Part shown: positions 1-64,000 of the stretch, piece after piece
How positions within the stretch are numbered: position 1 is the first letter of the stretch
How the letters are laid out: each line of letters opens with the position of its first letter
DNA from: Candidatus Poribacteria bacterium
GTDB taxonomy: Bacteria; Poribacteria; WGA-4E; PCPOR2b
DNA length: 64,000 nucleotides
Direction of reading: 5' to 3'
NCBI GenBank assembly: GCA_965204355.1
Contig: OZ241983.1
Coordinates: 500,483 to 564,482 of the forward strand
The notes under the pieces: generated by a model
Database searches by the model: none
The model's input: the letters and a program-made list of their open reading frames with translations, nothing else
Told to the model about the DNA's origin: nothing
Position numbers and translations under genes: made by a program

Positions 1-296
1 GTGACAATGTCATCGGTATGGACTCGCAGCCGAATCTCTTTAAGGTTAAGGAGAACTTGCGTGACATCCTCTTTCATTCCGTCCAGCGTCGAGAACTCAT
101 GCTTCACCCCATCAATAGCAACGGCAATCACGGCGGCCCCTTGGATTGAAGAAAGCAAGACGCGTCTTAGCGAGTTACCAATAGTCGTTCCAAATCCTCG
201 CTCAAGTGGTTCGGCAATAAATTTCCCATAACCAGGTTGCAAGGTCTCGAGGTCGGTAACGAGGTGGTTTGGCTTGGTGATTTCCCTCCCTGTCAT
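1..296 (-). CDS. rpoA: DNA-directed RNA polymerase alpha subunit, N-terminal part (runs off window start)
   Basis: Reverse-strand translation from the ATG at 296 gives [56 protein letters not shown]..., the classic RpoA N-terminal domain. It lies just downstream of rpsD, as in alpha operons. No stop codon before position 1. Confidence 0.75.
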
Positions 297-324
297 CTAT
301 CTTATCCTCCTACAAGTGGCTGTG

Positions 325-951
325 TTATTTGGAGTAAAGTTCAACGATTAACTGTGTTTGGAGGTCTATGGCAAGTTGCTCGACGTTTGGAAACGTCCTA
401 ACAACGCCCTCTTGTTTCTCTTTATCCAACTCAAGCCAATCTGGTGTACCCCGGTGTTCAGAACGTTCTAACGCTTCTTGAATAGCCGCCACGTTACGAC
501 TTTTCTCTCGTGTTTGAATAACATCGCCAAGTTGTATCAGGTAAGAGGGAATATTAACTCTTTTTCCGTTCACAAGGAAATGATTATGTGTAACGAGTTG
601 TCGAGCCTGCAAGCGTGAATTAGCAAAACCGAGCCGGTAAACCACGTTGTCCAACCGACGCTCCAACAGTGTTAGCAAATTCTCCCTTACAACGCCCTTC
701 TGATGTGCAGCTTTTGTATAGTAGTTTTTAAAAGGTTTTTCTAAAATACTGTAGATGCGCTTCGATTTCTGCTTGATGCGTAATTGGCGTCCGTAATCTT
801 TGACTTTAGGCAGTTTCTGGCCGTGTTGACCGGGCGGATAACTACGACGCTCAAATGAACACTTCGGAGAATCGCAGCGTTGTCCCTTCAGGAAAAGTTT
901 TTCACCTTCTCTTCGACATAATTTACATACAGAACCTAGATATTTGCTCAT
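325..951 (-). CDS. rpsD: 30S ribosomal protein S4 (C4 zinc-finger form)
   Basis: 208-aa ORF with N-terminal [23 protein letters not shown] zinc ribbon and the conserved S4 body; position in alpha operon. Confidence 0.9.
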
Positions 952-1009
952 TCTTTTCTGGTTAAACTAGGACCATTTCCCCCTTTCTTAAAATCCCAAT
1001 TTTCAAACA

Positions 1010-1402
1010 TTAGACGCGACGCCGTTTGGGCGGTCGACAACCGTTATGAGGAATTGGGGTTACGTCTTTCATCGCAGTAATTTCTAGCCCAGCTGCTGAG
1101 AGGGATCGAATTGCGGACTCTCTGCCGGACCCTGGTCCTTTGACCCTTACCTCAACGCGTTTCATACCATGCTCCATCGCTTTCCTAGCACAAGTTTCCG
1201 CTGTTTGTTGGGCAGCAAATGGGGTAGATTTCCGAGAACCTCGAAAGCTGCTCCCTGCACTTGCCCAAGCGATCGCATTTCCGTTGAGATCGGTGATCGT
1301 TATGATCGTATTATTAAAGGTTGCTTGGATATGAGCGATTCCTTCAGAAACGTTCTTTCTTTCTCGCCTCCTTGGACGATTAGCGGCACCTGATTCTTGC
1401 AA
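1010..1402 (-). CDS. rpsK: 30S ribosomal protein S11
   Basis: 130-aa ORF with [29 protein letters not shown]... S11 signature; operon context. Confidence 0.9.
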
Positions 1403-1440
1403 AACGGGTCTCCTTTCTGAAGCTCAATGCACAGGTGGTA

Positions 1441-1836
1441 TTAACCGCCCTTACGCGCTGCTTCTTTTGCTTTTCTTCCGACTGAAATGGTCTTTGCTTT
1501 CCCTTTGCGCGTCCGTGCGTTAGTGCTCGTCCGCTGTCCTCGTGCCGGCAACTGTCGACGATGACGCAGCCCGCGATAGCTATTGATATCCATCAACCGT
1601 TTGATATTTAACTCGACTTCACGTCGTAGGTCCCCTTCAACCTTGTAATCTTGGTTAATGGTTTCTCTTAACCGGCTGATTTCAGATTCATCAAGATCTT
1701 GGGACTTTTTGGCGGGGTCAATATTTAGATCTTCGACCATTCTTGAAGCGGTATGGCGCCCAATACCAAAAATGTAGGTCAGGGCAACATCGATTCTTTT
1801 CGTTCGGGGTAAATCAACACCAGCAATTCTTGCCAT
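1441..1836 (-). CDS. rpsM: 30S ribosomal protein S13
   Basis: [26 protein letters not shown]... canonical S13 N-terminus; Lys/Arg-rich tail. Confidence 0.9.
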
Positions 1837-1869
1837 GTTTTTTTCCTCCTTGCGGGCTAGGTAAAGCGC

Positions 1870-1986
1870 TTAACCTTGTCTTTGCTTATGCTTTGGATCC
1901 GCAGTGCAGATAACGCGGATAACACCTTTTCTCTTAATAACCTTGCACTGATTACACATTTTCTTTACTGAGGCACGGACTTTCAT
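1870..1986 (-). CDS. rpmJ: 50S ribosomal protein L36
   Basis: Not in the ORF track (38 aa). Manual reverse translation gives [38 protein letters not shown], the canonical zinc-binding L36, between secY and rpsM. Confidence 0.85.
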
Positions 1987-2013
1987 CATCTCTCCTTTAC
2001 TGAAAAGTGAGCC

Positions 2014-3360
2014 CTATCTTGTGCGGCGTCCCCTCACACGTCTATCCTTCAGGAACCCGTCGTAATGTCTCATTGTCAAATAGGATTCAATTTGTGACAC
2101 TGTATCTAACACAACGCCGACAACGATTAGGATTGAGGCACCACTGATTAATGCGCCAGTGCCTAGCCATCCTTGCAGGAGTAAAGGGAAGACCGCAATA
2201 GCGGCGAGGAATACCGCACCGGGTAAAGTAATTCTGGTTAAGGTATCGTTAATATAGTCTGCGGTCCTCTTTCCCGGTCGAATTCCCGGAATAAATCCGC
2301 CATACTTCCTCAAGTCCTCCGCCATTTGGACAGGATTAATCTGAACGGCTGTGTAGAAATATGTGAAACCGATAATCAGAAGGGCGTAGACCACCCAATA
2401 TAAGGGGCTGGTTGCACTGAAAACTGCGATAAGTCCCCCAATCCATGCCCATGTAGGAAATTGGCTTTGCATAAGTCCCAGGACTGTTGAAGGGAATTGC
2501 ATCAGGGTAACGGCGAAAATAATCGGAATCATGCCAGCTGCGTTAACACGGAGCGGAATATGCGTTGCTTGTCCTCCCATCACTTTACGTCCTACAACTC
2601 GCCGTGCATACTGGACAGGAATTTTGCGGACACAGAAGGTGATGAACACGGTTCCCATAATCGCCACAACTCCCAGAGCAAGGAAGATAACCAGTTTCGG
2701 AAGGTCAATTTGACGATTAAGGAGTTGGTTGAATATAGTTTGGATTCCACCCGGCATACCCGATAGGATACCGATTGTAATAATTAGGGAGATACCTTGA
2801 CCAATACCTCGTTCGGTGATCTGTTCGCCGAGCCACATAACGAAAGATGTGCCAGCCATCAGGGTAATCATAGTTAGCAAGGTCCACCAGATGCCTGGAT
2901 TCGTTACGATCTGAATGTTCTCACTGCTGATAACGGCACCGGGCCTTTGCAACAGCAGGCTAATCATGACGCCTTGGATGGCACTAAGAATAACGGTGGC
3001 ATAGCGTGTATATTGGGTAATTTTCTTTCGTCCGTCCGGTTCTTTGGAAAGTTTCTCAAGGAAAGGGATAACGACGGTCAGGAGCTGCATAACAATTGAC
3101 GCACTGATATACGGTTGAATACCGAGTGCGAAGATTGTCATCTGCTTAAATGCACCGCCAGAAAAGAGATCAACGAAGTCAAGGACACTGCCACCTGCTC
3201 GACCTCTGAAGCTATCGAAAAACTTTTCTAATTCGATATCATCAATGCCAGGGAGTGTGATATGGGCACCCAATCGGTAAACGATTAGCATTAGCGCTGT
3301 AAAGATAATCCGCTGCCGAAGTTCTGGAATTTTGAAAGCGTTTTGGAATGCCTTAATCAC
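2014..3360 (-). CDS. secY: preprotein translocase subunit SecY
   Basis: 448-aa polytopic membrane protein with SecY hallmarks (IFALGIQPYISASI..., many TM segments); location between rplO and rpmJ. Confidence 0.92.
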   Translation of the reverse strand: MIKAFQNAFKIPELRQRIIFTALMLIVYRLGAHITLPGIDDIELEKFFDSFRGRAGGSVLDFVDLFSGGAFKQMTIFALGIQPYISASIVMQLLTVVIPFLEKLSKEPDGRKKITQYTRYATVILSAIQGVMISLLLQRPGAVISSENIQIVTNPGIWWTLLTMITLMAGTSFVMWLGEQITERGIGQGISLIITIGILSGMPGGIQTIFNQLLNRQIDLPKLVIFLALGVVAIMGTVFITFCVRKIPVQYARRVVGRKVMGGQATHIPLRVNAAGMIPIIFAVTLMQFPSTVLGLMQSQFPTWAWIGGLIAVFSATSPLYWVVYALLIIGFTYFYTAVQINPVQMAEDLRKYGGFIPGIRPGKRTADYINDTLTRITLPGAVFLAAIAVFPLLLQGWLGTGALISGASILIVVGVVLDTVSQIESYLTMRHYDGFLKDRRVRGRRTR

Positions 3361-3807
3361 TTAAATCACCTCGATACTACCACCAGTTGATTCTATCTTT
3401 TGAACAGCAGACTTTGAGAATCGGTGTCCCTGCACCGTTAATTGCTTTTCCAGATGACCTTCTCCAAGAATCTTGATTTTTCCATCTCTCTTTTTTGTAA
3501 TGCCAGCTTCCCGCAAAATCTCTGGGGTAATCGTTGTCCCATTGTCAAAATGATTTAGTGTCTGGATATTTACAACTTCATATTCAATTCGTTGATGTGC
3601 AATTCTTCTGGGACCACGCTTAGGCAAACGTCTGACTAATGGCATCTGTCCACCTTCAAACCAAGCGGGAATAGAGGCACCAGCACGGGATTTTTGCCCT
3701 TTGTGACCGCGGCCACAGGTTTTGCCCCAACCTGAACTTTCGCCACGTCCGACGCGCTTCCGGTCACGCGTCGAGTTTTCTGCAGGTTTGAGTTCGTTTA
3801 ATTTCAT
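3361..3807 (-). CDS. rplO: 50S ribosomal protein L15
   Basis: MKLNELKP...RVGRGESSGWGKTCGRGHKGQKSR... L15 glycine-rich motif; abuts secY. Confidence 0.9.
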   Translation of the reverse strand: MKLNELKPAENSTRDRKRVGRGESSGWGKTCGRGHKGQKSRAGASIPAWFEGGQMPLVRRLPKRGPRRIAHQRIEYEVVNIQTLNHFDNGTTITPEILREAGITKKRDGKIKILGEGHLEKQLTVQGHRFSKSAVQKIESTGGSIEVI

Positions 3808-3926
3808 TGATAACTACTCCATTTTGTGGATTGGTGATTACGATTAGAAGTCCCTGTCTTTATTTCAGGGGTAAATTTTCCGAGTGAATTAGGCGCCCAC
3901 GCAATCGAGGTACTGGGACCAAAAAG

Positions 3927-4436
3927 TTAGTCGAGCAATTCCTCAACTGTTTTCCCACGAAGGCGAGCTACGTCGTTGATGTCCTTTAGACCTTTTAAGG
4001 CTTCCATGGTGGCTTCTGCTGTGTTTTTTACGTTTCGGGAACCGAGTCGTTTCGTCAAGACATCTTGTACACCGGCAAACTCCAGAATGACTCTCGTTCC
4101 AGGTCCGGCGATAATCCCGGTACCGGGACTTGCTGGCTTGAGCAGAACCTTCGCACCGCCATATTTCCCGATGATTTCATGAGGGATGGTGTTTCCTGAT
4201 AAAGGCACACGAATTAGGTTTTTCTTCGCATCAGCGATACTTTTGCCTATGGCAGATGGAATTTCATTTGCGCTCCCAAAGCCAAGTCCGACTACGCCTG
4301 ATTGGTCTCCAACGACAGAAAGTGCGTTGAAACTGGGTGTTCGTCCACCTTTGCGAACACGCATCACACGGTTGATATCTATTGGGCGCTCCTCAAATTC
4401 AAATTCATTGGAATTTATTCTTTCCCTCAAAAGCAA
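3927..4436 (-). CDS. rpsE: 30S ribosomal protein S5
   Basis: 169-aa ORF with S5 dsRBD and C-terminal domain motifs ([22 protein letters not shown]..., [18 protein letters not shown]). Confidence 0.9.
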
Positions 4437-4475
4437 TTCTCCTTCATGATCAAGTGTCAGTTCATCTTACGAATT

Positions 4476-4844
4476 TCAGAATCGGAGTCCCTCTTCTCTG
4501 GCGGCATCTGCAAGTGCTTTAATCCTACCGTGATAGAGGTTTCCACCGCGGTCGAAGATCACCGATTCAATTTGATGTTCTTTTGCTTGGCGAGCGATTA
4601 ATGTGCCCACCTGTTGCGCTGCGTTGATGTTGCCTTGTGTTGACAGATTATCCTTCAACTCTGGTGATAGGGTTGAGGCTGCAATAAGCGTGTTACCGGC
4701 TTCGTCATCAATAATTTGGGCGTAAATATGTTTCAGACTTTTGAACACCGAAAGCCTCGGTCTTTCCCTTGTGCCGATTATTTTTTTTCGTATCCGCTTC
4801 TGCCGTTTCTGCCTTGCGATGTATTTTGCCTTAGACGGATCCAA
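4476..4844 (-). CDS. rplR: 50S ribosomal protein L18
   Basis: 122-aa ORF with [34 protein letters not shown]..., typical of L18. Confidence 0.9.
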
Positions 4845-4958
4845 TGATTATTCCTCCAACATTAATAAAAAAGGATTGACAAATCCGGCGACGATGGTTT
4901 TGGCTTGCCGACTTGTAAATCCTTTAGTCTGCAAAAATATAGCAATTAAGCTGCTACC

Positions 4959-5525
4959 CTACACTCCAGTTTTACCTTCCTTCATGCGGACGCGTTCGCC
5001 TTCGTAACGGAGTCCTTTGGAAGGTTCGTAGACTTCGGGTTTCTTGATTTGACGGATTGAAGCGGCAACCTGACCAACGAGTGCCTTGTCAATACCGCTC
5101 ACCGTTATTGGTGTGTGAGGTTGTCCTCCCACAGTCTCGGAATCACCGACGCTTAGGGTTATACCTTCGGGAGGCTCATAGGTTACTGGATGAGAATACC
5201 CAACATTTAAGATCAAACGTTTCTGACGGTCTACTTCCGCACGATATCCAACGCCGACGAGGATGAGTTTCTTTTCAAAACCTTCAGTGACACCTGTTAC
5301 CATGTTGGCGATGAGACTACGAGCCAATCCGTGTAACGATCGGTGTATTTTCTGATTTGTCAATCTTTCAATCGTGATGGCTTCGTCGCCTAAATTGACT
5401 GCTATGCCTGCGGGAATTGTCCAGTTAAGCGTACCTTTTGGACCTTCAACGGTGATGTCATTTTGGTCCAAAGCTACCTTAACTTTTGAATCCGTCGGAA
5501 TCGGCATTTGTCCTATTCGTGACAT
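4959..5525 (-). CDS. rplF: 50S ribosomal protein L6
   Basis: L6 two-domain sequence starting MSRIGQMPIPTDSKVKVAL. The internal Met was chosen as start (ATG at 5525); the longer ORF extends to 5546. Confidence 0.85.
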   Translation of the reverse strand: MSRIGQMPIPTDSKVKVALDQNDITVEGPKGTLNWTIPAGIAVNLGDEAITIERLTNQKIHRSLHGLARSLIANMVTGVTEGFEKKLILVGVGYRAEVDRQKRLILNVGYSHPVTYEPPEGITLSVGDSETVGGQPHTPITVSGIDKALVGQVAASIRQIKKPEVYEPSKGLRYEGERVRMKEGKTGV

Positions 5526-5555
5526 TATATTCGTCTCCGAATTCAAACTGAAAAA

Positions 5556-5954
5556 TTACCAGATATAACAGAGCACCTCGCCACCAATGCCAGATTTTCT
5601 ACACTCGGTGGCGGTTTTAATCCCTTGCGAGGTCGATAGTATAGCAATCCCTAAATTTCCATACACATTAGGAAGCTGGTCTGCCTTCGCGTATACGCGC
5701 CGTCCTGGTTTGCTAATTCTCTTGAGTCCCGTTATAACCTTTTCTTTGCCTTCGCCATACTTCAAATAGATGCGCAAAATACCTTGCTTGCCGTCATCAA
5801 TCCAACGATAGTTTCGGATATACCCCTCCTCATGTAGGGTGCGGGTAATCTCCATTTTTAGTTTTGATGCGGGTATTTCGACGCGCTCATGCGCAACGAT
5901 ATTCGCGTTGCGAATTCGGGTCAGCATATCCGCAACCGGATCTGTCATTGACAT
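5556..5954 (-). CDS. rpsH: 30S ribosomal protein S8
   Basis: S8 sequence starts at the internal [20 protein letters not shown]... (ATG at 5954). The upstream 68 codons of the 200-aa ORF overlap rpsZ and are not S8-like. Confidence 0.88.
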
Positions 5955-5991
5955 AAGTTTTCTCCTTGTACTCGTGCCGACAAATAATGCA

Positions 5992-6177
5992 CTACCAGCT
6001 TGCCTTTGTGACGCCCGGAATTTTACCCGATCTTGCGAAGAGGCGAAAACAGATTCGGCAAAGATCAAACTTCCGCAGATAACTGCGGGCTCTGCCGCAG
6101 TTGCGACAGCGATTATATTTTCGAACCTGAAACTTTGGGGTTCTTTTTTGCTTGGCAATGAGAGCTTTTGTTGCCAA
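5992..6177 (-). CDS. rpsZ: 30S ribosomal protein S14 type Z (zinc-binding, 61 aa)
   Basis: C-terminal [53 protein letters not shown] matches short-form S14 with CxxC...CxxC. Probable non-ATG start near 6177. Confidence 0.8.
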
Positions 6178-6226
6178 ATGAAGGCTCCTTTCCTTCGCTA
6201 CTATCAAGGGGGGTGGTATGCACGTA

Positions 6227-6769
6227 TTAAGAGTCTCTAAACGGCATTCCCATCAGGCGCAGTAACTCGCGTCCTTCTTCATCGGTTGGAGCGGTTGTTC
6301 CAATAGTGATATTTAATCCACGAACTTCGCTTATGGTGTCGTATTCGATTTCTGGAAAAATAACCTGTTCCTGGAGGCCCAAGGAATAGTTGCCGCGTCC
6401 GTCAAAGGAATCGGGAGAGAGACCCCGAAAGTCACGGATCTGCGGAAGGACGACGTTGACGAGTTTATTAAAAAATTCGTACATCCTGTCCTGCCGCAAG
6501 GTTGCCTTACAGCCGATAGCCATACCTGTGCGGACCTTGAAGGCTGACACAGATTTCTTTGCGCGGGTAATGACTGCCCGCTGACCACTTATTTGTGTCA
6601 GTTCTTCGGCGGCATTATCCAGAAGTTTCGAATCGTCTATAGCGGCGCCAACTCCCATATTTAGAGTTATCTTGTTAAGTTTTGGCACCTGCATAACATT
6701 TGAATAGTTGAAACGTTGTTGCAATGCAGGGAAGATTTCTTCTTGATAGAAAGATTTAAATTCACTCAT
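6227..6769 (-). CDS. rplE: 50S ribosomal protein L5
   Basis: 180-aa ORF with the canonical L5 sequence (MSEF...[14 protein letters not shown]..., [11 protein letters not shown]). Confidence 0.9.
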
Positions 6770-6821
6770 TCATTCGTACCTTATAGATTGCGGAGTTCCC
6801 TTGAGACAGGTTTGATATCAA

Positions 6822-7172
6822 TTATTCGCGTTCAGCATCCGCGCCACATTTCCTGCATACACGGACACGGTAGTTCTTGGTTCGCCCTCCAATTTCCTTT
6901 TCAACGATGCGCAGCTTTGTCCGCGTCGGGATATTACATTTTGGGCAAATCAGCTTTAAGTTCGCGATATTAATTGTCCCTTCTCTTTCGACAACGCCAC
7001 CTTGTGGTGATTGAGGGCTCGGACGGGTATGCCTTTTAATCATGTGTATCCCTTCAACGGTGGCACGCCGTTTATGCGGAAGCATTTCCAGAACAACGCC
7101 TGTTTTACCCTTATCCTTCCCGGTCAATACTAACACGTGGTCGTTTTTCCTTATGTGAAATCTGGTGTGCAA
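6822..7172 (-). CDS. rplX: 50S ribosomal protein L24 (KOW domain) with unusual Cys4 C-terminal extension
   Basis: N-terminus KNDHVLVLTGKDKGKTGVVL... is the L24 KOW motif. The C-terminus carries CPKC...CRKC instead of the usual tail. Confidence 0.85.
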   Translation of the reverse strand: MHTRFHIRKNDHVLVLTGKDKGKTGVVLEMLPHKRRATVEGIHMIKRHTRPSPQSPQGGVVEREGTINIANLKLICPKCNIPTRTKLRIVEKEIGGRTKNYRVRVCRKCGADAERE

Positions 7173-7194
7173 CAGTACTACCTCCTAGGCGAAT

Positions 7195-7563
7195 TTAAAT
7201 GACCTCTGGTGCTAAAGAGACAATTCGTGCAAATGCTTTTTCTCTGAGTTCACGAGCAACGGGACCGAAAATGCGCGTTCCACGGGGCTGGTCTTGGGCA
7301 TCAATTAAAACGGCAGCATTCTTATCAAATTTAATATAAGAACCATCGAGTCTGCGATGTTCCTTAGTTGCGCGCACGACAACAGCTCGCACAACATCTC
7401 CTTTTCTAACTTGGCTATTTGGATTAGCTTCTTTTACGCTTGCCACAATTACATCGCCAACTCGTGCGTAGCGTCTTCTACTACCGCCGAGCACGCGGAT
7501 ACACATAAGCTGCTTTGCTCCTGTATTATCCGCACAATTCAACAGAGTGTACGCTTGAACCAT
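7195..7563 (-). CDS. rplN: 50S ribosomal protein L14
   Basis: 122-aa [20 protein letters not shown]..., canonical L14. Confidence 0.92.
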
Positions 7564-7601
7564 TGGTTGTTACCTTCCTGAGTTTAACCGTGTCTTCCGC
7601 T

Positions 7602-7922
7602 TCACGCATTAACAGATTCTGTTTTGGAAACGATCTGACGAACTTTCCAACGTTTCCGACGGCTGAGTGGACGAACTTCGACAACTTGGACGAGATCGCC
7701 GACACTACACATATTCTGCTCGTCGTGAGCCAGAACCTTGGTGGAGCGTCTCACAATTTTCTTATAAAGGGGATGCTGATAAGTCCGAACAATTTCAACA
7801 GCCACGGTTTTATCCATCCGATCACTTGTAACGGTACCTGTTCTGAGCTTACGATTTCCTCGTTGATGCTTATCCACGCTTTTCCTCTCGTAACTATAGT
7901 TATGGTGAATCTTCAGTGCCAA
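7602..7922 (-). CDS. rpsQ: 30S ribosomal protein S17
   Basis: S17 core (RKLRTGTVTSDRMDKTVAVEIVRTYQHPLYKKIVRRSTKVLAHDE...). The N-terminal ~20 aa are an extension or the start is mis-called; overlaps rpmC by ~23 nt. Confidence 0.8.
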   Translation of the reverse strand: MALKIHHNYSYERKSVDKHQRGNRKLRTGTVTSDRMDKTVAVEIVRTYQHPLYKKIVRRSTKVLAHDEQNMCSVGDLVQVVEVRPLSRRKRWKVRQIVSKTESVNA

Positions 7923-8106
7923 GTTCCCGTAGGCGAAGGATTGTATGGATCCGCGCGATATCCTTCTTAACTTTTTTTAGTTGAGATGTATCCTCAAGTT
8001 GTCCTAATATTCTTCGGAACTTGATGTTGAACGCAGTATCCTTAAAATTCTGGAGGTCGTTTTCTAATTCCTCGGATGATTTGCTGCGCAGCTCATTAGC
8101 GGTCAT
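7900..8106 (-). CDS. rpmC: 50S ribosomal protein L29
   Basis: 68-aa ORF with [49 protein letters not shown], typical of L29. Confidence 0.88.
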
Positions 8107-8113
8107 CGTTTAA

Positions 8114-8521
8114 TTATTCTCCCGTTCGACTGACAAACTTTGTCTCAATCGGCAGTTTGTGGGCTGCTCTTGTCATGGCTTCCTTTGCTACTTCTTCTGA
8201 AACACCACTCAATTCATACAGGATGCGCCCCGGTTTGACGACAGCCACCCAAAACTCCGGAGCCCCTTTCCCGCTTCCCATTCTGGTTTCAGCGGGTTTC
8301 TTTGTTACGGGTTTATGCGGAAAGATTTTGATCCAAACCTTGCCGCCACGGCGCACATGACGTGTGATTGCCTGTCGCGCAGATTCAATTTGGCGGCTCG
8401 TGATCCAACCCGGTTCCATTGCTTTCAAACCATACTCGCCGAAATCTATTCGTGAGCCTCGGTGAGGTGTGCCACGGCGCTTACCGCGTTGCACTTTACG
8501 GTGTAGAATCCGTTTGGGCAT
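8114..8521 (-). CDS. rplP: 50S ribosomal protein L16
   Basis: [49 protein letters not shown]..., canonical L16. Start at the second Met (8521) preferred; the ORF could extend to 8527. Confidence 0.9.
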
Positions 8522-8566
8522 CAACATTTTATGTACTCCTTCTGATTCACACTCGCGAACAAGCGT

Positions 8567-9424
8567 TTACGATTCTCTATTCTGCCGATTGGTTCTACGT
8601 GGTCCCCGTCGCCGCCCCTGATCCCCTCTGCGTCTGGATCTGCCTTCGGATCGCCCTGCCAAATCTGCTTCGTCCTGCCTGTCGGCTGAAAGACGTGCTG
8701 GCCGTCTTTGAGAGGAGTCGGTTGGCACCTGCGTAGCACGACCGGAAGGGGAATCGGCTCCGGGAAGTTCCGGCTTACCAATAATCTCCCCTTTAAAGAT
8801 CCACGTTTTAATACCAATCTTACCGTATGTTGTATCGGCTTCAGCGAAGCCGTAATCAATATTTGCTCTGAGCGTATGCAGCGGTACTCTGCCTTCAATA
8901 TTTGCTTCTGAGCGTGCCATTTCTGCGCCGCCAAGCCGACCACCGATACTAATTTTAACGCCTTGAGCACCGGCTTTCATTGAAGCGATAATACTTTTCT
9001 TCATTGCCTGCCTAAAGTTAGATCGACGTACAATTTGCAGTGCCACTGCTTCGGCAACAAGTTGAGCATCTAATTCAGGGCGCTTAATTTCAGTGACATT
9101 AATCCGGACAGTTTTTTCAGCGTTTGAACCTGAATCTTCCTGCAGGATTTTCTCTAAATCCGCTTGTAACTTTTCCGCTTCAACACCACGCCGTCCAATG
9201 ACGATACCGGGACGTGCTGTGTGTATATGAATATTACACCTATCACCGACTCTTTCGATTTCGATACGAGAAATGCCGGCACGTGACAATCTTTCCTTAA
9301 TGAACGACTGAATTTTCAAATCCTCATGAAGCCATTGGGCATACTCTTTCTCGTTGTACCATCTCGAATCCCAATGCTCAATGATGCCTAGGCGTAATCC
9401 ACGCGGGTGCGTTTTCTGTCCCAC
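8567..9424 (-). CDS. rpsC: 30S ribosomal protein S3 with long Arg/Gly-rich C-terminal extension
   Basis: KH and S3-C domains ([23 protein letters not shown]...), then a ~60-aa low-complexity [46 protein letters not shown] tail. Confidence 0.9.
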
Positions 9425-9495
9425 TAAAACCTCCTCATCAAAATTCAGTTAGGCAAAGGTTGCGGAGCGGCGGAGGTAAAGGAATATACATCATT

Positions 9496-9861
9496 CTATT
9501 CATCTTCGCCTTCTTCTTCCTCGTCTAGTACGACCGTGATATGGCATCTACGATGTAGGATTCTGTTTGCCATACCGCGTGCCCGTGGGCGAAACCATCT
9601 TCGGGTAATGCCATCGTTGACGACAATCTGTTTGATAACTAGATTGGTTTCATCAATAGTGACACCCTGTTGTTGTGCGTTATATCGTGCATTCGCAGTA
9701 GCTGATTGAATTAGTTTGCGAATTACGGGGGAGGCCGCTTTATGTGTAAATGTCAGTTGGTTTATTGCCTCTTCGACATACTGATCTTTAACTAAATCAG
9801 CGACCAGACGCGCTTTACGCGGGGCGATCGGCACGTTTCGGATGCTTGCTCGAGCTTCCAT
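9496..9861 (-). CDS. rplV: 50S ribosomal protein L22 (acidic C-terminal tail)
   Basis: MEARASIRNVPIAPRKARLVADLV... L22; ends in EEEEGEDE. Confidence 0.9.
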   Translation of the reverse strand: MEARASIRNVPIAPRKARLVADLVKDQYVEEAINQLTFTHKAASPVIRKLIQSATANARYNAQQQGVTIDETNLVIKQIVVNDGITRRWFRPRARGMANRILHRRCHITVVLDEEEEGEDE

Positions 9862-9972
9862 GTCAAGAATCTCCTAAATTAGCTTGAGCATTTGTACTAA
9901 CTTCCGCTCATCATCTCGATTTCTCAACGGGGGAGTACAAGAATCGAGTTTGTTTTAGCAGTCGAGTATATT

Positions 9973-10239
9973 TTATCTCCCACCACTCGCATGCGCTCTG
10001 AATGTTCGAGTGGGAGAAAATTCACCTAATTTGTGTCCCACCATGTTTTCTGTAATATAAACGGGAAAGAATTTCTTGCCGTTATGAATGGCGAGCGTAT
10101 GACCAATCAGTTCCGGAGTCACCATAGATCTGCGTGACCATGTGCGAATCACACGTTTTGTTCCAGACCGATTCATCTCATCAATTTTTTTGAGAAGTTT
10201 CGGATCTATGTAGGGCCCTTTTTTCACAGAACGGGGCAT
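9973..10239 (-). CDS. rpsS: 30S ribosomal protein S19
   Basis: [19 protein letters not shown]...[29 protein letters not shown], canonical S19. Confidence 0.92.
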
Positions 10240-10297
10240 GATATACCTCCTGAAGATCGGAAAAAACTACGCAAAGCGTTTTGTCAATCGAGGCAAA

Positions 10298-11122
10298 TTA
10301 CTTCCGACGACTGACAATATAGCGCCCCGATCGTTTTTTAGGATCTCTTGTCTTATATCCTTTAGTTGGAACTCCCCACGGTGTTACGGGGTGTCTTCCA
10401 CCAGCACTTTTTCCTTCGCCACCACCATGCGGGTGATCGTGTGGATTCATCGCTACACCGCGCACTTTAGGACGATGCCCCTTCCATCGATTTCGTCCTG
10501 CTTTACCGATGGTTAGGTTTGCATGGTCAAGGTTACCGACCTGCCCAATCGTTGCCATACATTGCACCGGAAGTAGACGGACTTCGCCGGAGGGCATTTG
10601 AATCCGCGCATACTTTCCTTCACGATCTACTAGCTGTGCCACGGCGCCTGCGCTCCGTACCAGTTGGCCCCCTTTCCCCGGCTGCATTTCTATATTATGT
10701 ATCGATGTGCCGAGTGGGATCCTTTCAAGTGGCATAGCATTGCCAACTTTGATGGGCGCATCTGGGCCAGCATTTAATTCATCATCGACTTGTAATCCGA
10801 GAGGTGCGATGATATAACGTTTTTCTCCATCGGCGTAATGGAGTAGGGCAATACGGGCAGATCTACTGGGGTCATACTCGATTGAGGTGACTTTGGCAGG
10901 GATGCCAAACTTATCGCGCTTAAATTCGATATTTCGATACCGTCGTTTATGGCCGCCACCGCGCCTGCGGACAGTCATACGTCCGAGCGTGTTGCGTCCG
11001 CCCTTTTTGTTCAACCCCTTTGTTAACGATTTTTCGGATTGTCGCCGGGTCACTTCTTCAAAAGCATCCCCTGTTATAAATCGGCGACTGGGTGTGACGG
11101 GTGAATATGTTTTAACTGCCAC
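10298..11122 (-). CDS. rplB: 50S ribosomal protein L2
   Basis: 274-aa [18 protein letters not shown]... with the conserved GHK and GGGEGK regions. Confidence 0.93.
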
Positions 11123-11160
11123 GCTAAATCCCTCCTAAGTAAGCCTTCAAACACGCGCCG

Positions 11161-11460
11161 CTAGATAGTTTCAAAAGCCTCAATGATTGTTCCTTCAGTA
11201 ACAGTGATGATTACCTTTTTCCAGTTAGGTCGCCGCCCCTGTCGATACCGCCAGAACTGCCCTTTGGTTTTTCCTTGGACCTGCATGGTGTTAATCTTCA
11301 CAATTTTATCTTTGAGATCGAACAACTCTTCAGCTGCTTCACGGATGTCCGCTTTATTGGCTTTGATATCAACAACAAAGGCGTATTTGTTCTCTTCTCT
11401 GAGGATTGTGGTTTTCTCTGTTATTAGCGGCTGCTTGATAATCCGATATGGGTCTTTCAT
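11161..11460 (-). CDS. rplW: 50S ribosomal protein L23
   Basis: 99-aa ORF MKDPYRIIKQPLITEKTT...; stop abuts the rplD start. Confidence 0.88.
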   Translation of the reverse strand: MKDPYRIIKQPLITEKTTILREENKYAFVVDIKANKADIREAAEELFDLKDKIVKINTMQVQGKTKGQFWRYRQGRRPNWKKVIITVTEGTIIEAFETI

Positions 11461-12117
11461 CTATGCTTCCTCAACTGATGAATCGTCTGTTGGCTGACCA
11501 AACTTTTCTTCTAGCTTCTCTGCTGCGCTTTCGGTGAAAACAATCTTATCATGCCAAAGAACGTCGTAGACATTAAGGGTATTCCAAATACAGCTGTTCA
11601 CATTTGGGATATTCCGTACAGATAGATAGATGTTTGATTCGGGTTGTCCGAGAACAAAGAGGACTTTATCCGAAAGCCCTAAATTCCCTAAAACTTGAAC
11701 CATATCCTTCGTTCTTGGGGTATCTAATGTAAAGTCTTCAATCAGAACGCAATCATCACTTTGGAATTTATCTGCCAGAGCCGAGTGTAATCCGAGTTGA
11801 CGGACCTTCTTCGGGGTGTGTTGACGATAGCTACGAGGCTTGGGACCAAATGCAACGCCACCATGTACCCGTATTGGAGATTTGGCGTCCCCGACTCGGG
11901 CTCGTCCCGTTCCTTTCTGGCGATATAGCTTTTTACCACTTCCCTGGACTTCTGACCGTGTTTTCGTAGAAGCCGTCCCTTGGCGTTGATTTGCGAGGTG
12001 TGCAACGACGCATTGATGAACAACTGCTTTATTAACAGCTACATTTACAAATGCGTCGGATAGCTCTTTTTGTCTTAGGGTATCTCCAGAACGATCATAT
12101 ACATCTAAAGCTGCCAT
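11461..12117 (-). CDS. rplD: 50S ribosomal protein L4
   Basis: 218-aa ORF with [33 protein letters not shown], the L4 signature. Confidence 0.9.
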
Positions 12118-12145
12118 ACGCGATAATCCTCATAAAGGGATCTAT

Positions 12146-12784
12146 TTACTGTTTGCCCTTCACTGCTTTCTTGATAATAAGTAATCCGTTGGGTGGACCG
12201 GGGACTGCACCTTTAACAAGTAATAGGTTCCTGTTGGAATCTGCTTGGACAACTTCTAGGTTCTGGGTTGTCACCCGTTTCCCGCCGTGGCGTCCAGGCA
12301 TTTTTTTGCCTTTGAAAACACGTGAGGGCCATGCACTGTGGCCAATGGAGCCGGGTCGCCGATGGTTCTTCTCGCTACCGTGGGTTTGCTTCATACCAGA
12401 AAAGCCCCACCGTTTAATCACCCCTGTGAAGCCGCGTCCTTTAGACGTCCCCGTTACATCAATGATGTCTCCGGGAGAGAAGATATCCACGTCAACGTTT
12501 GAGCCGACCTCCAACCCCTCTGTACTATCAACACGCATTTCCCGCAAAAACCGATGGGGGGTGACATTTGCCTTTTGGAAGTGTCCACTCTCGGGCCGAT
12601 TGACCTTATTTTCCCGTCGATCACCGAAGCCTAATTGGATGGCGTTATAACCCTCATGGTCTTGAGTTTTAATCTGTACTATCGGGCAGGGACCTGCTTC
12701 GACTACCGTGACTGGAATTGCAGTCCCGAATTCGTCAAAGATTTGTGTCATGCCGATCTTCTTTCCTAATATTCCATTACTCAT
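12146..12784 (-). CDS. rplC: 50S ribosomal protein L3
   Basis: MSNGILGKKIGMTQIFDEFG...; internal Met at 12784 chosen over the ORF start at 12799. Confidence 0.9.
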   Translation of the reverse strand: MSNGILGKKIGMTQIFDEFGTAIPVTVVEAGPCPIVQIKTQDHEGYNAIQLGFGDRRENKVNRPESGHFQKANVTPHRFLREMRVDSTEGLEVGSNVDVDIFSPGDIIDVTGTSKGRGFTGVIKRWGFSGMKQTHGSEKNHRRPGSIGHSAWPSRVFKGKKMPGRHGGKRVTTQNLEVVQADSNRNLLLVKGAVPGPPNGLLIIKKAVKGKQ

Positions 12785-12828
12785 GTTACATCTCCACAAC
12801 GAGGGTGTTCAGGTTCAACGACGCGTGC

Positions 12829-13143
12829 CTACAGAAGCGTAATTTTGACATCAACACCAGCTGGTAGATCTAAGCGCATCAGCGCATTGACTGTCTTGGG
12901 GGTCGTCTGTAAAATATCCAATAATCGCTTGTGAGTTCGCATTGCAAACTGTTCGCGCGACTTTTTGTCTTTGAAGGTCGATCGCTGTACAGTATAAGTG
13001 TGCTGCTTGATCGGAAGCGGAATCGGACCTGAGACTAATGCACCTGTCCGTTTAGCGGTCTCTGCGATCTGGCCTGCGGAATGATCTAACAAACGATAAT
13101 CAAATGATTTTAGCCGAATCCTTATTTTCTGGTTGTCCATCAA
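12829..13143 (-). CDS. rpsJ: 30S ribosomal protein S10
   Basis: [44 protein letters not shown]..., canonical S10/NusE. Confidence 0.92.
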
Positions 13144-13267
13144 TACTCCAACTATACAACTTATTGCGCTTAAAAGGGTTGACTCTGTTGTTTCGTAAGA
13201 CGGGCTGTAAGAGGGAACTGAGAGGTGTGAAAGCCGATCCCTCGACTTTCACACTTGGTAACAAGTA

Positions 13268-14467
13268 TTACTCAATAACCTCTGAAACAACGCCGGCTCC
13301 GACGGTGTGTCCACCTTCACGAATTGCAAACCGCAGCTCCTCTTCCAGAGCAATGGGCTTGGTGAGTTCAACGGTAATTTGGATATTATCTCCGGGCATC
13401 ACCATTTCCACGCCCTCGGGAAGGTTCATCACACCTGTTACGTCCGTTGTGCGGAAGTAGAATTGTGGACGATAGCCGCTGAAAAATGGTGTCCATCGAC
13501 CGCCTTCGTCTTTGTTCAGAATATAGATTTCAGCCGCAAATTGCGTATGTGGGGTAATACTGCCCGGTGCGGCGAGCACTTGTCCGCGCTCAACGTCCTC
13601 ACGTTCGATACCTCGGAGCAGGACGCCGACGTTATCGCCTGCACGACCTTCGTCAAGCAGCTTACGGAACATCTCGACACCGGTGGCAACTGTGTCGGTG
13701 GTTGGCGCGAGTCCAACAATTTCGATTGTGTCACCAACATTAACGATACCACGCTCGACACGACCTGTTACAACCGTGCCACGTCCCGTGATTGAGAAGA
13801 TATCTTCCACGGGCATTAGGAAGGGTCGATCCACATCTCGAACCGGCTCCGGAATCCAACTGTCACAGGCTTCCATGAGATCTAAAATTGGCTTACACTC
13901 GTCGGCACCCGGATTCCCACCACTTTCCATAGCTTCAAGGGCAGACCCACTAATAATTGGAATGTCATCGCCGGGGAACTCATATTCGGTGAGTAGTTCT
14001 CGAACTTCGAGTTCTACCAATTCTAAGAGTTCTTCATCGTCCACCATGTCTGCTTTATTCAGGAAGACAACGAGACTTGGCACGTTCACCTGTCGTGCAA
14101 GCAGGACGTGCTCGCGCGTTTGGGGCATAGGACCATCAGCAGCGGAAACAACAAGAATTGCACCGTCCATCTGCGCCGCACCGGTGATCATGTTTTTAAT
14201 GTAGTCAGCATGCCCAGGACAGTCCACGTGAGCATAGTGCCGGTTTTCGGTCTCATACTCAACGTGCGCGGTGTTGATGGTAATCCCGCGTTCCTTTTCC
14301 TCGGGAGCTGCGTCAATTTCTTCGTAAGTTTTTACGTACTCGCTCCCAGAGAGATTTGACAATACCATGGTAATTGCAGCTGTTAATGTGGTTTTACCAT
14401 GATCAACGTGTCCAATCGTGCCGACATTGACGTGTGGTTTAGTCCTTTCAAATTTTTCTTTTGCCAT
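13268..14467 (-). CDS. tuf: translation elongation factor Tu
   Basis: 399-aa [36 protein letters not shown]... with G1-G4 motifs; str operon position. Confidence 0.95.
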
Positions 14468-14561
14468 GTGTAAATCTCCTCAATTCTACTTATAGCTTAA
14501 ATATAACACGCATTACTCACCGTTAAACTGTGGCAGGGCGCCATGTCAACAGCGGTAACGG

Positions 14562-16658
14562 TTAAACAGAAAATCCTTGCGACGATATAATTTCCTCAGC
14601 AATGCTCTGGGGAACGCTACTATAATGTGCAAACTCCATCGAATACGTTGCCCGTCCTTGCGTCAGAGAACGAAGCGTTTTAACATAGCCGAACATTTCT
14701 GCAAGGGGTACATGGGCTTTAATAACCTGCGTTCCGGACTTGGGATGCATATCGGTATGAAGAATTTGTGCGCGACGCGCATTTAAGTCCCCCATTACCT
14801 TTCCCAAATAGTCATCGGGAGCAGTCACTTCAATCTCCATGATTGGTTCGAGCAGCATCGGATCTGCACGTTTCACCGCGTCTTTGAGGGCAATCCGAGC
14901 AGCGTTTGAAAATGCGATCTCTGAAGAATCAACGGGATGGTAAGAGCCATCATACAATCGCACACCGATATCAACGAGCGGATAACCCGCTAAAATTCCG
15001 GTGGTTATTGCATCCTCAAGTCCCTTACGGACGGCGGGTATATACTCTTGAGGAATGACACCTCCCTTTATATCATTGACGAATTCAAAGCCAGATCCTT
15101 GCTCTAACGGGTAAATCTCGATAACCACATGTCCAAATTGACCACGTCCACCGGATTGCCGGACGAAACGCTCGTTGGATTCTGCGGGGCACTGAATAGT
15201 TTCGCGGTACGAAACTTGGGGTTGACCAATCTCTGCTGAAACGTTAAATTCTCGAATCAGGCGATCGACAATAATCTCCAGATGCAATTCCCCCATGCCA
15301 GATAGAAGTGTTTGCCCTGTTTCTGAGTCCTGATGCATCTTAAAAGTTGGGTCTTCCTCAGCCAACTTTGATAGGGCCATGTTCATCTTCTCGATGTCCG
15401 ACTTTGTTTGGGGTTCGATAGCGATCGACATTACCGGGGATGGAAACGCCATTGATTCCAAGACAATTGGGTCACTCGGATCGCAAATGGTATCACCGGT
15501 CATCACGGATTTGAAGCCAATGATGGCTGCGATATCGCCCGCATAGATGGCTTGACGTTCTTCACGCTTATTTGCATGTAGCTGCATCAATCTGCCGATC
15601 CGTTCAAATTTTCGGTGTGTACTGTTGTATACAGTCATTCCTTTAGCCAAAACACCGGAGTAGACGCGTAGGAATGTTAGCTTACCAACATGTGGATCGG
15701 TTGTAATTTTGAATGCTAGGGCAGAAAAAGGGGCGTCATCGTCTACTAAACGTGTTTCTTCTTCTCCCTCAACCTCCGGATTTAAGCCGGTTATGGGTGG
15801 TACATCTATTGGAGAAGGTAGGTAATCGACGACTGCGTCTAGTAGCGGTTGGACCCCTTTGTTCTTCAGGGCTGTGCCGCACAAGACGGGAACGATTTGC
15901 CCGCTTAAAGTCGCACTTCTCAAGCCTGCTTTAATCTCTTCTTCGGATAATTCGATGCCATCAATATATTTGGCTAACAGGTCATCATCACATTCAGCAA
16001 TTGCTTCCAACATCTGTTCTCGATATTCCAAGACACTTCCCATCATTTCATCTGGAATATCTGTATCAAACATTATAGATCCGAAACTGGCTTCGTCCCA
16101 TGCTAAGGCTTTTAGTGAAACCAAATCAACAATTCCGCTGAAGCTTTCGGCGGAGCCGATCGGCAGCTGAATTGGCACTGCTGTGGCACCGAGTCGCTCG
16201 ACCATCATTTCGACCGTTCGGAAAAAATCAGCACCGGTTCGATCCATCTTGTTGACGAGTGCGATACGTGGCACCTGATATTTATCTGCTTGTCTCCAGA
16301 CTGTTTCTGACTGGGGTTCCACGCCGCCCACCGCACAAAAAACAGCGACAGCTCCATCAAGGATTCGCAGCGATCTTTCGACTTCAACTGTAAAGTCGAT
16401 GTGTCCGGGGGTATCAATAATGTTGATTCCGTAGCCGTCCCATTGGCACGTTGTTGCAGCAGCGGTGATGGTAATACCACGTTCCTGCTCCTGTGCCATC
16501 CAGTCCATTGTCGTAGTACCGTCGTCGACCTCTCCCATACGATGTACTTTACCTGTGTAGTACAGCATACGTTCGGTTACAGTTGTCTTGCCTGCATCGA
16601 TGTGTGCCATGATGCCGATGTTGCGTGTATGGGTCAATGGAAACCGGCGTCGCTCCAT
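14562..16658 (-). CDS. fusA: translation elongation factor G
   Basis: EF-G sequence ...[25 protein letters not shown].... Start set at [15 protein letters not shown] (ATG at 16658); the ORF extends to 16706. Confidence 0.92.
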
Positions 16659-16785
16659 GGAGCGCCGATTTTCAGCGGTCATTTGATTTCGTTTTGTAGA
16701 TCTCATTTTCCTGAAACTTTCCGTGATACATTACTAAAAATAAAGAATTATCGTCCTGATAAAGCGGGGCTTCGCTGCGTTCAGA

Positions 16786-17256
16786 TTACCAGCGGTAATG
16801 TGCAAACGCTCGGTTGGCTTCTGCCATGCGATGCTGATCGAGTTTTCTGCGGATTGAAGCGCCGTCATTCCTGGCGGCGTCTAATAGTTCTCCCGCCAAC
16901 CGCTCTGCCATCGTCTTCTCCCCACGTTCCCTTGCAGATTGAATAATCCAGCGGAGTGCCAACGTTGTACGACGTTCCGCTTTGACGTCAACTGGCACTT
17001 GGTAGGTTGCTCCTCCAACGCGCCGAGACCGAATTTCGAGAACCGGCTTAACGTTATTAATTGCTTCTTGAAAGACTGTGAGACCCTCTTGGTTGGTGCG
17101 CTTCTCAACAATATCTATACTGTCGTATAGGATTGCCCGGGCAACACTCTTCTTTCCACGAGCCATTAAGAAGTTTATAAATTTCGCAACCAGCTTACTA
17201 TTATATTTTGGATCTGGGAGTACGTCCCGTTTAACAACTTCTGCACGACGTGGCAT
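16786..17256 (-). CDS. rpsG: 30S ribosomal protein S7
   Basis: [37 protein letters not shown]..., canonical S7. Confidence 0.93.
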
Positions 17257-17267
17257 TCCTTCCTCCT

Positions 17268-17639
17268 CTAGTTGACACTCTTTGCACCATATTTCGATCT
17301 AGCTTGCCGTCGATTTTCAACACCGGCAGTATCCAGTGTGCCTCGAACGATATGGTATCTGACATTGGGCAGATCCTTGACTCTTCCGCCTCGCACAAGT
17401 ACAACCGAGTGTTCTTGGAGATTATGATCTACGCCGGGGATATAGCAGGTAGCTTCCTGACCATTCGTAAAACGGACGCGAGCGACCTTACGAAGTGCTG
17501 AATTCGGTTTTTTGGGTGTTATAGTCCTAACTTGTAGACAGATGCCCCGCCGTTGGGGACAACTTTCCAAGACTGGAGATTTACTTTTTTTGCTCGATCT
17601 TTTACGAGATTTTCTGACTAACTGATTTATTGTTGGCAT
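17268..17639 (-). CDS. rpsL: 30S ribosomal protein S12
   Basis: [62 protein letters not shown]..., canonical S12. Confidence 0.95.
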
Positions 17640-17670
17640 ATCGACCTCGACTAATAATGATGTGCAGGCA

Positions 17671-17695
17671 TAAATAAAGCCCCGCTATGGGGGCT
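17671..17695 (-). terminator. putative Rho-independent terminator downstream of the MoxR-like gene (minus-strand sense)
   Basis: On the minus strand, a GC-rich hairpin AGCCCC-CATAGC-GGGGCT is followed by TTTATTT. It lies between the MoxR stop (17931) and the rpsL promoter region. Confidence 0.45.
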
Positions 17696-17930
17696 CACAA
17701 AGTTGTCCGCTATAACGAAGTAACTGTGAAAAACACGCCAAAGTGTTTTAGAACTATAAAGTCCTCCCCTTTTCCGCCTGATTTAAGGCGGAAATCCTAA
17801 GTTAGCGTCAAAGGGCGAATTATACCAAACTTACGATTGAATGTCAAGCCTTTTTCTAAGTTTTTTTATTAAGTTTTTTATGCCGCTCTCAAATTAACCG
17901 AATATTACAGATTATGTTTCCTGTAATTGA

Positions 17931-18938
17931 TCACATCCGTATCGCCGGTTCTTGGACTGTGTCCAACAATTGAGTGATTACAGCATCGGAATCAACGCCC
18001 TCGGCTTCCGCGTGAAAATTGGTAAGTACGCGATGCCGGAGAACAGCGTGTGCCACCGATTTAACGTCTTCTATAGATGCGTTCACGCGCCCTCGCAAAA
18101 TACCGCGTGCTTTTGCACCAAGGATGAGATACTGTCCCGCCCGCGGACCTGCGCCCCATCTTACCCACTGTTCGATAAAATCTGGGGCATCTTTGCTTTT
18201 GGGACGGGTTGCGCGCGCTAATTTGACTGCATACTGCACAACGTTATCAGCGGCTGAAACCCGGCGGACAATCTGATTTAGTGTTATGATATCCTCACCG
18301 GAAAGCACGGTTGTCAGTTCGGGCTCATCAACGCTGGTCGTCGAGGAAACAATTGCGACCTCCTCTTCCTCACTCGGATAGTCAATCACAATCTTAAACA
18401 TGAAACGGTCGAGTTGCGCTTCTGGAAGTGGATATGTTCCTTCCTGTTCAATCGGGTTCTGTGTGGCAAGGACAAAGAACGGTTGCTCCAAATTATACAT
18501 AGTACCGCCCGCTGTGACATGGTATTCCTGCATCGCTTCAAGGAGTGCAGCTTGGGTCTTGGGCGGGGTTCGATTGATTTCATCGGCAAGCAGGATGTTG
18601 GCAAATATGGGACCCTGAATAAAACGGATCTCCCGATGACCGGTGGAGCGCTCTTCTTCCAAGACGTCTGTGCCGGTAATGTCCGCGGGCATCAGATCCG
18701 GCGTGAACTGGATTCGCTTGAACTGGAGATTGAGAATTTCGGCAAGCGTTTTAATCGTCAAAGTTTTGGCGAGCCCGGGCACACCTTCAAGTAGACAGTG
18801 ACCTCCCGCAAAGAATGCCATCAACATCTGATCAATTACTTCCTCTTGACCAATGATAACTTTTTTGAGTTGCTCCAAGATGAGGTCTCTGGCATCCATC
18901 AATTTTTCTATTGCTTGCACTTCTTCTGTCGCTGGCAT
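17931..18938 (-). CDS. MoxR-family AAA+ ATPase
   Basis: 335-aa ORF with Walker A GVPGLAKT, Walker B LLADEINR and the general MoxR pattern ([32 protein letters not shown]...). Confidence 0.85.
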
Positions 18939-19025
18939 AATGTCTATGACTCCTTTTTAATCTCTAATGATGGCTATTTCTTCTGATAATCCTCAGCCGA
19001 CCAAACTATAGTAAATCCTAAAAAA

Positions 19026-19112
19026 TAAATAGACGCTTTCGTTCCCCGTGTATGGTAGGCGCTGTTTCCAACTGCGCCTATACGGTGCGGTTAGAAACCG
19101 CACCTACCGGGC
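19026..19112. repeat. REP-like palindromic intergenic element, family A (copy 1, full length)
   Basis: ...TAGACGCTTTCG..CCCGTGTATGGTAGGCGCTGTTTCCAACTGCGCCTATACGGTGCGGTTAGAAACCGCACCTACCGGG holds two hairpins (TAGGCGC/GCGCCTA and GGTGCGGTT/AACCGCACC). Near-identical copies occur at 20412, 40731 (inverted) and 55908. Confidence 0.8.
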
Positions 19113-19168
19113 CTGGGGGCAATGCGGTTCGATTTGGAGTGTCTCATTAATTCTAAAATCTACTATAA

Positions 19169-20326
19169 TCAGCACGAGTTGGTCCAACTTGCTACGAAAT
19201 CATCGATGTCGAAGACGGGCATCTCGTTAAAGGTATAGGGGGTTGGTTCCTTGTTTTGAAAACCGGGCACGAGTTGAGGCGAATCGGTCTGGAGTATATT
19301 ATCCAACGGGAGAAATCGTTGCCAGAGCAGTTTTCGCTCCGACTCCGTGAAACGGTTGGACATCGGCTCGCGTGGATGAAGGCGTATGTTCTTCGCCCGT
19401 TTAGACAACAGTACGAGGCATGTCATTCGACCTTCCGCCCCCGGGTGTAGTTCAGCCAAGCCCTGACGAAACCCTCCTTCATCTAACCCAATAATCGCAC
19501 GGAAAATATGTTCGATCAGTGCGAGTTCGCTTCGTTCCAGTTCGAGAAAGTGTTTAAACTTAGCTGCCAGATGCGTCGGTAGCCTGTCAATCAACTCCGG
19601 CTGCCAGACGAAGGAGTGTGCGTGTGGGTATATGCTGCTCCTAAAGGCGCGATAGGTGTACTGTAATGTTCGACGCAGTTTCGTGCTGTAGTTGCTGCCC
19701 CAATGGAGGATTGTATTCAGGTATACAACCCCGTCACCTGCCTTCAACTCGATTGGGATGCCGCTATCCAACGGCTCATGTTCGCTTTTGGACAGTTGGC
19801 GATTTTCCGCCTCGGTATTGAACCTTCTGTGGCTACCGGGAACTGCCCACAGTACGTCGTCGTCATACAGTGGGATGTTCCATTGCGTGTATGCCGGAGG
19901 GTTCGCCAGAGAATCTGTGAACAATCCCTCCAACGGTCCCTCGCGCCACGACCGGATATCGCGATGCCAATCCCAGGGACCGTGATCTACCCGCGGGTTG
20001 CAGAACATGCCGAATTGCAGGGGCGCTACTTCCTCCGCCTGCATTAATTGCTTGCTGATTCCGTATGTATTCTCGTGGAACACGAATTCTACTGACTCTG
20101 CGGCTTCTGAGTCGACCACCCGATCAAACAGGACCCGTGGCTGCGGACCTGACTCCCACTCTCCGCCCGGTGGCTCATCCGGCTTACGATTATCCGCCCA
20201 CCATCCCTTATGCCGTTCAAGCATCCCCTCACAATGCGTCCGCAACGACTCAAGTTGTCCCGGTGGAACACAGTCGTGTACGATGATGTAACCTTTATCC
20301 TGAATTTCTTTTGTGTCTATGGGCAT
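19169..20326 (-). CDS. phytanoyl-CoA dioxygenase (PhyH) family Fe(II)/2-oxoglutarate-dependent oxygenase, paralog 1
   Basis: 385-aa ORF with W-H-x-D (WHRDIRSW) and [IV]xGSH (VPGSHRRF) motifs, shared with the two downstream paralogs. Confidence 0.65.
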   Translation of the reverse strand: MPIDTKEIQDKGYIIVHDCVPPGQLESLRTHCEGMLERHKGWWADNRKPDEPPGGEWESGPQPRVLFDRVVDSEAAESVEFVFHENTYGISKQLMQAEEVAPLQFGMFCNPRVDHGPWDWHRDIRSWREGPLEGLFTDSLANPPAYTQWNIPLYDDDVLWAVPGSHRRFNTEAENRQLSKSEHEPLDSGIPIELKAGDGVVYLNTILHWGSNYSTKLRRTLQYTYRAFRSSIYPHAHSFVWQPELIDRLPTHLAAKFKHFLELERSELALIEHIFRAIIGLDEGGFRQGLAELHPGAEGRMTCLVLLSKRAKNIRLHPREPMSNRFTESERKLLWQRFLPLDNILQTDSPQLVPGFQNKEPTPYTFNEMPVFDIDDFVASWTNSC

Positions 20327-20411
20327 TGTGACGGTATTCGTCTCCGATGTATCGGGGCATCTGTGTTTAGGACTGTCTATAGTAGATTTTAGAAGTAATT
20401 AGACACTCCAA

Positions 20412-20502
20412 CCCGGTGCGGTTAGGAAAACGAAACGACCGTTTGGTAGGCGCTGTTTCTAACTGCGCCTATTCGGTGCGGTTAGAAACCGCACCTACCG
20501 GG
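20412..20502. repeat. REP-like palindromic intergenic element, family A (copy 2)
   Basis: CCCGGTGCGGTTAGGAAAACGAAACGACCGTTTGGTAGGCGCTGTTTCTAACTGCGCCTATTCGGTGCGGTTAGAAACCGCACCTACCGGG, between PhyH paralogs 1 and 2. Confidence 0.8.
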
Positions 20503-20550
20503 AGGTGAAAGTGTCTATCTGTTTTTAGAATCCACCATAAATGGCTTTTA

Positions 20551-21492
20551 TCACTTTTTGTGGATCTCTGCTGTCTGCTTGGCAACCGTTTCAAGTTGGT
20601 CTTCATCCCACTGTTCTTGCTGCTGCAGTGCGTACAACGATGTATAACCGCCCGACCAATCGGGTGGCACAAGGCATGGCCGATCGTCGTGGTGCGCCCA
20701 ACGCGCCGGTTTGCCCTTTACAATGGTGCCCTCATATCGACTGGGTAACGGGTTGGCGGTGTAGGTGAAGGCATCGGCTGACGAGTAGATATTCAGCAGC
20801 AGGGGTCGCCCTTGGTCAGAGAGGTTCGGTTTGGAACCGTGGATCACGCGGCAGTTATGAATCGTGATGGATCCGGCGGGACCCTTCAGATATTCAACAT
20901 TCTCCGTGTCAACGCTCTTGGCATCCTCGTCGCTGAGGCAACCGACCCACTGATTGCCCTCATTGTATTGATTGAAAAGTTCGCCTTTATGGCTTCCGGA
21001 GATGGCACCGAGGGGGCCTTGATCATCGCCCACATCGTGCAGATAAACGCCGATTGTGAGTGGACTATAGTTGGTATGGGGCCAGTAGGTGATGTCTTGG
21101 TGCCACTTGACCTCTTCGCCGCCTTCTGCCCATTTGAAGTTCAGTTTAGAGTGATGGAATTTCACGTCTGGTCCCACCAGATCTGCTGCTACGTCTACAA
21201 TAATCGACTGCGACGCAAACTCCCAGTAGGTTGGGTGATGTTCGACTGGACTGGTCAGACGACGCAGGCGTGGATTGTCCGCTGTGTGGCCCGGCTCCAG
21301 ATCGAATACCATGTCTGATTTATTTAGAGACCGGCTGCGCTGCACCATTTCGTCTGTAACGTCGATCAGGCGTTCGACCCAATCCTGCGGCACGATACTT
21401 TTAACGAGTAGGTATCCGTTCTCAAAGTAAAATTGACGCTGCGCTTGGGTAAGCGCCTTTGGTTCGTAAGACAATATCTTCTCAGGTGTCAT
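20551..21492 (-). CDS. phytanoyl-CoA dioxygenase (PhyH) family oxygenase, paralog 2
   Basis: 313-aa ORF with WHQDITYWP and ISGSHKGE motifs, a classic PhyH fold signature. Confidence 0.75.
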   Translation of the reverse strand: MTPEKILSYEPKALTQAQRQFYFENGYLLVKSIVPQDWVERLIDVTDEMVQRSRSLNKSDMVFDLEPGHTADNPRLRRLTSPVEHHPTYWEFASQSIIVDVAADLVGPDVKFHHSKLNFKWAEGGEEVKWHQDITYWPHTNYSPLTIGVYLHDVGDDQGPLGAISGSHKGELFNQYNEGNQWVGCLSDEDAKSVDTENVEYLKGPAGSITIHNCRVIHGSKPNLSDQGRPLLLNIYSSADAFTYTANPLPSRYEGTIVKGKPARWAHHDDRPCLVPPDWSGGYTSLYALQQQEQWDEDQLETVAKQTAEIHKK

Positions 21493-21541
21493 CGGATAAC
21501 CTCCTTCTATGCGAGATCAACAATAAGGTCTACCTTTTCTT

Positions 21542-22384
21542 CTAATCGGACTTTCGCTGATACAGAACCCGCCCGTACGGTTCAGCGTTGCCGTCGTATT
21601 TTGGATTGAGACGGCGAACCATCTCCTGCGCTTCTGGGGACCAATCTTCGGGGATGGGATGTGTTTTACTTGCCAGTTGTGCTTTGATACGTTCCGGCAA
21701 ATTGCCAAAATCGGGCTGGAACCAGAGTGTGATGACTGTGCGGCGTTCGTCGGAACTGTTGGCGTAGGAAGCGTGCAGCAGGCGCGAATCACCGATCAAC
21801 AAGTCGCCTGCTTTGACCGGGACATCAACTTCATCAGGGCGTGTCGAAAATTCGGGAAGGTCTAAGTTCTTTGCCGCTGAAATCTCACCGGCGTGTGGTT
21901 CCATGATTAAGTCGTGGAGTGGGTTATGTTTGTAATGCGATCCCGGAATCACACGTAGGCAACCGTTATGTGGCGTGGTATCGGTCAGGTAGTACATAAA
22001 AAAGACCTGCTGCGGTCGTGGGTCGTAGGTAGTTGGATCTTCCCAACCAAACCAGTCATAGTGCCAAAACAGCGGTGGACTGTGCGGCGGCTTGCTGAGG
22101 ATATACCCACTGGTAAAGGTTGAATCTTTGAATCCCATTAATTTCAATGCGTCAAGCGACAGCTGCCACGCGATCAGTTCCGCGAAAACCGGATCTTCGT
22201 AGGTTCTGAACGCGCTTCCTTGGGAGCGGAAATAGCTTTTATGCTCCTCTGTCATGTTTTCGCAGAGCCTGTCTGTCACGCTCCGAAGTTGGCCGAGTAG
22301 CGCATCGTTCAGGATATTCTCAAAAATACAGTATCCTTCATTGATGAGTTGGTTATGTTTCGCTTTCGACATACTGCTCCTCAA
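21542..22384 (-). CDS. phytanoyl-CoA dioxygenase (PhyH) family oxygenase, paralog 3
   Basis: 280-aa ORF with WHYDWFGW and IPGSHYKH motifs. Confidence 0.7.
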   Translation of the reverse strand: MRSSMSKAKHNQLINEGYCIFENILNDALLGQLRSVTDRLCENMTEEHKSYFRSQGSAFRTYEDPVFAELIAWQLSLDALKLMGFKDSTFTSGYILSKPPHSPPLFWHYDWFGWEDPTTYDPRPQQVFFMYYLTDTTPHNGCLRVIPGSHYKHNPLHDLIMEPHAGEISAAKNLDLPEFSTRPDEVDVPVKAGDLLIGDSRLLHASYANSSDERRTVITLWFQPDFGNLPERIKAQLASKTHPIPEDWSPEAQEMVRRLNPKYDGNAEPYGRVLYQRKSD

Positions 22385-22415
22385 ATTGCGGATTTGAAAA
22401 CGCCCGCGCCCAATG

Positions 22416-23831
22416 TCAAGAATTGACCTTAAAGGCGTATAGATGAGCGTTTTGTAGATCGAACTTCAGACGTATTGTTTTCCCAATTAAAGGTGCTAGG
22501 TCGGCATGATTTGCCCATCTGGGCTGTAGTTGCAGTTCGTCCATGCCTTTGATATCTTGGCATACCGCTTTGGCGAAACCGGGAATCTGCCTGCCCACTG
22601 CGTCCAGGATCTCTACGGAAATCTGTCCTTGAGAAGTATCGGTGTTGAGCTCAAGCTGACTACCTTCCAGTTTGAATGGTTTGGTCGTGACCATGCCCGG
22701 AGTTGAGTCAGCTTCCAAAGACATGAATCTGTCCAGTCGCAAGGTCGCTAGCCCAATCGACATCCGGTTTTCTAAGTCTTTATGGCCTTTATCCATCGCT
22801 CCGTAGTACAGCCAATGGCGGTTCTTCCACGTCACAATCTGCGAGAAGGGAAATGCTCCCGCCGCATCGAAGCTGCCTTTCGGACCAGGAGGAATGAACG
22901 GTTCGCCCGCATAGACCCAACTTAAGTCCCAATGAGAAGCATCACGACTCGTACCGATATAACAATCGATTAAGCCCCCGGTCCGTAGCACGCTCATCAG
23001 GGCGAAGTGAACGCCTTGGTACATCCAGTCTGTCAGTGCGTAAATTTGCCGCCGTTTGTATTCTGAATCTCCCTCGCGGTCGAACTCCCAGCTTTGAATC
23101 AGTGTCCACCCTGTTGGATCCGCTTTCACGTCAGGATTGGTCATGGTGCGGCTGCCGCGACTTATCTTTCGGTCATCTCCCTCAGCAGGTCCGGCGTAAA
23201 TATCGCGGGTGAAGATCCTGTACACTTTCGCATCCCTGTCCCAATTCATCTGATTATGCGTGTCCGATGCGGTGACGTAATTTCGCCCTTCGATTTGGGG
23301 GTGAGGGATCGCGGTTCGGGACAATACAGTCTTTCCGTTGTTGTAGGCTGTCCACTGGATGCCGTCTGGAGAATGGGCGAGATGAACCGCCTTCTGACTT
23401 TTTTCCCAGCGACCGGCGGGGCCGTATGCCCCCTTGTACCTGTGATTCGGGTCTTTCTCATTCTGATCGATAAAACAACTGAAACCGTGTCCTCGAAAAA
23501 CAAAGTTACCCCTACCGTCCTTCCCCACGTTCGGTCGTTTCCACTGGATGCCATCTTCGGACTCGGCATATCCGATGTCGTAGTTGGGTCTGTTTGTCGC
23601 TAGATACCACATCTTGAATTTGCCATCGTCTCGCAGCACAGTTGAATAGACGCCAAAGTAGAGGGGATATTCCCGCTCATTGGGCACCATGAGCGGTTGG
23701 GCTTCCTTCGTAACTGTTCCCAGCCGACGGGCGACATTTGACCTCTCAGCAACGATGTAATCATCTACGAAAAGCTGTTTCCGCTTACCTATTCTCAGAG
23801 GTTCTTCGACCTTGGTGTTTTCAGCTGTCAT
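22416..23831 (-). CDS. putative glycoside hydrolase-like beta-propeller protein with C-terminal beta-sandwich (GH32/GH43/GH130-superfamily-like)
   Basis: 471-aa ORF. Repeated Trp/Asp-rich blades (DGIQWKRP, DGIQWTAY, HWDLSW) and a C-terminal beta-sandwich-like segment. Family assignment is tentative. Confidence 0.35.
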   Translation of the reverse strand: MTAENTKVEEPLRIGKRKQLFVDDYIVAERSNVARRLGTVTKEAQPLMVPNEREYPLYFGVYSTVLRDDGKFKMWYLATNRPNYDIGYAESEDGIQWKRPNVGKDGRGNFVFRGHGFSCFIDQNEKDPNHRYKGAYGPAGRWEKSQKAVHLAHSPDGIQWTAYNNGKTVLSRTAIPHPQIEGRNYVTASDTHNQMNWDRDAKVYRIFTRDIYAGPAEGDDRKISRGSRTMTNPDVKADPTGWTLIQSWEFDREGDSEYKRRQIYALTDWMYQGVHFALMSVLRTGGLIDCYIGTSRDASHWDLSWVYAGEPFIPPGPKGSFDAAGAFPFSQIVTWKNRHWLYYGAMDKGHKDLENRMSIGLATLRLDRFMSLEADSTPGMVTTKPFKLEGSQLELNTDTSQGQISVEILDAVGRQIPGFAKAVCQDIKGMDELQLQPRWANHADLAPLIGKTIRLKFDLQNAHLYAFKVNS

Positions 23832-24289
23832 AATCTGTACCTCTATGGTCGTGGGTTAACATCGGACGCTGCTGGTCAATCTAACGGCTCGCTAGACGAG
23901 TTCAATTCTGAGTTGTTTTCCCATTGCACGTGCTAACCGGTCTAACGATGCCAAAGTAATGAACGTGTTATCCGGATTGAGTGGGCGATCGAGCTGCACC
24001 TAATCGGGTCAAAGACTTGATTATTGTAGTCGAACAGGAAAGGCAAAGTCAAGAGTAGAAATTTGCAAGGGGTTAGGAATTAGTGGGTGTCGTTACAATT
24101 TATCAAACCAGGGTTCGATTCGCCGTTGGGAATTCATGATTAACTTCATTTTATGCTCTGAGTTATTGCTATTAAGCCCTCGTAGTTGCCAAAATTTAAT
24201 AGAGAAATCGCTGTGTCGAACTTCCTCGTCTTTCCATATCTAGTGCGCTCCCAGCGCGAGATTTGAACTTCTTAGCTGATTCTCTCTCA

Positions 24290-25258
24290 TTAAGAAATTG
24301 GGCGTCCTTCTCCCGTATCCGTTTCGCTCTTAAAGTCTGTGTACTTACAAAGATGCTGCAGGAATTTCTCTAATTCGTGTAAGTCTATGTCATACTCACA
24401 ATGGTCTTTTGGAGAAATAACAATTGTCAATTTTTCAGCAAATTTCTTTTCCGAACATGCTGCAATAAACGATTGAATAATCTCTCTAATCATTTTCTCT
24501 CTTTGCACGTTTACCCTAGCACGGCCCGTGCCTAAAACAGGTACTATAAGATTTCCGAGTTCACCTTGTTCCCCAATATGATTCCAGAGTTTACCTAGGC
24601 ACTCTACTATTTCTTCAAATGAGCCATCGGGTACGCCATGTTCATTCGTATCGGCAATTGCAATCCAATAAGCCATTTGGCCTTTGGGTTTTAACCCAAC
24701 GACAGTGCCAATCTCGTAACGCTTTTGTTTTCCTTTTCTGTTATCTTCAACCAAAGTAAAACTCTGATTTTCTAACTTTTGTTCTAATTCATAATCAAGA
24801 TGTTCTACCGCGTTATAGTACCTCTGCGTAAATTGTCCCTGTAAACTGTCTGCAGAAATCAAGCCTCCTGATATATCAGTATCGAATGTCGTATTTGTGC
24901 TTATAACAAATACCCCATCCTCAATATTAAAAATATCGTCAACTCGAATTTCTATTAACACATCGGTTTCACCTAGCTTCTCGCTTACCGGAAGCATCTT
25001 TGGTTTCTCGCTTACTAAAGGCATCTTTGCGCGTTTTCGAAGTAAGCGGGCAATACCTACAAATGCTCCAACTACAATAATCACGACAAGCATTAGGAGG
25101 TTACCACTGGACCGTTCGTCAAACGCAGTAACGAAATGAGATAGTAGTTCAATTGCTACCCAAATCGCGCTATAAAAATAGCACGCTGTGCGTATCACTA
25201 GCCTGTACTGTCGGTAATTTTTCAAGTGATTTCTAGTAAGAAAACGAGGTAATTTCAT
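24290..25258 (-). CDS. thsA: Thoeris ThsA-like effector, type II architecture (two N-terminal TM helices + C-terminal Macro-like domain)
   Basis: 322-aa ORF. Two hydrophobic helices (LVIRTACYFYSAIWVAIELLSHFV and LLMLVVIIVVGAFVGIARLL) are followed by a Macro-like domain (VFVISTNTTFDTDISGGLISADSLQG... and LIVPVLGTGRARVN, resembling macro VNAAN..GGG and PxIxTG loops). It overlaps the upstream ThsB gene by 4 bp. Confidence 0.6.
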   Translation of the reverse strand: MKLPRFLTRNHLKNYRQYRLVIRTACYFYSAIWVAIELLSHFVTAFDERSSGNLLMLVVIIVVGAFVGIARLLRKRAKMPLVSEKPKMLPVSEKLGETDVLIEIRVDDIFNIEDGVFVISTNTTFDTDISGGLISADSLQGQFTQRYYNAVEHLDYELEQKLENQSFTLVEDNRKGKQKRYEIGTVVGLKPKGQMAYWIAIADTNEHGVPDGSFEEIVECLGKLWNHIGEQGELGNLIVPVLGTGRARVNVQREKMIREIIQSFIAACSEKKFAEKLTIVISPKDHCEYDIDLHELEKFLQHLCKYTDFKSETDTGEGRPIS

Positions 25259-25758
25259 AATCCCAATTCAGTGTAAAGGGTTTGCTTGTAATAATACGGA
25301 CCAGATTTTCCTTGTTGCTTATAGTGATCGTGACTCGCTGACCAATTATCTAATGCATGCTGTACAATAGCAGCATTAAAACTGACATAGACGACCAGTT
25401 CATCACGTATTATGGGTGGACACCTGACAGAATCTTGTTGTCTGAGTCCATTCAAATTAACACCAATTATCGGGATATCTAAAGATAACGCTTGTTCCAT
25501 CTCCCACCGTACAAACCGATAAAGATATCGTGTATTTTCCCCAATTAAGACTACCATAATTTTGCTGTTTTTCAATCTTACCCGGAGCCGCTGCCTAATT
25601 GACTCTGTTAAACTTGTGTCCCGCCCAGTATTTAAATCGTGAGCATCAAAGAAGTTGAAGGAAAAGCCATCATTTTGCTTCCAAGCCTTCATCAACCAGT
25701 AATAGCGTATATCGGTGTCACCATCAAAACACACGTATGTTTTGTTTCTGTAAGGCAT
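25255..25758 (-). CDS. thsB: Thoeris ThsB, TIR-like domain protein (DUF1863/MTH538 TIR-like)
   Basis: 167-aa ORF. KTYVCFDGDTDIRYYWLMKAW...FDAHDLNTGRD...IMVVLIGENTRYLYRFVRWEMEQALSLDIPIIGVNLN aligns motif-for-motif with Bacillus cereus ThsB (FFSFHYQD...FDASLWED...VTCVLIGSQTFNRRWVRYEI...IIGIHIN). Confidence 0.8.
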   Translation of the reverse strand: MPYRNKTYVCFDGDTDIRYYWLMKAWKQNDGFSFNFFDAHDLNTGRDTSLTESIRQRLRVRLKNSKIMVVLIGENTRYLYRFVRWEMEQALSLDIPIIGVNLNGLRQQDSVRCPPIIRDELVVYVSFNAAIVQHALDNWSASHDHYKQQGKSGPYYYKQTLYTELGL

Positions 25759-25845
25759 AATATCGCCTAATTTCCTTTCTAAATTGGATGTCAGAAATCA
25801 TTTCCGCAGTATCGCATAGTAGCGGTATTGTTTCCTGATTGCACT

Positions 25846-26202
25846 TCATTTCAACTGCTTGGCAATTGGAACTATGTCTTCGTCTGGTATTTGAGAAAGT
25901 TTCATAAGATTGTAAAGATAATCACCTATTCTATGGAGGGTCATATCACTAGGTCTTACACTCCTCATTCTAGACAGAACATTTCGTTCAAAAGTAATAG
26001 TATCTGATTTAAAGTGAATATATTCCTTGCTATAAAGATCGCTGCATTCATAAAGTACTTGATAGAGATTTTCTTCAATCCTTGCATACTCACGGTAATT
26101 ATTATCGCGCAACTCGTAGGCATCTTTTAGTATACAAAGTTTTAGTATGCATAGTTGTTGGTAAGTTAGTTGCTCTGCAGCCTTTATGAGTTGGTGTGCC
26201 AT
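25846..26202 (-). CDS. hypothetical protein (defense-island resident, no recognisable domain)
   Basis: 118-aa ORF, AT-rich codon usage like the neighbouring Thoeris genes; I recognise no motif. Confidence 0.4.
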   Translation of the reverse strand: MAHQLIKAAEQLTYQQLCILKLCILKDAYELRDNNYREYARIEENLYQVLYECSDLYSKEYIHFKSDTITFERNVLSRMRSVRPSDMTLHRIGDYLYNLMKLSQIPDEDIVPIAKQLK

Positions 26203-26221
26203 GTGTGGGCTGATTGCCGGA

Positions 26222-26655
26222 TCAAAGGCAATGCTTGAAAGTAAATTCGATTTTGTTTTCTTTTGGCTCTCTTTGAGCTTTCAATAATATGCTTTCTGCA
26301 ACTTCTTCCGCATCTGATCTACCCGCTGGTTTTTCATCGAAAAAACCATCCTCACGGAGACTTTCGCCGGTTTCTTTCCGTTGGTGAATGTCCGCAGCTG
26401 CAATTGCAAGTACAGCACCCACCCGAACTTTTTCTCGTGTTCCGAGTTGCCGTTCCGCAATTTCCTGCCCAACTTTGCTTAACGCAATTTCGATCCCCTT
26501 ACCACCAATTGCGCCAATTACTGCTCCGCCTGGTCCCGCAATAAGCCCTTCGATCGCTGCACCAGTAGCGGCACCGGCACCACTACCAAGAAGTTCTGCT
26601 CCGTGGTGGAAAGTTGCTGGAGGCCATCGTTCGTTTCTATCTTTCTTTCAGATGT
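26222..26655 (-). pseudogene. possible frameshifted small glycine-zipper membrane protein gene
   Basis: An in-frame Gly/Ala/Ile-rich segment (LLGSGAGAATGAAIEGLIAGPGGAVIGAIGGKGIEIA...) lies upstream of the called GTG-start ORF and has no ATG/GTG/TTG start. An ATG-started 47-codon ORF in another frame precedes it, suggesting a frameshift. Confidence 0.25.
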
Positions 26656-26692
26656 CATAGACACTATCGGGTCTTCTTTGCCGTTCGTCGGA

Positions 26693-27304
26693 TTATTGCC
26701 CTAGAGAGGAACCTAAGCCTGAATCTCGGTCAAACTTTGATACAAGAAAATCTACATCGTCCGGAGTTAGATCTGGAAATTCCTTGATTATATCGTCTTT
26801 AGTTATATCTCGGAGTGAGGGCTGATGCTCGCGCAGTCTGCGAACGCAGTGTTTGTCCTCGTCAAGGCGGGGTTTGATTATTGCCAACGCATGTTGATAA
26901 CTGGAAAGGCATGGAGTCCAATGAGACTGGGCAAACTCTTTCTTCATGTAGTGGGCCGCAAAGTAGCAAGCAACTCCTTCTTCGAAATTATTGGCGTTTC
27001 GCCCTCCGCTCGGTGAGAGTAAATGAACTGCTTCATGCGCCATTTGATAGCACGCCCGCGACATACTTGTACCAGCTGAAAAATCAAGTTGGATCACGAT
27101 ATGACAGCGATTTCCAGGATACCATATTTGGGGGCCATCGGACGCAAACTCTATACCGAGGATGGTGTACGAGTTGTCACGCGGTCCGAATAATTCCTCA
27201 GCCATGTGAAGCATATCACCAAGTCGAGAAGCCAACGTCCATGTGTAGCCCCTCCCATTGGCTAGACGTTCTGCAATTATTAAATTCTCCCTAATACCCT
27301 GCAT
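26693..27304 (-). CDS. HExxH-motif putative zinc metallopeptidase (ImmA/IrrE-like?)
   Basis: 203-aa ORF with CYQMAHEAVHLLS (HEAVH = HExxH). It lies 3 bp downstream of the Abi-alpha-like gene. Confidence 0.4.
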   Translation of the reverse strand: MQGIRENLIIAERLANGRGYTWTLASRLGDMLHMAEELFGPRDNSYTILGIEFASDGPQIWYPGNRCHIVIQLDFSAGTSMSRACYQMAHEAVHLLSPSGGRNANNFEEGVACYFAAHYMKKEFAQSHWTPCLSSYQHALAIIKPRLDEDKHCVRRLREHQPSLRDITKDDIIKEFPDLTPDDVDFLVSKFDRDSGLGSSLGQ

Positions 27305-27307
27305 ACA

Positions 27308-28117
27308 CTACGTTCCTTCGGTTTTGAGGTTTTCGGCCGCTAGCGCGTTGGAAACTGATTTGGGAATTCCTTCAATCTCAGGGGAAAAATCGTCTGTGAG
27401 CAAGAAGTTAAGATCTTTATCGCCGTGTCCAAATGCCCATAGTAACAGTTCGGCCCCTAATGCACTAGGTGTACATATAAACCCACCGCTAGGAACACCA
27501 CTGAACAGGTCCTTGAGAGACTCTTGAGGACCAAATCTCCAATCGTTGTCTATGAGACCATCTCCATTGAGGCCATGAAAAATATGATTTAACATTTGGC
27601 GATTATCCCATTCTGGTTGTGTGAACTCCATAGCTTCCGCATAATTTTGAAGTGGCATGAATAACTGCATTTTTCTCCTATTTTCATGCAAGTTAAAGCT
27701 ATTTCCACTGTTCGAGAACAATTCTGATATGGTGGAGTAAATGAGATAGTGTGATCGCAATTGGTATGCTGACATGTTGTCGATCATCTTCGCTAATCGC
27801 GCTCCTCTATCATCTCGACCTACCTCAGTCCTTGATGATGCTAAGACTCCACCAAAATACTCTACAGCAACAGTATCCTCAGCATATGAACCCTCATTAA
27901 GTACTGTTTTGAAAACTTTGGGAGGAATTCGTCCGGGTCTATTCAATTTATCACCAAGTTTTTCTCCTGCGTTTAAAAGAATCTTATCTGCGTTCTCCTT
28001 CCGCTTTCTTTTCCATGCTAAAAGATCTTCTCCGTAGTCTTCCGCGATTGGTCCTAGTAGTTTTATTACAATATCACCAATAGTCCCTGATAGCCCTGTG
28101 CTAGAAGTTTCTGACAT
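27308..28117 (-). CDS. Abi-alpha (DUF4393)-like abortive infection candidate
   Basis: 269-aa ORF. The N-terminus IVIKLLGPIAEDYGEDLLAWKRKRKENADKILLNAGEKL resembles, from memory, the conserved N-terminal motif of Abi-alpha family proteins. Co-oriented and almost abutting the HExxH gene. Confidence 0.35.
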   Translation of the reverse strand: MSETSSTGLSGTIGDIVIKLLGPIAEDYGEDLLAWKRKRKENADKILLNAGEKLGDKLNRPGRIPPKVFKTVLNEGSYAEDTVAVEYFGGVLASSRTEVGRDDRGARLAKMIDNMSAYQLRSHYLIYSTISELFSNSGNSFNLHENRRKMQLFMPLQNYAEAMEFTQPEWDNRQMLNHIFHGLNGDGLIDNDWRFGPQESLKDLFSGVPSGGFICTPSALGAELLLWAFGHGDKDLNFLLTDDFSPEIEGIPKSVSNALAAENLKTEGT

Positions 28118-28196
28118 TTTAATATCTCCTACAAAAGTTAATAACTAAGATGAGTAAATCCGCCATTCCCGATAAGAGATTTGGGTTGTTCGGGTT

Positions 28197-29108
28197 CTAC
28201 TTCATTTCCTCATTGGCTTTTGCCAGAAAGAGAATGTTTGATGCAGTCAAGTGAAGGGCGTATGCAGCCATGTATTCCGGAACGGGGATCACTTTGGAGC
28301 CCTGCCCATGTCCCGACTGGCGATTGCGAGCAGTGGGAAGCCCAGATTCCAGTGTACTTCTGAGACTCGTAAAGTGTGACTGCATGTAATCTGGAATTAA
28401 TTTTCTATCAAATATAACCCCAATCAGACGACTGGCGGTATCTGTTTCCTTATATTTCCACCGCCTCGTTGCACAAATCGCTTTCATACAACTCTCAAAT
28501 GCCTTGAGACATTCGTTCATACATGCTTCGTAACTTTTCGCTCGATAGTGCTTGTGCGCTTTCAGAAATTCGTCATTTGCCCCTTCGTACATCGGATCTG
28601 AAAGCATCTTCAGTGCAGGCTTCATTGCTTCAGAATGGATGAACTCAGAATCAACTCGGACTATTTGACCTGATTCATACTGATACCCAACGCCACGTTC
28701 TCGGAACCAATAATTTAATTGTGCAATTGCCTCGTCGGGTGAAATGCGGCTGTAGCGTTGATCCATATATCGGAATGAAAGTTCAATGACATCAATTGCC
28801 TTTTCTGCTTCCTCTGTTTGAAGGAAAAAGTTGTGGACTGAGTCAAAATCAGAATCATGGGGGCCGCCAAGGCCTAGCGTGCCATAATGGTAGCTCAGAG
28901 TTTTGTGGATAAACTCGTATGCCACGGCAGTGTCGCTAGGATAGTAGAGTCCTCCCATGCTACTATGTTCAGTCTCCCCAAAAGCCTCCTGCCAGATGTG
29001 GATAACCTGAACTCGTAATTCTTGGGGAATCGTTTCGTATTGATATACGTCTGGAACTTCGCCTCGGAGACGCTTTTGACGCTTTGAGAAAAGATCAAAA
29101 ACTGACAT
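28197..29108 (-). CDS. HEPN-domain protein (Rx4-6H motif), AbiJ/Abi-like abortive infection candidate
   Basis: 303-aa ORF. The C-terminal region has the HEPN signature RNRQSGH (R-x5-H) in a predicted helical context, TARNRQSGHGQGSKV. Confidence 0.45.
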   Translation of the reverse strand: MSVFDLFSKRQKRLRGEVPDVYQYETIPQELRVQVIHIWQEAFGETEHSSMGGLYYPSDTAVAYEFIHKTLSYHYGTLGLGGPHDSDFDSVHNFFLQTEEAEKAIDVIELSFRYMDQRYSRISPDEAIAQLNYWFRERGVGYQYESGQIVRVDSEFIHSEAMKPALKMLSDPMYEGANDEFLKAHKHYRAKSYEACMNECLKAFESCMKAICATRRWKYKETDTASRLIGVIFDRKLIPDYMQSHFTSLRSTLESGLPTARNRQSGHGQGSKVIPVPEYMAAYALHLTASNILFLAKANEEMK

Positions 29109-29126
29109 ACTATTCTACTCCTTTTA

Positions 29127-29162
29127 ATAAAAAAGGCAGCTCCCGATTGTTAGGGGCTGCCT
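29127..29162 (-). terminator. putative Rho-independent terminator after the MTase-HNH gene
   Basis: On the minus strand, the stem GGCAGCCCC...GGGAGCTGCC is followed by a run of seven T. It sits ~20 nt upstream of the HEPN gene's SD (AAGGAG) and start. Confidence 0.5.
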
Positions 29163-29420
29163 CCTGAGTGTTGAAAAAATATTTGCCTTTTTTGCACTAT
29201 TTATGCTAAAATCCTAAAAATAGAGGGGTAGAGACCATAAAATCCTATGCCTCTCGGCAAATTGGAGCGCCCACTCCAGTTTGTTTAACTATCACAGGAA
29301 CCCGGCTTAAACGCCGGGTTTTCTGTTTCCATTCTAAAGAAAATGGTAACATTAATTTTCGTCAAACGCAAGTGCGATTGAAGGTAATGATTCCTATGTA
29401 ATGATCCTGAATACTCAAAC

Positions 29421-30845
29421 TTAATTCCTTTTTAACCTCACCCGCAGCTCAGCAACTGTGCCTGTTCCCTTCAGTGAATTGCAAGCCCCACACAACAGCC
29501 ATAAATTCTCAAAATGATCTGTCCCACCCTTACTTCGCGGAATCTTGTGGTCAATCGTCAAATTGCGAAATGGGAAGTGAATCTCGCACCCGCCACATAT
29601 CCCCTCTTGCAGCCCATACAGTGTGTGCTTATGCGTTCGGGCAGGCGGTATATCGCTCATGTCAGTGCGCTGTGGATAGTCGTCGCGGTGGACAATCTCT
29701 GGGAATAAGCCTTGATCTGCTTTGATACGTTCTACCACCAACTCGGCTGCCTTTGATGAAATATCAATCCCTACCCATCTCCGCTGCAACCGGTCTGCTG
29801 AAACCAATGTCGTGGCACAGCCACAGAAGGGATCAAACACAACATCACCGGGGCTGCTACTAGCTTTGATGATGTGCTCTAGGAGAGCAAGAGGTTTCTG
29901 TGTGGGATAGCCGGTACGTTCTTTTCTACCTGGACCTTTGACTTCAGCGATTATATCTTGCAATGCACGCCCCTGACTCGCATCTAGATATCTCTTGAGT
30001 CTTGGCATTGTTCCGTTATTGGGCCAATAAATGAGATCCGCTTCATTGAGGATATCTAGGCGGTCATGCACACTTGTTATTTGCCTGTAATTTGGGATGA
30101 AGTGTTTTTCGATATATTCGGCATAAGCGCCGGTGCGCGGCGGTCTCCAGTGATTCCCAACTGTAGTAGGATCAATGTTACGCCACGGTTGTCCGGACTC
30201 CCCTTGTCTTGGTCCTGATGCTGTGAGATCGCTAGCACTATATCGACCACGAGCATCTTTATTACGGTAGTATTTTTTGACGTACTCCGGATCATGCGCT
30301 TCATACTGTGTGTGCCATGTCGCCCCTTCACCCCTGACATAATAAAGGAGGGTGTCGTGGATGCGCCCAAATCGATTCGGATCGTTGTGAGTTGAGGTCC
30401 GCTTCCAAACAATTTCATTCCGAAAATTATCAGCGCCAAAGATACTATCCATCACCAACTTCAGGTAATGAGAGGCGGTCGGGTCGCAGTGTAGATAAAT
30501 GCTCCCCGTGTCTTTCAGGATACGCCCCATCTCCAGTAGACGGGTAGACATCATAATGAGGTAGCTTTGCATGCCTTTGCCGTGTGTTTCGCGTGCTGCT
30601 TGTATCACGGTGTGGAGGGATGGGGCTTGTTCAGCAAGTTCGCCGTGTTCAGCGATATCAATGTCGTTGAGGGTCCAAGTATCTTTGAAGGCGGCACCGG
30701 CGGCTCGGCTGCCAATGGGGGCGGCATAATTGCGGTTAGAATTAAAGGGTGGATCGAGATAAATCAGATCGACGCTATCGCTATTCATCCCCCGCATAAT
30801 GTGCAAGTTATCACCGATGAAGATGGTTTTGTCTTTCCAGTTCAT
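29421..30845 (-). CDS. DNA amino-methyltransferase (beta-class, N6-A or N4-C) fused to C-terminal HNH endonuclease domain
   Basis: 474-aa ORF. Motif IV DPPF (DLIYLDPPFNSN) precedes motif I (VFDPFCGCATT) and TGYPTQKP. The C-terminal HNH has CGGCEIH...IDHKIP...HFENLWLLCGACNSLKG. Confidence 0.7.
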   Translation of the reverse strand: MNWKDKTIFIGDNLHIMRGMNSDSVDLIYLDPPFNSNRNYAAPIGSRAAGAAFKDTWTLNDIDIAEHGELAEQAPSLHTVIQAARETHGKGMQSYLIMMSTRLLEMGRILKDTGSIYLHCDPTASHYLKLVMDSIFGADNFRNEIVWKRTSTHNDPNRFGRIHDTLLYYVRGEGATWHTQYEAHDPEYVKKYYRNKDARGRYSASDLTASGPRQGESGQPWRNIDPTTVGNHWRPPRTGAYAEYIEKHFIPNYRQITSVHDRLDILNEADLIYWPNNGTMPRLKRYLDASQGRALQDIIAEVKGPGRKERTGYPTQKPLALLEHIIKASSSPGDVVFDPFCGCATTLVSADRLQRRWVGIDISSKAAELVVERIKADQGLFPEIVHRDDYPQRTDMSDIPPARTHKHTLYGLQEGICGGCEIHFPFRNLTIDHKIPRSKGGTDHFENLWLLCGACNSLKGTGTVAELRVRLKRN

Positions 30846-31159
30846 TCGTGTTAGAAAACTACCTTGTTATGAATTCTGGGATTGCCGTTTCATTCTCTTG
30901 GGAGTGGGAAGTATCACCAGGCGGTGATGTCATATCCCCCCACGAAAAGGATAGTAATGTATACCCTATACAGAAAGCCCTGTCAACTCATAATTCTAGC
31001 TGACAGCGCTCTTATTTGAATCTCACCATCTTTATTTCGTTGACTTTTTTTTTACGGCTCATGTATGATTGAGAAATTATGGTGAACTTTAGAATTACTT
31101 GAGGGGTGTGCATAAATCACTTTCGTATGGGAGAGCAATCTGCGATTCAGACAGATGGC

Positions 31160-31235
31160 ACATGTCGCCCCGCTGGGGCTTTGGGGGATGGGGCTATCCG
31201 TATGCTATAAACATGTCGCCCCGCTGGGGCTAAAT
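31160..31235. repeat. REP-like bipartite palindromic element, family B (copy 1)
   Basis: ACATGTCGCCCCGCTGGGGCTT-(28 nt)-CTATAAACATGTCGCCCCGCTGGGGCTAAAT. Each half holds the hairpin GCCCC-GCT-GGGGC. Related copies at 46610 and 51126. Confidence 0.75.
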
Positions 31236-31504
31236 GCACCCTGTCCCTTTCTAAAATAGTCCCGTTTCACTTTCCAGTTTCTATCCCCGATAAATCGGGA
31301 TTAAGAAACCTGAGAATCCTGATTCAGACAATAATGATGCACACCCCTCAATTACTTGGACACTCTGTACCGGCGAGGTTTCCTAACCGCACCGCCTCCC
31401 GACGAGTCGGGACAGGACATGGGGAGCGAAAGTGTCTACATATTTTGATAATTCACAATAAATCAACCCAGTCACATAGTGATTCTGATAATAAGGGAGG
31501 GCTG

Positions 31505-32383
31505 ATGATTAAACTCGGTTGTAATAGCTTGGTGAAGGATAGAGACAATCCCGGTGGGTGGATCGATATTGAGACGATGATTGATTTAATTCATACGTTG
31601 CGGCTCGATATCATTGACTTTCAACTTGATAGAGGATTTCGTTCGCTAGAACCGGCGTATCTTCGCAAGGTCAAGATTCTGTGCCATAGGTATGGATTGC
31701 CGATAGGTTTCATAGGCGCTGGCAGTGGGTTTGTTAGCGCTGCTCAACTGCCGAATGGGGATGTGGTTGGTGTGGGGCTATCGCCGGACGAGTTACAACA
31801 ACGGATTGATGAGGTCAAGAGAGCGGTGGATGTTGCCGTCTTCATGGGTGCCCCGCTGATTCGTCTGTTTGGCGGAGGGGTGCCTGAAGGGACGGAGAAC
31901 CGCGAGGCGGTGTGGTCAACGATGATCTCCGGGTTCCAAGCGGTTTCCGACTACGCAGCTGAGAAAGGGATCCTTATCGGTCTTCACAATCATCCGCCGG
32001 CTGTGGAGCCGACGAGCGATGATATCTTCCGCATCCTGAACGACGTTGACCGTGAGAACTTTACTTTTATCTTAGATACGGGTCGGTGGCGCGGTGCACC
32101 GACAAGTAGGGAAAAGACTTCCGATTCAAGTGAAAATATCTACAGATACATGGAGCAGACCGCGCCTTACGCTTCATACGTGCGTGCTAAGATCTATAAG
32201 GTTGATAGCGGTCAGGAGGAGTTACTCGACTATAGACGTATTATTGCTATTCTCAAGAAAGCAAACTTCAACGGAAATATGTCGATTGTTTACGAGGACC
32301 AGGGCAATCAGTGCGATTACGCCGAAGCCATTGGGTTGGCGGTCAAACATTTACGGGGGTTGCTCGCAGAATCGGAGGAGTGA
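31505..32383 (+). CDS. sugar phosphate isomerase/epimerase (xylose isomerase-like TIM barrel) family protein
   Basis: SD AAGGGAGGG precedes the ATG at 31505. The translation (MIKLGCNSL...IGLHNHPP...IVYEDQGNQ) fits the AP-endonuclease-2/xylose-isomerase-like TIM fold. The ORF-track start at 31334 is probably too early. Confidence 0.55.
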   Translation: MIKLGCNSLVKDRDNPGGWIDIETMIDLIHTLRLDIIDFQLDRGFRSLEPAYLRKVKILCHRYGLPIGFIGAGSGFVSAAQLPNGDVVGVGLSPDELQQRIDEVKRAVDVAVFMGAPLIRLFGGGVPEGTENREAVWSTMISGFQAVSDYAAEKGILIGLHNHPPAVEPTSDDIFRILNDVDRENFTFILDTGRWRGAPTSREKTSDSSENIYRYMEQTAPYASYVRAKIYKVDSGQEELLDYRRIIAILKKANFNGNMSIVYEDQGNQCDYAEAIGLAVKHLRGLLAESEE

Positions 32384-32389
32384 GAAGGG

Positions 32390-34414
32390 ATGGCCTCAAC
32401 CCAAACGCGTGAAATTCCGTGGACGGACATAGGGGAACCGCTGGCGGATCTGCTTCGGTACGAACGCAGGATTGGTCACTACGAACACGCAGGTTACGCT
32501 TTACTGTCAACGGTTGTCCATGAGACAGCGGATTCGGCGTGGCGGCAATTCCTATTGGTGGGGGATAATTTTGCTGAAGTGGCCGGGCAGGTCATCGCTA
32601 TATCCGATAGAGAGTCCAAAAATCCCAAACAGGTTCTTGACTCAATCCGCTCACTTGTCGATGCGGCTTACGCCCAGGCGCCGGAAAGAGCAGGGCAGTT
32701 CCTGAAACCATACCTGAAGCACAGGCCGAGTTTCCCGGATCCTATCCGAGAGAGGTTGGACGCACTCTCAATGCGGGGGAAACGCCGGATCCCCCTTCGT
32801 GCAACTGCTTTCGCAGCGGAGATGGAGCGTCTTCGACCGTTTGAGCCGTACAGTGATGTAGCAGAAGCGGTGTCCGAACATTGGTACGAACAGATTCTGC
32901 AAGGGAGCATAACCGCCCGCCAAGTACGCAGGATACCGGCGCGGATACTCACCGCGAAAAAACGCTTGCTCAACCATCTGCGTGAGGTTGAGGGGGATAG
33001 CGTGATTGATGAGGAAACCCTCTTTGGCAGGTATGCAGGTGTTTTTCAGTCAACCGATATCTTGGGGCTGACGGACGTTATCGTTGAGATACCTCGTTTC
33101 AATCTGATATATCGCTTTCATGTCGAGTTCGGTGTAGCAGAGATTGGGCTTTTCTTGAGAAACTTTCCGACGGCGGAGGTACTCAACCGTTTTGAGAAGT
33201 TAGAGGGGTGGATGGGTAAATACCACAAGACAAATCACGATGGCACAATACTAACTCCACCGCTGATTAATTTTCTATCGCAGCAAGCGGATTTTGATTC
33301 CCTTCTAATTGAACTAGACCGATATCGAGCGGATACGCGGAACGGACGATTTGACGTAACCAACATTTTGCAACGGGATCTGGAATTCAGACGCTTCGTC
33401 TACGAGTACACACGGGTGCTGGAACCGCTGACCTATGAACTCCAAGGCAGATATCCGCCGCTGAAGTCGCATAAGGAGTTGTACCGATTATTCAACCAAC
33501 TTGAAGAACTACCGCCGGTTACCGTTGATGCGCCTGATTTGAGCGAACAACATCTCGCAGAAGTCGGTCGAACTGCATACGAAGCTGTGGAGTTTCTCAA
33601 GTTTTTGAGAGGGTTCCAAGCGCGTACCAGCAGGCATATTGTGGTAGTGGGGAACGACCGTTACGGACGACAGTGGGTTGTGGAACCTATCGAAGCGTAT
33701 CTCAAAGAGGGGTTTACGCTTAGGTATGACCGTGTCCGCTCCGGGACATCTACAAGGTTGAGTGTACCCTCCGCTTTCCCAAGGGAATTTGTCAAAGAGA
33801 TTAGTGAACGGATGCCTCATATTGTCATTGTTGACGCGTCCCATGCGCCGCCGGATACCGATGTGATGCAGCTTTCCCGCGGTCTCCGAGGCTATGCCCA
33901 CTGGTTTGCTGCCTTCAACGACATTCGCGCGGAAGGCGATCTTGCCAGATACCGGGATGAGAGTTCACTTCCCGCGGAGCATTTTCCCGAACTTATGAAA
34001 TGGCACGACTACGTTGCACGGAGAGGACAGTTACGGGAATGGGTTTCGCCGGGGCAGACTTACCGGGTGACGACTTGGGCACCGGAGTTGAAAGACACCG
34101 TAATATTGGGCGACATGCGAGTGAAGCGGTATCCTCCGGTCTCCCATGAGGAGATAGGGGGCGACTTACCGATGGTGATTCTGGCAAACCCTATAATATA
34201 CCGCACAGAGGGTGAGGACCTGCCAGATGCGCTGCGGGGCACCACACCACGCCACTTCGATGACCCTGAAGCCCATGCAGTGGATAGTGTTGTGTTCGGA
34301 TTTGGCTCCCACGGACTTGAAACCCGACTTGAGGGAATGAGCACAGAACAGTTTGTCCAGATCGCTCAGGGACACATCAAGAAGGAGATCGATAGGCTGT
34401 TAGAAGAATCGTAA
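32390..34414 (+). CDS. large hypothetical protein (674 aa), no recognisable domain
   Basis: Long uninterrupted ORF, 6 bp after the isomerase stop and 12 bp before the BKACE gene. Codon usage is host-like; I recognise no motif. Confidence 0.5.
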   Translation: MASTQTREIPWTDIGEPLADLLRYERRIGHYEHAGYALLSTVVHETADSAWRQFLLVGDNFAEVAGQVIAISDRESKNPKQVLDSIRSLVDAAYAQAPERAGQFLKPYLKHRPSFPDPIRERLDALSMRGKRRIPLRATAFAAEMERLRPFEPYSDVAEAVSEHWYEQILQGSITARQVRRIPARILTAKKRLLNHLREVEGDSVIDEETLFGRYAGVFQSTDILGLTDVIVEIPRFNLIYRFHVEFGVAEIGLFLRNFPTAEVLNRFEKLEGWMGKYHKTNHDGTILTPPLINFLSQQADFDSLLIELDRYRADTRNGRFDVTNILQRDLEFRRFVYEYTRVLEPLTYELQGRYPPLKSHKELYRLFNQLEELPPVTVDAPDLSEQHLAEVGRTAYEAVEFLKFLRGFQARTSRHIVVVGNDRYGRQWVVEPIEAYLKEGFTLRYDRVRSGTSTRLSVPSAFPREFVKEISERMPHIVIVDASHAPPDTDVMQLSRGLRGYAHWFAAFNDIRAEGDLARYRDESSLPAEHFPELMKWHDYVARRGQLREWVSPGQTYRVTTWAPELKDTVILGDMRVKRYPPVSHEEIGGDLPMVILANPIIYRTEGEDLPDALRGTTPRHFDDPEAHAVDSVVFGFGSHGLETRLEGMSTEQFVQIAQGHIKKEIDRLLEES

Positions 34415-34441
34415 TCTTACAATGATTTGGAGGAACCGATT

Positions 34442-35263
34442 ATGGCAAAAACTATTATCTCGGTAGCGGTGGTGGGGTCGGGACCTACCAAGGAGATGAA
34501 TCCTGCCGTACCGTATACGCCCAAAGATATTGCACAAGCGGCGATTGAGTCGAGCCGAGCCGGTGCGTCGATCGCGCACATCCATGTGCGCGACCCTGAA
34601 ACAGGGATCGTATGTTCAAGGCTTGAACTCTTCGCGGAGGTTGTAGATCGAATCCGCCAAGAGTGCGACATCCTGATTAATCTCACAACGAGCGGGGGGA
34701 ATATACCCGGAAAAAACATCATTGAGGAACGGCTTGAACCTGTTACACTAAAACCTGAAATCTGTTCCCTTGATGTCGGTTCCTTGAACTTTGGGGATCG
34801 CATGTTTCTCAACCCGCCGGAGTGGGGACGGGCTGCTGCGCAACGGATGCGCGAACAGGGGGTCAAGCCGGAAATCGAGGTCTTCGATGCGGGACACATA
34901 CGGCAGGCACTGCACCTAATTGATGAGGGGCTGTTTGAGGATCCACCGTATATCCAATTGTGCATGGGAGCGGGTTGGGGTATCGAGGCGACGCCGGATA
35001 ATATGCTGTTCATGCAGAAGTTATTGCCGCCCGATGTTCCTTGGTCCGTTATGGGTGTGGGTCGAACACAGTTGCCGATGATTACGATGGGCATTATTCT
35101 AGGAGGGCATATCCGCGTCGGGTTTGAGGACAATATCTATCTCCGCAGGGGCGTACTGCTGAAGAGTAATGCCCAGATGGTCGAAGTCGCCGTGAATTTG
35201 GTTCAGCAGCTGCAAGGTGAAGTTGCAACACCGGGCGACGCACGTGAAATTCTTGGGATATGA
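34442..35263 (+). CDS. beta-keto acid cleavage enzyme (BKACE / 3-keto-5-aminohexanoate cleavage enzyme family, DUF849)
   Basis: [32 protein letters not shown]...[10 protein letters not shown]...LINLTTSGG... matches the Kce/BKACE TIM-barrel family pattern. Confidence 0.7.
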
Positions 35264-35449
35264 GCGAAAACGTGAAACGTGAAAAAGAAAAATCAACGGA
35301 CTTTGGGTTTTCAGATGGTGCGAGGTTCTGTTGATATTCTGATGTTAGCAATTCGGCAAACCCTATAATCATCGGGCAATCTGCAAGATGTAACGCAAAC
35401 TGTTAGTTTGCGTGCTGGGATCACAATCTAAACGAAGATTAATTTATTA

Positions 35450-36343
35450 ATGAGGTTTATTCGTCTGATGTTACGAGCAAAGGGTTCACTGGATTTCTTG
35501 GAGGGGGTCACGGAAGAGACTGTTGAGTGGCGGATGCTTAATATGGACTCCGAGCTAATCACAGCCAATCTGAGTCGCACAATCGGTCCCGGCATTCATA
35601 GTACCCTTGATCCTCATTGGAATTATAACGCCAAACGCGGCGATGGAGTTGTTCCGCTTAATAACATCTTGAGATTTGAAACCTTTGGCGATCGTTGTCC
35701 TTTGGGGACGAAGTTGCGACAAGAAACGCGGTTACGGTTGGTGACAACACGGGACGAGGACGGGAGGTTGAAACGCGGCCATTTGGCGATGAACTGCGAA
35801 TTGTTCAGCAAAGATGTCGAGTCTCAACCACAAATCGGACGCGCCGAATTTTGGATGGCGCTGACCCGGCCGCTTGCTCCTCCGGGTCAACATAGACCAA
35901 CCGATGTGCCGGAGGCGATCCGGTTCTTGAAGGAGCATAAAGCGGTCAAAAGCGATCTGGTCAGTCGGGATATCGAGTCATACCGCTGCGAGGCAGCCGA
36001 TGATGGACGAGCCTTCCATGACACGATGCCGTTGGCTTTCCACATGGACCGGTCGGATATCTACCGTCACATTAATACGGCTGTGTATATGAACCAAGCG
36101 CAGGATTATCTTGCACTCCTGTACCACAAGGGCGGTGGGGATGCTGGACGGCTGCGGTTCCGCGAGATCACTATCTATTTTCGGAAACCTTTTGTGCCGG
36201 GACAGATAGCGGAGGTGGAGTTGGATTTTGTCGAGTATGCAGACCATTTCCACGGCGCTGTCCGTTTCTATCATTCTGACAGCGAAGGGAACAGAAGTGA
36301 GCGGATTTCCGTGGCGATGGAGACGCGCGGACCCCTACATTGA
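35450..36343 (+). CDS. hotdog-fold thioesterase-like protein (acyl-ACP/acyl-CoA thioesterase family?)
   Basis: 297-aa ORF, the right size for two hotdog domains; DIYRHINTAVYMNQAQDYL resembles the thioesterase HVNNxxY motif. The start is uncertain. Confidence 0.3.
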   Translation: MRFIRLMLRAKGSLDFLEGVTEETVEWRMLNMDSELITANLSRTIGPGIHSTLDPHWNYNAKRGDGVVPLNNILRFETFGDRCPLGTKLRQETRLRLVTTRDEDGRLKRGHLAMNCELFSKDVESQPQIGRAEFWMALTRPLAPPGQHRPTDVPEAIRFLKEHKAVKSDLVSRDIESYRCEAADDGRAFHDTMPLAFHMDRSDIYRHINTAVYMNQAQDYLALLYHKGGGDAGRLRFREITIYFRKPFVPGQIAEVELDFVEYADHFHGAVRFYHSDSEGNRSERISVAMETRGPLH

Positions 36344-36554
36344 AAACCCACTAGAGGCGAAGCAGACACGAATCTATTTCACCGCAGAGGCACAGAGCTG
36401 ACAAGAAGACGAGAGAACGAGGAAGCGAGGAGGCGAGTAAAAACCCGTTCCCTCACATACACGCTTCCCCAATCCTCCGTGCTTCCAATCTTCCATCCAT
36501 CTGCTCTGTGTTTTCCGCGTCTTAGTGGTTGATTTTAGATTGAGGAGAAAGACA

Positions 36555-38114
36555 ATGAAGTACGACACAATCATCGTCGGAGCGGGGGCGGCTGGGGCGA
36601 TACTTGCAGCTCGACTCACCGAAGATCCGGGCCGATCCGTCCTGCTGCTGGAGGCGGGTCCTGACTTCCCAGAGGTTGATCAGCTTCCGGATGAGATCAA
36701 GTACGGTTATGGACGAGACCGCAATATCTGGGCTCGCGCTTTTGGTCGTCCGACCAAATTCGGTTGGGACTACACCGCCCGTGCCACCGATAGTGCGCCC
36801 ACCATGTTCGTCCCACGCGGCAGGATAGTTGGCGGCTCAAGCGCGGTGAACGCACAGATCTTCCTCCGCGGTGTGCCTGAAGACTATGATAGTTGGGCTT
36901 CCTTGGGCAACGACAAGTGGAGTTACGAGGAGTTGCTTCCTTGCTTTCGCAGGAATGAGGCGGATCCCGACTATAGCGATTCTTATCACGGGAATGCGGG
37001 TCCCATCCGCGCTCGGCGGCACACATACGAGGAGTTGAACCCTGAACAAGCTGCTTTCTACGACGCTGCTCTGGCTGCTGGCTATCCAGATTGTCCCGAC
37101 CACAACGACCCGGATTCCACGGGAGTGGGTACACTCGCGCTCAATAATCCGGACGGTATCCGCTGGAGCACTGCAATCGGTTACCTCAACCCAGCACGTC
37201 ATCGCCTGAACCTTACTATTAAAGCGGATTGCTTGGTACACCGTCTCCTCTTTGAGGGCAAACGTGCTGTTGGCGCTCAGGTGGAGAGTGGTGGCGAGAT
37301 GTTTGATGTCTATGGTGAGGAGGTCGTTTTGGCTGGTGGATCTATCGGTTCGCCGCATATCCTAATGCTTTCCGGTATCGGACCCGCTGATCATCTCCGG
37401 ACTATTGGCATTCCTGTGACCCACGATCTACCGGGCGTTGGACAAAACCTGAGAGACCATCCACAGGTGTCGGTCACGTTGAGGGTAAAGGATGCGTTTC
37501 TGCCCGATGGCACAGAGCCACGGCTACAGATTGGACTCCGGTACACGGCGCAGGGTTCCGACCTACGCAATGATATGTTTCTGCTCCCGACCGCTTTTGC
37601 TACCGAGGAAGGGTATCTTGTGGAATCGGACTCAGTGCCTTTGGGATTTCACGTTGCTGCGTGCATATATTTAGCCGCTGGTGCGGGCGAAATCCGGCTC
37701 GCCTCTTCCGATCCACATCAACAACCTCTCTTGGACTATAACTATCTGACAGAGTCCTTTGACCGTGAACGGCTGCGCGAATCTGTGCGGATCATCATTG
37801 ATCTGCTCGAACACGATGCGTTCAGGCAATTGGTTGCGGAACGGCTTGCACCCACAGATGCTGATCTGGCGACGGATAGGACCTTAGACGAGTGGCTGCT
37901 GCGGCAGGTAAGTACCAGTCATCACATCTCATCGACGTGCAAGATGGGACCGGATTCTGACCCGATGGCGGTGGTTGATCAGTACGGTAAGGTCTACGGC
38001 GTCGAAGGGCTGCGGGTGGCGGACGCTTCGATTATGCCCGACTGCATCCGCGCCAATACCAACGTGACGACTATGGTTATTGGAGAGCGTATATCGGACT
38101 TTATGATAGGCTGA
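36555..38114 (+). CDS. GMC family FAD-dependent oxidoreductase (choline dehydrogenase-like)
   Basis: MKYDTIIVGAGAAGAILAARLTEDPGRSVLLLEAG (GxGxxG FAD fold) and a C-terminal GMC region (HISSTCKMGPDSDPMAVVD). Confidence 0.85.
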   Translation: MKYDTIIVGAGAAGAILAARLTEDPGRSVLLLEAGPDFPEVDQLPDEIKYGYGRDRNIWARAFGRPTKFGWDYTARATDSAPTMFVPRGRIVGGSSAVNAQIFLRGVPEDYDSWASLGNDKWSYEELLPCFRRNEADPDYSDSYHGNAGPIRARRHTYEELNPEQAAFYDAALAAGYPDCPDHNDPDSTGVGTLALNNPDGIRWSTAIGYLNPARHRLNLTIKADCLVHRLLFEGKRAVGAQVESGGEMFDVYGEEVVLAGGSIGSPHILMLSGIGPADHLRTIGIPVTHDLPGVGQNLRDHPQVSVTLRVKDAFLPDGTEPRLQIGLRYTAQGSDLRNDMFLLPTAFATEEGYLVESDSVPLGFHVAACIYLAAGAGEIRLASSDPHQQPLLDYNYLTESFDRERLRESVRIIIDLLEHDAFRQLVAERLAPTDADLATDRTLDEWLLRQVSTSHHISSTCKMGPDSDPMAVVDQYGKVYGVEGLRVADASIMPDCIRANTNVTTMVIGERISDFMIG

Positions 38115-38283
38115 CAATCGTTCACGTCATCGCAAACCAACAATCAGAGGACTGCACAGACGCTGATTCTTCGTAGGGGTTGGGTTGCTCAACCCGCTGA
38201 ACGAAGGGGCCTCGCCCCTACGATACGATAGGGTACTTACCGGCGAATTATGGACACGGATCAATACATGGCGGTACATCGTT

Positions 38284-39486
38284 CTATTTGCGTGGTCGTG
38301 AGGTTTCCGGCACGAGCCAGAGAAAGATCGCGACCGCCATATACCCCACTCCTGATAGGACCACGGCGGAAAGCCCCAATCCCGACACATCTGCAATCTC
38401 ACCGACAATCCATGGCCCCGTTGCGTGACCCACATCACCGATGAGTCGCCAGACCGCAAGGAACTCTCCCGTGCCGTCCCGTGGGGCGAGATCAGCCCCC
38501 GTCGTCATCATCGTTCCGGAACCGAGTCCATTGCCAAGCCCCATCACAATGCCTGCAATCAGTAGGGTCAAGTAGCTGCCTGTCAAAGGGACCATCGCCA
38601 TCCCCGTTGCGAAAATGAAAAAACAGGGAACAATGGCGTATCTCCTGCCAAACCGATCCATAATAAATCCTGCCACCGGAAACATCACCATATCAATAAA
38701 TGACGAGAGACTGAAGATTAACCCCACTGTCTGGCGGTCTAGCCCGATGACATCACGCCCGTAGAGAATAATGATAATGCGCCGCCCCGCTCGGAGGGTT
38801 TGGACGCAGATTTGCCCCATTCCCGCTGTGAGTAATGCACGATGGTGTGTCTTCAATATATCGATAAACTGTTTCAGGTGCAATCGGCGGGGACCTACGA
38901 CTGAAGGCCGTCTTGTTTCGTGGATGAAGAAGAGGCAGAACAGGAAATTGACCCCCATAATCGCTGCACAGGCAAAGAATGGGGCGCTCAGCCCGTAGTG
39001 TTTACCGATGAAGCCGCCGATGGCTGGACCTAAGAAAGTACCGATCCGACTGACTCCGCCGAACATCGCGAGCGACCTGCCACGTTCCTCAATTGGGACG
39101 GCATCCGTCAAATAGGTATATCTGGCAATGGTCCATAGGGCACTGCCGATTCCCGCGATAAGTTGGTAGATAAGCAGCTCAAGGACGGTGTGGGCAAGTC
39201 CGACGCCGAGCGTAGAGAATCCTACCACGGCAGCACCGATTAACATTGACGATTTGCGGCCCGTCCGTTCGATCAAGATACCGGCGGGGACATCCGCGAT
39301 CAGGACACCGACACCCTGCATACCGAGGACTAGACCCATCAGACTATAAGAGGGATTGAAAGATTTTGCGTATTCGGGGAAGATTGGGATGAGGATGCCG
39401 CCGCCGACGGAGAGTAGAAACGCAGGGAAATAGATCGGCAGGATGAGCGATCGCCGCGTAAACGGTTGCTCTTGTGAGTTCTGCAT
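38284..39486 (-). CDS. MFS transporter
   Basis: ~12 TM segments with MFS-like loop motifs; start placed at MQNSQEQ (ATG at 39486) to avoid overlap with the next gene. Confidence 0.75.
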   Translation of the reverse strand: MQNSQEQPFTRRSLILPIYFPAFLLSVGGGILIPIFPEYAKSFNPSYSLMGLVLGMQGVGVLIADVPAGILIERTGRKSSMLIGAAVVGFSTLGVGLAHTVLELLIYQLIAGIGSALWTIARYTYLTDAVPIEERGRSLAMFGGVSRIGTFLGPAIGGFIGKHYGLSAPFFACAAIMGVNFLFCLFFIHETRRPSVVGPRRLHLKQFIDILKTHHRALLTAGMGQICVQTLRAGRRIIIILYGRDVIGLDRQTVGLIFSLSSFIDMVMFPVAGFIMDRFGRRYAIVPCFFIFATGMAMVPLTGSYLTLLIAGIVMGLGNGLGSGTMMTTGADLAPRDGTGEFLAVWRLIGDVGHATGPWIVGEIADVSGLGLSAVVLSGVGYMAVAIFLWLVPETSRPRK

Positions 39487-39499
39487 GGTCGAGTTTTCG

Positions 39500-40567
39500 C
39501 TATCCGTACCTTTCTCGAAGAATTTCTGCGGCTCTCGCTTCGTTTTTGAGTTTTTGGTATGCCTCGTCGATGGGTATTTCTGCGGCGCTGCCGGGTGCAA
39601 ATCCGCAGTCTGGATTCAGGGTGATACGTTCAGGAGACAGGTGGCGCAGTGCGTTTTCAACGCGTGCGATAATCTCTTCAGGCGTGTCGATATGCTCGCC
39701 TCGACAATCCACGCAGCCGAGACCAACGGTCTTATCTTCGGGGATTTCCTGAAGTACCGCGAGGTCGCCGGCGACTGGAATCGTGAACTCCATCAGGTAC
39801 TGATCGACCTTGAGCCGTTTGAGGTAGGATAGGATCGGTTCGTATCCCCCTTCGCCGATCCAGCCGTCACGCCCCTTGTTGCGCCGACAGAGATGGATGG
39901 CAATCTGAATCCCGTCAACACCATCAATAATCTGGTTCAGGAGATCGACGCACAGGTCCATCTCGCGATCGGGATTTTCGTAACTTGACCGGACGGACTC
40001 ATCGACAAAGAGACACAGGTGGGGGTCATCAAACTGGGCGACGGTCGCCCCTGCATCCCTGATGGCGATGAGTTCAGTTCGCAAAATATCGACGAGATCA
40101 TACATGAACGATTCGCGTGTGGGGTAAGCGTCCCGCGATTTTTCGGGGTCCCACATCCGTTGTCCCAATAGATATGGGGACGGGAGACATACCTTTGTCA
40201 ATCGATCGGTGTGCTGCTGCAGAAATGCTGCTTCCGCCGCGATAACGCCCGGTTGCTTGAGGCGTATTTTATCGACCGCGGTTGTCCAGTGCATACCGTC
40301 GTGCATACTCAGCTCGAACCCGCTTGCGATGTCAGCAATTACGCCGATGTAGGAACGTCGCCGCCATTCGCCATCGGAGATGATGTCGATCCCAGCGGCT
40401 TCCTGCACCGCAATGATGTATTGCACGGCGGCGTCCATCTCTTTTTCTGTTTCGACTTCGGAGCGTTGTGGTTCGTTATCTAACGCAAGCAGATCGCGGA
40501 CAAAATCAGACCGTGGCATGCTGCCCACAACGGTAGTTGGGAATAAGGGAAGTTTTTGATTTGACAT
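39500..40567 (-). CDS. cobalamin-independent methionine synthase C-terminal domain-like (MetE-C/UROD-like) protein
   Basis: LPLFPTTVVGSMPRSDF...IISDGEWRRRSY...NPDCGFAP pattern of the MetE C-terminal family. Confidence 0.6.
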   Translation of the reverse strand: MSNQKLPLFPTTVVGSMPRSDFVRDLLALDNEPQRSEVETEKEMDAAVQYIIAVQEAAGIDIISDGEWRRRSYIGVIADIASGFELSMHDGMHWTTAVDKIRLKQPGVIAAEAAFLQQHTDRLTKVCLPSPYLLGQRMWDPEKSRDAYPTRESFMYDLVDILRTELIAIRDAGATVAQFDDPHLCLFVDESVRSSYENPDREMDLCVDLLNQIIDGVDGIQIAIHLCRRNKGRDGWIGEGGYEPILSYLKRLKVDQYLMEFTIPVAGDLAVLQEIPEDKTVGLGCVDCRGEHIDTPEEIIARVENALRHLSPERITLNPDCGFAPGSAAEIPIDEAYQKLKNEARAAEILRERYG

Positions 40568-40730
40568 AGAATTAGTATAACGCAAGTTGCGCCCTGTGCC
40601 CTGTTAGGGCTAAATGAATTTCTGAACGGGAGAAACTCAATGGGGTCATTTGTTGATTAACTGATAAACCCTATACATTGCACTCCTCATAAAGTTTGAG
40701 AAAATAATTCGGTAATTCTATATTTCTCCC

Positions 40731-40822
40731 AGGCCCGGTAGGTGCGTGGGTTGAAACGGCGCAGTTACAAACAGCGCCTACCAAACGGGAGCCCGGTAGG
40801 TGCGGTTTCTAACCGCACCGGG
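40731..40822. repeat. REP-like palindromic element, family A (copy 3, inverted orientation)
   Basis: CCCGGTAGGTGCG...GCGCAGTTACAAACAGCGCCTACC...CCCGGTAGGTGCGGTTTCTAACCGCACCGGG is the reverse complement of the copies at 19026 and 20412. Confidence 0.75.
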
Positions 40823-40927
40823 CATCGCTCGGAGATTACCCAATTAATAAATTAATCTTCATCTGGAGCGAAAACTTGAGTGCCTCAACTTTAACTGAAA
40901 ATCGATAATCTTTTAATCTGTATGCCG

Positions 40928-41461
40928 TTATGAGAGCGCATTTTCATAGCCGGCGTAGGTTGCATCGTCAAAGAGGACGAAACGGACCTCTTCGATCCCA
41001 TCATGCGCTTCCAAGAATTCCTTCACCGCATTGAGGGCGGTGCTGGCTGCTTTGTCAATCGGATAGCCGTAGATACCTGTGCTGATTGATGGGAACGCAA
41101 CTGTCTTAATACCGCTCTCAAGTGCGAGATTTAAACTCTCCCGATAGCAACTAGCGAGGAGATTGGGTTCACCGGCGTTTCCGCCCCGCCAGATCGGTCC
41201 TACAGTGTGGATGACATGCTTCGCGGGAAGATTTCCGCCCGTCGTGATCACCGCACTCCCTGTCGGGCAACCGCCCTGCTCGGCGCGGATTTCGTTGCAT
41301 TCCGCCATGATTGCTGGGCCTCCAGCGCGATGAATTGCGCCATCAACACCGCCGCCGCCCATGAGTTGTTCGTTCGCAGCGTTGACGATTGCATCAACAC
41401 CCTCTTTTGTAATATCTCCTTGTACGAGGGTAAGGGTCGCTTGGTTAATTTTGGTTTGCAT
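40928..41461 (-). CDS. Macro domain protein (O-acetyl-ADP-ribose deacetylase / YmdB-like)
   Basis: DAIVNAANEQLMGGGGVDGAIHRAGGPAIMAEC...TVAFPSISTGIYGYP, the canonical macro domain; start at MQTKINQ. Confidence 0.85.
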   Translation of the reverse strand: MQTKINQATLTLVQGDITKEGVDAIVNAANEQLMGGGGVDGAIHRAGGPAIMAECNEIRAEQGGCPTGSAVITTGGNLPAKHVIHTVGPIWRGGNAGEPNLLASCYRESLNLALESGIKTVAFPSISTGIYGYPIDKAASTALNAVKEFLEAHDGIEEVRFVLFDDATYAGYENALS

Positions 41462-41569
41462 AGGTTCCTCCGAAAGAATAATGCGTAATCCGTAATGCGT
41501 AAGAGACAAGATTATGGAGAGACCAACAATGTTTTCCCTACGTATTACTCGTTACGAGACGCTTCCATA

Positions 41570-43726
41570 TCATTCAGCTACGGGATTCATAAGTATATTT
41601 CCTTCGCTATCCAGATATCCGCGATAGTCAGGCGGAACGACGATGGTAGAATCGTATTCGTCAATAAGCAGGGGACCGGTTGTGCCTTCGTCTCCGAGAT
41701 CGTGGCGTGAGACGACGGGGGTATCGATTGTTCCCCACGATGCGCCGAAATGAGCCTCCCGACTCGGTGCGCGTACGCCGAGGCGTTCTGCTGGATTGAG
41801 GGCACCTTGTTGACCGCGTATACCCGCCTGCCCAATCAATCGTACCGCCACAACTTCGACTGGATTGTCCGGATCGGATCTATGTCCATAGAGCCGTTCG
41901 TGTTCTGTCTCAAAGGTTGTATGCAACGCCTCCACTGTTGTTTCGGTGAAGTTCTCATCTGCCACTGGTAGGCGTATCTCTGAGGCTTGCCCCTTAAAAC
42001 GGATGTCTACGCTGCAACTCAGCGTCACTTGGTCGGCGGGGTAGCCTTCGGTCTCGAATTGGGCGAGCATATTGCGCTGCATCTCCGCTTTGATTTGTTC
42101 CAAAGTCCCTGCATTGAGCGTTTCGCCGGAGAGAAGACAACTTCGGACATCGTGATGCTCTACACCGGAAAAGAGTAAGCCCAGGGTGCTGAATAGACCG
42201 GGCAGCGGCGGCACGATAACCTGACGGATCAAGAGTTCTTTTGCCAACCCTGCTGCGTGGATTGGACCGGATCCGCCAAACGCCATCAGGACGAACTCCC
42301 GTGGATCACGTCCACGCTCGGTGGAAACCGCGCGTAGTGCGCGCATGGTGCGGGCATTGGCGATTCGGTGAATCCCCTCCGCAGCTTGGACCAGATTCAT
42401 GCCGAGGGGTACAGCGATACGATCATGTATCGCTCGGTGTGCGGCTTCAATGTCGATGCTGACTTCGCCATCAGCCAATTCACCGGGGCGGATATAACCC
42501 AACACTACATTGGCATCGGTGACAGTCGGTTCTGTCCCTCCACGTTGATAGCAAGCTGGGCCCGGGACAGCGCCTGCACTGCGGGGACCGACGTGCAGAC
42601 CGCCTACACCATCCAGATACGCGATGCTACCACCGCCGGATCCAACTTCAGCGATGTCGATGCTCGGCGCGCGGATCAGTTCGCCGCCCCCGCCGACGAG
42701 TCGGTTTCCTGCCGAAATCGAAGCGCCAACTTCATATTCTGGGCTGTAAGCGACTGCGCCATCTTCAATCATAGAGGCTTTGGCGGTGGTGCCTCCCATG
42801 TCGAGTGTAATGAGGTTATCTGTTCCCAGCCGTTGTGCGGTGAATCCAGCCGCTAGAACACCGGCAGCGGGCCCCGATTCCAAAACAAAGACCGGCAGTT
42901 GTGCAGCGTCTGCCTCTGGCGTTAAGCCGCCCGCTGATTGCATCATCAGCAACGGTCCCTCAATTCCCATCTCCTGTAGACCGCTACGCATCGCGTTCAA
43001 GTACCGCTGCATGACGGGCCGGACATAAGCGTTGACGACGGTGGTGGCGGTGCGTTCGTACTCTTTGCGTTCCGGGAGGACTTCGGAAGAGAGCGAAACA
43101 GGGACATTTGGCAATTCTGTTCGCAGAAAATCACCGACAATGTTTTCGTGTTGTGGGAAGGCGTAGGCATGGAGGGTACAGACCGCTACAGATTCGACTG
43201 CCTCTTTTTCCAACTCCTCCTTGAGACGCCACAGTTCTGACTCCGATAGTGGGGTCAGCACCTCGCCGGACGCAGAGATCCGTTCCGTGAGTTCAAAGCG
43301 CAGATAGCGATCAACAAGTGCTTGCGGTTTTTCAAAGAACAGGTCATACATCTGGGGTGCACGGATGCGCCTCAGTTCGAGAACGTCTCGGAAGCCTTTG
43401 GTGGTGATCAGTGCAGTTTTTGCACCCCGTTTTTCCAGAACGGCGTTGGTTGCTACTGTGGTGCCGTGTGCGACTTCGCTGACGTTTGTTCCTAACCCCC
43501 CTGTCAAGTCCCGATCCATCGGGATTGCCTTTCCCCCCTTGTCAGGGGGGTTGGCGTTGGTTGTGTGCAGCAGATGCTCGATCGCGTTTAGCACCGCTCG
43601 CTCAAAATTGGGAGGTGTGGACGGGACTTTATGGGTCCAGAGGTTTCCGTTAGCGTCGATTAGGACGACATCGGTGAAGGTGCCGCCGACATCCGCACCG
43701 ATTCGCAATGTGTTTTGATTGGTCAT
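41570..43726 (-). CDS. hydantoinase A / N-methylhydantoinase A (HyuA, oxoprolinase-like) family protein
   Basis: 718-aa ORF with LRIGADVGGTFTDVVLID... and HGTTVATNAVLE, the hydantoinase A signature. Confidence 0.85.
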   Translation of the reverse strand: MTNQNTLRIGADVGGTFTDVVLIDANGNLWTHKVPSTPPNFERAVLNAIEHLLHTTNANPPDKGGKAIPMDRDLTGGLGTNVSEVAHGTTVATNAVLEKRGAKTALITTKGFRDVLELRRIRAPQMYDLFFEKPQALVDRYLRFELTERISASGEVLTPLSESELWRLKEELEKEAVESVAVCTLHAYAFPQHENIVGDFLRTELPNVPVSLSSEVLPERKEYERTATTVVNAYVRPVMQRYLNAMRSGLQEMGIEGPLLMMQSAGGLTPEADAAQLPVFVLESGPAAGVLAAGFTAQRLGTDNLITLDMGGTTAKASMIEDGAVAYSPEYEVGASISAGNRLVGGGGELIRAPSIDIAEVGSGGGSIAYLDGVGGLHVGPRSAGAVPGPACYQRGGTEPTVTDANVVLGYIRPGELADGEVSIDIEAAHRAIHDRIAVPLGMNLVQAAEGIHRIANARTMRALRAVSTERGRDPREFVLMAFGGSGPIHAAGLAKELLIRQVIVPPLPGLFSTLGLLFSGVEHHDVRSCLLSGETLNAGTLEQIKAEMQRNMLAQFETEGYPADQVTLSCSVDIRFKGQASEIRLPVADENFTETTVEALHTTFETEHERLYGHRSDPDNPVEVVAVRLIGQAGIRGQQGALNPAERLGVRAPSREAHFGASWGTIDTPVVSRHDLGDEGTTGPLLIDEYDSTIVVPPDYRGYLDSEGNILMNPVAE
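43507..43545. repeat. family-C repeat unit embedded in-frame inside the hydantoinase A CDS
   Basis: GTCCCGATCCATC...CCCCCCTTGTCAGGGGGG shares exact 13-mer and 18-mer matches with the intergenic tandem repeat at 53203-53292. It encodes ...NPPDKGGKAIPMDRD... in hyuA. Confidence 0.6.
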
Positions 43727-43728
43727 CG

Positions 43729-45426
43729 TTATCTTGTCCCGTTCCGAGGACTCCGATGAATCGGAGGGATTACCGGTAATGTGATGTGAGAAGGGTATTG
43801 TGTGTTATGATAGATTGTCTGATGCGCCACCTCAATTTCGGTGTCCAGTCCCGGCGTGCTGCCGGTGTTTTGGTTCCGGTCAAAGCGCGGGAAGTTGCTA
43901 CTGGAGACTTCGACGCGAATTTGGTGCCCCGCCTTGAAGAGATTGCTTGTTTCCCAGAGTACAATCTTGTAGACACAGATGGTTTCGGGTTCAATCAGTG
44001 TTGGCTCTTCATAAGAATTGCGAAATCGCGCCCGCACAATGCCTTCGCAGATATTGATCGCTTTCCCGCCCGGATGCACATCGACAAGCGTTGCAGTGAA
44101 GTCGGTATCTGGCGCGGTGGAGGCGGCATAGAGCGTTAGTTCAATCTGTCCTGTAACTTCTAAATCCTCGGTGAGCGGGGGTGTTGAATAGACTAATACA
44201 TCGTCTCGGCGTTCCACAGATCGCCGGTCTTGTGGCCCCGTGTTATCAATAAACATGCTCTGACCGCCCACGGTGGGGACGGGATTTTCGGGATCATAGG
44301 TGAAAGAATCTGTTGGTTCGTTTTGTGGCGGTTGAGCGGTCAGCTCGCCATCGCCGTGGAGGGAGTTGGCGCGTCCCCCGCTGTGCAAATAAAACTTAGT
44401 GTATTGCGTCCGTGCGGGGGGCCACTCGTGCTCGTGGCGCCAGATATTCGCTCCCATCACAAAGATTCGGATAGGTGGCTCGTCGTCGATCCCGGTGTCG
44501 ATTCCTTTTAGTCGTTGATCGTACCAACGGATGTGCGCGTCCGGAATATCCACCATTGCGTTTGAACCGAAGTCGATGTCACCGAACGGCTCGGCGCTGC
44601 CGATTGCGGTATGCGTCCACGGACCCACGAGGAGTTTTGTTTTCGATCGAGTTTCCGGGGTTCGGGCTTGTGTCGTCCACCCGGTGAAACACTTGAAGCC
44701 TTCGTGCACGAGATTATCGTACCATCCGGTGATAAAATATGCGGGTGTGTCTACGTCGGAGTATCTATACTTCATGCTGTAGGATTTCCAGAAATCATCA
44801 AAGGCGTTGTGTCGGATCACCTCTCGATAGAACGGACGATCACCGATGCTATCAAGGGCAGAAATTAGCGGCAACCGCCGGTAGACCTCCTCCCAATCAA
44901 TTAGATCTCTCGGCGCGTTCTGGTTTGTGCGGTCGCCGAGCCAGATGAAGTTCATGGCGTTCTGGAGTTGTAGCACACCGTTATACCGCATGTGGCCGTA
45001 GTTGTCCTCTTGGTTGGCGATCGGGACGAGCCCCTTGACGTAGGGGCTGCGGAGCGCTGCTGGTAGAATCTGGGTAAATCCGGGATAGGAAATGCCGAAA
45101 GTTCCGATATTTCCGTCACACCACGGTTGAGTGCCCAACCACTGTTGTGTGTCGTAGCCGTCGTTGGTCTCGTCGATGTAGGGTCGCCACACCCCCTCTG
45201 AATCGTAGCGTCCACGGGAGTCCTGCATCACCACTGCGTAGCCGCTTTGTGCGAAGCGCACCGCCCAATCCACATACCGCGGGTGTTGGGTGCTGTAGGG
45301 AGATCGGATGAGCAGGGCAGGGAACTTATCGCCTACAGCCGGACGGTACAAGGCACCGTAGAGCCGGACGCCATCGCGCATGGGAATTTTGAGATCTAAC
45401 TGGATGCGGAGATTGTGGTTTGACAT
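43729..45426 (-). CDS. CocE/NonD family hydrolase (X-Pro dipeptidyl-peptidase S15-like)
   Basis: 565-aa ORF: ...IPMRDGVRLYGALYRPA...LLIRSPYSTQ... plus a C-terminal beta-sandwich domain. Confidence 0.8.
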   Translation of the reverse strand: MSNHNLRIQLDLKIPMRDGVRLYGALYRPAVGDKFPALLIRSPYSTQHPRYVDWAVRFAQSGYAVVMQDSRGRYDSEGVWRPYIDETNDGYDTQQWLGTQPWCDGNIGTFGISYPGFTQILPAALRSPYVKGLVPIANQEDNYGHMRYNGVLQLQNAMNFIWLGDRTNQNAPRDLIDWEEVYRRLPLISALDSIGDRPFYREVIRHNAFDDFWKSYSMKYRYSDVDTPAYFITGWYDNLVHEGFKCFTGWTTQARTPETRSKTKLLVGPWTHTAIGSAEPFGDIDFGSNAMVDIPDAHIRWYDQRLKGIDTGIDDEPPIRIFVMGANIWRHEHEWPPARTQYTKFYLHSGGRANSLHGDGELTAQPPQNEPTDSFTYDPENPVPTVGGQSMFIDNTGPQDRRSVERRDDVLVYSTPPLTEDLEVTGQIELTLYAASTAPDTDFTATLVDVHPGGKAINICEGIVRARFRNSYEEPTLIEPETICVYKIVLWETSNLFKAGHQIRVEVSSSNFPRFDRNQNTGSTPGLDTEIEVAHQTIYHNTQYPSHITLPVIPPIHRSPRNGTR

Positions 45427-45582
45427 GGAATATTCTTTTCACCTCCTTAAAGGATTTTTATTTTAACGCAAAGTCGCAAGGACGCTAAGAAATATCAATA
45501 TAGGACTTACGCAGCTGGAAATTGGGCAGGCACAAGACCTGCCCCTACAATGGATTGGTTCCCCTTGCTACTGAAAATTCTT

Positions 45583-46398
45583 CTATCCTGAAAATCCTGA
45601 TTCGGTTTTGGCTAGTTGTTCAATAAATGCTGCATGAGCGGTAGCCTGTAGTCCTGCCCCCAATTCTGATGAGACCTTCACTCGATCTCCTTCTATCAGT
45701 GCTGCCACCGCCAAACGTAAGCCGGGAAAGACTTGACTCTCAATGACTCCCTCCGCATTGGGAACCAACGCCGCATATTCTTCATTGACAAGCCGAAACC
45801 AATCGAGTCGTCCATCCTGTGTCTGCCACACAATATATTCCTGCACACCACACCGGCGGTACACCTCAAGTTTTTCCTGTAAATCGTAGTCCGCGCTAGT
45901 CCCAGCGATTTCGACGATTAATTCTGGTGCACCCTCTACATACCCTTCGTCAATGATGCGTGACCGTCCTCCCTGTGGAGGTTCTATCCGTAACAGTGCA
46001 TCGGGTTGGTGTTCATTGTTGGAATCGAGGTAAACTGTGGTGTTATCTGCCAAGTCAACACCGGGGGTTGCTATCCAATACGCCCCTAACCATGCCATAA
46101 TCTGAGCGTGGGGTCTGCCATGAAAATCTATTCGTACAGGTGATGGCGTGTACACAACTCCTTCAATCAATTCTGCTTTTTTCAGATGGGGCATCCCCTC
46201 ATAGCGCCGTTCAAATTCGTCCCGCGTCAGCCGTTCACCGTGCTTCAGTGGTGGAACATTCTCGCTGTGCATTGTCGGTTGTGCACGAACTTCCTTCTCT
46301 GTCGTTCTTCCGACACTCATGATGAGTATTCCTCCTCTCATTACTCCAGTACTGTTAGTTTGCGGACTCGGATCACAATCTAACAGATCGTGGTACAA
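45583..46398 (-). CDS. Uma2 family (DUF820) putative PD-(D/E)xK endonuclease
   Basis: LTRDEFERRYEGMPHLKKAELIEGVVY...IVEIAGTSADYDLQEKLEVYRRCGVQEYIVWQ follows the Uma2 pattern. True start uncertain (several in-frame Met). Confidence 0.65.
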   Translation of the reverse strand: MYHDLLDCDPSPQTNSTGVMRGGILIMSVGRTTEKEVRAQPTMHSENVPPLKHGERLTRDEFERRYEGMPHLKKAELIEGVVYTPSPVRIDFHGRPHAQIMAWLGAYWIATPGVDLADNTTVYLDSNNEHQPDALLRIEPPQGGRSRIIDEGYVEGAPELIVEIAGTSADYDLQEKLEVYRRCGVQEYIVWQTQDGRLDWFRLVNEEYAALVPNAEGVIESQVFPGLRLAVAALIEGDRVKVSSELGAGLQATAHAAFIEQLAKTESGFSG

Positions 46399-46609
46399 GA
46401 GAATACTTTTACGAGATAATTTTTTGAAGTCGATTTTGGAAAATCGACCTACAGCAGGGCTAATCGGGGCCCATTAACTTTGGTGCTAGTTAGTGAGAAA
46501 GTCGTTTCCACATTGTTCCAGTCGCTTTGGATCCCGATTTATCGGGGAGTTCATTGGTCGGTTGGTTCATTCATTCTTCTTACGTTCCATCCTTCGGATA
46601 CACATGTCG

Positions 46610-46660
46610 CCCCGCTGGGGCTTTAGGATATTTGTTTATCCGTGTACTATAAACATGTCG
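46610..46660. repeat. REP-like element, family B (copy 2, second half truncated or disrupted)
   Basis: ACACATGTCGCCCCGCTGGGGCTTTAGG...CTATAAACATGTCG; the matching ...GGGGCTAAATGAACC tail lies ~70 nt away at ~46727. Confidence 0.6.
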
Positions 46661-46844
46661 AAAATACCCACAGCGTTGCATAAAGTGCTAGGCTCAATGA
46701 GCCAGGAATAGACGGACAACATACCGGGTATTCGGGGCTAAATGAACCGATGAACCAATGATTTTCACAGGTCACGCATCACGTTATTAACAGCTGCAAA
46801 CTAGCACCATTGGTTTATATCATACGGCTAAAGCAGGGCAAACC

Positions 46845-49800
46845 TTACTTGAGTATCAGCATCCGTCGCGTCGCTGTGAATTCTCCTGCTGTCAGCGTAT
46901 AGAAATAGAGGCCACTGGCAACAGGTTCTCCAAGTTGGTTACGTCCGTCCCAATAGGCTGCACGGCTGCGACTCTGATACATACCCGCTGCTTGATGCCC
47001 CACCGCCAACCGCCGAATTGATTGCCCATTCCCATCATAAATCGTCAGCGTGACTTCTGCCGGCTCCGCCAACTGATACGGAATCCATGTCTCCGGGTTA
47101 AATGGGTTTGGATAGTTACGGAGCAATGCAGTCTCATCGGGAATCAGTGAAGCCAACAGTTTTTCGAGATTTTCGATGCCCTGTCTGAACGCGAGCGAGC
47201 CGTCGTCTTCCAACCGTGCCTGTGCGATCCACGCTTCTATCATTGCCGCATCTATGTCATCTGTCCCAACCAGCGGTGCTGCGGGAGCGGCGGCGTTGCC
47301 GATTGCCTGCGCGACGACAGCCAGATCAAGGATGTTGACAACACCATCACCGTTGACATCCGCAGGATCGTCAGCAGAAACCCTTTGATTCAGTTTCTGT
47401 GCGACAAGCACCAGATCCACAATGGTGACAACCCCATCTCGATTTACGTCTCCCGTAGTAAGCTCGCCCTCAACAGTGATGCGGATTCCGTGGGCAATTG
47501 CATCAATCGTATCACCGCCAAGCGAGACGAACTGGAGGTTACGCAGTGTTACCTCCGACTCTCCACTCGATTTCGCTTTGAAGCGCGCCTTCACCAGGGT
47601 GCCGGTGCCGGTGACGCCTTGAGTGGATAGCCGCGCAGCGGTGAGCCCAGTGATTTGACCTTTACTATTATCAATGCTCCCACTTTGAAAGAAGGTTGCT
47701 GCGCCTGTCTTTAGGAAACCACCTTCGCTCACGTCTACGGCTTCAAGTATGTTGGGATCAAACACAATATCAAACTGATAGCCCATCAAGTTCGAGACAT
47801 TTCGGGCGTGAATATCGAGGGTAAACGTCTCGCCACGATGAATGGTTGCTGGAGAAATGGTGTATTCAACACCGGTATTTGCCACGGTATATTCCGTACC
47901 CGGTTCAAACCCAAAAAAGCCGTTACCATCGTCATCATGGATACTAACCGCGACTAATAAGACATTTCTTCCCTGCTTCAGTGCGACTGAGACAAAATCT
48001 TGGTAATCGTTACCATGCCAATAAGGTCTGCGCCTGTAAATCGCAGTCCCGTTGAGCCAAACCTTTACCCCGCGTTTGCCGCCGACGTACATCGTTGTAT
48101 TCTGTTCCCGCGGAGAATACAGCGATATAGAACCGTAGACCGCTCCATCTCCGTGGATCGCTCCGTCAAGATGGGAACGTTTCAACATATCTTCAATGAT
48201 AGCTCCGAGGTTATTCCAGCCCGTAGGTGGGAGGTTATGGTAGGTCCATACATCATCACCGACAGGTTTTCCTGCTGTTGCCCCACGGGTAGCAATCCCG
48301 ATCTCTGTTACCGTGCCCCCACTCACTTCTGATAGCAAATCTATGTTTCTGCTATCCAGTCTTGCCTCCGGTAACACAACCCATAGCCACGGGCCCTCTA
48401 TTTTCGGTCCTCCTTTTGGGAACGCCGGATTACCGAACCATGTAAGTTTTATATTCTCTCGTAACCCGTCCAAAGGCGAAAGGTCAGAAATCTTGTTGTC
48501 GTAGATTCCCAGCCATTCCAAGTTGGCTAACCCTGCAATCGACGATATATCCGATATATTGTTCTCACCAAGATCCAGACGAGTTAACTTGGCTAACCTC
48601 GAAAGGACTGATATATCTGATATTCCGTTGCCGCGAAGATACAGTTCTTTCAAACCCGTTAAACTCGCCAAAGGCATAAGGTTTGATAGATCTGCGCCAC
48701 AAATATCTATCCTTTCCATTTTTGTTAATCCTGCAAGGGGTGACAGATCGGATATGGGGTTGCCCCATGTATTAATGCCTTTCAGGTTGATTAACCCTGC
48801 AAGGGGCGATATGTCAGAGATTTTGCCTTTGCCATCGGAAAAAGCTATCCACTCCAGATTAATTAGTCCTGCAACCGGCGACAAGTCGGTTACCAAAGTG
48901 TCATCCAATACCAATTCAGTGAGATTTGTTAAACTTCTCACTGGAGATAAATCGGATACCAAAGTGTGATTCAACACCAGATATTTGAGGTTTTTTAAGC
49001 CCTGCAGGGGTGATAGATCAGATATGGGATTATAGTGAAGGGAGAGTCTACGCAGGTTGATTAATCCCGCTATCGGCGAAAGGTCAGATACCTGATTGCC
49101 CTGCCCTCCCCAATGACCAAGAATTAACTCGTCCAAATTTGTTGCAAACTGAAGCCCTGTCAAATCTTGGATGCCCTTGTTCCGTGCATCGAGTTCTCTC
49201 AACCTTTTCATCTCCTCCACAGTAATTGGAGCATTGGGGTTTTTACCAAGTTCCTCTGCAATTGCAGCACGGAGGTTGGGGTCAGGAATACGAACAACGG
49301 TTCCCGGCGGCTGGTCAGGCTGCGAGGGACTGTCTACCTGTTCGTCAGGGAAATCCAATGCGTAAATGATCGCAGGAAAACTTGATGTCCATGCGTCCCG
49401 TTTCATGCTGCCATTGGGACTGTCCAATACCAATAATCCTGCGTTCTGTAGCCCTACATTCTCACGGATCTTCTCTTGGAAGGCTGCTGTCTCTAACCCA
49501 ACGACCGCGGCAGCGTATTCAGCGTCCACCTCACCCTGAAACGCCTCATGGAAACGAGCAATCGGTTCAATATCATCAACCGCGCCGTCTGTCGCTTCAA
49601 GAGCACCCCTATACCGCTCCATATCTTCAGCGATGAGCGCGTCCAGCCTCGACTGCTCGACGTAAAGGCGTAACACCTGCGCTTTGTCATAAGTTGGGTT
49701 GGCATTGCTCTCTATCACGGGACGCACCTGATCCACAACGGCTTTTATGCCTTCGGTATGGCAACCGAAACAGGAGAGTCCGTTCCGCACCGTCGGATCA

Positions 49801-51008
49801 CTCGCTGCGGGATTAGAAACAATCCCTATCGGTGCTGCGTCCAACCGCGAACCCGCCGCCGTCGTGATGTAGTAACCTTGTAGCCCGTTGGGCAGGTTGA
49901 AGATAACCTCGCCGCCATCATGGGTGAAAGCGAGGGGGTGGTTGAAGATGTTCTGTGTGCCGACACTGCCAGCGAAGTCGTAACTTTTCCAATATGCGTC
50001 ATAGCGAGAGGTATGTCGTTCTATCACCCGGTTGTTTGGAGACACCCCTGAATTGTTAGTCCCTGCCCGCCAGACACGCACACCCGGTGCATTGGTGATA
50101 TTGCGCGCCACATCAACCTCAAGTCGAGTTTCTAATTCCCTATCTGTCAGTGGCAAATCGAGTAGATCGTGGTACAATGGGGGTAAAGATGCTGTCGCAA
50201 GAAACCAGTCAACATGCACCGATGGCATATCACACTTCATCTCCGTCTGTAACCGCGTCAGTTGTACCTTCAGGGCGGTCTGTGTTGGGGCATCATACGC
50301 GATATGGTAGGGATATGTGCCTTCAATCTGCGTCCAAGCGTCATTGACATCCCACTCGTAGTGTCTGAGGTCGATGTAGAAAATTGTCCCCTGAGTGTCT
50401 ATCGGCTCCGGGTTGGTAACGGCACTCCCCCATGAGAGGCTGTTGACTAACTTGTTAAGTCCCTTACGGTATTCTTGGAGGATGCTCGGTGGCTCGCCTG
50501 CGTTGTAGAGGTGGGTGAGTGTGAAGTAACGGGCAAAGGCGCGGTTAAATGGTGAGAGAGTCATCAGGTGGGTTTCGATGCTATTGAGCATTTCACTGGG
50601 GGAGATGAGGCGACGGTCTGTAGGAGCGGGTGCCGTCCAATCGGGTGCACTGGCTAAAATCCAGTTTTTCACTGTTTCAATCTGCGGATCGGGTAGAGGG
50701 GGGCCTCCCAGCGGCATCAGTTGTCCCCCTTCTCCAAGAAGCCGCTTATACAGTCTAGAAGCTTCTGGGGTTCCCGGAACAACGGGACCGTTTTCTGTAA
50801 TGAGTGCTTTGTGTTCCATTAAGAGTGTTTCTTTATAGGCACCGTTAGGACCGTGACAGTTGAAGCAGCTCTGTTGAAAGATGGCGTAGGTATCTAGGGC
50901 AATCTGTTGTTGGGCGGATATGTTTTGGGAGCATGCGATGAGGATTAATAGACTGATGAGTGCGATGCGATACTGCTGCTTACAAACCACTGAATAACGC
51001 TTACACAT
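46845..51008 (-). CDS. giant secreted multidomain protein (1.39k aa) with cytochrome c (2x CxxCH), leucine-rich repeat, cohesin-like and dockerin-like domains and a T9SS C-terminal sorting domain
   Basis: Signal peptide MCKRYSVVCKQQYRIALISLLILIACSQNISAQ (start ATG 51008). CFNCHG and CFGCHTE heme motifs. ~11 LRRs (L..L.L..N.ISDLSPL). Cohesin-like beta-sandwich. Two dockerin-like DVNRDGVV/DVNGDGVV calcium loops. C-terminal NYPNPFNPETWIPYQL...IYDGNGQ...WDGRNQLGEPVASGLYFYTL matches the Por_Secre_tail pattern. Confidence 0.7.
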   Translation of the reverse strand: MCKRYSVVCKQQYRIALISLLILIACSQNISAQQQIALDTYAIFQQSCFNCHGPNGAYKETLLMEHKALITENGPVVPGTPEASRLYKRLLGEGGQLMPLGGPPLPDPQIETVKNWILASAPDWTAPAPTDRRLISPSEMLNSIETHLMTLSPFNRAFARYFTLTHLYNAGEPPSILQEYRKGLNKLVNSLSWGSAVTNPEPIDTQGTIFYIDLRHYEWDVNDAWTQIEGTYPYHIAYDAPTQTALKVQLTRLQTEMKCDMPSVHVDWFLATASLPPLYHDLLDLPLTDRELETRLEVDVARNITNAPGVRVWRAGTNNSGVSPNNRVIERHTSRYDAYWKSYDFAGSVGTQNIFNHPLAFTHDGGEVIFNLPNGLQGYYITTAAGSRLDAAPIGIVSNPAASDPTVRNGLSCFGCHTEGIKAVVDQVRPVIESNANPTYDKAQVLRLYVEQSRLDALIAEDMERYRGALEATDGAVDDIEPIARFHEAFQGEVDAEYAAAVVGLETAAFQEKIRENVGLQNAGLLVLDSPNGSMKRDAWTSSFPAIIYALDFPDEQVDSPSQPDQPPGTVVRIPDPNLRAAIAEELGKNPNAPITVEEMKRLRELDARNKGIQDLTGLQFATNLDELILGHWGGQGNQVSDLSPIAGLINLRRLSLHYNPISDLSPLQGLKNLKYLVLNHTLVSDLSPVRSLTNLTELVLDDTLVTDLSPVAGLINLEWIAFSDGKGKISDISPLAGLINLKGINTWGNPISDLSPLAGLTKMERIDICGADLSNLMPLASLTGLKELYLRGNGISDISVLSRLAKLTRLDLGENNISDISSIAGLANLEWLGIYDNKISDLSPLDGLRENIKLTWFGNPAFPKGGPKIEGPWLWVVLPEARLDSRNIDLLSEVSGGTVTEIGIATRGATAGKPVGDDVWTYHNLPPTGWNNLGAIIEDMLKRSHLDGAIHGDGAVYGSISLYSPREQNTTMYVGGKRGVKVWLNGTAIYRRRPYWHGNDYQDFVSVALKQGRNVLLVAVSIHDDDGNGFFGFEPGTEYTVANTGVEYTISPATIHRGETFTLDIHARNVSNLMGYQFDIVFDPNILEAVDVSEGGFLKTGAATFFQSGSIDNSKGQITGLTAARLSTQGVTGTGTLVKARFKAKSSGESEVTLRNLQFVSLGGDTIDAIAHGIRITVEGELTTGDVNRDGVVTIVDLVLVAQKLNQRVSADDPADVNGDGVVNILDLAVVAQAIGNAAAPAAPLVGTDDIDAAMIEAWIAQARLEDDGSLAFRQGIENLEKLLASLIPDETALLRNYPNPFNPETWIPYQLAEPAEVTLTIYDGNGQSIRRLAVGHQAAGMYQSRSRAAYWDGRNQLGEPVASGLYFYTLTAGEFTATRRMLILK

Positions 51009-51125
51009 AGAGAGTGGCTCCTGAAATGCGAGTTTGTAAAGGTTACGGCACACGGCGTCGCGACAAATTGGGACGATAATCTGTGCCCTCTGTCTCATCC
51101 GTTGAATCCGCGATTTAGACAAAGG

Positions 51126-51210
51126 GAACATGTCGCCCCTCTGGGGCTTGGAAGGAAGGGCCTATCGCCCGGCTATAAACATATCGCCCCTCTGGGGCTA
51201 AATACCCCCA
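51126..51210. repeat. REP-like bipartite element, family B (copy 3)
   Basis: AACATGTCGCCCCTCTGGGGCTTGG-(N)-GGCTATAAACATATCGCCCCTCTGGGGCTAAATACC, between the giant gene's start and the AKR gene. Confidence 0.75.
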
Positions 51211-51282
51211 AATTATAGCATAGTTCCCCCATAGAACGGATAAAAAAGTGCTGAACAGATGCAGTAACTATTGATGTAAATA

Positions 51283-52173
51283 TCACGTAATCTTGTCCAA
51301 CTCCTGACGCAAAGCCGATGGCAGTGGTCCCATTTCCGACGCTTGGGCGACATCGTCAAGTTCAGCGATGTTGGCTGCACCGCTGGAAACCGTCGTTACC
51401 CTCGAATCAGCGAGGATGTATTGGAAGGCATTTTGTGCGTGTGTTCCCGGCACCTCCTGAAGTCGTTCAAGGACACGCTGGACGCGTCTCTGTTCAGCTT
51501 CATCCTCTATCGCTGCTACCGCTTCTGACCGCCGGGGTTCGTCGGCGAACAGCAGTCCCGCGAGCGGTGTGGCGATAACAACCCCCATATCGTGAGCGGC
51601 GGCGGATGGAATGACCGCTTTCGCTGCCCTTTGGGAGCAGGGGTGGTAGTCGTGGTATACCAGCATTGTGTCGAATTCCCCGGTGTCCGCGAGTTTTGCT
51701 AAGAGTGGGATGGCTCTGCCGGTGATCCCAATTCTTTCGCAGAGTCCACGTTTCTGTGCTTCCTTCAAGCCCTCAAGCGTTCCACCCGGCTCTGTGATTC
51801 GTTCCCACCCCGCCATGTTGACCTCATGGATCTGTGCCGTTGCCAATTTTGGGATGCACAGCCGCTGCAGGCTCCGTTCTATGCTCCAGAGGACGCTGTC
51901 CCGACGGTAGTCGAAGTTTGGGGGATCGTAACCGACTTTGGTAGCGATATAAAAGTGTTCTGCTACGCCTTCAAGGGCACCGCCCAGCAGTTCCTCGCTC
52001 TTGCCGTAGAGTGGAGCGGTGTCGATGTAGTTGATCCCTAATTTGAGTGCATGTCTCAAGACTTCGTTTGTGCTTTCTTGGGCACATTCGGGATCTGTTC
52101 CCATCAGGTACGCCCCGCCGAGGCTGACTTCGCTGATCTGCCAACCTGTTCTTCCCATTTCTCGGTATTTCAT
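51283..52173 (-). CDS. aldo/keto reductase
   Basis: MKYREMGRTGWQISEVSLGGAYLMG... matches the AKR family N-terminus and overall pattern. Confidence 0.8.
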   Translation of the reverse strand: MKYREMGRTGWQISEVSLGGAYLMGTDPECAQESTNEVLRHALKLGINYIDTAPLYGKSEELLGGALEGVAEHFYIATKVGYDPPNFDYRRDSVLWSIERSLQRLCIPKLATAQIHEVNMAGWERITEPGGTLEGLKEAQKRGLCERIGITGRAIPLLAKLADTGEFDTMLVYHDYHPCSQRAAKAVIPSAAAHDMGVVIATPLAGLLFADEPRRSEAVAAIEDEAEQRRVQRVLERLQEVPGTHAQNAFQYILADSRVTTVSSGAANIAELDDVAQASEMGPLPSALRQELDKIT

Positions 52174-52190
52174 TTTTTACCTCGCATTTG

Positions 52191-53084
52191 TTATTCCGAT
52201 GGGGGCCAAGGGAGCCCCTTTTCCGTCGCGTCAATCATTTTCTGCAACTTATCGGCGACGTATTGGGTGTGGATGTCGATGAGCGTTTCGCCTTTCTCGA
52301 CGGTGGCAAGCAGGGCGTTTTCTTGGCGGGCACGGTCACGTGGGTTCTCCGGGTTCGGTCCGCCTTGGGGCCAACCCTCTTTAGAAAACGGTTCGAGATA
52401 CGACTCGACTTCGGGCGATAGATTATGGGCGTAATCCAAGTTAGCGGCGTCATATTCCTCCATTGTGAAAGCGCGCACCCGTTGTGGATATGCCGCTAAC
52501 ATCACGGAGGTCTCGTCTTCAGAGGCGTGGTTCAGCGCGGTCTGCCGTGCTATTGTGTCTAGCTTGCCATCCCTTAAGTCTCGGTAGCCTTGGAGGATAG
52601 TTACCTTGTCATCGTCCGTGAGCCCCATCCAGTAAGACTCCTCATCTATCGTGATATCGAGGTCACGTCGCCACGCCGGAAGCACCTCCCGAAGCAACCC
52701 GTGGTTGCCGCCGTGACCGTTGACGACCAGAATCGTACGGATGCCGTGGGTTTTCAGGCTCTGCGCGACATCGAAGATATACGCCTGCATCGTTTCCTTG
52801 CGCAACGTCAGTGTGCCTTTCCGCGCCATGTGGTACGGGGAGTAGCCCACCGGACAGGGCGGAGCGACGGTGACTTGGGGGTAGAGCTGCAAGGCAGCCC
52901 GCTGGGAAATGAACGTAGAGAGGACAATATCTAGGTCCAGGCTCAGGTGTTCGTTGTGCTGCTCAACCGCGCCGATGGGGAGGATCGCAGCTTTCAATTC
53001 GCCGCGCTGTAACGCTTCCCGAATCTCTTTCCGGGTGCACTCACCTAACATGACCTTGTAGGGGGTGACGTATCGGTTTGCCAT
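52191..53084 (-). CDS. creatininase family amidohydrolase
   Basis: AAILPIGAVEQHNEHLSLDLDIVL...ILVVNGHGGNHGL, the creatinine amidohydrolase family signature. Confidence 0.75.
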   Translation of the reverse strand: MANRYVTPYKVMLGECTRKEIREALQRGELKAAILPIGAVEQHNEHLSLDLDIVLSTFISQRAALQLYPQVTVAPPCPVGYSPYHMARKGTLTLRKETMQAYIFDVAQSLKTHGIRTILVVNGHGGNHGLLREVLPAWRRDLDITIDEESYWMGLTDDDKVTILQGYRDLRDGKLDTIARQTALNHASEDETSVMLAAYPQRVRAFTMEEYDAANLDYAHNLSPEVESYLEPFSKEGWPQGGPNPENPRDRARQENALLATVEKGETLIDIHTQYVADKLQKMIDATEKGLPWPPSE

Positions 53085-53202
53085 AGTTTGGGCTCCTTTA
53101 CCCTTTAGGACTTACGCAAATTGAATAGAAAATTGGCATATTTTGCTGAAAAGTCGTTATTGGGTTGCATTTAACCCCCTAAATTCCCCAACCCCCCTAG
53201 CC

Positions 53203-53292
53203 CCCCTTGTCAGGGGGGAAAGATGAATCGAGACTTATCAGGGGGAAAGATGGATCGGGACTTATCAGGGGGGAAACCCTTGTCAGGGGGAC
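53203..53292. repeat. tandem ~27-bp direct repeat (family C; about 3.5 units) with CCCCCC/GGGGGG palindromic cores
   Basis: CCCCCCTTGTCAGGGGGGAAAGATGAATCGAGA / CTTATCAGGGGGAAAGATGGATCGGGA / CTTATCAGGGGGGAAACCC / TTGTCAGGGGGA, between the enolase-superfamily and creatininase genes. Confidence 0.8.
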
Positions 53293-53314
53293 TTTAAGAG
53301 GAAATGCGTAAGCC

Positions 53315-54568
53315 CTATCCTTCTAATCGTCGGACGGTGCTACCATCCTGCACGGCATCATAGATTTCCTCGAACCCAGCGCTTCCATCATCGGGAACAG
53401 CGTCCAGATTCGATCCCGCCTCGCAGGTCGGCATGGCATCGTTAGGATAGACTGCGTGGAGGTCCTGCTTGCTGCAACCGTAGTAAGTCGTCTCTCCGCT
53501 TGCGCGGGTATAGCGATAGACGTGACGGGGTGGATCCACAAAGGAGTAGTCTACCTTGTACTTCTGCACCGCTTCTTCGTCAACCTCTACGCCGATGCCC
53601 GGTTTTTCTGGGACACGGTAGAACCCGCCGCGCAGCTCAATCGGTTCTGTGATGAGCTGGCTTTCCCAGATATTCATGCAGGTAATCGCGGGCCACTTTG
53701 CTTGGGCACAAACAGCACCGAGATGAGCTGCCCATGTTGTGGTGATGCCGGTGCCGACGAGTTGCAGCCAGAAGGGTTTGTTCGCTTCCTCGCAAACGGT
53801 TGCTTGCTTTAACAGACGATATGCACCCACACCGATGACGAAGCCGTCCGCCACGTCTTCGTGCAGCGTGGTTAGGATGGGTGGAGAACCGTAGTGCATT
53901 GCCACGGGCCGGTTGATGCGTTGGCGAATTTGTTTGTTCCCCGCGACATCGCCCTGTGGGATCGGGGATTCGATCATGGCGACCTGTTCGTACTGTTCGA
54001 GGGTCTTGAGAAACTCGACGGCGTTGGCTGCGTTTGCTAGGGTTGCATTGAAGTCCAGATCCAGTTTGAACTGCGAGGGCACATCTTCGATGATGGCTTG
54101 GATGGCTGCGTGTAGGTCGTACCATGTCCGTGCTTTGAGTTTAGAGGACATATAGCCCTGTGCAGCCGCATCAGCGCATTGCTGCGCCCAATCTTTCGGC
54201 GGCATGTCCATCGCCCACCAAGAGAGTGGACACCACTCTCGGACTTTCGTTCCCAGAAGGCGATAGGCGGGGGTGTTTAAGGATTTGCCGACTGCGTCGA
54301 AGAGCGCGATTTGGACGCCGGCGCCCAGACCGTCCTCCCACAGCAGATCTCCAGCCTCGCGTCCCACGATCTGTTCTTGGATATCATCGGACACTTGCGC
54401 CCAAGTGTAGTTGGGGATGGTTTCGCCCCAGCCGACCACACCGTTATCAAGGGTGATTTTGCAGATTTGGACGATGTGCCAGTGGGGCAGCCAATACTGC
54501 ATGTGTTCATTTGTGTGTGGCGTGAAGGGAACGTCTAAGTAGGTAAGTTCAACATCGGTGATTTTCAT
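53315..54568 (-). CDS. enolase superfamily protein (mandelate racemase / muconate lactonizing enzyme-like)
   Basis: 417 aa, MKITDVELTYLDVPF... N-terminal capping domain and barrel domain pattern of MR/MLE family. Confidence 0.7.
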   Translation of the reverse strand: MKITDVELTYLDVPFTPHTNEHMQYWLPHWHIVQICKITLDNGVVGWGETIPNYTWAQVSDDIQEQIVGREAGDLLWEDGLGAGVQIALFDAVGKSLNTPAYRLLGTKVREWCPLSWWAMDMPPKDWAQQCADAAAQGYMSSKLKARTWYDLHAAIQAIIEDVPSQFKLDLDFNATLANAANAVEFLKTLEQYEQVAMIESPIPQGDVAGNKQIRQRINRPVAMHYGSPPILTTLHEDVADGFVIGVGAYRLLKQATVCEEANKPFWLQLVGTGITTTWAAHLGAVCAQAKWPAITCMNIWESQLITEPIELRGGFYRVPEKPGIGVEVDEEAVQKYKVDYSFVDPPRHVYRYTRASGETTYYGCSKQDLHAVYPNDAMPTCEAGSNLDAVPDDGSAGFEEIYDAVQDGSTVRRLEG

Positions 54569-54724
54569 GGCAGTTTCCTTTCATTGGGATTTTAGGCACT
54601 TGTACAGTCCACCAATCACACGAATCCATACGAATAAAAAAAGTTATTAGCGCAGATTCATGCAGATTGGTAGAATGAAACGTGAAACGTGAAGCGTGAT
54701 GTTTCACGTTTCACGCATTCTGTC

Positions 54725-55621
54725 TCAACGGTTGAAGAAGAAATTTTCCGCTGTCTTGAACAGGATCTGTTCCTTGTCTGAATCGCTTAGAAAATCGGCG
54801 TGGTCGTTGATAAGCGCGATTGCTGCGGGAAAATCGGTATGTGGGTTATCCATCACCACTGGACCGCCGCTGTCGCTTTCCCACATACAGCGTTCTGGTC
54901 CAAAGGCGTCCACCACTCGCCGGATCAGTGGCAGGAGATCCAGATACGGAGCCTTTCCATCCCCCAACGCTTGGAAGGGACCCAGCTTGACCATCACGCG
55001 CTTGTGCTTTGCCATAGCGCAGAGCGTTTTGAGGTCGTCTTCGGGGAAGATGCCGTCTCGTATCCGCACCCCACAGATGTGATCCAGAATCACAGGGGTT
55101 TCGGGGAAACGGGTGCACATTCGATCCAGATCTGGCAGATCGTCAAGCCCCATGAGGAAACTCAAGGCGAGGTTATGCGCTGCCCCCGCTGCAAACATCC
55201 CCTCGTACCCCGGATAGTCGAGCCATTGGGTGACATCACCAATCGGCATACGCGCGCTTTTGCCACCGCGTATACGAAAGGCGTAGATGCCCCGACGGGA
55301 CAGTGCGATCATCGTTTTATCTGGACTGGCGAGCGACACGTCCGTCACTGCTGGGACAATGCCTGTGCCCACAAAGGTGTCTGGGGCGTTGGCGATCAGA
55401 TCTATGATGTAACTGTGATCGAGACCGTACCACGTCATTTGGACGAGGTTTATCCGGACTTTACCGACCGCGCGGCTGTACTCGAAATGCTGTTCTGGGG
55501 TAAAGGAAGGCAGCCACAGGTCGCTTGGGCTGAAACCGGGTGCCAGTGGATAATTATCAAAGTCGTCTGTCCAAACGTGGATATGTGCGTCGATGACTCT
55601 ATCTTGTACGTTTATTCCCAT
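54725..55621 (-). CDS. amidohydrolase-2 family metal-dependent hydrolase (PF04909-like)
   Basis: IDAHIHVWTDDFDNYPLAP... with the HxH metal site at the N-terminus; ~300-aa TIM barrel. Confidence 0.7.
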   Translation of the reverse strand: MGINVQDRVIDAHIHVWTDDFDNYPLAPGFSPSDLWLPSFTPEQHFEYSRAVGKVRINLVQMTWYGLDHSYIIDLIANAPDTFVGTGIVPAVTDVSLASPDKTMIALSRRGIYAFRIRGGKSARMPIGDVTQWLDYPGYEGMFAAGAAHNLALSFLMGLDDLPDLDRMCTRFPETPVILDHICGVRIRDGIFPEDDLKTLCAMAKHKRVMVKLGPFQALGDGKAPYLDLLPLIRRVVDAFGPERCMWESDSGGPVVMDNPHTDFPAAIALINDHADFLSDSDKEQILFKTAENFFFNR

Positions 55622-55907
55622 TTGTTTTTTTGCCCTTTGCTTTGTGTTGGTGTGTTTCTTGAGATATTATCACAGATTCTACTAGGAAACCATGAAAAAC
55701 TTCACTGGGGGAAAGCGGCTATTGTGGTATTTTTGCGACGGCGGTGTGGCACAGTTTCGACAGTCTCTTTGTGAGGATGACACTCCCTTCGAGATTACGA
55801 CTTATGTTAAAAGCAGGTGCACAGTTGTCCGAAGAAGGCGTTTTTCGAAAAACTCCAATACATTTCCCATGATTCGGGATAGTTGTGGTATCTATGGTAA
55901 ACCCTAA

Positions 55908-55970
55908 AAACAGATAGACGCTTTCGCTCCCCGTGTATGGTAGGCGCTGTTTCCAACTGCGCCTATACGG
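55908..55970. repeat. REP-like element, family A (copy 4, first hairpin only)
   Basis: AAACAGATAGACGCTTTCGCTCCCCGTGTATGGTAGGCGCTGTTTCCAACTGCGCCTATACGG is near-identical to 19026-19086. Confidence 0.75.
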
Positions 55971-56064
55971 TTTGTATCAGATCCTATCTAACTCCGTTGA
56001 AATATTGACAGAACCTGATGAACCTTTTCAGTCCACCCAACACTAAAAGGGGTAGGAGGACATT

Positions 56065-56604
56065 GTGGCAAGGGATATTGGAGAATATCACTCCCAGATT
56101 ACGCGGTTCGTTGATGAGCTCTGTCGTGTCTACTATAGACACAGCCAGCCTGAAGACCGTAGGGATATCAGCAGCGAGGTTGCCCTGATCACTCATCAGA
56201 ACCGTGAGCAGATTGCGGACGAATCGGAAGAGGTGTTTCTAGCGTGGCTCCATCAGATTGCGAGAAATGTAGTTCGAAACTGGTCACGTCGTGAAGGGAC
56301 CGCTGCTAGGCGCGCACTTGGCAGTCTGGACGACGAAAATTTTGGGGCTGAAAGGATACCATCAGATTCACCTGCACCAGAAACAGATCTCCTCGTTCAA
56401 GAGAGAATGGCGGTTGTTCGGGACGCAATCTCGGAGCTTCCCTTGATTCATCAACAGGTGGTCTGGTTATTTTACGTTGAGGAACTCTCGGTAAAAAAAA
56501 TCGCAACAAAGCTCGGAATTAGACAAGGAACGGTTAAAAGCCGTCTATACCATGCAAGAGAGCAGCTCGCGACGCGTTTAGCATCCTATTTTGCCGAGAA
56601 TTAA
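56065..56604 (+). CDS. RNA polymerase sigma-70 factor, ECF subfamily
   Basis: Region 2 (FLAWLHQIARNVVRNWSRR) and region 4 HTH (LSVKKIATKLGIRQGTVKSRLYHAREQL); GTG start as called. Confidence 0.75.
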   Translation: MARDIGEYHSQITRFVDELCRVYYRHSQPEDRRDISSEVALITHQNREQIADESEEVFLAWLHQIARNVVRNWSRREGTAARRALGSLDDENFGAERIPSDSPAPETDLLVQERMAVVRDAISELPLIHQQVVWLFYVEELSVKKIATKLGIRQGTVKSRLYHAREQLATRLASYFAEN

Positions 56605-56624
56605 TAATAAGAGGAAAGGAAACT

Positions 56625-56975
56625 ATGAAGCATCAAGCACTACTTCTTGTCATCTCTTGTATGACACTCTCGATCGTTCTTGGTGGGTGCCATGTAGAAG
56701 TAAATGTAACAGAAGAAGAGGAAGATGGTTTTTTGACAGTCAAGAACCGTTCAAATGTAACAATCACGGGTATTTTTATCGCTGCTCCCGAAGACGATTC
56801 TTGGGGGGCAGATCAACTCAAATCCGATGTTCTACTACCTGGTGGTATAGTAATTTTTACTATTGAACCTGGCACCTATGACATCAGGGTTGTATCTGAA
56901 CATCATCGAGATTTCATATATGAAGCTGACATCTCGAGTGGGTGGACGACAACCGTGGCAGTCAGATTCAGATAA
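56625..56975 (+). CDS. small lipoprotein (hypothetical)
   Basis: Signal peptide with lipobox LGGC (MKHQALLLVISCMTLSIVLGGC); 116 aa; SD GGAAAGGAAA upstream. Confidence 0.5.
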   Translation: MKHQALLLVISCMTLSIVLGGCHVEVNVTEEEEDGFLTVKNRSNVTITGIFIAAPEDDSWGADQLKSDVLLPGGIVIFTIEPGTYDIRVVSEHHRDFIYEADISSGWTTTVAVRFR

Positions 56976-57035
56976 GGAAGCTGCAAGAACGACCTTCCTG
57001 CAAAGAAACCACGTTGAGAAAGGAATAAAACAGTA

Positions 57036-59534
57036 GTGAAATACCCCTTATTGATATGGAATGCGAGTTTGTATCTGTTCTTCATTCCTTTATTGTTAAT
57101 TCTGTTACTCCCACTTGCAGCGCTATCTCAAACTGGGACAATTGAAGGCACCGTTTATGATGGAAATACTAACACACCGATAGTCGGGGCAGATGTCCGT
57201 ATCCTCGGAACCGATGAACGCCAAACAACCGACACAGAAGGGAAATTCTGGTTCATAGAAATGGTTCCAGGCACCTACACTGTGTCAATAACTCACGAAA
57301 TGTACGACACCCCTACAGAAACCGATATAGAGGTAATGGCAGGTCATACCACCCAAGTAAAATTGTATCTCGGCGAGGTGCTTATGCTCGAAGAGGTTAC
57401 TGTTGAGGGGGAACGTCTCCCACCAACAGTTAGTCGAAAAGACATCCGTGGAAGCGAACTGATACGTATCCCCGGCGTCGGTAACGATGCGCTCAAAGGG
57501 TTGACCACGCTTCCGGGAATCGGTGTTCCCAATGATTACTTCGGCATTCTCTATATCCGTGGAAGTGAGCCGGGATCTAACCTCTACTATTTCGACCGGA
57601 CACCGCTCGGATATCCGTTTCACTGGGGCGGTCTGCTCTCGACCGTCAGTTCGGAAATCATTGATAAAATTGATATCTATGCCGGTGGATACGGTGGGGA
57701 ATTTGGGTTGGATTCGCAGGCGGTGTTGGACATCCAATCACGCGATAGCATAGAGGAGCAGATAAGCGGTAAATTTAACCTGAATATCCTCTACTCCGAA
57801 GGGATGCTTGAGCGCAGACTTGGGGATGAGGGATACGTCTCTATCGCTGGACGACGGAGCTACATCGATCTCATTGTTGGACAGTTCATTGGTGAACAGC
57901 AGTTTCCCTACTTTTCGGATTATCAACTCAAATTTGCTTATCCCCTCGGTGAAAAGCATCGCCTGACGCTCAACAGCTTTGCTGCAACCGACCATTTCCA
58001 CGTTGAAGAGACGACATCTGTAGAAGTTACGGAAGTGGAGAGTGGCCAAATGGAAGAAGAAACGCAGACATTTGAAGGGGGGCGCGCCTCTGCCTTTTTC
58101 AAAAATGGGTTTAACGCACAAGGCCTCCATCTCCGTTCAAATTTCACTGAAAATCTTACCTCCCACCTCTCGCTTACCCGCTCCTTCAATTTTCTCACTA
58201 TCAACTTTGAAGCGCCCATCACGGAGTCGTATGAATTCGGTTCAGACGGTGAACTTGTGTCTGAAGTAGACTACGGTCACTACGATATAAATATCAGGGT
58301 TCCAGTCTATACGTTGAGGGAAGACGTGTCCTACCGATTGAATCTACGCCCTGGCGATACTAGGAATCAAAGTGCGCCTGCCGCATTGGAAACAGGACTC
58401 CTTCTTTCCTTCAGTCCTGCCAACAGTTTCGAGGACAGCAGGCTCCCGCAATTTGAAGAGCGCGCGGACCACGAAGAAACGGTTACCCTAGTTGTTGATG
58501 AAAATGGGGGGATGGTCGAAGAAACTATCGTGGGTGGAGAGGGATTGGAGTTAGTCGATATTGAAGAAAACCGCTACGAATTCGGGCACGATTTCCGGCG
58601 CGCTGAGGGCTACTTACAGGGGCGATATGACCCGCTGCCTTTTCTATCTGGTGCGCTAGGGATTCGGTTGGATTATCTGGATGTGACAGGGCAGACCTCC
58701 ATTCAGCCGAGGGGGAGCTTAAGTTTTGCGTTGCCGAGCGGTTCCAATCTCCGGTTTGCGTATGGACATTATGAACAGAGTCCACAACCGCATCAGATAC
58801 TGTCGGAGAACGGGAATTCTGCGTTGGAATCCAGCCTTGCACGGCACTATATCATGGAACTTGAAGGCGAACTCTCAGCTCGAACAGAATTCAAGTTTGC
58901 TACCTATTACAAGGATATGCAGAAGTTGGTCACAGCGGATGAGATAGCGAATTATCTTAATCAGGGCACTGCGTATGTTAGCGGCGCAGAGGCGTTCCTG
59001 CGACACCGTGTGCCGGATAAATTCTTTGGCTGGATCTCGTATGCTTACACACACGCTGAGCGGCGCGAGAATCCGGGGGATTCCTACCGACCTTATTTTT
59101 TTGATAACACCAATATTGTTAGCGTTGTTGCCAATTATAACTTCACGCCCAAGTTTGAGATTGGCGCGAAGTGGCAGTATTTGAACGGAACCTCTGAGGT
59201 GCCAATTAGTTCTGTCGTGCTGGTTCAGGACCCACTGACACGTGGATTGAACCCGCTTTTGGCGGATATTGATGAAGCCGTCACTGCCGAGCTGACCCCG
59301 TATCACAAGTTGGATCTCCGGCTGAGTTACAAATTCGACTTTATGGGCTTACGGATAGGTGCGTTTCTCGATATTCTGAACGTCTACAACCGGAAAAACA
59401 GCGTGAAATTTGTCTTTACTCCGGATGAGCTGCTTGAGGTCCAAGGTGAACAGGTGGAACTCGAAGAGCCTGAAATCTTTGAGGCGCAGCAATTCCCGCG
59501 CATTCCCTATTTTGGTCTAACGGTTGAATTTTAA
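57036..59534 (+). CDS. TonB-dependent receptor-like outer-membrane protein with N-terminal carboxypeptidase-regulatory-like domain
   Basis: Signal peptide; CarbopepD_reg-like segment (GTIEGTVYDGNTNTPIVGADVRILG...GKFWFIEMVPGTYTVSI); plug-like segment; long beta-barrel region ending in a terminal aromatic (...GLTVEF). Confidence 0.6.
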   Translation: MKYPLLIWNASLYLFFIPLLLILLLPLAALSQTGTIEGTVYDGNTNTPIVGADVRILGTDERQTTDTEGKFWFIEMVPGTYTVSITHEMYDTPTETDIEVMAGHTTQVKLYLGEVLMLEEVTVEGERLPPTVSRKDIRGSELIRIPGVGNDALKGLTTLPGIGVPNDYFGILYIRGSEPGSNLYYFDRTPLGYPFHWGGLLSTVSSEIIDKIDIYAGGYGGEFGLDSQAVLDIQSRDSIEEQISGKFNLNILYSEGMLERRLGDEGYVSIAGRRSYIDLIVGQFIGEQQFPYFSDYQLKFAYPLGEKHRLTLNSFAATDHFHVEETTSVEVTEVESGQMEEETQTFEGGRASAFFKNGFNAQGLHLRSNFTENLTSHLSLTRSFNFLTINFEAPITESYEFGSDGELVSEVDYGHYDINIRVPVYTLREDVSYRLNLRPGDTRNQSAPAALETGLLLSFSPANSFEDSRLPQFEERADHEETVTLVVDENGGMVEETIVGGEGLELVDIEENRYEFGHDFRRAEGYLQGRYDPLPFLSGALGIRLDYLDVTGQTSIQPRGSLSFALPSGSNLRFAYGHYEQSPQPHQILSENGNSALESSLARHYIMELEGELSARTEFKFATYYKDMQKLVTADEIANYLNQGTAYVSGAEAFLRHRVPDKFFGWISYAYTHAERRENPGDSYRPYFFDNTNIVSVVANYNFTPKFEIGAKWQYLNGTSEVPISSVVLVQDPLTRGLNPLLADIDEAVTAELTPYHKLDLRLSYKFDFMGLRIGAFLDILNVYNRKNSVKFVFTPDELLEVQGEQVELEEPEIFEAQQFPRIPYFGLTVEF

Positions 59535-59587
59535 CGGTTCGCAAAATAGGTTTGAAGCATTAAATATTGAAGGGAGGTTGAAGAACG

Positions 59588-60259
59588 ATGAAATGTAATC
59601 AAGTAGAGGAAAAGTTAATCCATTCGATTGATGAGGAATTGTCTCCACAGATTCGAGAGCATCTTCTCGGCTGTGAAGAATGCGAGCAGAAATATAGAAT
59701 CTTACAGGAGACACAGAAATCTCTAAGGGATTTTGGCCGTGCCGTTCGAGATGGTTCCATTTCGATGGAGGCACCGCCATTTCCGCCGGTTCGACGCCGT
59801 TCCTTCTGGATCGAAATACGCGATAGCCTGAAAACACCGGTGCCGGTGTGGGTGCCCTCTGCTATCGGTGTGGTGGGGTTGTTGTTACTCGTTATGGCGA
59901 TTTTTTCGCCGCTCACCCCGCCGATGGAATGGGGCCCACAAAAAGGGAATGAAAATGCAGGTCGCATCGCTCCACCCCTCTCGGCGGAGGGGATGTTGGA
60001 GTTTCTCATTATGCCTACACCAATGGACGCAGCACAACTCGCCGCCTCAATCGAAACAGTTGAAACGTTCCTGAAGATGCATCCGGATGATCTCGCGATG
60101 CACGCCAAACTGGTTGAACTGTATCAATCTCGACTTAAGTTGGGGGAACTGTCCGCCGGCGAGCGTGACGCCATGACAGAGAAATTATCACTTGAACGAC
60201 AACGTTTTTCAGCGCTGCTGGAAAATTTTACGAAAGGGGTAGAGAATGATTCAGAATAG
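59588..60259 (+). CDS. zf-HC2 anti-sigma factor (single TM)
   Basis: MKCNQVEEKLIHSIDEELSPQIREHLLGCEECEQKY carries the H-x3-C-x2-C anti-sigma zinc motif, followed by the TM helix VWVPSAIGVVGLLLLVMAIF. Confidence 0.65.
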   Translation: MKCNQVEEKLIHSIDEELSPQIREHLLGCEECEQKYRILQETQKSLRDFGRAVRDGSISMEAPPFPPVRRRSFWIEIRDSLKTPVPVWVPSAIGVVGLLLLVMAIFSPLTPPMEWGPQKGNENAGRIAPPLSAEGMLEFLIMPTPMDAAQLAASIETVETFLKMHPDDLAMHAKLVELYQSRLKLGELSAGERDAMTEKLSLERQRFSALLENFTKGVENDSE

Positions 60260-60293
60260 CTTGGGACAAACGAGTGGATGGAAGGAGGGAAAG

Positions 60294-63200
60294 ATGGAAG
60301 GATGGAACCAATCTTCCATCTTTGCTTCCGCTTGCATCTTGATTCGATGGGCGCTTTCGGTCTGTAGTTTATTTGTAATTTTTTCACAACCCATCTACGC
60401 TGAACAATATGCCATCCTCGTGGGCGTTTGGGACTATGAAAATCCAAACTTACAGCTTGATGCTCCGCCAAACGACTTGAAGCTGATGGAAGCGGTGCTC
60501 TCGGCACAGGGCGTCACACAGGAACAGATGCACATCCTCCCCAATCCGAACAAGGCACAGATTCAGCGTAAATTCCGGGAACTCAGCCGACGCCTGACCC
60601 CTTCCGATAGCCTGCTTTTTTATTTTAGTGGGCATGGGACGCAGATAATTGACAAACTCGGAACTTTTCCCGGGGATGAAGCGAAAGGGCGATACCCGGA
60701 CAGGAACGATGAAGCGCTGTTGCCTGTGGACGCGGATCTGGCATCACCCAAGACGTACCTATTGGATGACGAACTCAATACCTTACTCCAAGAACTACCG
60801 ACGCAGCAGGTCTCCTGCATTATTGACACATGCTACTCCGGCGACATACTTCGAGAGATTCGTCTGGGACGGCCCAAAGGCTCGCCGGTGGCGGACACCC
60901 CAACGGGGATCGTTCAACCTACCCAGATTGTAAGCCATACGGAGGACATCTTAGATGAATCCGCCGATTTTGCGCTGCTGTTAGCGGCTGCTGCCTACAA
61001 TCAGGTTGTTCACGAACTACGCATCCCGATTGGCAAGACCTATCTCCCTGTCAGCGCGATGACCTATTCCCTCTATCGACGGGTGTTTTCCCGGTTGCAA
61101 AATCCTGCAAATGGGGCGATTGGGGGGCAAGGGTCCGGTGGACTGACGTATCGACAACTTGTTCAGCACGTTCAGAACGATCATAGGCAGTGGAATTTGG
61201 CGTGGCAGCCTGTCCTTGAGGGTCCGGAGGATCGCTTCGATGAAACGTTTCTCCCTAATGGTTTAATGGTACATCAGGAGAAAATGTTAACCCTCACGAC
61301 GATAAAGGGACAGTCGATAGCGGTGAGCCAGCGGGCGTTGGCGCTTGCCGGCGGTGGCAGTTTCCAACTGGGTGCCGCAAGTGGTGTTAACACCCGACAT
61401 TGGGCGATTGTTATCGGCGTGGATACCTACCCATCCCCCTTCCAGTCGCTCAAGTATGCCGCCGATGATGCCAAAGCGGTCGCGCAGGTGCTCCAAGACG
61501 CAGGAGCCAACGTGACGTTGATGACACCCGATAGCCTAATTCAACCAACGAAAGCGAATGTAATTAAACAACTCCAACGACATGCTCAACTTGAAGCGGT
61601 GGATCTGCTGACCGTTTATCTTTCCGGGCATGGAGAGGATGTCAATGGAACAGGTTACTTCCTGCCGATGGATGTCACCGATCCACTCATGGACAGTGGG
61701 CTGAGTCTCGAAGATCTCTTTGCGATTCTCAACAGCGCAAACGCCAAACATCGCTTTGTCATTGTTGATGCGTGCCGTGTGGCACCAAAGGAGCAGTTTG
61801 TTGTAGCGTTGTCGCGTTATAGTGAGGAGAGTAACATCATCTTCACCGCGTGTGATAGCAACCAGTGGGCACCTGAAGTGCCGCGCCTGAAACATGGGTT
61901 GTTTACCTACTTCTTGCTCAAAGGGTTGCGCGGCGACTACCAAGACCGGGGCGCAGCGGGTCCCGATGGGACTGTCACGGTATTGGGGTTATTGGATTAT
62001 GTGACACGCGGCATCGAAGATTGGCACTCCCACCTGTCCGAAGAGCAACACTACCCGCAGCAGATTACGCCCCGCGTTTTTTATAACGGGAAATATATTT
62101 CACTGTTAAACAACCACGGAATTGATCCGCCGGTGATCAATAACGAAGGGCTGCCGCCCCGAATTGCCAACGTTTCTCCAATTCAACCCACCCGTGATTT
62201 AGAGTCATTCCCTCCCTCGGAGAAGAGTGGTGGTATTGCGTCGCCAAACGCAAAAGGCGATGATTTACATCTACCTATGACAATTTCACTGATTCCGTGG
62301 ATAAGCACTGCCGGATTTCAAGATCCTAACCGCAATATCACAACGAACCTTTCCCTCAACATCATCGCGGGCTATCATACGAAACTTGATGGGCTTGAAT
62401 TGGGTGGAGTTTTGAACATAAAGGGAGTTGAAGTACAGGGTATACAAGTTGCCGGAGTCGGCAATATCGTCGGTAGGGATGTAGATGGTTTTCAGATCTC
62501 GGGCGGACTCAACGCTGCGGGTAGAGACGTGGAGGGTTTCCAAGCCTCGGGAGGGCTTAACGTCAGCGGCAGGGATCTCGACGGCTTTCAAGGGGCTGGT
62601 GGGGGTAATTTTGTGGGTCGCGACCTCCAGGGATTGCAGATTAGCTCCGGGCTAAATCTCGTTGGGAGAAATGTGTTAAGTCAAGGTCTACAAATCGCAG
62701 CAGGACTCAACATTGCAGGGACTTTAGAGGGAACACAAATCAGCGCAGCCGCTAATATCGCGCTTGGTCGGGACCAAGAAGCAAACATCCCGTACGCCGG
62801 CACACAGATTGGGGTGGTCAATATTGCGCGCGGCATGATTGGCACACAGATTGGACTTCTCAACATCGCTGGGCATGTGGGTACGACACAGGTGGGGCTT
62901 CTCAACGTCTCCGGACGGATGTCCGGCCTCCCGATAGGATTAATCAGTTTTGTTAAGAATAACCCGCTGCATCTGCAACTGTGGGGTAGCGATACGGAGG
63001 TCGCAAACCTTGGGATTCGACTCGGTAGCCGGCACGTTTACAGTCTGTTGATGGTCGGCAGTTATCCGCACGGCGATTTGGGCAGATGGTCGTCTGGGTT
63101 TGGTGTCGGTGGGCATATTCCACTTAGCAAGCGACTTTTTCTGAACGTTGACTTTATTACGCGTGGGGTGGCTTATACCGACGAGTCGGGGGAGAACACG

Positions 63201-63485
63201 GCTATCCGACAACCCACGAGCAGTTTGGTACGAGTGACTTATACCGACAAGTTGGGGGAGAACACTTGGGAGTATGGCGAACAGGCCGTCTTGAACAAAC
63301 TGCGCCTTGCGTTCGGCTGGGAGCAGCACAAGTGGTTCAGTGTCTTTGGTGGTGTTTCACTCAACGTCCTCGTCTCGGATAGACGGGACACTTCGGATTT
63401 TGGATACGGATTTGAGCACGTATATCGAAGCGATGATACGACCGTTCGGATTTGGCCCGGGTTCTTTGCGGGGGTTCAGTTTTGA
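60294..63485 (+). CDS. double caspase-domain (peptidase C14) protein with beta-solenoid-like repeat region and C-terminal outer-membrane-barrel-like tail
   Basis: Signal peptide. Caspase domain 1 (YAILVGVWDY...FYFSGHGTQ...CIIDTCYSG). Caspase domain 2 (WAIVIGVDTY...VYLSGHGED...FVIVDACRV). ~25 degenerate 10-11-aa repeats (GxQ[IV]xGGLN[IV]xGR...). The protein ends ...FFAGVQF. Start set at MEGWNQ (60294); the ORF could start at 60246. Confidence 0.6.
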   Translation: MEGWNQSSIFASACILIRWALSVCSLFVIFSQPIYAEQYAILVGVWDYENPNLQLDAPPNDLKLMEAVLSAQGVTQEQMHILPNPNKAQIQRKFRELSRRLTPSDSLLFYFSGHGTQIIDKLGTFPGDEAKGRYPDRNDEALLPVDADLASPKTYLLDDELNTLLQELPTQQVSCIIDTCYSGDILREIRLGRPKGSPVADTPTGIVQPTQIVSHTEDILDESADFALLLAAAAYNQVVHELRIPIGKTYLPVSAMTYSLYRRVFSRLQNPANGAIGGQGSGGLTYRQLVQHVQNDHRQWNLAWQPVLEGPEDRFDETFLPNGLMVHQEKMLTLTTIKGQSIAVSQRALALAGGGSFQLGAASGVNTRHWAIVIGVDTYPSPFQSLKYAADDAKAVAQVLQDAGANVTLMTPDSLIQPTKANVIKQLQRHAQLEAVDLLTVYLSGHGEDVNGTGYFLPMDVTDPLMDSGLSLEDLFAILNSANAKHRFVIVDACRVAPKEQFVVALSRYSEESNIIFTACDSNQWAPEVPRLKHGLFTYFLLKGLRGDYQDRGAAGPDGTVTVLGLLDYVTRGIEDWHSHLSEEQHYPQQITPRVFYNGKYISLLNNHGIDPPVINNEGLPPRIANVSPIQPTRDLESFPPSEKSGGIASPNAKGDDLHLPMTISLIPWISTAGFQDPNRNITTNLSLNIIAGYHTKLDGLELGGVLNIKGVEVQGIQVAGVGNIVGRDVDGFQISGGLNAAGRDVEGFQASGGLNVSGRDLDGFQGAGGGNFVGRDLQGLQISSGLNLVGRNVLSQGLQIAAGLNIAGTLEGTQISAAANIALGRDQEANIPYAGTQIGVVNIARGMIGTQIGLLNIAGHVGTTQVGLLNVSGRMSGLPIGLISFVKNNPLHLQLWGSDTEVANLGIRLGSRHVYSLLMVGSYPHGDLGRWSSGFGVGGHIPLSKRLFLNVDFITRGVAYTDESGENTAIRQPTSSLVRVTYTDKLGENTWEYGEQAVLNKLRLAFGWEQHKWFSVFGGVSLNVLVSDRRDTSDFGYGFEHVYRSDDTTVRIWPGFFAGVQF

Positions 63486-63535
63486 GTTCAGGCTGTTGCA
63501 GATTCGCCATCGGCTGGGATGGTGCTTCCTGCACT

Positions 63536-64000
63536 TTATTCGTTAGCCCAATCCAACAGTGCTTTATCGGGTGATGGGATATCGTTGATGGAGGTGTAGT
63601 AATAGCGTTCCCAGTTGAGTTGGGGTAACCCTGTGAAGATCATCAGGTTGAGTGGGTATTCATCGGTATCGGCGGCACGTCGAAAATCGTCCCGAAACAG
63701 GAAAGTAGGCTTGCCGAGCGCTATCGCTATCCCTAGCTCAATCATGACCCCCTCATCCGGCGGGACTCCGTTCACGACGGCAAAAATTGCGTCCGCATCG
63801 AATACATCCTGTTTGTCCTTTTGTCCGAGTCTGTACGCCCAACCGGGTGAAAATCTGTCCTGGTTATTTCGTTCAAACGGCTCCCATACTTCTAAGCCAA
63901 CCGCTTCCAATGCCTTAACGAGAGCGGGTAACACGGTTTTTCGCTGCTGCTCTGAGAAGCCGTAGGGATTTGCGAGATATATTGTCTTTTTTTTCGTTAC
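63536..64000 (-). CDS. nucleoside 2-deoxyribosyltransferase-like protein (5' end beyond window)
   Basis: ...KTIYLANPYGFSEQQRKTVLPALVKAL...DADAIFAVVNGVPPDEGVMIELGIAIALGKPTFLF matches the PF05014 pattern (N-terminal KxIYLAGP, central E-x-G). The reading frame stays open to the window end. Confidence 0.45.
   Translation of the reverse strand, partial: VTKKKTIYLANPYGFSEQQRKTVLPALVKALEAVGLEVWEPFERNNQDRFSPGWAYRLGQKDKQDVFDADAIFAVVNGVPPDEGVMIELGIAIALGKPTFLFRDDFRRAADTDEYPLNLMIFTGLPQLNWERYYYTSINDIPSPDKALLDWANE

Follow-up and report, generated by a model that had tools for sequence, protein, structure and literature searches.

Core-genome hotspots of defense islands are known from Pseudomonas, E. coli and Vibrio. 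Among single defense systems, the mechanism of the TM-macro ("type II") Thoeris has been characterized for the B. amyloliquefaciens Y2 and E. coli systems (PMC11204291). The founding member of Abi-alpha, EF2833 (E. faecalis V583, prophage 6), functions on its own as a single gene; an abortive-infection phenotype (premature lysis) has been shown for EF2833 only, and prophages are frequent carriers of Abi-alpha genes (PMC6356687).

The window analyzed here is a 64-kb stretch of a Candidatus Poribacteria chromosome. It contains a variable island segment at about 24127-31460 (no strand; delimited by 12-allele alignment and GC), in which about seven ORFs, all co-oriented on the minus strand, lie between conserved core genes. 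An earlier note on this DNA had described a compositionally deviant, acquired defense island with its genes on the minus strand. All of the listed ORFs were found, and the description is borne out by the GC content of the island (44.0% vs 49.6% across the whole window) and by the empty site and other cargo in relatives. The island is confirmed as a real, partly decayed anti-phage defense island in a sponge-symbiont chromosome, and the segment is very probably one allele of a lineage-wide Poribacteria hotspot that gathers independent, horizontally exchanged anti-phage modules, which are later decayed or replaced. The decay is indicated by two frame-breaking deletions in a glycine-zipper gene and a helicase remnant upstream of an MTase-HNH gene, and the independence of the modules by the occurrence of the 269-aa family in varied defense loci and of the 203-aa family without a 269-aa neighbor in 69 metagenome loci. 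The allele comprises six modules, namely Thoeris, a dead glycine-zipper gene, a gluzincin-like protease, an Abi-alpha-type candidate, an AbiJ-type HEPN gene and an MTase-HNH fusion, each of which may act in defense. A variable defense hotspot is thereby documented for an uncultivated sponge-symbiont phylum.

The same site was compared among 12 alleles, from 11 related species representatives and one extra contig. It is flanked by a sugar-isomerase-like operon on one side and a GH-like/PhyH gene cluster on the other, and the 11 species representatives show 93-95% identity in the flanking GH-like gene. The length of the intervening stretch varies from 0.63 kb (empty, in L009) to >10 kb, and the cargo, in eleven other sets besides the empty site, is almost never shared. 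Defense genes (Thoeris, AbiJ, the Abi-alpha relative and MTase-HNH) dominate the cargo of the window, while the defense cargo of other alleles includes PD-T7-4 (1.4e-69), PDC-S45 (3e-51), PDC-S31/DUF2971, DUF3800_VII, a UvrD/GajB-like helicase and AbiJ, together with Tn5/IS4/IS630-type transposases (IS elements). Some alleles hold genes outside defense, for example those for PD40 beta-propellers and a secreted SNase. The syntenic comparison proposed in the earlier note thus returned variable cargo and an empty site, and the same gene block is not common to all relatives, which marks a turnover hotspot and not an ancestral block. The site is therefore confirmed as a defense-gene turnover hotspot with different cargo in each related species. 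It resembles the known core-genome hotspots in its fixed junctions, alleles from empty to >10 kb, defense and IS cargo, and lack of a dedicated integrase, but differs from those of Pseudomonas, E. coli and Vibrio in its host, an uncultivated sponge-symbiont phylum, and in the non-defense cargo of several Poribacteria alleles.

When the 12 alleles were aligned to the window, conservation of the flanks stopped at ~24121-24129 and resumed at ~31460-31494. An AT-rich 460-bp spacer (23832-24289) and a REP element at 31160 had been named as the island boundaries, and neither holds that position. The non-coding region at 23832-24126 (minus strand), upstream of and contiguous with the GH-like gene, is 90-93% identical at the nucleotide level throughout the Poribacteria alleles, and most of the spacer therefore belongs to the core flank and not to the island; the REP copies are real but lie inside the variable segment. 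Composition was scored per gene against the 38 other ORFs of the window (mean GC 50.9%, sd 3.3), and four of the six intact island genes had z <= -1.6. That the island genes are AT-richer than their flanks held for the Thoeris genes (ThsA 39.5%, ThsB 39.7%, z = -3.4; estimated earlier at 38-42%), the 269-aa gene (42.3%, z = -2.6) and the AbiJ gene (45.5%), but not for the exceptions, the 203-aa gene (47.5%, host-like) and MTase-HNH (49.5%, z = -0.4, indistinct from the host). The host-like MTase-HNH beside deviant genes fits modules of differing ages. Promoter-like and terminator-like sites were not enriched over shuffles.

The 269-aa gene (27308-28117, minus strand) had been noted as Abi-alpha-like, a proposal that stands through its diverged relatives but not through the protein itself or its close relatives. 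No Pfam match was obtained for the protein at E <= 10 or for 51 close family members at E <= 5, in a family of 1146 homologs and 1712 cluster representatives at 50% identity. Among 57 diverged representatives, with family-profile matches at E <= 1e-57 and an identity of 30-42% to the 269-aa protein, 10 match PF14337 Abi_alpha (best 1.1e-06), and any other Pfam family is matched by at most one. The protein would accordingly be a diverged Abi-alpha relative only transitively, and it is a candidate single-gene abortive-infection factor of this superfamily. Its structure was predicted with an AF2 pLDDT of 85, and no close solved or viral fold was found for the model. All eight independent contexts of the family are defense loci or prophage cargo regions. 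Homologs follow DISARM DrmC, a PIN-TPR-GreABC/permuted-GreAB-C gene, a TIR-effector-like gene behind a type III RM and AbiJ_NTD4 locus, or AIPR/AbiU beside an integrase, and one lies in a P2-like prophage region with a KAP-NTPase (PDC-S49). Like Abi-alpha (EF2833, PF14337/DUF4393; PMC6356687), it is a single ~270-aa protein without a recognizable catalytic domain, and its family is found in prophages and defense islands. Unlike Abi-alpha, the protein and its close relatives fall below every Pfam threshold; unlike EF2833, members of this branch lie on chromosomes, within islands, in bacteria that are sponge-associated or environmental, and the gene is typically placed last, at the 3' end, in larger defense operons.

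The 203-aa gene (26693-27304, minus strand) is the sole truly unnamed gene of the island. It had been flagged as an HExxH peptidase-like gene, and the motif proved to be conserved across the family together with a downstream Glu ligand. In an alignment of 38 sequences, E91, H94, E108, E109 and G110 are invariant and H90 nearly so, and the protein displays the thermolysin-like catalytic fold. Its fold is that of a gluzincin, and its family is widespread and unnamed, the reference proteins being the gluzincins of clan MA(E), that is, thermolysin and the M1 aminopeptidase catalytic domain. Unlike those gluzincins, it is a bare catalytic domain, with accessory domains at neither terminus. Even at E <= 10 it matched no family of Pfam, NCBIfam, PADLOC or PHROG, sequence membership in a named peptidase family (M1, MA_2, M78 and others) was not found, and signal peptide and TM segment are both absent; the product is predicted to be a small cytosolic gluzincin-like metallopeptidase. 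Its functional comparators are the defense-linked metalloproteases Lit (e14) and CapP. The link of the family to defense is moderate, and its upstream neighbors are heterogeneous.

The earlier note had further singled out the 269-aa and 203-aa genes, as a pair, among its prime candidates. They could form a dedicated two-gene system in which an Abi-alpha-like sensor or effector comes with a gluzincin protease of its own that controls or processes it, as in an ImmR/ImmA- or CapP-like switch. The two genes are co-oriented in the window and 3 nt apart, and they recur in this layout, again with a 3-nt gap and at 78% nucleotide identity, in the hotspot allele L118, whose gene order is MTase-HNH, 269, 203 and a 488-aa gene, with AbiJ and Thoeris both absent; in L117, the two families occur on one island, 2.3 kb apart. 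However, none of the 69 metagenome loci carrying a 203-aa homolog holds a 269-aa homolog, a 203-aa homolog is adjacent in none of four other 269-aa contexts, and only four contigs are putatively shared among the best 120 matches of each family. Genes upstream of 203-aa family members fall into 34 Pfam families, many of which are metabolic, a RelB-domain partner showed no homology to the 269-aa family, and the founding Abi-alpha member acts alone (PMC6356687). A dedicated pair is thus unlikely. The counts show that each family lacks a conserved partner and that the two do not constitute a conserved two-gene system.

Even less probably, the region would be what remains of a prophage or integrative element instead of a recombination hotspot. 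Its low GC would suit such an origin, as would the frequent carriage of Abi-alpha genes by prophages (PMC6356687), two 269-aa homologs on IMG/VR contigs (one beside an integrase, the other beside a P2-like tail gene), a MITE-like element at one edge and the IS elements of other alleles. However, no integrase, recombinase, tRNA gene or flanking att-like direct repeats were found in the island segment, nor were phage structural or replication genes, and at identical, precise junctions the 12 alleles hold cargo that is unrelated from one to the next, a pattern characteristic of a hotspot but not of a single element. The notion of an ancestral block whose GC deviation reflects gene-specific constraints only can practically be dismissed, because, despite the host-like GC of MTase-HNH and the 203-aa gene and the recurrence of the MTase-HNH and AbiJ adjacency in L011, the L009 site is empty, those of L003, L012 and L008 are nearly so, and neither the Thoeris nor the 269/203 genes occur at the locus in any of the 11 species representatives, which refutes it unless the relatives are misassembled there. 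For the preferred reading, a turnover hotspot, the absence of an integrase, tRNA gene or direct repeats means that we infer the mechanism of exchange and do not see it; turnover would proceed via recombination through the conserved flanks, aided by IS and MITE activity.

The Thoeris genes, thsA (24290-25258, 322 aa) and thsB (25255-25758, 167 aa), are adjacent and co-oriented on the minus strand with a 4-nt overlap. The earlier assignment to Thoeris II is supported by both Pfam and PADLOC. ThsA matches PF20016 ThsA_Macro (6.5e-50, profile positions 1-182 of 183) and PADLOC ThsA (3.8e-66), and ThsB matches PF08937 ThsB_TIR (3.5e-17) and PADLOC ThsB (3.7e-76, full length, 1-167 of 167). Judged by its sequence, this TM-macro Thoeris system is intact, with an apparently intact effector gene. 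As in the described TM-macro systems (PMC11204291), thsB and thsA make up a putative two-gene operon, overlap by 4 nt and encode a single TIR-type ThsB and a ThsA with an N-terminal hydrophobic segment and a C-terminal Macro domain. Unlike those systems, the window ThsA carries 9 aa duplicated in tandem in the linker between TM segment and macro domain (repeat D2) and only one strongly scoring hydrophobic segment, at ~residues 49-75 (Kyte-Doolittle 19-residue windows, starting at 49-57, up to 2.77), with a second, weaker stretch read directly at ~residues 22-44, and the host is a sponge-symbiont candidate phylum. By analogy with the characterized systems, the TIR protein ThsB may sense infection and make an ADPR-derived signal, whose binding to the ThsA macro domain would lead to oligomerization, clustering of the TM segment and cell death (PMC11204291).

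The AbiJ-like HEPN protein (STM4504/CBY_0614 family, 303 aa; 28197-29108, minus strand) matches NCBIfam NF046078 (2e-109, 365 bits, cut-off 150), AbiJ_NTD4 (1.9e-20, 74 bits, cut-off 34), DUF7014 (1.3e-44) and HEPN (2.6e-05, 24.8 bits, cut-off 22). The Rx5H motif that had been reported for it is RNRQSGH at residue 261. The gene is intact, and the product may be an RNase-like protein. It shares with AbiJ / STM4504-CBY_0614 HEPN proteins the AbiJ_NTD4 N-terminus and the C-terminal DUF7014/HEPN with Rx5H, but matches the model of the PADLOC candidate PDC-S32 only weakly (3.7e-10). The neighbors of AbiJ differ between alleles, being the trypsin-like PDC-S45, DUF2971/PDC-S31 or the 269-aa gene.

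The 118-aa ORF (25846-26202, minus strand; GC 35.3%) had been regarded as a prime candidate for a new defense gene, and is rejected as a gene. Comparison with homologs, each of which is one protein of at least 172-207 aa, places it as the C-terminal part of a frameshifted pseudogene (25846-26658, minus strand) that includes the 66-aa ORF (26222-26422, minus strand) and a glycine-zipper stretch and derives from a ~270-aa gene with a glycine zipper and a C-terminal domain. L010 has an intact ORF of 274 aa, against which the window shows two frame-breaking deletions, one of 1 nt (~26610) and the other of 11 nt (~26246), and the independent contig L001 carries the identical pseudogene sequence.

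The 474-aa product of the gene at 29421-30845 (minus strand) is, as had been claimed, a fusion of an N6/N4 DNA methyltransferase with a C-terminal HNH nuclease (PF01555, 9.8e-40; PF01844, 2.8e-12; PADLOC MTase_II, 2.2e-62), with the motifs DPPF at residue 31 and FDPFCGC at residue 337 in one polypeptide. In comparison with type II restriction-modification, a separate REase or specificity determinant was not identified beside it. The L011 homolog, 82% identical, lies directly behind a UvrD-like helicase, a pairing that suggests a non-classical system. In the window, the segment at 30867-31076 (minus strand) aligns by blastn at 75% identity to L011 639-860, where the helicase precedes MTase-HNH. 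It corresponds to the upstream region and ~first 90 nt of the UvrD/GajB-like helicase gene, the alignment spanning the helicase start codon region and ending just before the MTase-HNH start, and a UvrD-like helicase upstream of the window MTase-HNH has apparently been lost. Beyond this remnant lies the MITE-like element (31093-31357, no strand; inverted repeat I1, direct repeat D4), whose 21-nt terminal inverted repeats occur nowhere else in the window. It encloses two exact copies, 51 nt apart, of a REP-like 21-mer (31160-31180 and 31211-31231), which is present five times in the window against 0.01 copies expected.

The variable segment at ~24127-31460, whose cargo lies on the minus strand, is a genuine and well-delimited defence island at a lineage-wide core-genome defence hotspot. 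Candidatus Poribacteria is an uncultivated phylum of sponge symbionts thought to be under heavy phage exposure. When the 12-kb region was searched against E. coli genome sequence, it gave no match, so the source is not enterobacterial. The GH-like flank gene shares 93-95% identity with genes of 11 species-representative genomes, all Candidatus Poribacteria, in which both flanks are conserved: the isomerase-like gene is accompanied by a 674-aa gene, and on the opposite side three PhyH genes accompany the GH-like gene. The interval between these flanks is empty in one allele (L009, 0.63 kb) and measures 1.1-2.2 kb in L003, L012, and L008, 4-5 kb in L002, L005, L006, and L007, 8-9 kb in L010 and L011, and more than 10 kb in L004. 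Clustering revealed that the cargo is nearly unshared among the alleles. Alongside PD-T7-4 (1.4e-69), L004 carries PD40 propellers and a transposase of the Tn5 type; L002 and L007 each encode AbiJ, accompanied by a trypsin-like PDC-S45 (3e-51) and DUF2971/PDC-S31, respectively; L008 holds DUF3800_VII, and L003 and L012 a secreted SNase. L011 contains a UvrD/GajB-like helicase, an MTase-HNH gene (82% identical), an IS-disrupted AbiJ, and DUF2971, and L010 contains IS elements, an intact glycine-zipper gene, and a 517-aa gene of unknown function. The modules of the island are independent of one another, and in L118, an additional allele of the same hotspot, the order is MTase-HNH, 269-aa, 203-aa, and a 488-aa gene, with neither AbiJ nor Thoeris. 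An empty site and differing cargo between the same flanks therefore identify a core-genome defence hotspot, and the alternative of an ancestral block is refuted by the empty and differing alleles at the same locus. A hotspot of defence-gene turnover in Poribacteria is thus documented with precise junctions and twelve alleles, and the general understanding of defence islands is unchanged by these findings.

The turnover would most likely proceed by homologous recombination via the conserved flanks, with rearrangements added by IS and MITE activity, a proposed role that agrees with the IS-disrupted AbiJ of L011 and the MITE of the window. Two insertions in L011 show that IS-driven erosion of the hotspot cargo is still under way: MTase-HNH is separated from AbiJ by an IS transposase (DDE_5/DDE_Tnp_1, L011 5308-6585), and the AbiJ gene itself is cut in two by another (DDE_3, L011 7315-7950). 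The ~266-aa genes that follow AbiJ in L002 (the trypsin-like PDC-S45) and L007 (DUF2971/PDC-S31) were considered as hidden homologs of the 269-aa protein and rejected (hhalign probability < 1%).

Nucleotide alignments of the alleles place the conserved junctions at ~24121-24129 and ~31460-31494, and neither boundary proposed in the earlier note coincides with them. Positions 23832-24126 of the supposed AT-rich spacer lie outside the left junction and hence belong to the conserved region that precedes the GH-like gene. The REP element at 31160 is real, as the REP-like 21-mers at 31160 and 31211 belong to a set that occurs five times in the window, where 0.01 occurrences would be expected, but it lies inside the variable segment and does not mark its edge. 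Both 21-mers (ACATGTCGCCCCGCTGGGGCT) are enclosed by 21-nt terminal inverted repeats (31093-31113 and 31337-31357), and the structure of ~265 bp (31093-31357) is therefore called a MITE-like element. The REP core recurs in the window at 46604-46621, 51130-51147, and 51181-51198, and a copy is also found within the L005 hotspot allele (L005 9047-9108). Neither an integrase nor a tRNA was detected in the variable segment, and a search for flanking direct repeats or att sites yielded none that was convincing. At 31334-31500, the first 40-55 codons of the 349-aa isomerase ORF, including its ATG, overlap the right arm of the MITE; most isomerase homologs align only from residue 42-55 on, and ENA calls this gene at a length of 292 aa. 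The true start of the isomerase-like gene is therefore probably downstream of 31334. A promoter and terminator scan gave counts not above those of shuffled sequences and is uninformative for this phylum.

Between 24290 and 30845, the ORF map shows eight ORFs on the minus strand, with coordinates identical to those of the earlier note. HMM scans identified ThsA by its Thoeris-type Macro domain (PF20016, 6.5e-50; PADLOC, 3.8e-66), ThsB as a TIR protein (PF08937, 3.5e-17; PADLOC, 3.7e-76, matching along the full length), an AbiJ_NTD4 plus DUF7014/HEPN protein (28197-29108; NCBIfam STM4504/CBY_0614, 2e-109), and an N6_N4 methyltransferase and HNH nuclease fused in one protein, and no match was found in Pfam, NCBIfam, PADLOC, or PHROGs for the 118-, 66-, 203-, and 269-aa ORFs. 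The compositional deviation claimed earlier holds when per-gene GC is compared with the 38 other ORFs of the window (mean 50.9%, sd 3.3): the thsA and thsB genes (24290-25758) have a GC of 39.5-39.7% (z = -3.4), followed by the 269-aa gene (42.3%), AbiJ (45.5%), the 203-aa gene (47.5%), and MTase-HNH (49.5%), the last not separable from the host. Outside the island, two low-GC ORFs (325-951 and 11461-12117; 43.4% and 45.1%) and a dip to 40% GC at ~17500-18000 may represent further acquired segments.

In TM-macro Thoeris systems, ADPR-derived signals made by ThsB (IAD/His-ADPR) bind the macro domain of ThsA, and the signal-bound ThsA undergoes oligomerisation and TM clustering, resulting in abortive infection (PMC11204291). 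By analogy with these characterised relatives, the Thoeris system of the window would follow the same route from the ThsB signal through the ThsA macro domain to TM clustering, and AbiJ may likewise act as an abortive-infection effector of the HEPN RNase type. A 27-nt tandem duplication in thsA (24978-25029) gives a 9-aa repeat, KMPLVSEKP / KMLPVSEKL, in the linker from the TM segment to the Macro domain.

The MTase-HNH protein (29421-30845) carries the methyltransferase motifs DPPF and FDPFCGC and a C-terminal HNH domain. In L011, the gene of a 942-aa UvrD/GajB-like helicase ends 33 nt before the start of the MTase-HNH homolog (82% identical), and in the window the interval 30867-31076 retains the sequence upstream of the helicase and ~90 nt of its 5' end, followed directly by MTase-HNH. 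Given this remnant, deletion of the helicase in the window lineage is the most economical reading of the sequence, and if so, MTase-HNH may be the orphaned half of a two-gene system.

The three ORFs singled out in the earlier note as prime candidates for new systems have separate fates. The 118-aa ORF is a false candidate and is removed, being a fragment of a decayed glycine-zipper gene (25846-26658). Its homologs are mostly 172-207 aa long, with N-terminal parts that align with the 66-aa ORF, and in L010 a single 274-aa ORF spans the glycine-zipper stretch and the parts matching the 66-aa and 118-aa ORFs. Compared with this intact ORF, the window has two frame-breaking deletions, of 1 nt at ~26610 and 11 nt at ~26246, so that its reading frame runs 0, 2, 0. 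An independent ENA metagenome contig, L001, carries the exact island and is identical to the window at both deletions. Over 14 kb the two differ only by single-base homopolymer indels at 34436 and 34700 (an A-run and a G-run), which fall in the region of a BKACE-like gene; because this gene is called as two fragments in L001 (153 + 94 aa), either the L001 or the window assembly probably contains sequencing errors there. The glycine-zipper family comprises 22 proteins. In L010 (5491-7865), the intact gene overlaps by 4 nt the 517-aa gene, which has no Pfam or PADLOC match, and the two genes possibly form a two-gene module. A conserved partner for the family was rejected, as the 517-aa gene is missing from the two other contexts examined.

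The 269-aa gene (27308-28117), described earlier as Abi-alpha-like, can be accepted as a superfamily member by transitive homology and is now assigned to a superfamily branch of 1712 clusters that is both large and unannotated. The protein and 50 close relatives have no Pfam match, but PF14337 (Abi_alpha) was matched by 10 of 57 diverged representatives (best 1.1e-06), and every other Pfam family by at most one of the 57; membership is accepted on these grounds. The 272-aa Abi-alpha protein EF2833, a single-gene abortive-infection factor carried by a prophage, causes premature lysis by an unknown mechanism (PMC6356687), and the window relative may similarly be a single-gene Abi factor. All eight contexts examined place the family within a defence locus, where it usually closes a larger system at its 3' end. 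These contexts include L118 and L117, a contig with the 269-aa and 203-aa families on one island, as well as a position directly after DISARM DrmB/DrmC; one following PIN-TPR-GreABC together with a permuted GreAB-C protein; one following a TIR-effector-like gene, which is in turn preceded by a type III RM and AbiJ_NTD4 locus; one between an AIPR/AbiU-like gene and a downstream 144-aa ORF, the latter followed by an integrase; and one in the cargo region of a P2-like prophage, with a KAP-NTPase/PDC-S49 gene ~2.3 kb downstream on the opposite strand. The 203-aa gene adjoins it only in the window and L118 among the contexts examined, and the 269-aa protein had no match among plasmid records. In a sponge-associated MAG (GCA_022819885.1; L035-L037, 92-5876), the Abi-alpha-like gene is the third of an operon with PIN-TPR-GreABC (~1300 aa) and the 644-aa permuted GreAB-C protein, for which PADLOC v2 has no model.

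The 203-aa gluzincin (26693-27304) is the one candidate that is truly unnamed. Its family numbers at least 309 proteins, ranges from sponge symbionts to plasmids of Citrobacter, Pantoea, and Leclercia, and has no Pfam, NCBIfam, or PADLOC model. Across 69 metagenome loci (soil, sediment, peat, and freshwater), no 269-aa homolog was found near a 203-aa homolog, the neighbours were 73 singletons, and the co-oriented upstream genes fell into 34 Pfam families, including PLD, AAA_15/21, TIR, AlbA_2, RelB, SRAP, integrase, transposase, and plainly metabolic enzymes; a conserved partner was rejected on these mixed neighbourhoods. In three sponge-associated cases, the homolog follows a type III MTase beside TIR and DUF2971 genes, follows an SMC/AAA plus SLFN-AlbA pair, or lies between ffh and a hexapeptide transferase. 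Such heterogeneous contexts make the defence link of the family only moderate. It is conceivable, though rather unlikely, that an unrecognised stand-alone, mobile, defence-linked metalloprotease family has its founding member in this gluzincin, a bare catalytic domain, which would serve either in abortive infection, as a protease resembling Lit, or as a protease switch on the protein encoded just upstream, alongside a diverged Abi-alpha branch that may often provide the "tail gene" of DISARM, type III RM, AbiU, and PIN-TPR-GreABC loci.

Homologs of the 203-aa protein, always annotated as "hypothetical protein", occur on plasmids of Achromobacter, Pantoea, Citrobacter, Leclercia, Kosakonia, and Cronobacter, and the presence of the family in cultivable Enterobacterales makes it directly testable. 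On the Citrobacter freundii plasmid pUMH14_1 (L120, 5017-6579) and the Leclercia plasmid pLA-109 (L122, 3017-4579), 15 nt separate the homolog from the upstream gene of a 317-aa RelB/DinJ-domain protein, of which only the first 59 residues match the RelB antitoxin and the other ~260 are unannotated. This 317-aa partner is not related to the 269-aa family. In these cultivable hosts, the two genes may form a pair that is toxin-antitoxin-like or works as a protease switch.

Follow-up and report, generated by a model that had tools for sequence, protein, structure and literature searches.

The locus described here raises the question of whether two small, co-oriented genes in the chromosome of a Candidatus Poribacteria bacterium form a Thoeris anti-phage system, to which type of Thoeris they belong, and which signal would connect the two gene products. 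Both genes lie on the minus strand of the window, i.e., the whole stretch of 64,000 nucleotides that was analysed.

Identification of the gene pair

The upstream gene, thsB (25255-25758, minus strand), is an ORF of 167 amino acids with an ATG start that encodes a predicted TIR-like sensor and signal synthase. It is followed by thsA (24290-25258, minus strand), an ORF of 322 amino acids, also with an ATG start, encoding a TM-Macro protein. The two genes share the 4-bp sequence ATGA at 25255-25258, an overlap already recognized in the first-pass annotation. In Pfam, the 167-aa protein matches ThsB_TIR (PF08937) with an E-value of 3.5e-17 and a score of 63.1 bits (cut-off 21.2 bits), while the sole Pfam match of the 322-aa protein is ThsA_Macro (PF20016; E 6.5e-50), in which residues 102-281 cover positions 1-182 of the 183 profile positions. 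Furthermore, PADLOC assigns the first protein to ThsB (PDLC00429; E 3.7e-76, spanning residues 1-167 of 167) and the second to ThsA (PDLC00414; E 3.8e-66), both ORFs being full-length relative to these profiles. Sequence comparison with the PDB relates ThsB to E. coli ThsB2 (8V6T) across residues 1-167 (E 7e-34) and ThsA to 8R66 and 9UUZ (E about 4e-13). Neither Thoeris protein is matched by any model in an NCBIfam scan, and in a PHROGs scan ThsB matches only a family without annotation. Taken together with the fold comparison discussed below, the family membership of both proteins is established from four independent sources (Pfam, PADLOC, PDB sequences and predicted fold), and the identification of the thsB-thsA pair as type II Thoeris is unambiguous. 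The first-pass annotation, made from the letters alone, had read the genes as a TIR-like ThsB with a TM/Macro ThsA and had proposed PF08937, Macro-profile and PADLOC searches as checks. All of these searches recover the pair, and the type assignment is borne out by Pfam, PADLOC and the predicted fold.

A type I system was also considered. In the type I Thoeris of Bacillus cereus MSX-D12, ThsB likewise belongs to PF08937 and a small molecule made by the TIR protein activates ThsA. However, ThsA is a SIR2-SLOG protein there, whereas the window ThsA has no SIR2 or SLOG match in Pfam at E-values up to 1, and its PADLOC matches are all to Macro-type ThsA. Type I was rejected because neither the SIR2 nor the SLOG domain is present. 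Type I systems furthermore signal through 1''-3' gcADPR and deplete NAD+, unlike type II systems. The window ThsB is only marginally similar to B. cereus ThsB (6LHY; E 0.009, 19 bits). The likeness to the B. cereus protein on which the first reading had drawn is thus less pronounced than claimed, 8V6T being far closer, although the placement of ThsB in the TIR-like DUF1863 family (PF08937) stands.

Active site and class of ThsB

The closest solved relative of the window ThsB is ThsB2 of the E. coli TM-Macro Thoeris system, for which structures of EcThsB2 (8V6T) and EcThsA (8V6Q, 8V6R) are available (Shi et al., Sci Adv 2024, PMC11204291). The E. coli enzyme has a Y8/E89 site and two tyrosines, Y159 and Y164, in its C-terminal tail (PMC11204291). 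In the window ThsB, the predicted catalytic glutamate E86 (codon 25501-25503, minus strand) aligns with E89, and the active-site tyrosine Y8 (codon 25735-25737, minus strand) aligns with Y8 of EcThsB2. E86 is kept in all 70 ThsB homologues that were aligned and the preceding W85 in 68 of the 70, while position 8 is a tyrosine in 62 and a phenylalanine in the other 8. The tail tyrosines Y157 and Y162, which align with Y159 and Y164 of EcThsB2, are likewise conserved (66/70 and 69/70 homologues, respectively). ThsB proteins with this tyrosine form a class typified by E. coli ThsB2 that occurs only together with TM-Macro ThsA (PMC11204291). Judged by its residues, the window ThsB belongs to this active-site-Tyr class (EcThsB2-like; subfamily 9 in Shi et al. 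2024). Purified E. coli ThsB2 displayed no NADase activity in vitro (PMC11204291).

The likeness to the E. coli system thus extends from one end of ThsB to the other, including the Tyr8/Glu site and the two-tyrosine tail, and it also covers the two-helix plus Macro organization of ThsA. However, the window encodes one ThsB, whereas the E. coli systems contain a ThsB1 as well. A thsA-thsB2 pair has also been described in E. coli ATCC 25922 (10.64898/2026.01.22.701046). The type II Thoeris of Bacillus amyloliquefaciens Y2, whose ThsA Macro domain was solved with bound His-ADPR (PDB 8R66; Sabonis et al., 10.1101/2024.01.03.573942), shares with the window the two-gene composition of a single ThsB and a TM-Macro ThsA, but its host is a Firmicute rather than a Poribacteria sponge symbiont. 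The window ThsB is only weakly similar (E 2.8e-5) to the 195-aa ThsB in 9UV0, an entry linked to this system by its co-deposited B. amyloliquefaciens-type ThsA chain. By its published description, the thsB-thsA pair of Pseudomonas aeruginosa MRSN11538 resembles the window pair in its Gram-negative host, gene order and restriction to two genes; it makes His-ADPR, and its defence depends on the Macro pocket (10.1101/2025.02.20.638879; 10.64898/2026.06.04.730250).

Membrane helices and Macro domain of ThsA

The N-terminal part of ThsA contains two predicted membrane helices within residues 20-77 (25028-25201, minus strand), based on Kyte-Doolittle hydropathy and an AlphaFold2 model. Residues 54-73, which border on an RKR sequence, reach a 19-residue Kyte-Doolittle mean of 2.77, whereas residues 20-46, with E37 and H41 inside the segment, reach a marginal 1.45, which is under the customary value of 1.6. 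Beyond residue 100 the mean never exceeds 0.98. In the AlphaFold2 model, helices are formed by residues 9-42, 44-50 and 54-77 with a pLDDT of about 70-76. The C-proximal of the two N-terminal transmembrane helices is accordingly placed by the model at residues 54-77, around the hydrophobic core at 54-73. The two N-terminal TM helices noted from the sequence at first are both modelled as helical and the second is strongly hydrophobic, but the first is marginal in hydropathy.

Residues 90-306 (24341-24991, minus strand) constitute the Macro domain, the predicted signal-binding module, as recognized by AlphaFold2, Foldseek and Pfam. The pLDDT over this region is mostly 80-93, and the best Foldseek matches of the model are 8V6R, 8R66, 8V6Q and 8V6S (E about 1e-14, target TM 0.79-0.83), followed in rank by the macro domains of PARP14, macroH2A and OiMacroD. 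The Macro-like C-terminus that had been suspected is thus predicted to adopt the ThsA-type Macro fold. The model superposes on the Macro domain of EcThsA with a target TM of 0.79-0.81 and on that of B. amyloliquefaciens with 0.82 (E 7.9e-15), although in structural alignment the window and E. coli Macro domains are just 22-24% identical.

The linker between the membrane helices and the Macro domain contains a tandem duplication of 27 nt (24978-25029, minus strand; TRF: period 27, 1.9 copies, 84% matches) that adds nine residues to ThsA (KMPLVSEKP / KMLPVSEKL). In a 35-sequence alignment (A1), this insertion is confined to the window ThsA and a relative of 90% identity (P0002); another database entry (P0001) is 100% identical to the window ThsA. 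Residues 78-86 are modelled with low AlphaFold2 confidence.

Proposed mechanism

The two genes very probably make up an intact type II Thoeris system against phages, which the Candidatus Poribacteria chromosome carries as accessory cargo. The gene pair, the domains, the active-site residues, the Macro fold, the conserved synteny, the purifying selection and the mobile accessory cassette are the direct observations behind this reading; the nature of the signal, the oligomerisation of ThsA upon ligand binding, its effect on the membrane and the protection against phages are assigned by analogy with characterised relatives. By that analogy, phage infection would trigger ThsB, through its Tyr8/Glu86 site, to convert NAD+ by base exchange into an ADP-ribose conjugate, most probably histidine-ADPR, the signal demonstrated for the B. 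amyloliquefaciens and P. aeruginosa systems. The C-terminal Macro domain of ThsA would bind this signal, and binding would drive higher-order ThsA assembly and the clustering of the N-terminal membrane hairpins, such that the infected cell would be arrested or killed ahead of the release of phage progeny. This scheme follows the mechanism described for type II Thoeris (10.1101/2024.01.03.573942), of which Gram-negative examples have been validated (10.1101/2025.02.20.638879; 10.64898/2026.06.04.730250). The formation of His-ADPR upon infection and the defence triggered through ThsA have been shown only for Bacillus and Pseudomonas systems (10.1101/2024.01.03.573942; 10.64898/2026.06.04.730250). 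What the type II effector finally does to the cell is not settled in published work; in E. coli ATCC 25922, the system was reported to arrest growth while neither depolarising the membrane nor killing the cell (10.64898/2026.01.22.701046).

Ligand pocket of ThsA and identity of the signal

In the B. amyloliquefaciens Macro domain, six side chains contact His-ADPR. By sequence alignment only, three of them are kept in the window ThsA, namely D100 (D108 in the window), Q135 (Q142) and R240 (R248), the last of which binds the histidine carboxylate of the ligand (10.1101/2024.01.03.573942). The other three are changed: N133 to Q140, this glutamine being invariant across the 35-sequence alignment, S194 to A202, and the adenine-stacking Y277 to S282. 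The corresponding EcThsA residues, N114 and S175, which contact the ribose, and the adenine-stacking H259, differ from the window protein as well. Because these three contact residues differ in the ThsA clade of the window, the exact signal can only be inferred from characterised relatives.

Since half of the contacts are replaced, including the invariant Asn-to-Gln exchange at the distal ribose, the window ThsA clade may sense another ADPR-amino-acid or ADPR-imidazole conjugate, made by a co-evolving ThsB, with the effector logic unchanged. This is unlikely on present evidence, although several observations point in its direction. Where the proteins studied from Bacillus, E. coli and Pectobacterium have AFNEYFDT and SLNG, the motifs of the clade are STNTTFDT and SLQGQF, and the solved structures include none of its members. 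Furthermore, several bases of the imidazole type can serve ThsB enzymes of TM-Macro systems, and ThsB1 of E. coli takes histamine but not histidine (PMC11204291). However, the arginine that would hold the histidine carboxylate (R248) is retained in most of the clade, and ligand binding relies in large part on backbone atoms (10.1101/2024.01.03.573942). The N-to-Q and S-to-A exchanges are conservative around the ribose and might compensate for one another. The partner enzyme also argues for histidine-ADPR, as the full-length alignment and shared Tyr/Glu site tie it to EcThsB2, whose class has been proposed to make His-ADPR, and production of this conjugate has been demonstrated for the thsB-thsA pair of P. 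aeruginosa. Were a different conjugate nevertheless used, type II Thoeris would comprise two signalling chemistries. The clade is common in Poribacteria and in other MAGs that are apparently sponge-associated.

Genomic context and mobility

The Thoeris pair is located at the left edge of a variable low-GC island of 7.5 kb (24127-31591), delimited by sister-strain comparison and GC content. A contig of the sister strain (L082) aligns with the window at 19168-24126 and at 31592-34087 and has nothing in between. The slot is bordered by a gene for a 471-aa protein and by an AP-endonuclease-like gene. The GC content is 0.396 for the thsBA pair and 0.439 for the island (23900-31300), versus 0.503 for the window outside the island. 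An AbiJ-like HEPN protein (STM4504/CBY_0614 family), an MTase-HNH fusion and a match to PDC-S32 of PADLOC are encoded within 5 kb of the pair, and these neighbours provide a defence-island context for the Thoeris genes. Besides the HEPN and MTase-HNH genes, the island carries two genes without assignment and, directly upstream of the pair, a gene (25846-26700) that is broken across reading frames.

The pair is furthermore present on a 15.3-kb circular element with an integrase (L081). In blastn, positions 9496-10979 of this element match 25763-24280 of the window over 1484 bp with 90.7% identity and there is no other match, so that the shared thsBA cassette (24280-25763, minus strand) is the only DNA common to both. 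Relative to this copy, dN/dS is 0.10 for thsB and 0.25 for thsA, and both genes have therefore been under purifying selection. The cassette is accessory and mobile: a tight unit of 1.48 kb moves between a circular integrase-bearing element and a variable chromosomal slot in sponge symbionts. The lateral origin, which the first-pass annotation had proposed together with the AT-richness of the genes relative to their flanks, rests on the GC content, the absence from the sister strain and the copy on the circular element. Marks of integration were not found at the chromosomal site, with no tRNA gene near the island in a tRNA scan (the sole call, a doubtful one, is at 40735), no Rfam matches, no integrase match among the island ORFs scanned and no convincing direct repeats flanking the island. 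A promoter and terminator consensus scan likewise gave nothing convincing, its matches being at or below the shuffled expectation.

The mobility of the cassette in a variable slot would also suit an addiction or stabilisation module of mobile elements, in which a toxic membrane effector is kept under signal control and phage defence is not the main role, the more so as heterologous expression of thsB1 from E. coli ATCC 25922 has proved toxic. However, defence systems typically ride mobile elements, every characterised TM-Macro Thoeris requires both genes for phage protection and is non-toxic at rest, and neither window protein has an antitoxin-like feature in Pfam or PADLOC, which together make such a role very improbable. 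Decay of the pair into a non-functional remnant, within an island that is losing genes, could be read from the broken upstream gene and the duplication in the ThsA linker. That linker, however, is poorly ordered, and the duplication is also found in the copy on the circular element, while both ORFs span their PADLOC profiles. A remnant is extremely improbable, and this reading was rejected in view of the low dN/dS and the intact key residues; the catalytic residues and most of the binding residues are preserved.

Phylogenetic distribution

The first-pass annotation regarded the pair as a novelty for its lineage, on the grounds that Thoeris is mostly characterised in Firmicutes, and called it divergent. 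This view is outdated, as E. coli (PMC11204291) and P. aeruginosa (10.1101/2025.02.20.638879; 10.64898/2026.06.04.730250) both have characterised type II Thoeris systems, and relatives of ThsA are found in 80 species-representative genomes from many Gram-negative-type lineages and one archaeon. The window system is therefore neither unusual for its type of host nor strongly divergent, but an ordinary member of a widespread family. Its system type, signal and structures are already published and both genes are called directly by Pfam and PADLOC, so that the value of the locus is mainly ecological and comparative, with little to add on mechanism. No report of Thoeris in Candidatus Poribacteria was found in the searchable literature, and the locus places type II Thoeris among the accessory genes of this uncultivated lineage of sponge symbionts. 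The arrangement of the two genes is conserved well beyond this lineage: a ThsB relative adjoins the ThsA relative at 76 of the 80 genome loci and, in 71 of these 76, lies directly upstream, as in the window.

Assignment of the gene pair

The thsB and thsA genes are located on the minus strand at 25255-25758 (167 aa) and 24290-25258 (322 aa), respectively, both starting with ATG and overlapping by four bases (ATGA), exactly at the coordinates of the first-pass annotation, which had read them as a type II Thoeris system. That the pair is such a system is highly probable, while confidence in the exact signal it uses is lower. The TIR-like nature of the 167-aa protein is borne out by a match to ThsB_TIR (Pfam PF08937; E 3.5e-17, scoring 63 bits where the cut-off is 21.2) and by a full-length match to the PADLOC ThsB family PDLC00429 (E 3.7e-76). 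The resemblance to Bacillus cereus ThsB that had been proposed holds at the level of the PF08937 family, but among PDB sequences the B. cereus type I ThsB (6LHY) is only a marginal match (E 0.009), whereas Escherichia coli ThsB2 (8V6T) matches end to end at 7e-34. A ThsB class exclusive to TM-Macro ThsA partners has been described by Shi et al. (PMC11204291), in which the catalytic glutamate (E89 in EcThsB2) forms a hydrogen bond with a tyrosine (Y8) and a C-terminal tail of about 20 residues carries Y159 and Y164. EcThsB2 Y8, E89, Y159 and Y164 align with Y8, E86, Y157 and Y162 of the window protein. Across 70 sequences (69 homologues from related loci plus the window protein), E86 is invariant, W85 is conserved in 68, Y157 in 66 and Y162 in 69, and Y8 is found in 62 with phenylalanine in the remaining eight.

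The 322-aa protein matches ThsA_Macro (PF20016; E 6.5e-50) as its sole Pfam domain, with residues 102-281 spanning the whole profile, and the PADLOC family of Macro-type ThsA, PDLC00414 (E 3.8e-66). The four known ThsA Macro chains (8R66/9UUZ, 8V6Q/R, 8V6S) match at E 3e-13 to 3e-8, improving to 3e-24 to 7e-16 with a 35-sequence profile. An AlphaFold2 model built from this 35-sequence alignment averages a pLDDT of 79, with values of 80-93 over most of residues 90-306, and its best Foldseek hits in the PDB are ThsA Macro structures (E about 1e-14, target TM 0.79-0.83), followed by the macro domains of PARP14, macroH2A and Oceanobacillus. The C-terminus is thus predicted to adopt the Macro fold that had been assigned to it. 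Of the outcomes named beforehand as refuting the assignment, neither a missing PF08937 match nor a non-Macro C-terminus was observed. For the two N-terminal TM helices claimed earlier the picture is divided: hydrophobicity is strong in residues 54-73 (Kyte-Doolittle mean 2.77) but marginal in residues 20-46 (1.45), and in the model both segments form long helices in a hairpin. This is consistent with the N-terminal two-helix membrane anchor of type II ThsA (10.1101/2024.01.03.573942), the first helix being a putative membrane-spanning segment.

The ThsA ligand pocket

The His-ADPR contacts reported for the Bacillus amyloliquefaciens ThsA Macro domain (10.1101/2024.01.03.573942) and the ADPR contacts of EcThsA were carried over to the window protein by HMMER alignments, a mapping based purely on sequence. 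Three positions are kept: D108 (D100 in Bacillus, D83 in E. coli), Q142 (Bacillus Q135) and R248 (Bacillus R240), which binds the histidine carboxylate. Three others are altered, with Q140 replacing N133 (E. coli N114) and being invariant in the 35-sequence alignment, A202 replacing S194 (E. coli S175), and S282 at the adenine-stacking position of Y277 (E. coli H259), where S, W, Y and F occur within the clade. In addition, the window clade carries the motifs STNTTFDT and SLQGQF, compared to AFNEYFDT and SLNG in the structurally studied ThsA proteins. The altered residues and the clade motifs together place the window ThsA in a separate clade from these proteins. On this mapping, its exact ligand is a matter of inference.

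Distribution of the pair

Searching species-representative genomes with the ThsA alignment yielded 80 loci. Ten from Candidatus Poribacteria are closest (44-66% identity), followed by MAGs of Gammaproteobacteria, Vicinamibacterales, Thermoanaerobaculia, Dehalococcoidia, Longimicrobiales, Latescibacterota, Bryobacterales and Gemmatimonadota, and more distantly by many Proteobacteria, Bacteroidota, Cyanobacteria and one archaeon, Methanogenium marinum. In 76 of the 80 loci ThsA has a neighbouring ThsB homologue; 71 of them share the window arrangement, with thsB directly upstream, and the other five have a more distant homologue downstream. ThsB is the better conserved partner, with upstream copies 48-81% identical to the window protein, compared to 32-66% for ThsA. 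Type II Thoeris is widespread among Gram-negative-type lineages and has been experimentally validated in E. coli and P. aeruginosa (PMC11204291; 10.1101/2025.02.20.638879; 10.64898/2026.06.04.730250), so the earlier argument that a Gram-negative-type host is unusual no longer holds.

Several individual loci deserve mention. One Poribacteria genome encodes two separate pairs of the window clade about 70 kb apart on contig CAXXUA010000013.1 (L008 and L018; ThsA 46% and 44%, ThsB 54% and 69% identical to the window). The pair of the archaeal methanogen M. marinum DSM 15558 (L032, 5479-6906; ThsB 67%, ThsA 35%) implies transfer between domains of life. At L079 (6001-8777) the ThsA match is interrupted by about 1.8 kb, suggesting an insertion, and at L080 (6001-6662) it is broken at a frame change; these copies look inactivated.

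A mobile cassette in a variable island

The host belongs to Candidatus Poribacteria. Its SecY shares 94% identity with database entries of that name and with a sequence recorded from the sponge Geodia barretti. The window also encodes three tandem PhyH-domain proteins and a protein of 1428 aa that combines LRR, cohesin and dockerin domains, features that we take to be in keeping with a sponge symbiont.

The AT-richness claimed for the pair is confirmed (GC 0.396, compared to 0.503 for the window outside the island), with GC at 0.38-0.42 across 24000-26500 versus 0.50-0.53 in the genes on the left. A sister-strain contig (L082), which encodes a protein 95% identical to the product of the gene on the left of the island, aligns to 19168-24126 (86-94%) and 31592-34087 (84%) with no match to 24127-31591, and holds 6.2 kb of other cargo in the same slot, namely an IS3-type transposase, a DUF4476 protein and a HepT-like fragment. 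The Thoeris pair therefore occupies the left end of a variable island 7.5 kb long.

The closest ThsA relative (P0002, 90% identical) is encoded on contig L081 (ENA ERZ26693581 ctg352101_78x_c), whose exact self-repeat with a period of 15,266 bp identifies it as a circular element roughly 15.3 kb in size. Alongside thsBA (9501-10969), it carries genes for a tyrosine recombinase, an excisionase-like HTH protein, a DUF559/Vsr-like nuclease and a protein of 1221 aa. The DNA shared with the window is confined to 1484 bp (24280-25763, 90.7% identity), consisting of the two genes plus 5 bp upstream of thsB and 10 bp downstream of thsA, and GC is 0.395 in both copies against a background of 0.48-0.50. 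The thsBA cassette is thus mobile. Between window 24290-25758 and L081 9501-10969, dS differs 2.5-fold (thsB 0.52, thsA 0.21), which hints at recombination within the cassette.

The rest of the island holds five further genes. Directly upstream of thsB, a gene that appears broken across reading frames (25846-26700, minus strand) comprises a Gly/Ala-rich segment, a 66-aa ORF (26222-26422) and a 118-aa ORF (25846-26202), with the frame change close to an A-rich run around 26260; a search for a family match found none, and it is probably a pseudogene. The tightly spaced minus-strand genes at 26693-27304 (203 aa) and 27308-28117 (269 aa) have no match in Pfam, PADLOC, NCBIfam or PHROG; an HExxH motif (MAHEAVHLL) in the former suggests a metallopeptidase, and the two may form an undescribed two-gene module in the defence island. 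An AbiJ-like protein (28197-29108, minus strand, 303 aa) with AbiJ_NTD4 and DUF7014/HEPN domains (NCBIfam STM4504/CBY_0614, E 2e-109; phrog_20794, E 5e-109; PADLOC candidate PDC-S32) is likely a second defence gene of the island. On the island's right side, a 474-aa protein (29421-30845, minus strand) joins an N6/N4 DNA methylase to a C-terminal HNH nuclease domain and may be a single-polypeptide restriction-modification-like enzyme. Just inside the right boundary lies an exact direct repeat of 21 nt (ACATGTCGCCCCGCTGGGGCT, at 31160 and 31211) that contains a GC hairpin; a 21-nt inverted repeat (31093-31113 and 31337-31357) brackets it, and the structure may represent a small repeat element or a site of recombination. 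Between thsA and a 471-aa gene, a short minus-strand reading frame (23870-24126) ends in LASLDRLARAMGKQLRIELV, by eye resembling the C-terminus of HTH-type antitoxins; this stretch is conserved in the sister strain and hence lies outside the island.

Proposed mechanism and alternative readings

By analogy to the Bacillus, E. coli and Pseudomonas systems, ThsB would sense infection and, through base exchange on NAD+, produce an ADPR conjugate that is most probably His-ADPR. Binding of this signal by the ThsA Macro domain would lead to higher-order ThsA oligomers, and clustering of the membrane hairpins would arrest or kill the cell. Even for the characterised systems it is not settled whether the membrane is disrupted or growth stops without cell death (10.64898/2026.01.22.701046).

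Use of a variant signal by the window system is unlikely, and a role as an addiction module can be given very little credence. The least probable reading is that of a dead remnant: both genes are under purifying selection between the window and L081 copies (dN/dS 0.10 for thsB, 0.25 for thsA), which counts against decay. The 34 ThsA replacements comprise 19 in residues 1-98, seven in the C-terminal tail and eight in the Macro core. As for novelty of the type II Thoeris assignment, both proteins belong to dedicated Pfam and PADLOC families, the mechanism is already published and public databases already hold an identical ThsA (P0001, 100%). The literature searched contained no account of Thoeris in Poribacteria. 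The evidence for a mobile cassette and for changes in the ligand pocket adds a little to this.

Other features of the window

A doubtful ARAGORN prediction is an 89-nt tRNA-Cys at 40735-40823 (plus strand), whose anticodon, ACA, is unusual; Rfam at gathering score finds no tRNA or other family in the whole window. A 1079-aa protein encoded at 60246-63485 (plus strand), otherwise without domain assignment, contains a caspase (Peptidase_C14) domain at residues 384-566.

Follow-up and report, generated by a model that had tools for sequence, protein, structure and literature searches.

A methyltransferase and an HNH domain are fused at a poribacterial locus

The window, by which we mean the whole 64,000-nucleotide stretch of Candidatus Poribacteria DNA analysed (contig OZ241983.1, positions 500,483 to 564,482), contains an open reading frame that joins a DNA methyltransferase (MTase) to a C-terminal HNH domain. 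Pfam recognised both parts, assigning PF01555 N6_N4_Mtase to residues 25-371 (E 9.8e-40) and PF01844 HNH to residues 417-461 (E 2.8e-12), with PF14279 HNH_5 also matching the C-terminus (E 1.5e-10). A first-pass annotation, made from the DNA letters and a list of open reading frames, had described the two domains as one polypeptide, and this proved to be real: the same full-length architecture recurs in more than 120 protein clusters, at 58-89% identity. Because so many clusters share it and the motif residues are invariant in 118 homologs, the architecture is not a product of chance. When the linker and HNH tail were used as a query, 712 representative clusters matched at E<=1e-10; all eight long matches that we checked were fused to N6_N4_Mtase, and two odd repetitive matches were not. 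A structure model of the protein was of moderate quality (pLDDT 71.5, pTM 0.55) and was used for fold assignment only, as a pTM of 0.55 is too low to judge the domain arrangement or the position of the HNH domain relative to the DNA cleft.

Downstream of the gene lie an AbiJ_NTD4/HEPN protein, two proteins without a family match, a 118-aa ORF, ThsB and ThsA, and upstream is a divergent gene for a xylose-isomerase-like TIM barrel. The window copy is in a defence island of low GC content (0.39-0.45 versus ~0.51), with type II Thoeris and the AbiJ-like HEPN gene beside it. As the first-pass annotation had stated, no separate endonuclease is adjacent: we examined the AbiJ_NTD4/HEPN, Thoeris and other neighbours, and none is a partner nuclease. 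The AbiJ-like neighbour was also considered as a general partner and rejected: besides the window, the two genes occur together at just one locus, the syntenic L004, where the AbiJ-like match is broken into separate pieces and the content of the island differs from that of the window. Two hairpins 3' of the gene, neither flagged by a consensus terminator scan, suggest that MTase-HNH may form its own transcription unit (Table 1). Rfam detected no RNA family in the window, guide RNAs included.

Table 1. Features of the MTase-HNH gene and its 3' flank, in window coordinates
Feature	Position	Strand	Remarks
MTase-HNH ORF	29421..30845	-	474 aa + stop codon, ATG start; from ORF listing, Pfam, homolog clusters
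N-terminal catalytic half of beta-class MTase, aa 1-150	30396..30845	-	Motifs IV-VIII; dN/dS 0.065
Motif IV, D31-P-P-F34	30744-30755	-	D31, P32, P33, F34 invariant in 118 homologs
Central variable module, aa 151-307, putative TRD	29925..30395	-	Between motifs VIII and X; swapped among paralogs
C-terminal MTase half, aa 308-378	29712..29924	-	Motif X + motif I; dN/dS 0.035
SAM-binding motif I, DPFCGCAT, D338-T345	29811-29834	-	D338, P339, F340, G342, A344 invariant
Conserved MTase-HNH linker, aa 379-410	29616..29711	-	R387, D389, P391, L409 invariant; dN/dS 0.06
HNH (beta-beta-alpha-metal) nuclease domain with Cys4 zinc site, aa 411-474	29421..29615	-	Pfam HNH, HNH_5; dN/dS 0.023
HNH D432-H433	29547-29552	-	Invariant
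Terminator-like hairpin GGCAGC...GCTGCC + T-run	29127..29161	-	Between MTase-HNH and AbiJ-like gene; read from sequence
Second hairpin CCCGGC...GCCGGG	~29299-29320		Read from sequence

The active sites of both domains are intact and conserved

The MTase half has its motifs in the beta-class order, with DPPF in the N-terminal part followed by the variable module (151-307), motif X (YPTQKP, 313-318, with Y313-P318 invariant across the 118 homologs) and then motif I. The first-pass annotation had recognised a beta-class enzyme with DPPF ahead of motif I, but had read the latter as FxGxG; the residues are FxGxA, and the alanine, A344, is invariant in the family. Sequence and fold searches of the PDB matched this half to CcrM, EcoP15I Mod, M.BceJIV and MboIIA, with EcoP15I Mod the best structural match (Foldseek E 8e-15) and residues 308-378 the stretch that best matched CcrM (6pbd). 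PADLOC MTase_III models matched the protein as well. The presence of Asp rather than Ser in DPPF, together with the similarity to CcrM, Mod and M.BceJIV, suggests that the predicted methylation target is adenine N6.

In the C-terminal domain, the HNH residues are C417xxC420, D432-H433, H444, N447 and C452xxC455-N456. They are intact, as expected from the complete HNH motif reported earlier, but the final His of that motif is not there: no His stands between the HNH Asn and the second CxxC of the window protein, and the last metal ligand is an Asn (N456), making this an H-N-N variant of the same type as the HNH domains of Cas9 and IscB. The closest solved HNH domains were those of Cas9 (8d2k, E 9e-8) and the Gme HNH nicking endonuclease (4h9d). 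Alignment to both structures, with D432-H433, N447, N456 and both CxxC pairs invariant, places the domain in the HNH or His-Me finger group.

All catalytic residues of the MTase and HNH domains, and the zinc ligands, were invariant in the 118 homologs. Among 14 Poribacteria copies, dN/dS was 0.023 for the HNH domain and 0.035-0.065 for the MTase core, at a median dS of ~0.9 (MTase core) to ~1.4 (HNH), values that point to maintenance of both domains by purifying selection. The first-pass annotation had named a degenerate HNH site as grounds for doubting its own proposal; no such degeneration was seen, the catalytic residues being intact and under purifying selection.

These data bear on whether the protein could be a solitary epigenetic or anti-restriction MTase that methylates cell DNA and spares foreign DNA, its HNH domain being a non-restricting accessory, for example a zinc finger that clamps DNA or a nickase used in repair or in telling the strands apart. 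We judge this unlikely. The nearest relatives outside the fusion clade do fit it, as they are MTase-only proteins of actinophages, IMG/VR contigs and rhizobial plasmids (38-48% identity), and so do the name that NCBI gives to a member of cluster P0105, site-specific DNA-methyltransferase, and several copies that have lost the HNH domain and kept the MTase. However, the invariant D-H general base, structural Asn and metal-ligand Asn, with a dN/dS of 0.023, argue for HNH catalysis and not for a mere clamp. Moreover, the gene lies in a defence island, its recognition module is shuffled and paralogs accumulate, whereas a regulatory orphan MTase, CcrM or Dam for example, retains a single specificity.

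A modification-dependent nuclease had also been proposed; such a protein would be Type IV-like, its MTase fold reading modified bases and its HNH domain cutting modified foreign DNA. HNH is indeed a common effector module of modification-dependent enzymes, among them TagI, VcaM4I and McrA (PMC12707154). We nevertheless consider this reading very improbable, because neither the SAM-binding motif nor the catalytic motif of the MTase varies: conservation of motif I and DPPF is expected of an active transferase, not of a reader. In addition, no SRA, EVE, winged-helix or RAMA sensor domain was detected in the protein.

The central module is exchanged between paralogs

Nucleotide homology among paralogs drops out solely in the middle of the gene. 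In L008-L012, L040, L075 and L077 it is absent from the central module, with both flanking segments 80-86% identical. At the protein level, 151 pairs have cores that are at least 80% identical and central modules that are at most 40% identical, and paralogs from the same genome reach 92-96% identity in the core with 20-33% in the module. In the pair L008 and L042 the core is 69% and the module 87% identical, so that one module type occurs in copies with divergent cores. OY764061.1, one of the OZ/OY sponge-metagenome chromosomes assembled from long reads, carries at least 4 copies with 3 module types. The module was modelled at pLDDT 82-95 over residues 190-290.

Such cassette swapping resembles that of Type III mod alleles, and it fits a single recognition module that would serve both the MTase and the HNH domain. 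Among the three functions put forward in the first-pass annotation, a self-contained RM-like enzyme fits best, because paralogs that are nearly identical elsewhere have had their recognition modules exchanged.

The fusion differs from known RM and phage systems

Type IIC comprises enzymes with endonuclease and methyltransferase in the same polypeptide (PMC4081073), and the 474-aa ORF has both R and M domains in this way. Combined RM enzymes are so far known with a gamma- or alpha-class MTase and a PD-(D/E)XK nuclease. In Type IIG the MTase is gamma-class and is joined in most cases to a PD-(D/E)XK nuclease at the N-terminus; combined enzymes can diversify by exchanging domains because they share one specificity module, and some genomes have up to 20 such enzymes (PMC4081073). 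Like Type IIC and IIG enzymes (the MmeI family, Eco57I and BcgI, with BtgZI as an exception), MTase-HNH is a single polypeptide with presumably one recognition module, its specificities appear to diversify by module exchange and several paralogs can occur per genome; as for MmeI, no partner gene would be needed. Unlike these gamma-class enzymes (NPPY/F/W) with their mostly N-terminal PD-(D/E)XK nucleases, it has a beta-class MTase, an internal recognition module and a predicted C-terminal HNH nuclease. The Type IIG-like membership suggested at first is not borne out, given a beta-class MTase with DPPF at residue 31 and an HNH in place of the usual nuclease. The beta-MTase and HNH architecture is absent from the Type II review (PMC4081073).

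With Type III Mod proteins (EcoP15I Mod, Mbo45V Mod) the fusion shares a beta-class MTase, here predicted to act on adenine, with catalytic parts conserved at both termini and a central interchangeable recognition domain. Type III systems combine Mod with Res, however, and although the fold and TRD layout are Mod-like, the window holds no helicase or Res, none recurs in the 80 related loci that we analysed and no Res helicase-nuclease is adjacent to the gene in any of them. The fused HNH domain and the lack of an ATPase for long-range communication are further differences. A plasmid match, H22, was considered as a relative with both domains and rejected, as it is a Type III Mod of 683 aa with a helicase as its neighbour and belongs to another family.

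At 38-48% identity, the MTase part (aa 8-379) resembles orphan N6_N4 methylases of Streptomyces and Mycobacterium phages, IMG/VR contigs and rhizobial plasmids, which differ in ending before the linker and HNH domain. The 80 IMG/VR relatives listed of 439, and cultured-phage relatives, stop near residues 370-443, short of the HNH motif (417-461), and a phage-encoded fused form was not among the matches listed (15 of 559 cultured-phage records and 80 of 439 from IMG/VR). For the fusion, the earlier idea of a phage-derived orphan MTase was therefore dropped, since the phage and viral relatives listed are MTase-only or end before the HNH motif. PHROGs contained separate families for the MTase and the HNH, and none spanning both. 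In the literature we found no description of an N6_N4 MTase-HNH fusion and no biochemical or methylome data for any family member; judged from the literature alone, this large family is apparently uncharacterised.

Relatives are carried by IS1595 elements

We clustered the ORFs of 80 related loci to seek recurrent neighbours. No nuclease, helicase or other partner gene was conserved next to MTase-HNH in these loci, and the sole recurrent neighbour was an IS1595 transposase (12 loci). In at least 15 of the 80 loci, from at least six clades, MTase-HNH is cargo of an IS1595-family transposon, lying inside TIRs of 23-59 bp that start with GGG(G/A)ATTAT, directly after the transposase gene and often overlapping it. 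Nine of these relatives have verified 8-bp target duplications, as expected of IS1595 passengers (L014, L017, L018, L023, L032, L033, L039, L046 and L071); the others are L034, L043, L056, L069, L074 and L076. A DDE_Tnp_IS1595 plus Zn-ribbon transposase gene was recognised beside MTase-HNH in 11 of the 15. An 817-aa ORF at L033 was considered as a triple fusion of transposase, MTase and HNH and rejected, as it contains no in-frame transposase domain.

Transposase and cargo identities were uncorrelated (rho 0.05). A single ancient capture by an IS was rejected on this ground, and the pairing of transposase and cargo has been re-formed repeatedly. The ends of the IS-carried relatives presumably resemble those of the ISNwi1 subgroup. 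IS1595-family elements with passenger genes were reportedly termed 'transporter IS' (tIS) by Siguier et al. in 2009. Such elements are already described (PMC3129680), and the IS-carried MTase-HNH relatives likewise have TIRs, an IS1595 transposase and 8-bp duplications; they differ in their cargo, as we found no report of an MTase-nuclease fusion as a passenger.

By contrast, the window copy is not recognisable as an IS1595 passenger: no transposase, TIR-like motif, target duplication or convincing flanking inverted repeat was found. A 16-nt inverted repeat (81%, 29141-29156 and 31285-31300) was rejected as a pair of TIRs and attributed to chance, because its arms point the wrong way for IS ends and one of them falls within the loop of a terminator.

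Carriage by transposons raises the question of whether the HNH domain aids the spread or retention of the gene or its transposon, not restriction. It could cut empty or donor sites for homing or gene conversion, or assist the IS1595 transposase, with the MTase as cargo or shield; homing endonucleases and the IscB/TnpB nucleases of IS200/IS605 elements follow a comparable logic. The position of the gene behind the transposase within TIRs, the repeated re-forming of this pairing and the closeness of the HNH domain to those of Cas9 and IscB are all consistent with such a role. Yet neither a transposase nor TIRs accompany most copies, the window copy and the entire Poribacteria clade among them, while their HNH domain is under strong purifying selection. 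Homing or transposition would not need dozens of recognition modules, and no guide-RNA-like family was detected in the window. We therefore give a mobility-associated nuclease a low probability.

MTase-HNH as a candidate mobile RM enzyme

The explanation that we favour, with a probability of roughly 55%, is that MTase-HNH is a self-contained, mobile combined RM enzyme with a new architecture of beta-MTase and HNH, which would count as Type IIC if that type is taken broadly. Its MTase, a beta-class N6-adenine enzyme resembling Type III Mod, would read a short DNA sequence through the central recognition module and methylate that sequence on host DNA, and the C-terminal Cas9/IscB-like H-N-N HNH domain, on its conserved linker, would cut or nick DNA at the unmethylated form of this sequence or near it. 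A double-strand break would probably need a dimer, by analogy with other beta-class MTases. Both activities would take their specificity from one module, and swapping it would yield a new, still self-protecting specificity; such a shared, swappable module would explain why many paralogs per genome differ only in the module. The gene would be mobile and selfish as well as defensive; in related genomes it is carried by IS1595 transposons, and the window copy would be a transposase-less descendant in a defence island of the Poribacteria chromosome. Within this scheme, we infer nuclease activity on unmethylated target sites, dimeric cleavage and an anti-phage or addiction benefit.

Several points count against a combined RM enzyme. 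A predicted HNH with one active site may only nick. There is no ATPase, translocase or separate MTase in the protein, and the protection of newly replicated or asymmetric sites is a difficulty. Degenerate copies exist of both kinds, with the HNH domain lost in L075, P0036 and P0037 and the MTase N-terminus missing in L054, L069 and P0012; asymmetric domain loss was considered as a sign of nuclease toxicity, and the asymmetry expected of a toxic nuclease is lacking.

A broader proposal, which we make only tentatively, is that these proteins form a previously unrecognised single-chain RM class in which a Mod-like beta-MTase with plug-in cassettes and a Cas9/IscB-type HNH serve as addiction or defence cargo of IS1595, the cassette-swapped paralogs and the Nitrosopumilus relatives each being a distinct sequence-specific cutter or nickase. 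If the HNH domain restricts unmethylated sites, MTase-HNH would be a third architecture for combined RM enzymes. Hundreds of natural cassette-swapped specificities would then be available in a protein of ~470 aa, from which new restriction enzymes or nickases might be drawn, along with rules that relate DNA motifs to recognition modules. Simple insertion sequences would, in that case, be capable of carrying a whole RM function as their payload for addiction or defence, which would let restriction spread across phyla and domains within a dense host-associated community. Methylases and RM genes have been reported to be enriched in sponge symbionts (PMC6697440, PMC5099237), and the fusion would offer a concrete molecular example behind this enrichment.

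The relatives recovered include symbionts from several bacterial phyla as well as Nitrosopumilus archaea. Almost all come from lineages that we take to be sponge symbionts. Two pairs of copies are 100% identical, each pair within one genome.

A beta-class methyltransferase and an HNH domain in one chain

[quoted passage not shown] Its motif order is that of the beta class: motif IV (D31-P-P-F34) is N-terminal and followed by a long insert, C-terminal to which lie motif X (YPTQKP, 313-318) and motif I (DPFCGCAT, 338-345), the latter reading FxGxA and not FxGxG as first given. The HNH also departs from the layout described at that stage: it runs CxxC...DH...(H)...N...CxxC-N, with Asn as its final metal ligand, as in Cas9 and IscB.

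Features of the MTase-HNH gene and of the genes downstream of it in the window
Feature	Position	Strand	Description
MTase-HNH ORF	29421..30845	minus	ATG start, 474 aa (ORF listing)
N6_N4_Mtase PF01555	residues 25-371		Pfam E 9.8e-40
HNH PF01844	residues 417-461		C-terminal; Pfam E 2.8e-12
HNH_5	C-terminal part		Pfam E 1.5e-10
AbiJ_NTD4/DUF7014/HEPN protein	28197..29108	minus	STM4504/CBY_0614 family; directly downstream of MTase-HNH; NCBIfam 365 bits, weak PADLOC PDC-S32
269-aa gene	27308..28117	minus	no family match
203-aa gene	26693..27304	minus	no family match; HEAVH (HExxH-like) motif
118-aa ORF	25846-26202	minus	between AbiJ-like gene and Thoeris
ThsB	25255..25758	minus	TIR-like, PF08937; PADLOC ThsB1 E 4e-76
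ThsA	24290..25258	minus	Macro domain, PF20016 E 6.5e-50; PADLOC ThsA1 E 4e-66

PADLOC matched MTase-HNH to methyltransferase models only (orphan, Type II and Type III). NCBIfam matched it to CcrM-like MTases and its tail to the HNH regions of IscB and Cas9d, every NCBIfam match scoring far under the family cut-off. The nearest solved structures were CcrM, a Type III Mod, EcoP15I Mod, M.BceJIV and MboIIA for the MTase part, and Cas9 HNH (8d2k, E 9e-8) and the Gme HNH nicking endonuclease for the tail. The AlphaFold model (pLDDT 71.5) best matched EcoP15I Mod (E 8e-15), followed by CcrM and a Type III Mod (6k0w); its HNH part matched 4h9d, and residues 151-307 were folded with confidence.

Both domains are conserved

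Searching 5.8 billion proteins yielded at least 120 homolog clusters at 58-89% identity, with both domains annotated in all except two (P0036, P0037). Across 118 full-length homologs, MTase residues D31, P32, P33, F34, F340, G342 and A344 and HNH residues C417, C420, D432, H433, N447, C452, C455 and N456 were invariant. In 14 Poribacteria copies, strongly diverged at synonymous sites (median dS ~0.9 in the core and 1.4 in HNH), dN/dS was 0.065 and 0.035 in the N- and C-terminal halves of the MTase, 0.06 in the linker and 0.023 in HNH. The invariant residues and the low HNH ratio together show that the nuclease domain is not degenerate; degeneracy was what the first-pass annotation had named as refuting its reading. 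A Type IV-like enzyme is very improbable, since a nuclease that acts on modified DNA has no need to keep SAM-binding and catalytic motifs invariant.

In a Dehalococcoidia subclade (loci L013 and L035, 8001-9425; protein P0083) the first zinc-binding CxxC of HNH is C-K-C (CxC), with D-H, N and CxxC-N retained. Among degenerate copies some lack HNH and others are truncated at the N-terminus, so the pattern of domain loss speaks neither for nor against a toxic nuclease. The gene is tandemly duplicated at L003 (8001-11041; copies 98.8% identical), reduced at L005 (10714-11089) to a remnant joining its first 156 nt to its last 228 nt, and split by frameshifts at L009 and L030. These forms point to ongoing duplication and decay, and such copies could possibly serve as substrates for cassette exchange.

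A central module is exchanged within a conserved core

Residues 151-307 occupy the target-recognition domain position of beta-class MTases. In codons 1-150 and 308-474, the nucleotide sequences of eight Poribacteria paralogs (L008-L012, L040, L075, L077) are 80-86% identical to the window gene; in the stretch between, no DNA homology is detectable. Likewise, 151 protein pairs combine core identity of at least 80% with module identity of at most 40%. Four copies on one Poribacteria chromosome (OY764061.1) are 92-96% identical in the core and 20-33% in the module, except for one pair at 77%, and the same pattern recurs in Caldilineaceae, Phototrophicaceae and Dehalococcoidia genomes. L008 and L042 present the reverse case (module 87%, core 69%).

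In combined restriction-modification (RM) enzymes a change of specificity module alters restriction and modification jointly, so that exchanging domains lets the enzymes diverge widely and a genome can hold many paralogs (PMC4081073). Because the MTase-HNH family displays this predicted pattern, we favor a combined RM enzyme, with a probability of roughly 0.55; one recognition module would steer both methylation and HNH cleavage. That HNH instead serves a solitary MTase as an accessory domain that does not restrict is unlikely, since specificity shuffling is not expected of a regulatory orphan MTase. MTase-HNH lacks an ATPase, and the combined-enzyme reading does not account for how unmethylated daughter strands at asymmetric sites would be spared; a single HNH may only nick.

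MTase-HNH falls within Type IIC in its broad definition (restriction and modification domains in one chain). The earlier label "Type IIG-like" does not apply, because the MTase belongs to a class other than gamma and the protein lacks a PD-(D/E)XK domain at its N-terminus. Type III Mod is similar in fold and recognition-module behavior, but Res is lacking here. The combined architectures in PMC4081073 are gamma-class/PD-(D/E)XK only, plus one alpha-class/PD-QXK exception, BtgZI, and our search of the literature, REBASE being outside its scope, turned up no account of HNH fused to a beta-class MTase. The architecture and biology of the family (cassettes, insertion-sequence cargo, cross-phylum spread) are well supported; its enzymology is inferred.

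Relatives travel in IS1595 transposons

We predicted ORFs across 80 loci, 79 of them from named genomes and one from the window, and grouped them into clusters. Beside the fusion we saw no recurrent nuclease, helicase or second MTase, in agreement with the initial observation that it has no separate endonuclease partner. The sole recurrent neighbor (12 of 80 loci) is a ~326-aa protein directly upstream, co-directional and often overlapping by 1 base, which is an IS1595-family transposase (PF12762, E 6e-42; PF12760 zinc ribbon). Common segments are shared by L017 and L018 (2,697 bp, 100% identical, 0.9 Mb apart on one Thermoanaerobaculia chromosome), L074 and L076 (3,207 bp, 100%, one alphaproteobacterial contig) and L032 and L034 (2,980 bp, 99.6%, separate MAGs), each bounded by terminal inverted repeats (TIRs) of 23-59 bp starting GGG(G/A)ATTAT. 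Nine elements have perfect 8-bp target duplications: L014 (TTAATATA), L017 (GAAAATTG), L018 (CAGCGCTG), L023 (TTTCGTTA), L032 (TAAATATG), L033 (TTCGGGAA), L039 (CGGTGAAG), L046 (ATATTTTA) and L071 (AATACAAG). The IS-borne fusions lie in transposons of 2.4-3.3 kb, ordered TIR, transposase, MTase-HNH, TIR. Their end sequence and 8-bp duplications would fit the ISNwi1 subgroup. A category of IS1595 elements that carry passenger genes has been described under the name "transporter IS" (PMC3129680; PMC7986276).

The L074 and L076 elements (both 6657-9863; CBDCRU010000002.1) lie in inverse orientation ~480 kb apart and their 8-bp flanks are swapped (TTCGACAA / AATTCGAG), as expected from recombination between inverted copies; this indicates a large inversion via such recombination, or an assembly artefact.

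In the family tree, IS-borne copies are scattered through six or more clades, and the identity between transposases shows no correlation with that between their cargo genes (rho 0.05), implying that the pairing was repeatedly reassorted or re-formed. A role as mobility-associated nuclease seems doubtful; IS carriage would fit the selfish, addictive behavior of RM genes. The window copy has no transposase, TIR motif or second copy nearby.

Distribution of the family

Nearly all of the 79 best genome loci come from MAGs of lineages known as sponge symbionts, among them Poribacteria, Dehalococcoidia/SAR202, Caldilineaceae, several Acidobacteriota, Arenicellales and Alphaproteobacteria. Nitrosopumilus archaea account for two loci (47-48% identity). 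The query itself comes from a sponge habitat, which biases the list, and we do not claim restriction to sponges. The core tree largely tracks host lineage, with a few clear transfers. That sponge symbionts are enriched in methylases and RM genes has been documented in a general way (PMC6697440; see also PMC5099237).

More distant relatives, 38-48% identical, occur commonly among cultured phages and plasmids and in IMG/VR. Among the matches listed, nearly all end at residues 370-410 and one at 443, short of the HNH motif, which speaks against the suggested phage-derived orphan MTase; no PHROG family covers both domains. With the linker and HNH tail as query, we obtained 712 representative clusters (E<=1e-10), and all eight ordinary long hits checked were N6_N4_Mtase plus HNH, two anomalous repetitive ones not. 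MTase-HNH is therefore a large, coherent family.

The window gene heads a defense island

GC content is 0.39-0.45 at 24-30 kb of the window versus ~0.51 on either side. MTase-HNH is at the head of a defense island, since AbiJ-like/HEPN, ThsB and ThsA genes follow downstream on the same strand. The two type II Thoeris genes, with a 4-nt overlap, close the low-GC island at its far end. Terminator-like hairpins separate MTase-HNH from the AbiJ-like gene, which we did not find linked to the fusion in other genomes. The 269-aa and 203-aa genes (26693-28117) are tightly packed, 3 bp apart; their products and that of the 118-aa ORF had no match in Pfam, NCBIfam, PADLOC or PHROGs, making all three candidate uncharacterized defense genes.

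On both sides of the island the window aligns with a chromosome of Candidatus Poribacteria (L004, OZ220744.1), 83-90% identical at the nucleotide level, so the window very probably comes from Poribacteria. The island content differs at L004, which has no Thoeris block and matches the AbiJ-like gene solely in separated pieces; the site is therefore a variable hotspot. This view is further backed by a 942-aa gene of unassigned function at L004 (~5228-8001), between a xylose-isomerase-like gene and MTase-HNH, with no counterpart in the window.

A 21-nt GC-rich palindromic repeat, ACATGTCGCCCCGCTGGGGCT (plus strand), occurs three times in the window, at 31160-31180 and 31211-31231, just upstream of the MTase-HNH gene, and at 46602-46622. 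A 75-nt stretch holding it matches other positions in Poribacteria L002 and L004, and the repeat probably represents an intergenic element resembling REPs or MITEs. At 40735-40823 (plus strand) ARAGORN predicted a tRNA-Cys of 89 nt whose anticodon, ACA, is unusual; Rfam at gathering threshold found no tRNA in the whole window, and the prediction may be spurious or reflect an atypical tRNA. On the minus strand, 1-17640 holds a run of short co-directional ORFs plus ORFs of 399 and 714 aa that, by ORF sizes only, looks like ribosomal-protein/elongation-factor (str/S10/spc) operons; if so, the defense island lies ~6.6 kb from the end of that run.

Follow-up and report, generated by a model that had tools for sequence, protein, structure and literature searches.

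A palindromic insert in frame within a hydantoinase A gene of a Candidatus Poribacteria bacterium, probably made of intergenic hairpin modules

The palindromic elements of Rickettsia (RPEs), about 100 to 150 bp long and encoding conserved peptides of 30-50 aa, are to our knowledge confined to Rickettsia and its relatives. In Nostoc, small dispersed repeats (SDR, 21-27 nt), reportedly treated by Elhai et al. in 2008, are very small hairpin-forming units, nested in other repeats or in tandem arrays and sometimes located in coding sequence. The passages devoted to RPEs in two later articles (Ogata et al. 2000, via PMC10969869, PMC3184786) describe palindromic repeats that are found between genes and also in frame in unrelated housekeeping and metabolic genes, where they are translated; according to the same passages they sit where the fold tolerates them, the host protein still works, and the size given in review is ~150 bp. 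The REP, BIME and REPIN sequences, mobilised by RAYT (Y1) transposases, are short G+C-rich imperfect palindromes of 20-40 nt, extragenic and marked at one end by a GTAG or CGTC tag (PMC3116915, PMC3733652). Finally, in-frame fusions are documented for bacterial MITEs, namely ERIC, BOX, BRE, Nezha and the Anabaena MITEs (PMC3184786).

The DNA analysed here, referred to as the window, is a stretch of 64,000 nt from a Candidatus Poribacteria bacterium. It carries a hyuA-like gene of the hydantoinase/oxoprolinase A subunit family at positions 41570-43726 of the minus strand, which the open reading frame list and its translation show to be intact, with 718 aa and the Pfam domains Hydant_A_N (5.9e-50), Hydantoinase_A (1.1e-90) and Hydant_A_C. 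Its nearest homologs carry the name Candidatus Poribacteria, and the nearest solved structures are N-methylhydantoinase 7hk5 and 6yra. The original prediction located a palindromic repeat in frame at 43507-43545 of this gene, as an insertion of ~13-15 aa in a region longer than usual. DNA alignments with the ortholog L004, which is empty at this site, and with orthologs bearing another insert (type B, see below) confirm a clean 19-aa insertion relative to syntenic orthologs and its location, but the boundaries were too narrow and the size too small. The insert, hereafter type A, extends from 43493 to 43552 on the minus strand and comprises 20 codons, AAC..TTA (NPPDKGGKAIPMDRDLTGGL), in place of one Ala codon of the empty orthologs, for a net gain of 57 nt (19 aa). 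The Hydant_A_N match of the window protein is indeed 22 residues longer than the profile.

The palindromic shape of a repeat unit was correctly anticipated, but not as a single stem with an arm. Type A is a palindrome of 59 nt end to end with 15-nt terminal inverted repeats, the left one being AACCCCCCTGTCAAG (43494-43508, plus strand), the outer stem of the predicted fold, and the right one CTTGTCAGGGGGGTT (43538-43552, plus strand), predicted to pair with it; the reverse complement of the latter, AACCCCCCTGACAAG, matches the left arm at 14/15 positions. Two hairpins compose the element: the C6-loop-G6 hairpin CCCCCCTTGTCAGGGGGG (43533-43550) and the inner TCCCGAT..ATCGGGA hairpin TCCCGATCCATCGGGA (43509-43524), whose motif class recurs in many intergenic repeats of these genomes. 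The whole insert is predicted to fold as a single long hairpin of -19.2 to -19.9 kcal/mol (z -5.4 and -4.6), and its C and G runs are translated as Pro-Pro and Gly-Gly. No direct repeat indicative of a target-site duplication was seen at the hyuA junctions in the ortholog DNA alignments, no known RNA family was returned by an Rfam scan of the whole window, and neither the exact DNA string of the insert nor its peptide led to anything relevant in the literature. When the 30-aa insert region was compared with 1.84 billion representative proteins, the one match, a Gram-positive repeat adhesin, was judged spurious.

Palindromes and G runs are prone to sequencing error, and the insert could in principle have arisen during sequencing or assembly, for instance as a hairpin chimera. 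The type A insert is identical in the window, L131 and L132. The three independent assemblies that bear it come from different sources (an ENA scaffold and a Logan contig besides the window) and diverge by 2% in the remainder of hyuA; moreover, the P0001 cluster counts 56 member sequences and type B is found in long-read contigs of several Mb. Taken together, these observations leave an artefact scarcely credible. The ortholog alignment shows an empty site in 73 of the 96 sequences of the tree, nearest relatives included, and L004, a syntenic ortholog of 95.9% nucleotide identity, is likewise empty. Apart from P0095, every sequence at 69-86% identity lacks an insert, and the empty site is therefore taken as the ancestral state. 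Despite its insert, hyuA is still under purifying selection, dN/dS against orthologs being 0.07-0.13, and this holds also between insert-bearing alleles.

An exact 18-mer match with an intergenic repeat, beyond chance, was the basis of the original prediction, and it stands. In the window, CCCCCCTTGTCAGGGGGG occurs exactly twice, at 43533-43550 and 53201-53218, when ~0.06 occurrences would be expected even with up to 3 mismatches, and none of 100 shuffles gave two. Moreover, GATGGATCGGGACTT is found without mismatch at 43506-43520 (minus strand) and 53249-53263, and a longer match of 25 nt at 92% links 43496-43520 with 53249-53273. The second locus, 9.7 kb from the hyuA insert, is a MITE-like element of 208 bp (53108-53315) lying between an MR_MLE-family gene and a creatininase-family gene, with the terminal repeats GGACTTACGCA / TGCGTAAGCCC, and it includes a 27-nt tandem repeat of 2.6 copies (53206-53276). 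Both hairpins of type A are represented in this element, the inner one in the array only as the half-site GATGGATCGGGA, in contrast to the full hairpin of the hyuA insert. Read along the coding strand of hyuA, the insert is colinear with the array on its plus strand, except that its hairpin loop is reverse-complemented (TGACAA vs TTGTCA) and that 9 extra bases complete the inner hairpin. The 208-bp element also occurs in L004, at the same place, flanked by a 7-8-bp direct repeat GAAGGATA and with one 27-nt unit fewer, and is missing in L005, where the MR_MLE-family and creatininase-family genes are 13 nt apart. With its terminal repeats and direct repeat, this neighbouring element does look like a classical MITE. 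Since L004 has the intergenic element and yet an empty hyuA, the direction of transfer was presumably from the repeat family to hyuA.

L004-L008 and a Poribacteria MAG, the latter at three more loci, also contain the hairpin modules, in agreement with a dispersed repeat family having further loci in Poribacteria genomes. Twelve intergenic loci against one genic locus were counted in ~253 kb of related DNA, a figure that refers to the regions scanned. An ordinary lineage-specific extension of the loop, through slippage, duplication or an old functional peptide, with the likeness to repeats due to G/C runs, would agree with the variable length of this loop in the wider family. The G6/C6 runs are however not enriched in the window (17 seen vs ~22 expected), and 7 of these 17 fall in the hyuA insert and the intergenic repeat, so that the 18-mer is not frequent for reasons of composition; no genome was found that lacks the family and encodes the same peptide with unrelated codons. 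Together with the exact matches of 18 and 15 nt (again against ~0.06 expected), the palindromic architecture (z about -5), the empty outgroups and the mostly non-synonymous changes within the insert, as seen in type B, these results make such an extension very improbable.

We therefore consider it probable that a small non-coding palindromic repeat element, made of intergenic hairpin modules, was inserted in the hyuA frame and is tolerated in a disordered loop. The element would have been assembled from hairpin modules of the mosaic intergenic repeats of a Poribacteria-like genome and would have entered the hyuA reading frame in a recent ancestor of the window lineage, where, with a length divisible by three and no stop in this frame, it does not interrupt translation. 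We infer the mobility of this exact unit from the shared modules, since the ~253 kb of related DNA yielded no second full-length copy of either type A or type B and the only protein match was spurious; the unit thus appears to have moved as a mobile element. No transposase for the hyuA unit was identified among the window genes, profiled in part. The missing target duplication points to a route dependent on hairpins or single strands, similar to IS200/IS605 or REP/RAYT, or to template switching, and not to cut-and-paste. Elsewhere in the window, the inverted repeats at 19134-20411 were considered as a candidate insertion sequence and rejected, the enclosed ORF, judged by eye, not being transposase-like.

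With respect to the protein, the surface loop expected by the original prediction is what the AlphaFold model displays: the insert lies in a low-confidence loop between the helix 41-58 and the strand 82-88, residues 59-76 having a pLDDT below 50, and it aligns to a gap in 7hk5. The model thus places the insert in the disordered surface alpha1-beta4 loop of the N-terminal domain. It would persist there because the extra residues of such a loop leave the enzyme undisturbed, and it presumably has no function for the protein.

Compared with the described systems, the hairpin modules fit the 20-40 nt of REP/REPIN sequences in size, and 12 intergenic loci of them lie in the 253 kb scanned. The mosaics in alternating orientation with short linkers, the lack of target duplication and the unit number varying among close relatives are REP-like; in contrast, the hyuA copy is intragenic and its modules have neither GTAG nor CGTC, the C run being preceded by AAGT, TTT or AA. 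The terminal inverted repeats of the hyuA unit (15-nt arms, 14/15), its long hairpin fold, the empty and filled sites in relatives and the occasional in-frame insertion inside protein genes recall MITEs, from which it differs by a size at the extreme small end of the range and by having no visible target-site duplication; within the ~253 kb of related DNA, modules are shared, and no complete type A or type B unit recurs. As for the Nostoc SDRs, the likeness concerns the tiny hairpin units, their nesting and their occurrence in coding sequence, in another phylum and with other sequences.

The same codon of hyuA is occupied in other orthologs by different inserts. Type B, a different 60-nt palindrome with the terminal inverted repeats CCCCCCTG / CAGGGGGG, was found in 19 ortholog clusters, and a short 33-nt form, equal to type B minus 27 nt, in one cluster. 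In addition, the same loop of P0095, an ortholog of 70% identity, holds a palindrome unrelated to these, its stem being 16 bp long, so that the allelic series includes the empty site, 33 nt, 57 nt (type A), 60 nt (type B) and, in this more distant ortholog, the unrelated palindrome. Among 121 orthologs, internal insertions of at least 6 aa are restricted to five positions, and 23 of them, of three types, are at this site. Since at least three different palindromes were taken up in different lineages, the loop appears to be the main insertion-tolerant site of HyuA.

Types A and B have in common the first hairpin, AAAGRCAA and the 3' end CTTGNCAGGGGGGT, which could also be explained by one ancient insertion, with A, B and short B as in-place derivatives through gain, loss and conversion of modules from other copies of the family, and with the empty sites in the clade of 86-98% identity as precise losses or recombinant replacements. 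The relation of the short form to type B, the variable number of 27-nt units in the intergenic element of close relatives and the evident recombination (see below) are in agreement with such a history. However, the first hairpin is read in different frames in A and B, and their 5' junctions differ by one base, on which we base the argument for separate events. P0002 and P0004, which stand closest to the type A lineage, are empty, and the empty alleles without exception match the ancestral length, a precision seldom expected of random deletion. A single ancient insertion hence seems to us rather unlikely. In the preferred reading, with separate insertions, the loop would have been filled by at least three different palindromes and the alleles would then have been moved by homologous recombination. 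The hyuA gene is mosaic: between L129 (type B) and L130 (empty), blocks with 0-1 mismatches per 100 nt alternate with blocks with 6-13, and this mosaic structure indicates that presence and absence alleles were shuffled between lineages by homologous recombination. Because of this recombination, the patchy distribution of inserts on the protein tree does not translate into a number of gains and losses.

A passive insert does not account for all the data on type B. The seven type B alleles show 1-7 differences in their 63 nt, whereas third codon positions in the 150 nt flanking each end diverge by 18-36%; the insert is thus 3-5 times less divergent than adjacent synonymous sites (p<0.05 in all 21 pairwise Fisher tests, which are not independent). 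The 30 nt directly on each side are 13-14% divergent, thus giving no sign of co-converted flanks, the junctions are the same in all type B alleles, and pairing is kept in 97.5% of the cells of the 23-pair hairpin. Such conservation is not expected of a neutral relic. Several hypotheses could be issued for an insert that, at least as type B, is not passive: (i) selection at the nucleotide level, with an mRNA or DNA hairpin slowing translation after the first subdomain or binding a factor; and (ii) a site-specific, homing-like spread, with copies younger than their flanks. Type A itself encodes Pro-Pro-Asp, a strong EF-P-dependent stalling motif, beside a strong hairpin. Against these hypotheses, a covariation test on the seven alleles, which hold too little variation, gave no compensatory pairs and four changes break pairs; the excess of changes at unpaired positions is not significant with seven alleles, most lineages thrive without any insert (73/96), and neither an enzyme nor a master copy was found in ~253 kb of related DNA and the window genes, profiled in part. 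We hold a non-passive role to be doubtful, and tolerance of a passive palindrome remains our preferred explanation.

The same process seems to operate at other genes. Next to hyuA, ortholog comparison reveals a second in-frame insertion of hairpin modules, 30 nt long (TCCGATTCATCGGAGTCCTCGGAACGGGAC, 43736-43765, minus strand), within the final codons of the Peptidase_S15 gene upstream. The insertion at this 3' end amounts to 30 or 60 nt among orthologs, whose products have 555 aa (L129, L130), 557 aa (L006), 565 aa (window, L004, L008) and 575 aa (L005). In metagenomes, related C6-loop-G6 mini-elements are in frame in Pfam-verified Obg, PutA, methylase and RluD-type genes, the Obg case being a 20-aa insertion relative to solved Obg. 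TsaD, from the same metagenome scan, was discarded, its hairpin-coded peptide replacing a loop of equal length and not being a clear insertion. It is conceivable, if improbable, that the hyuA inserts are members of an undescribed and widespread class of C6-loop-G6 hairpin elements of ~30-60 nt that settle in frame within the coding sequences of many uncultured bacteria, here homing to a specific codon or kept by nucleotide-level selection. If true, homing or such selection would explain why type B is conserved beyond synonymous sites.

The parallel with RPEs drawn by the original prediction holds for the outcome, not for membership. As for RPEs, the hyuA insert is in frame in a functional gene and at a tolerant site (pLDDT below 50; dN/dS 0.07-0.13). 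It differs in that the unit has 57-63 nt, compared with ~150 bp, encodes 19-21 aa and consists of hairpin modules of 16-18 nt. Furthermore, its modules occur in Poribacteria-like genomes and are mostly intergenic (12 loci vs one genic in 253 kb). By analogy, we regard the insertion as an event of a kind already known from Rickettsia, the in-frame palindromic repeat, now seen in a group for which no earlier case had been described. It would extend the Rickettsia-type phenomenon, in which selfish palindromes add peptide loops to working enzymes, to a free-living candidate phylum with large genomes. The allelic series at a single codon offers material on the arrival of such elements, on their tolerance by the protein and on the conservation of one type beyond neutral expectation. 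Such inserts lengthen proteins, and their Pro/Gly-rich segments could be taken for genuine linkers when proteins are annotated or their structures predicted.

The hyuA gene (41570..43726, minus strand) encodes a hydantoinase A of 718 aa in which three hydantoinase/oxoprolinase A domains are present. Syntenic orthologs with the same neighbours, Peptidase_S15 upstream and a Macro-domain gene downstream, were fetched for comparison. The empty allele of the L004 ortholog (95.9% nucleotide identity to the window gene) reads ..GAT GCC GCG GGA.., where the window allele reads ..AAC GCC [AAC CCC CCT GAC AAG GGG GGA AAG GCA ATC CCG ATG GAT CGG GAC TTG ACA GGG GGG TTA] GGA.. This codon alignment confirms the in-frame palindromic insert of the original prediction, but its limits are thus 43493-43552 on the minus (hyuA) strand and not 43507-43545; 20 codons replace one, a net gain of 57 nt. 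In this insert, called type A, terminal inverted repeats of 15 nt (AACCCCCCTGNCAAG; 14/15 positions matching) surround GGGGGAAAGGCA and a small, perfectly paired hairpin, TCCCGAT-CC-ATCGGGA, and the whole folds into a single long hairpin on either strand (-19.2 and -19.9 kcal/mol as DNA, z -5.4 and -4.6).

The intergenic partner of this segment lies at 53206-53276 and is a tandem array of 27-nt units. A search of the window found the 18-mer CCCCCCTTGTCAGGGGGG in exact copies at 43533-43550 and 53201-53218, with no further match at up to three mismatches, whereas about 0.06 were expected and two matches occurred in 0 of 100 shuffles. GATGGATCGGGACTT is also exact at 43506-43520 (minus strand) and 53249-53263, and the match between gene and array reaches 25 nt at 92% identity. 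The window contains 17 G6/C6 runs where ~22 are expected, hence no enrichment, and seven of them lie in the hyuA insert and the array. Given these matches, the shuffle test and the unenriched runs, the shared repeat noticed originally stands. On its coding strand, type A is colinear with the array's plus strand; relative to the latter, the loop of the first hairpin is reverse-complemented, and nine added bases complete the inner hairpin.

The array belongs to a MITE-like intergenic element of 208 bp (53108-53315) with terminal repeats GGACTTACGCA and TGCGTAAGCCC; an MR_MLE-family gene lies on one side of it and a creatininase-family gene on the other. The insertion point of the element is the stop codon of the MR_MLE-family gene, where the junction itself creates the TAG stop. 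L004 has it at the same place, bounded by a 7-8-bp direct repeat (GAAGGATA) and with one 27-nt unit fewer than the window; this copy contains nested extra repeats. In L005 the element is missing, and 13 nt separate the two genes. Near-identical cores, AAGT-C5-TGACAA-GGG-TTT-C6-TGATAAG-TCCCGATCCATC-TTT-C6-TGACAA-G6-CTAGGGGGG..ATTTAGGGGGTT, occur at three other loci of one Candidatus Poribacteria MAG, and simpler forms in L005, L006 and L008. Hairpins of the TCCCGAT..ATCGGGA type are dispersed in intergenic repeats, one of them splitting a C6/G6 hairpin in L003, and C5-6-loop-G5-6 hairpins were found at 12 intergenic loci in ~253 kb of related DNA, the hyuA site being the sole genic one. L004 has the intergenic element and an empty hyuA, so that the hairpin modules moved from the repeat family into hyuA and not the opposite way. 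Two further repeat families were seen in the window: a dispersed one made of two adjoining hairpins, GGTAGGCGCTGTTTCCAACTGCGCCTA and CGGTGCGGTTAGAAACCGCACCTACCGGGC, intergenic and in both orientations (19014-19112, 20405-20502, 40722-40820, 55899-55971), and a third family bounded by CACATGTCGCCCCGCTGGGGC and ATAAACATGTCG (31137-31241, 46601-46660, 51105-51209), which occurs in L006 as well, in the intergenic region 5031-5337.

Alleles were counted in the 96 sequences of the tree alignment, i.e. the query and its 95 closest homologs. The empty allele (73/96) covers the nearest relatives and every distant sequence except P0095, in agreement with the insertion that had been expected from an ortholog comparison. 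Type A is found in two sequences, the window gene and the 56-member cluster P0001, and type B (TPLRRGERQGSPSPPPLSGGS) in 19; P0015 has a short 33-nt form and P0095, 70% identical, an unrelated insert. The type B insertion, A-CCCCCCTGCGAAGGGGGGAAAGACAAGGGAGCCCTTCGCCTCCCCCCTTGTCAGGGGGG, is clean, 60 nt long and forms a hairpin of 23 pairs. Types A and B have in common the first hairpin, AAAGRCAA and the end CTTGNCAGGGGGG; their 5' junctions differ by one base and the first hairpin is read in different frames (PPDKGGK in type A, PLRRGER in type B), pointing to putatively separate events. In P0095 the insert is another palindrome, CCCCTCTCCCGCTCGC-GCACTGT-GCGAGCGGGAGAGGGG, whose 16-bp stem is perfectly paired (-24.2 kcal/mol). 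This palindrome corresponds to L007:10180-10245 (GCA_030157145.1, JASDBE010000043.1), in the same alpha1-beta4 loop of the 70%-identical HyuA, and no clear second copy was found within the 21-kb L007 locus. Across 121 orthologs, internal insertions of at least 6 aa occur at five positions only, and the hyuA insert site accounts for 23 sequences and three insert types. The same loop has been used repeatedly by different palindromes. A rarer second insertion site in the N-terminal domain was seen at the protein level after STPPD (residue 42 of P0002), with SSAESTTG in P0099 and LSTGLGAS in P0113.

The type A insert is identical across three assemblies whose genes themselves differ by 2%, and no insert is present in P0002 and P0004, the outgroups closest to it; the simplest reading would be a recent gain. 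Type B is patchily distributed on the protein tree. L129 (type B, 10001-12169) and L130 (empty, 10001-12106) are 95.4% identical overall, with blocks of 0-1 alternating with blocks of 6-13 mismatches per 100 nt and the insertion inside a divergent block. Since hyuA is such a recombination mosaic, gains and losses are not countable from the tree. The L129/L130 pattern indicates that homologous recombination is frequent among related Poribacteria lineages.

The AlphaFold model of HyuA (mean pLDDT 73.9, pTM 0.78) places residues 59-76, at pLDDT below 50, between a helix (41-58) and a strand (82-88) with the HGTTV motif, and the insert position is a gap in the solved N-methylhydantoinase 7hk5, so that the loop location anticipated for the insert is borne out. 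As dN/dS was 0.07-0.13 in all hyuA pairs compared, including those with the insert on both sides, the enzyme has stayed under selection despite the extra loop. Within the actin-like ATPase fold, we assume that this loop is placed away from the nucleotide cleft.

Similar inserts occur in other genes. Within its last codons, the Peptidase_S15 gene (43729..45426) contains a 30-nt in-frame hairpin-module insert, TCCGATTCATCGGAGTCCTCGGAACGGGAC (PIHRSPRNGT; 43736-43765, minus strand), present in the window, L004 and L008, absent from L129, L130 and L006 and doubled in L005, with protein lengths of 555, 557, 565 and 575 aa across these forms. At 43724-43735, the ATGA overlap of the peptidase stop and hyuA start of orthologs is gone, AAGATAA standing instead, and the window HyuA starts two codons later than its orthologs. 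A scan of JGI metagenomes for CCCCCCTNNNNAGGGGGGAAAG gave at least 120 loci; among the matches listed, several lie inside long ORFs, Pfam-confirmed as Obg, PutA, N6_N4 methylase, Eco57I-type methylase, RluD-type synthase and PrmC, and at least 20 distinct places have the short architecture C6-TN4A-G6-AAAG-N0-4-G5-7 of the 33-nt form of P0015. In Obg, the hairpin segment is a 20-aa insertion relative to solved Obg. TsaD is not a clear example of insertion, the hairpin-coded segment replacing a loop of equal length. These metagenome matches may represent either one family or convergence. In-frame C6-loop-G6 mini-elements encoding PPDKGGKRGV-like peptides were seen inside Obg, PutA, DNA methylase, RluD-type and PrmC-type genes of the JGI metagenome contigs L109:1711-1741, L087:6869-6895, L076, L079, L066, L083 and L122, the last with three copies within one Eco57I-type ORF. 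The 46-kb contig Ga0265593_1000158 (L054, L023, L071) has at least nine copies of AAAGCACATCCCCCCTG-CCCCCCTTCAAAGGGGGG-AAAGCAAAA, some within long ORFs, which may be a separate high-copy family sharing the hairpin core. At 48462-49098, repeats of 66-nt period lie within a 1428-aa ORF (46845..51131, minus strand) whose orthologs have LRR, cohesin and dockerin domains; they would be an ordinary coding repeat of ~22 aa, probably the leucine-rich repeats.

Rickettsia palindromic elements (RPE) are an established example of palindromic repeats lying in frame within genes; such insertions are more sporadic for ERIC, BOX, BRE and Anabaena MITEs (PMC3184786, PMC10969869). The hyuA element is like all of these in outcome, but it is not an RPE, by size and by host, and it has neither the GTAG/CGTC tag of REPs nor a target duplication as in classical MITEs. 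Our literature searches found no paper containing the hyuA insert sequences and none describing dispersed palindromes in Poribacteria. The insert is real and was in substance correctly read at the outset; it is another case of the already known in-frame palindromic repeats, and its mobilising mechanism is inferred.

Seven type B alleles of 63 nt each (L005, L008, L129, L133-L136) were compared. They differ at 1-7 of 63 nt, against 18-36% at the third codon positions of the 150 nt flanking each side (Fisher tests, p<0.05 in 21/21 pairs, mostly <0.002, the pairs not being independent), so that type B is 3-5 times more conserved than the adjoining synonymous sites; the 30 nt directly beside it on each side are 13-14% divergent. 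The changes within it are mostly non-synonymous (~10 at first or second codon positions against 3), hence it is not the peptide that is conserved. No compensatory pairs were found in the hairpin among the seven alleles, and 97.5% of cells are still paired. Type B is either younger than its flanks in each lineage, by site-specific spread, or constrained at the nucleotide level. Two aspects are worth pursuing: that different palindromes have reused one loop, and that type B is conserved more strongly than expected.
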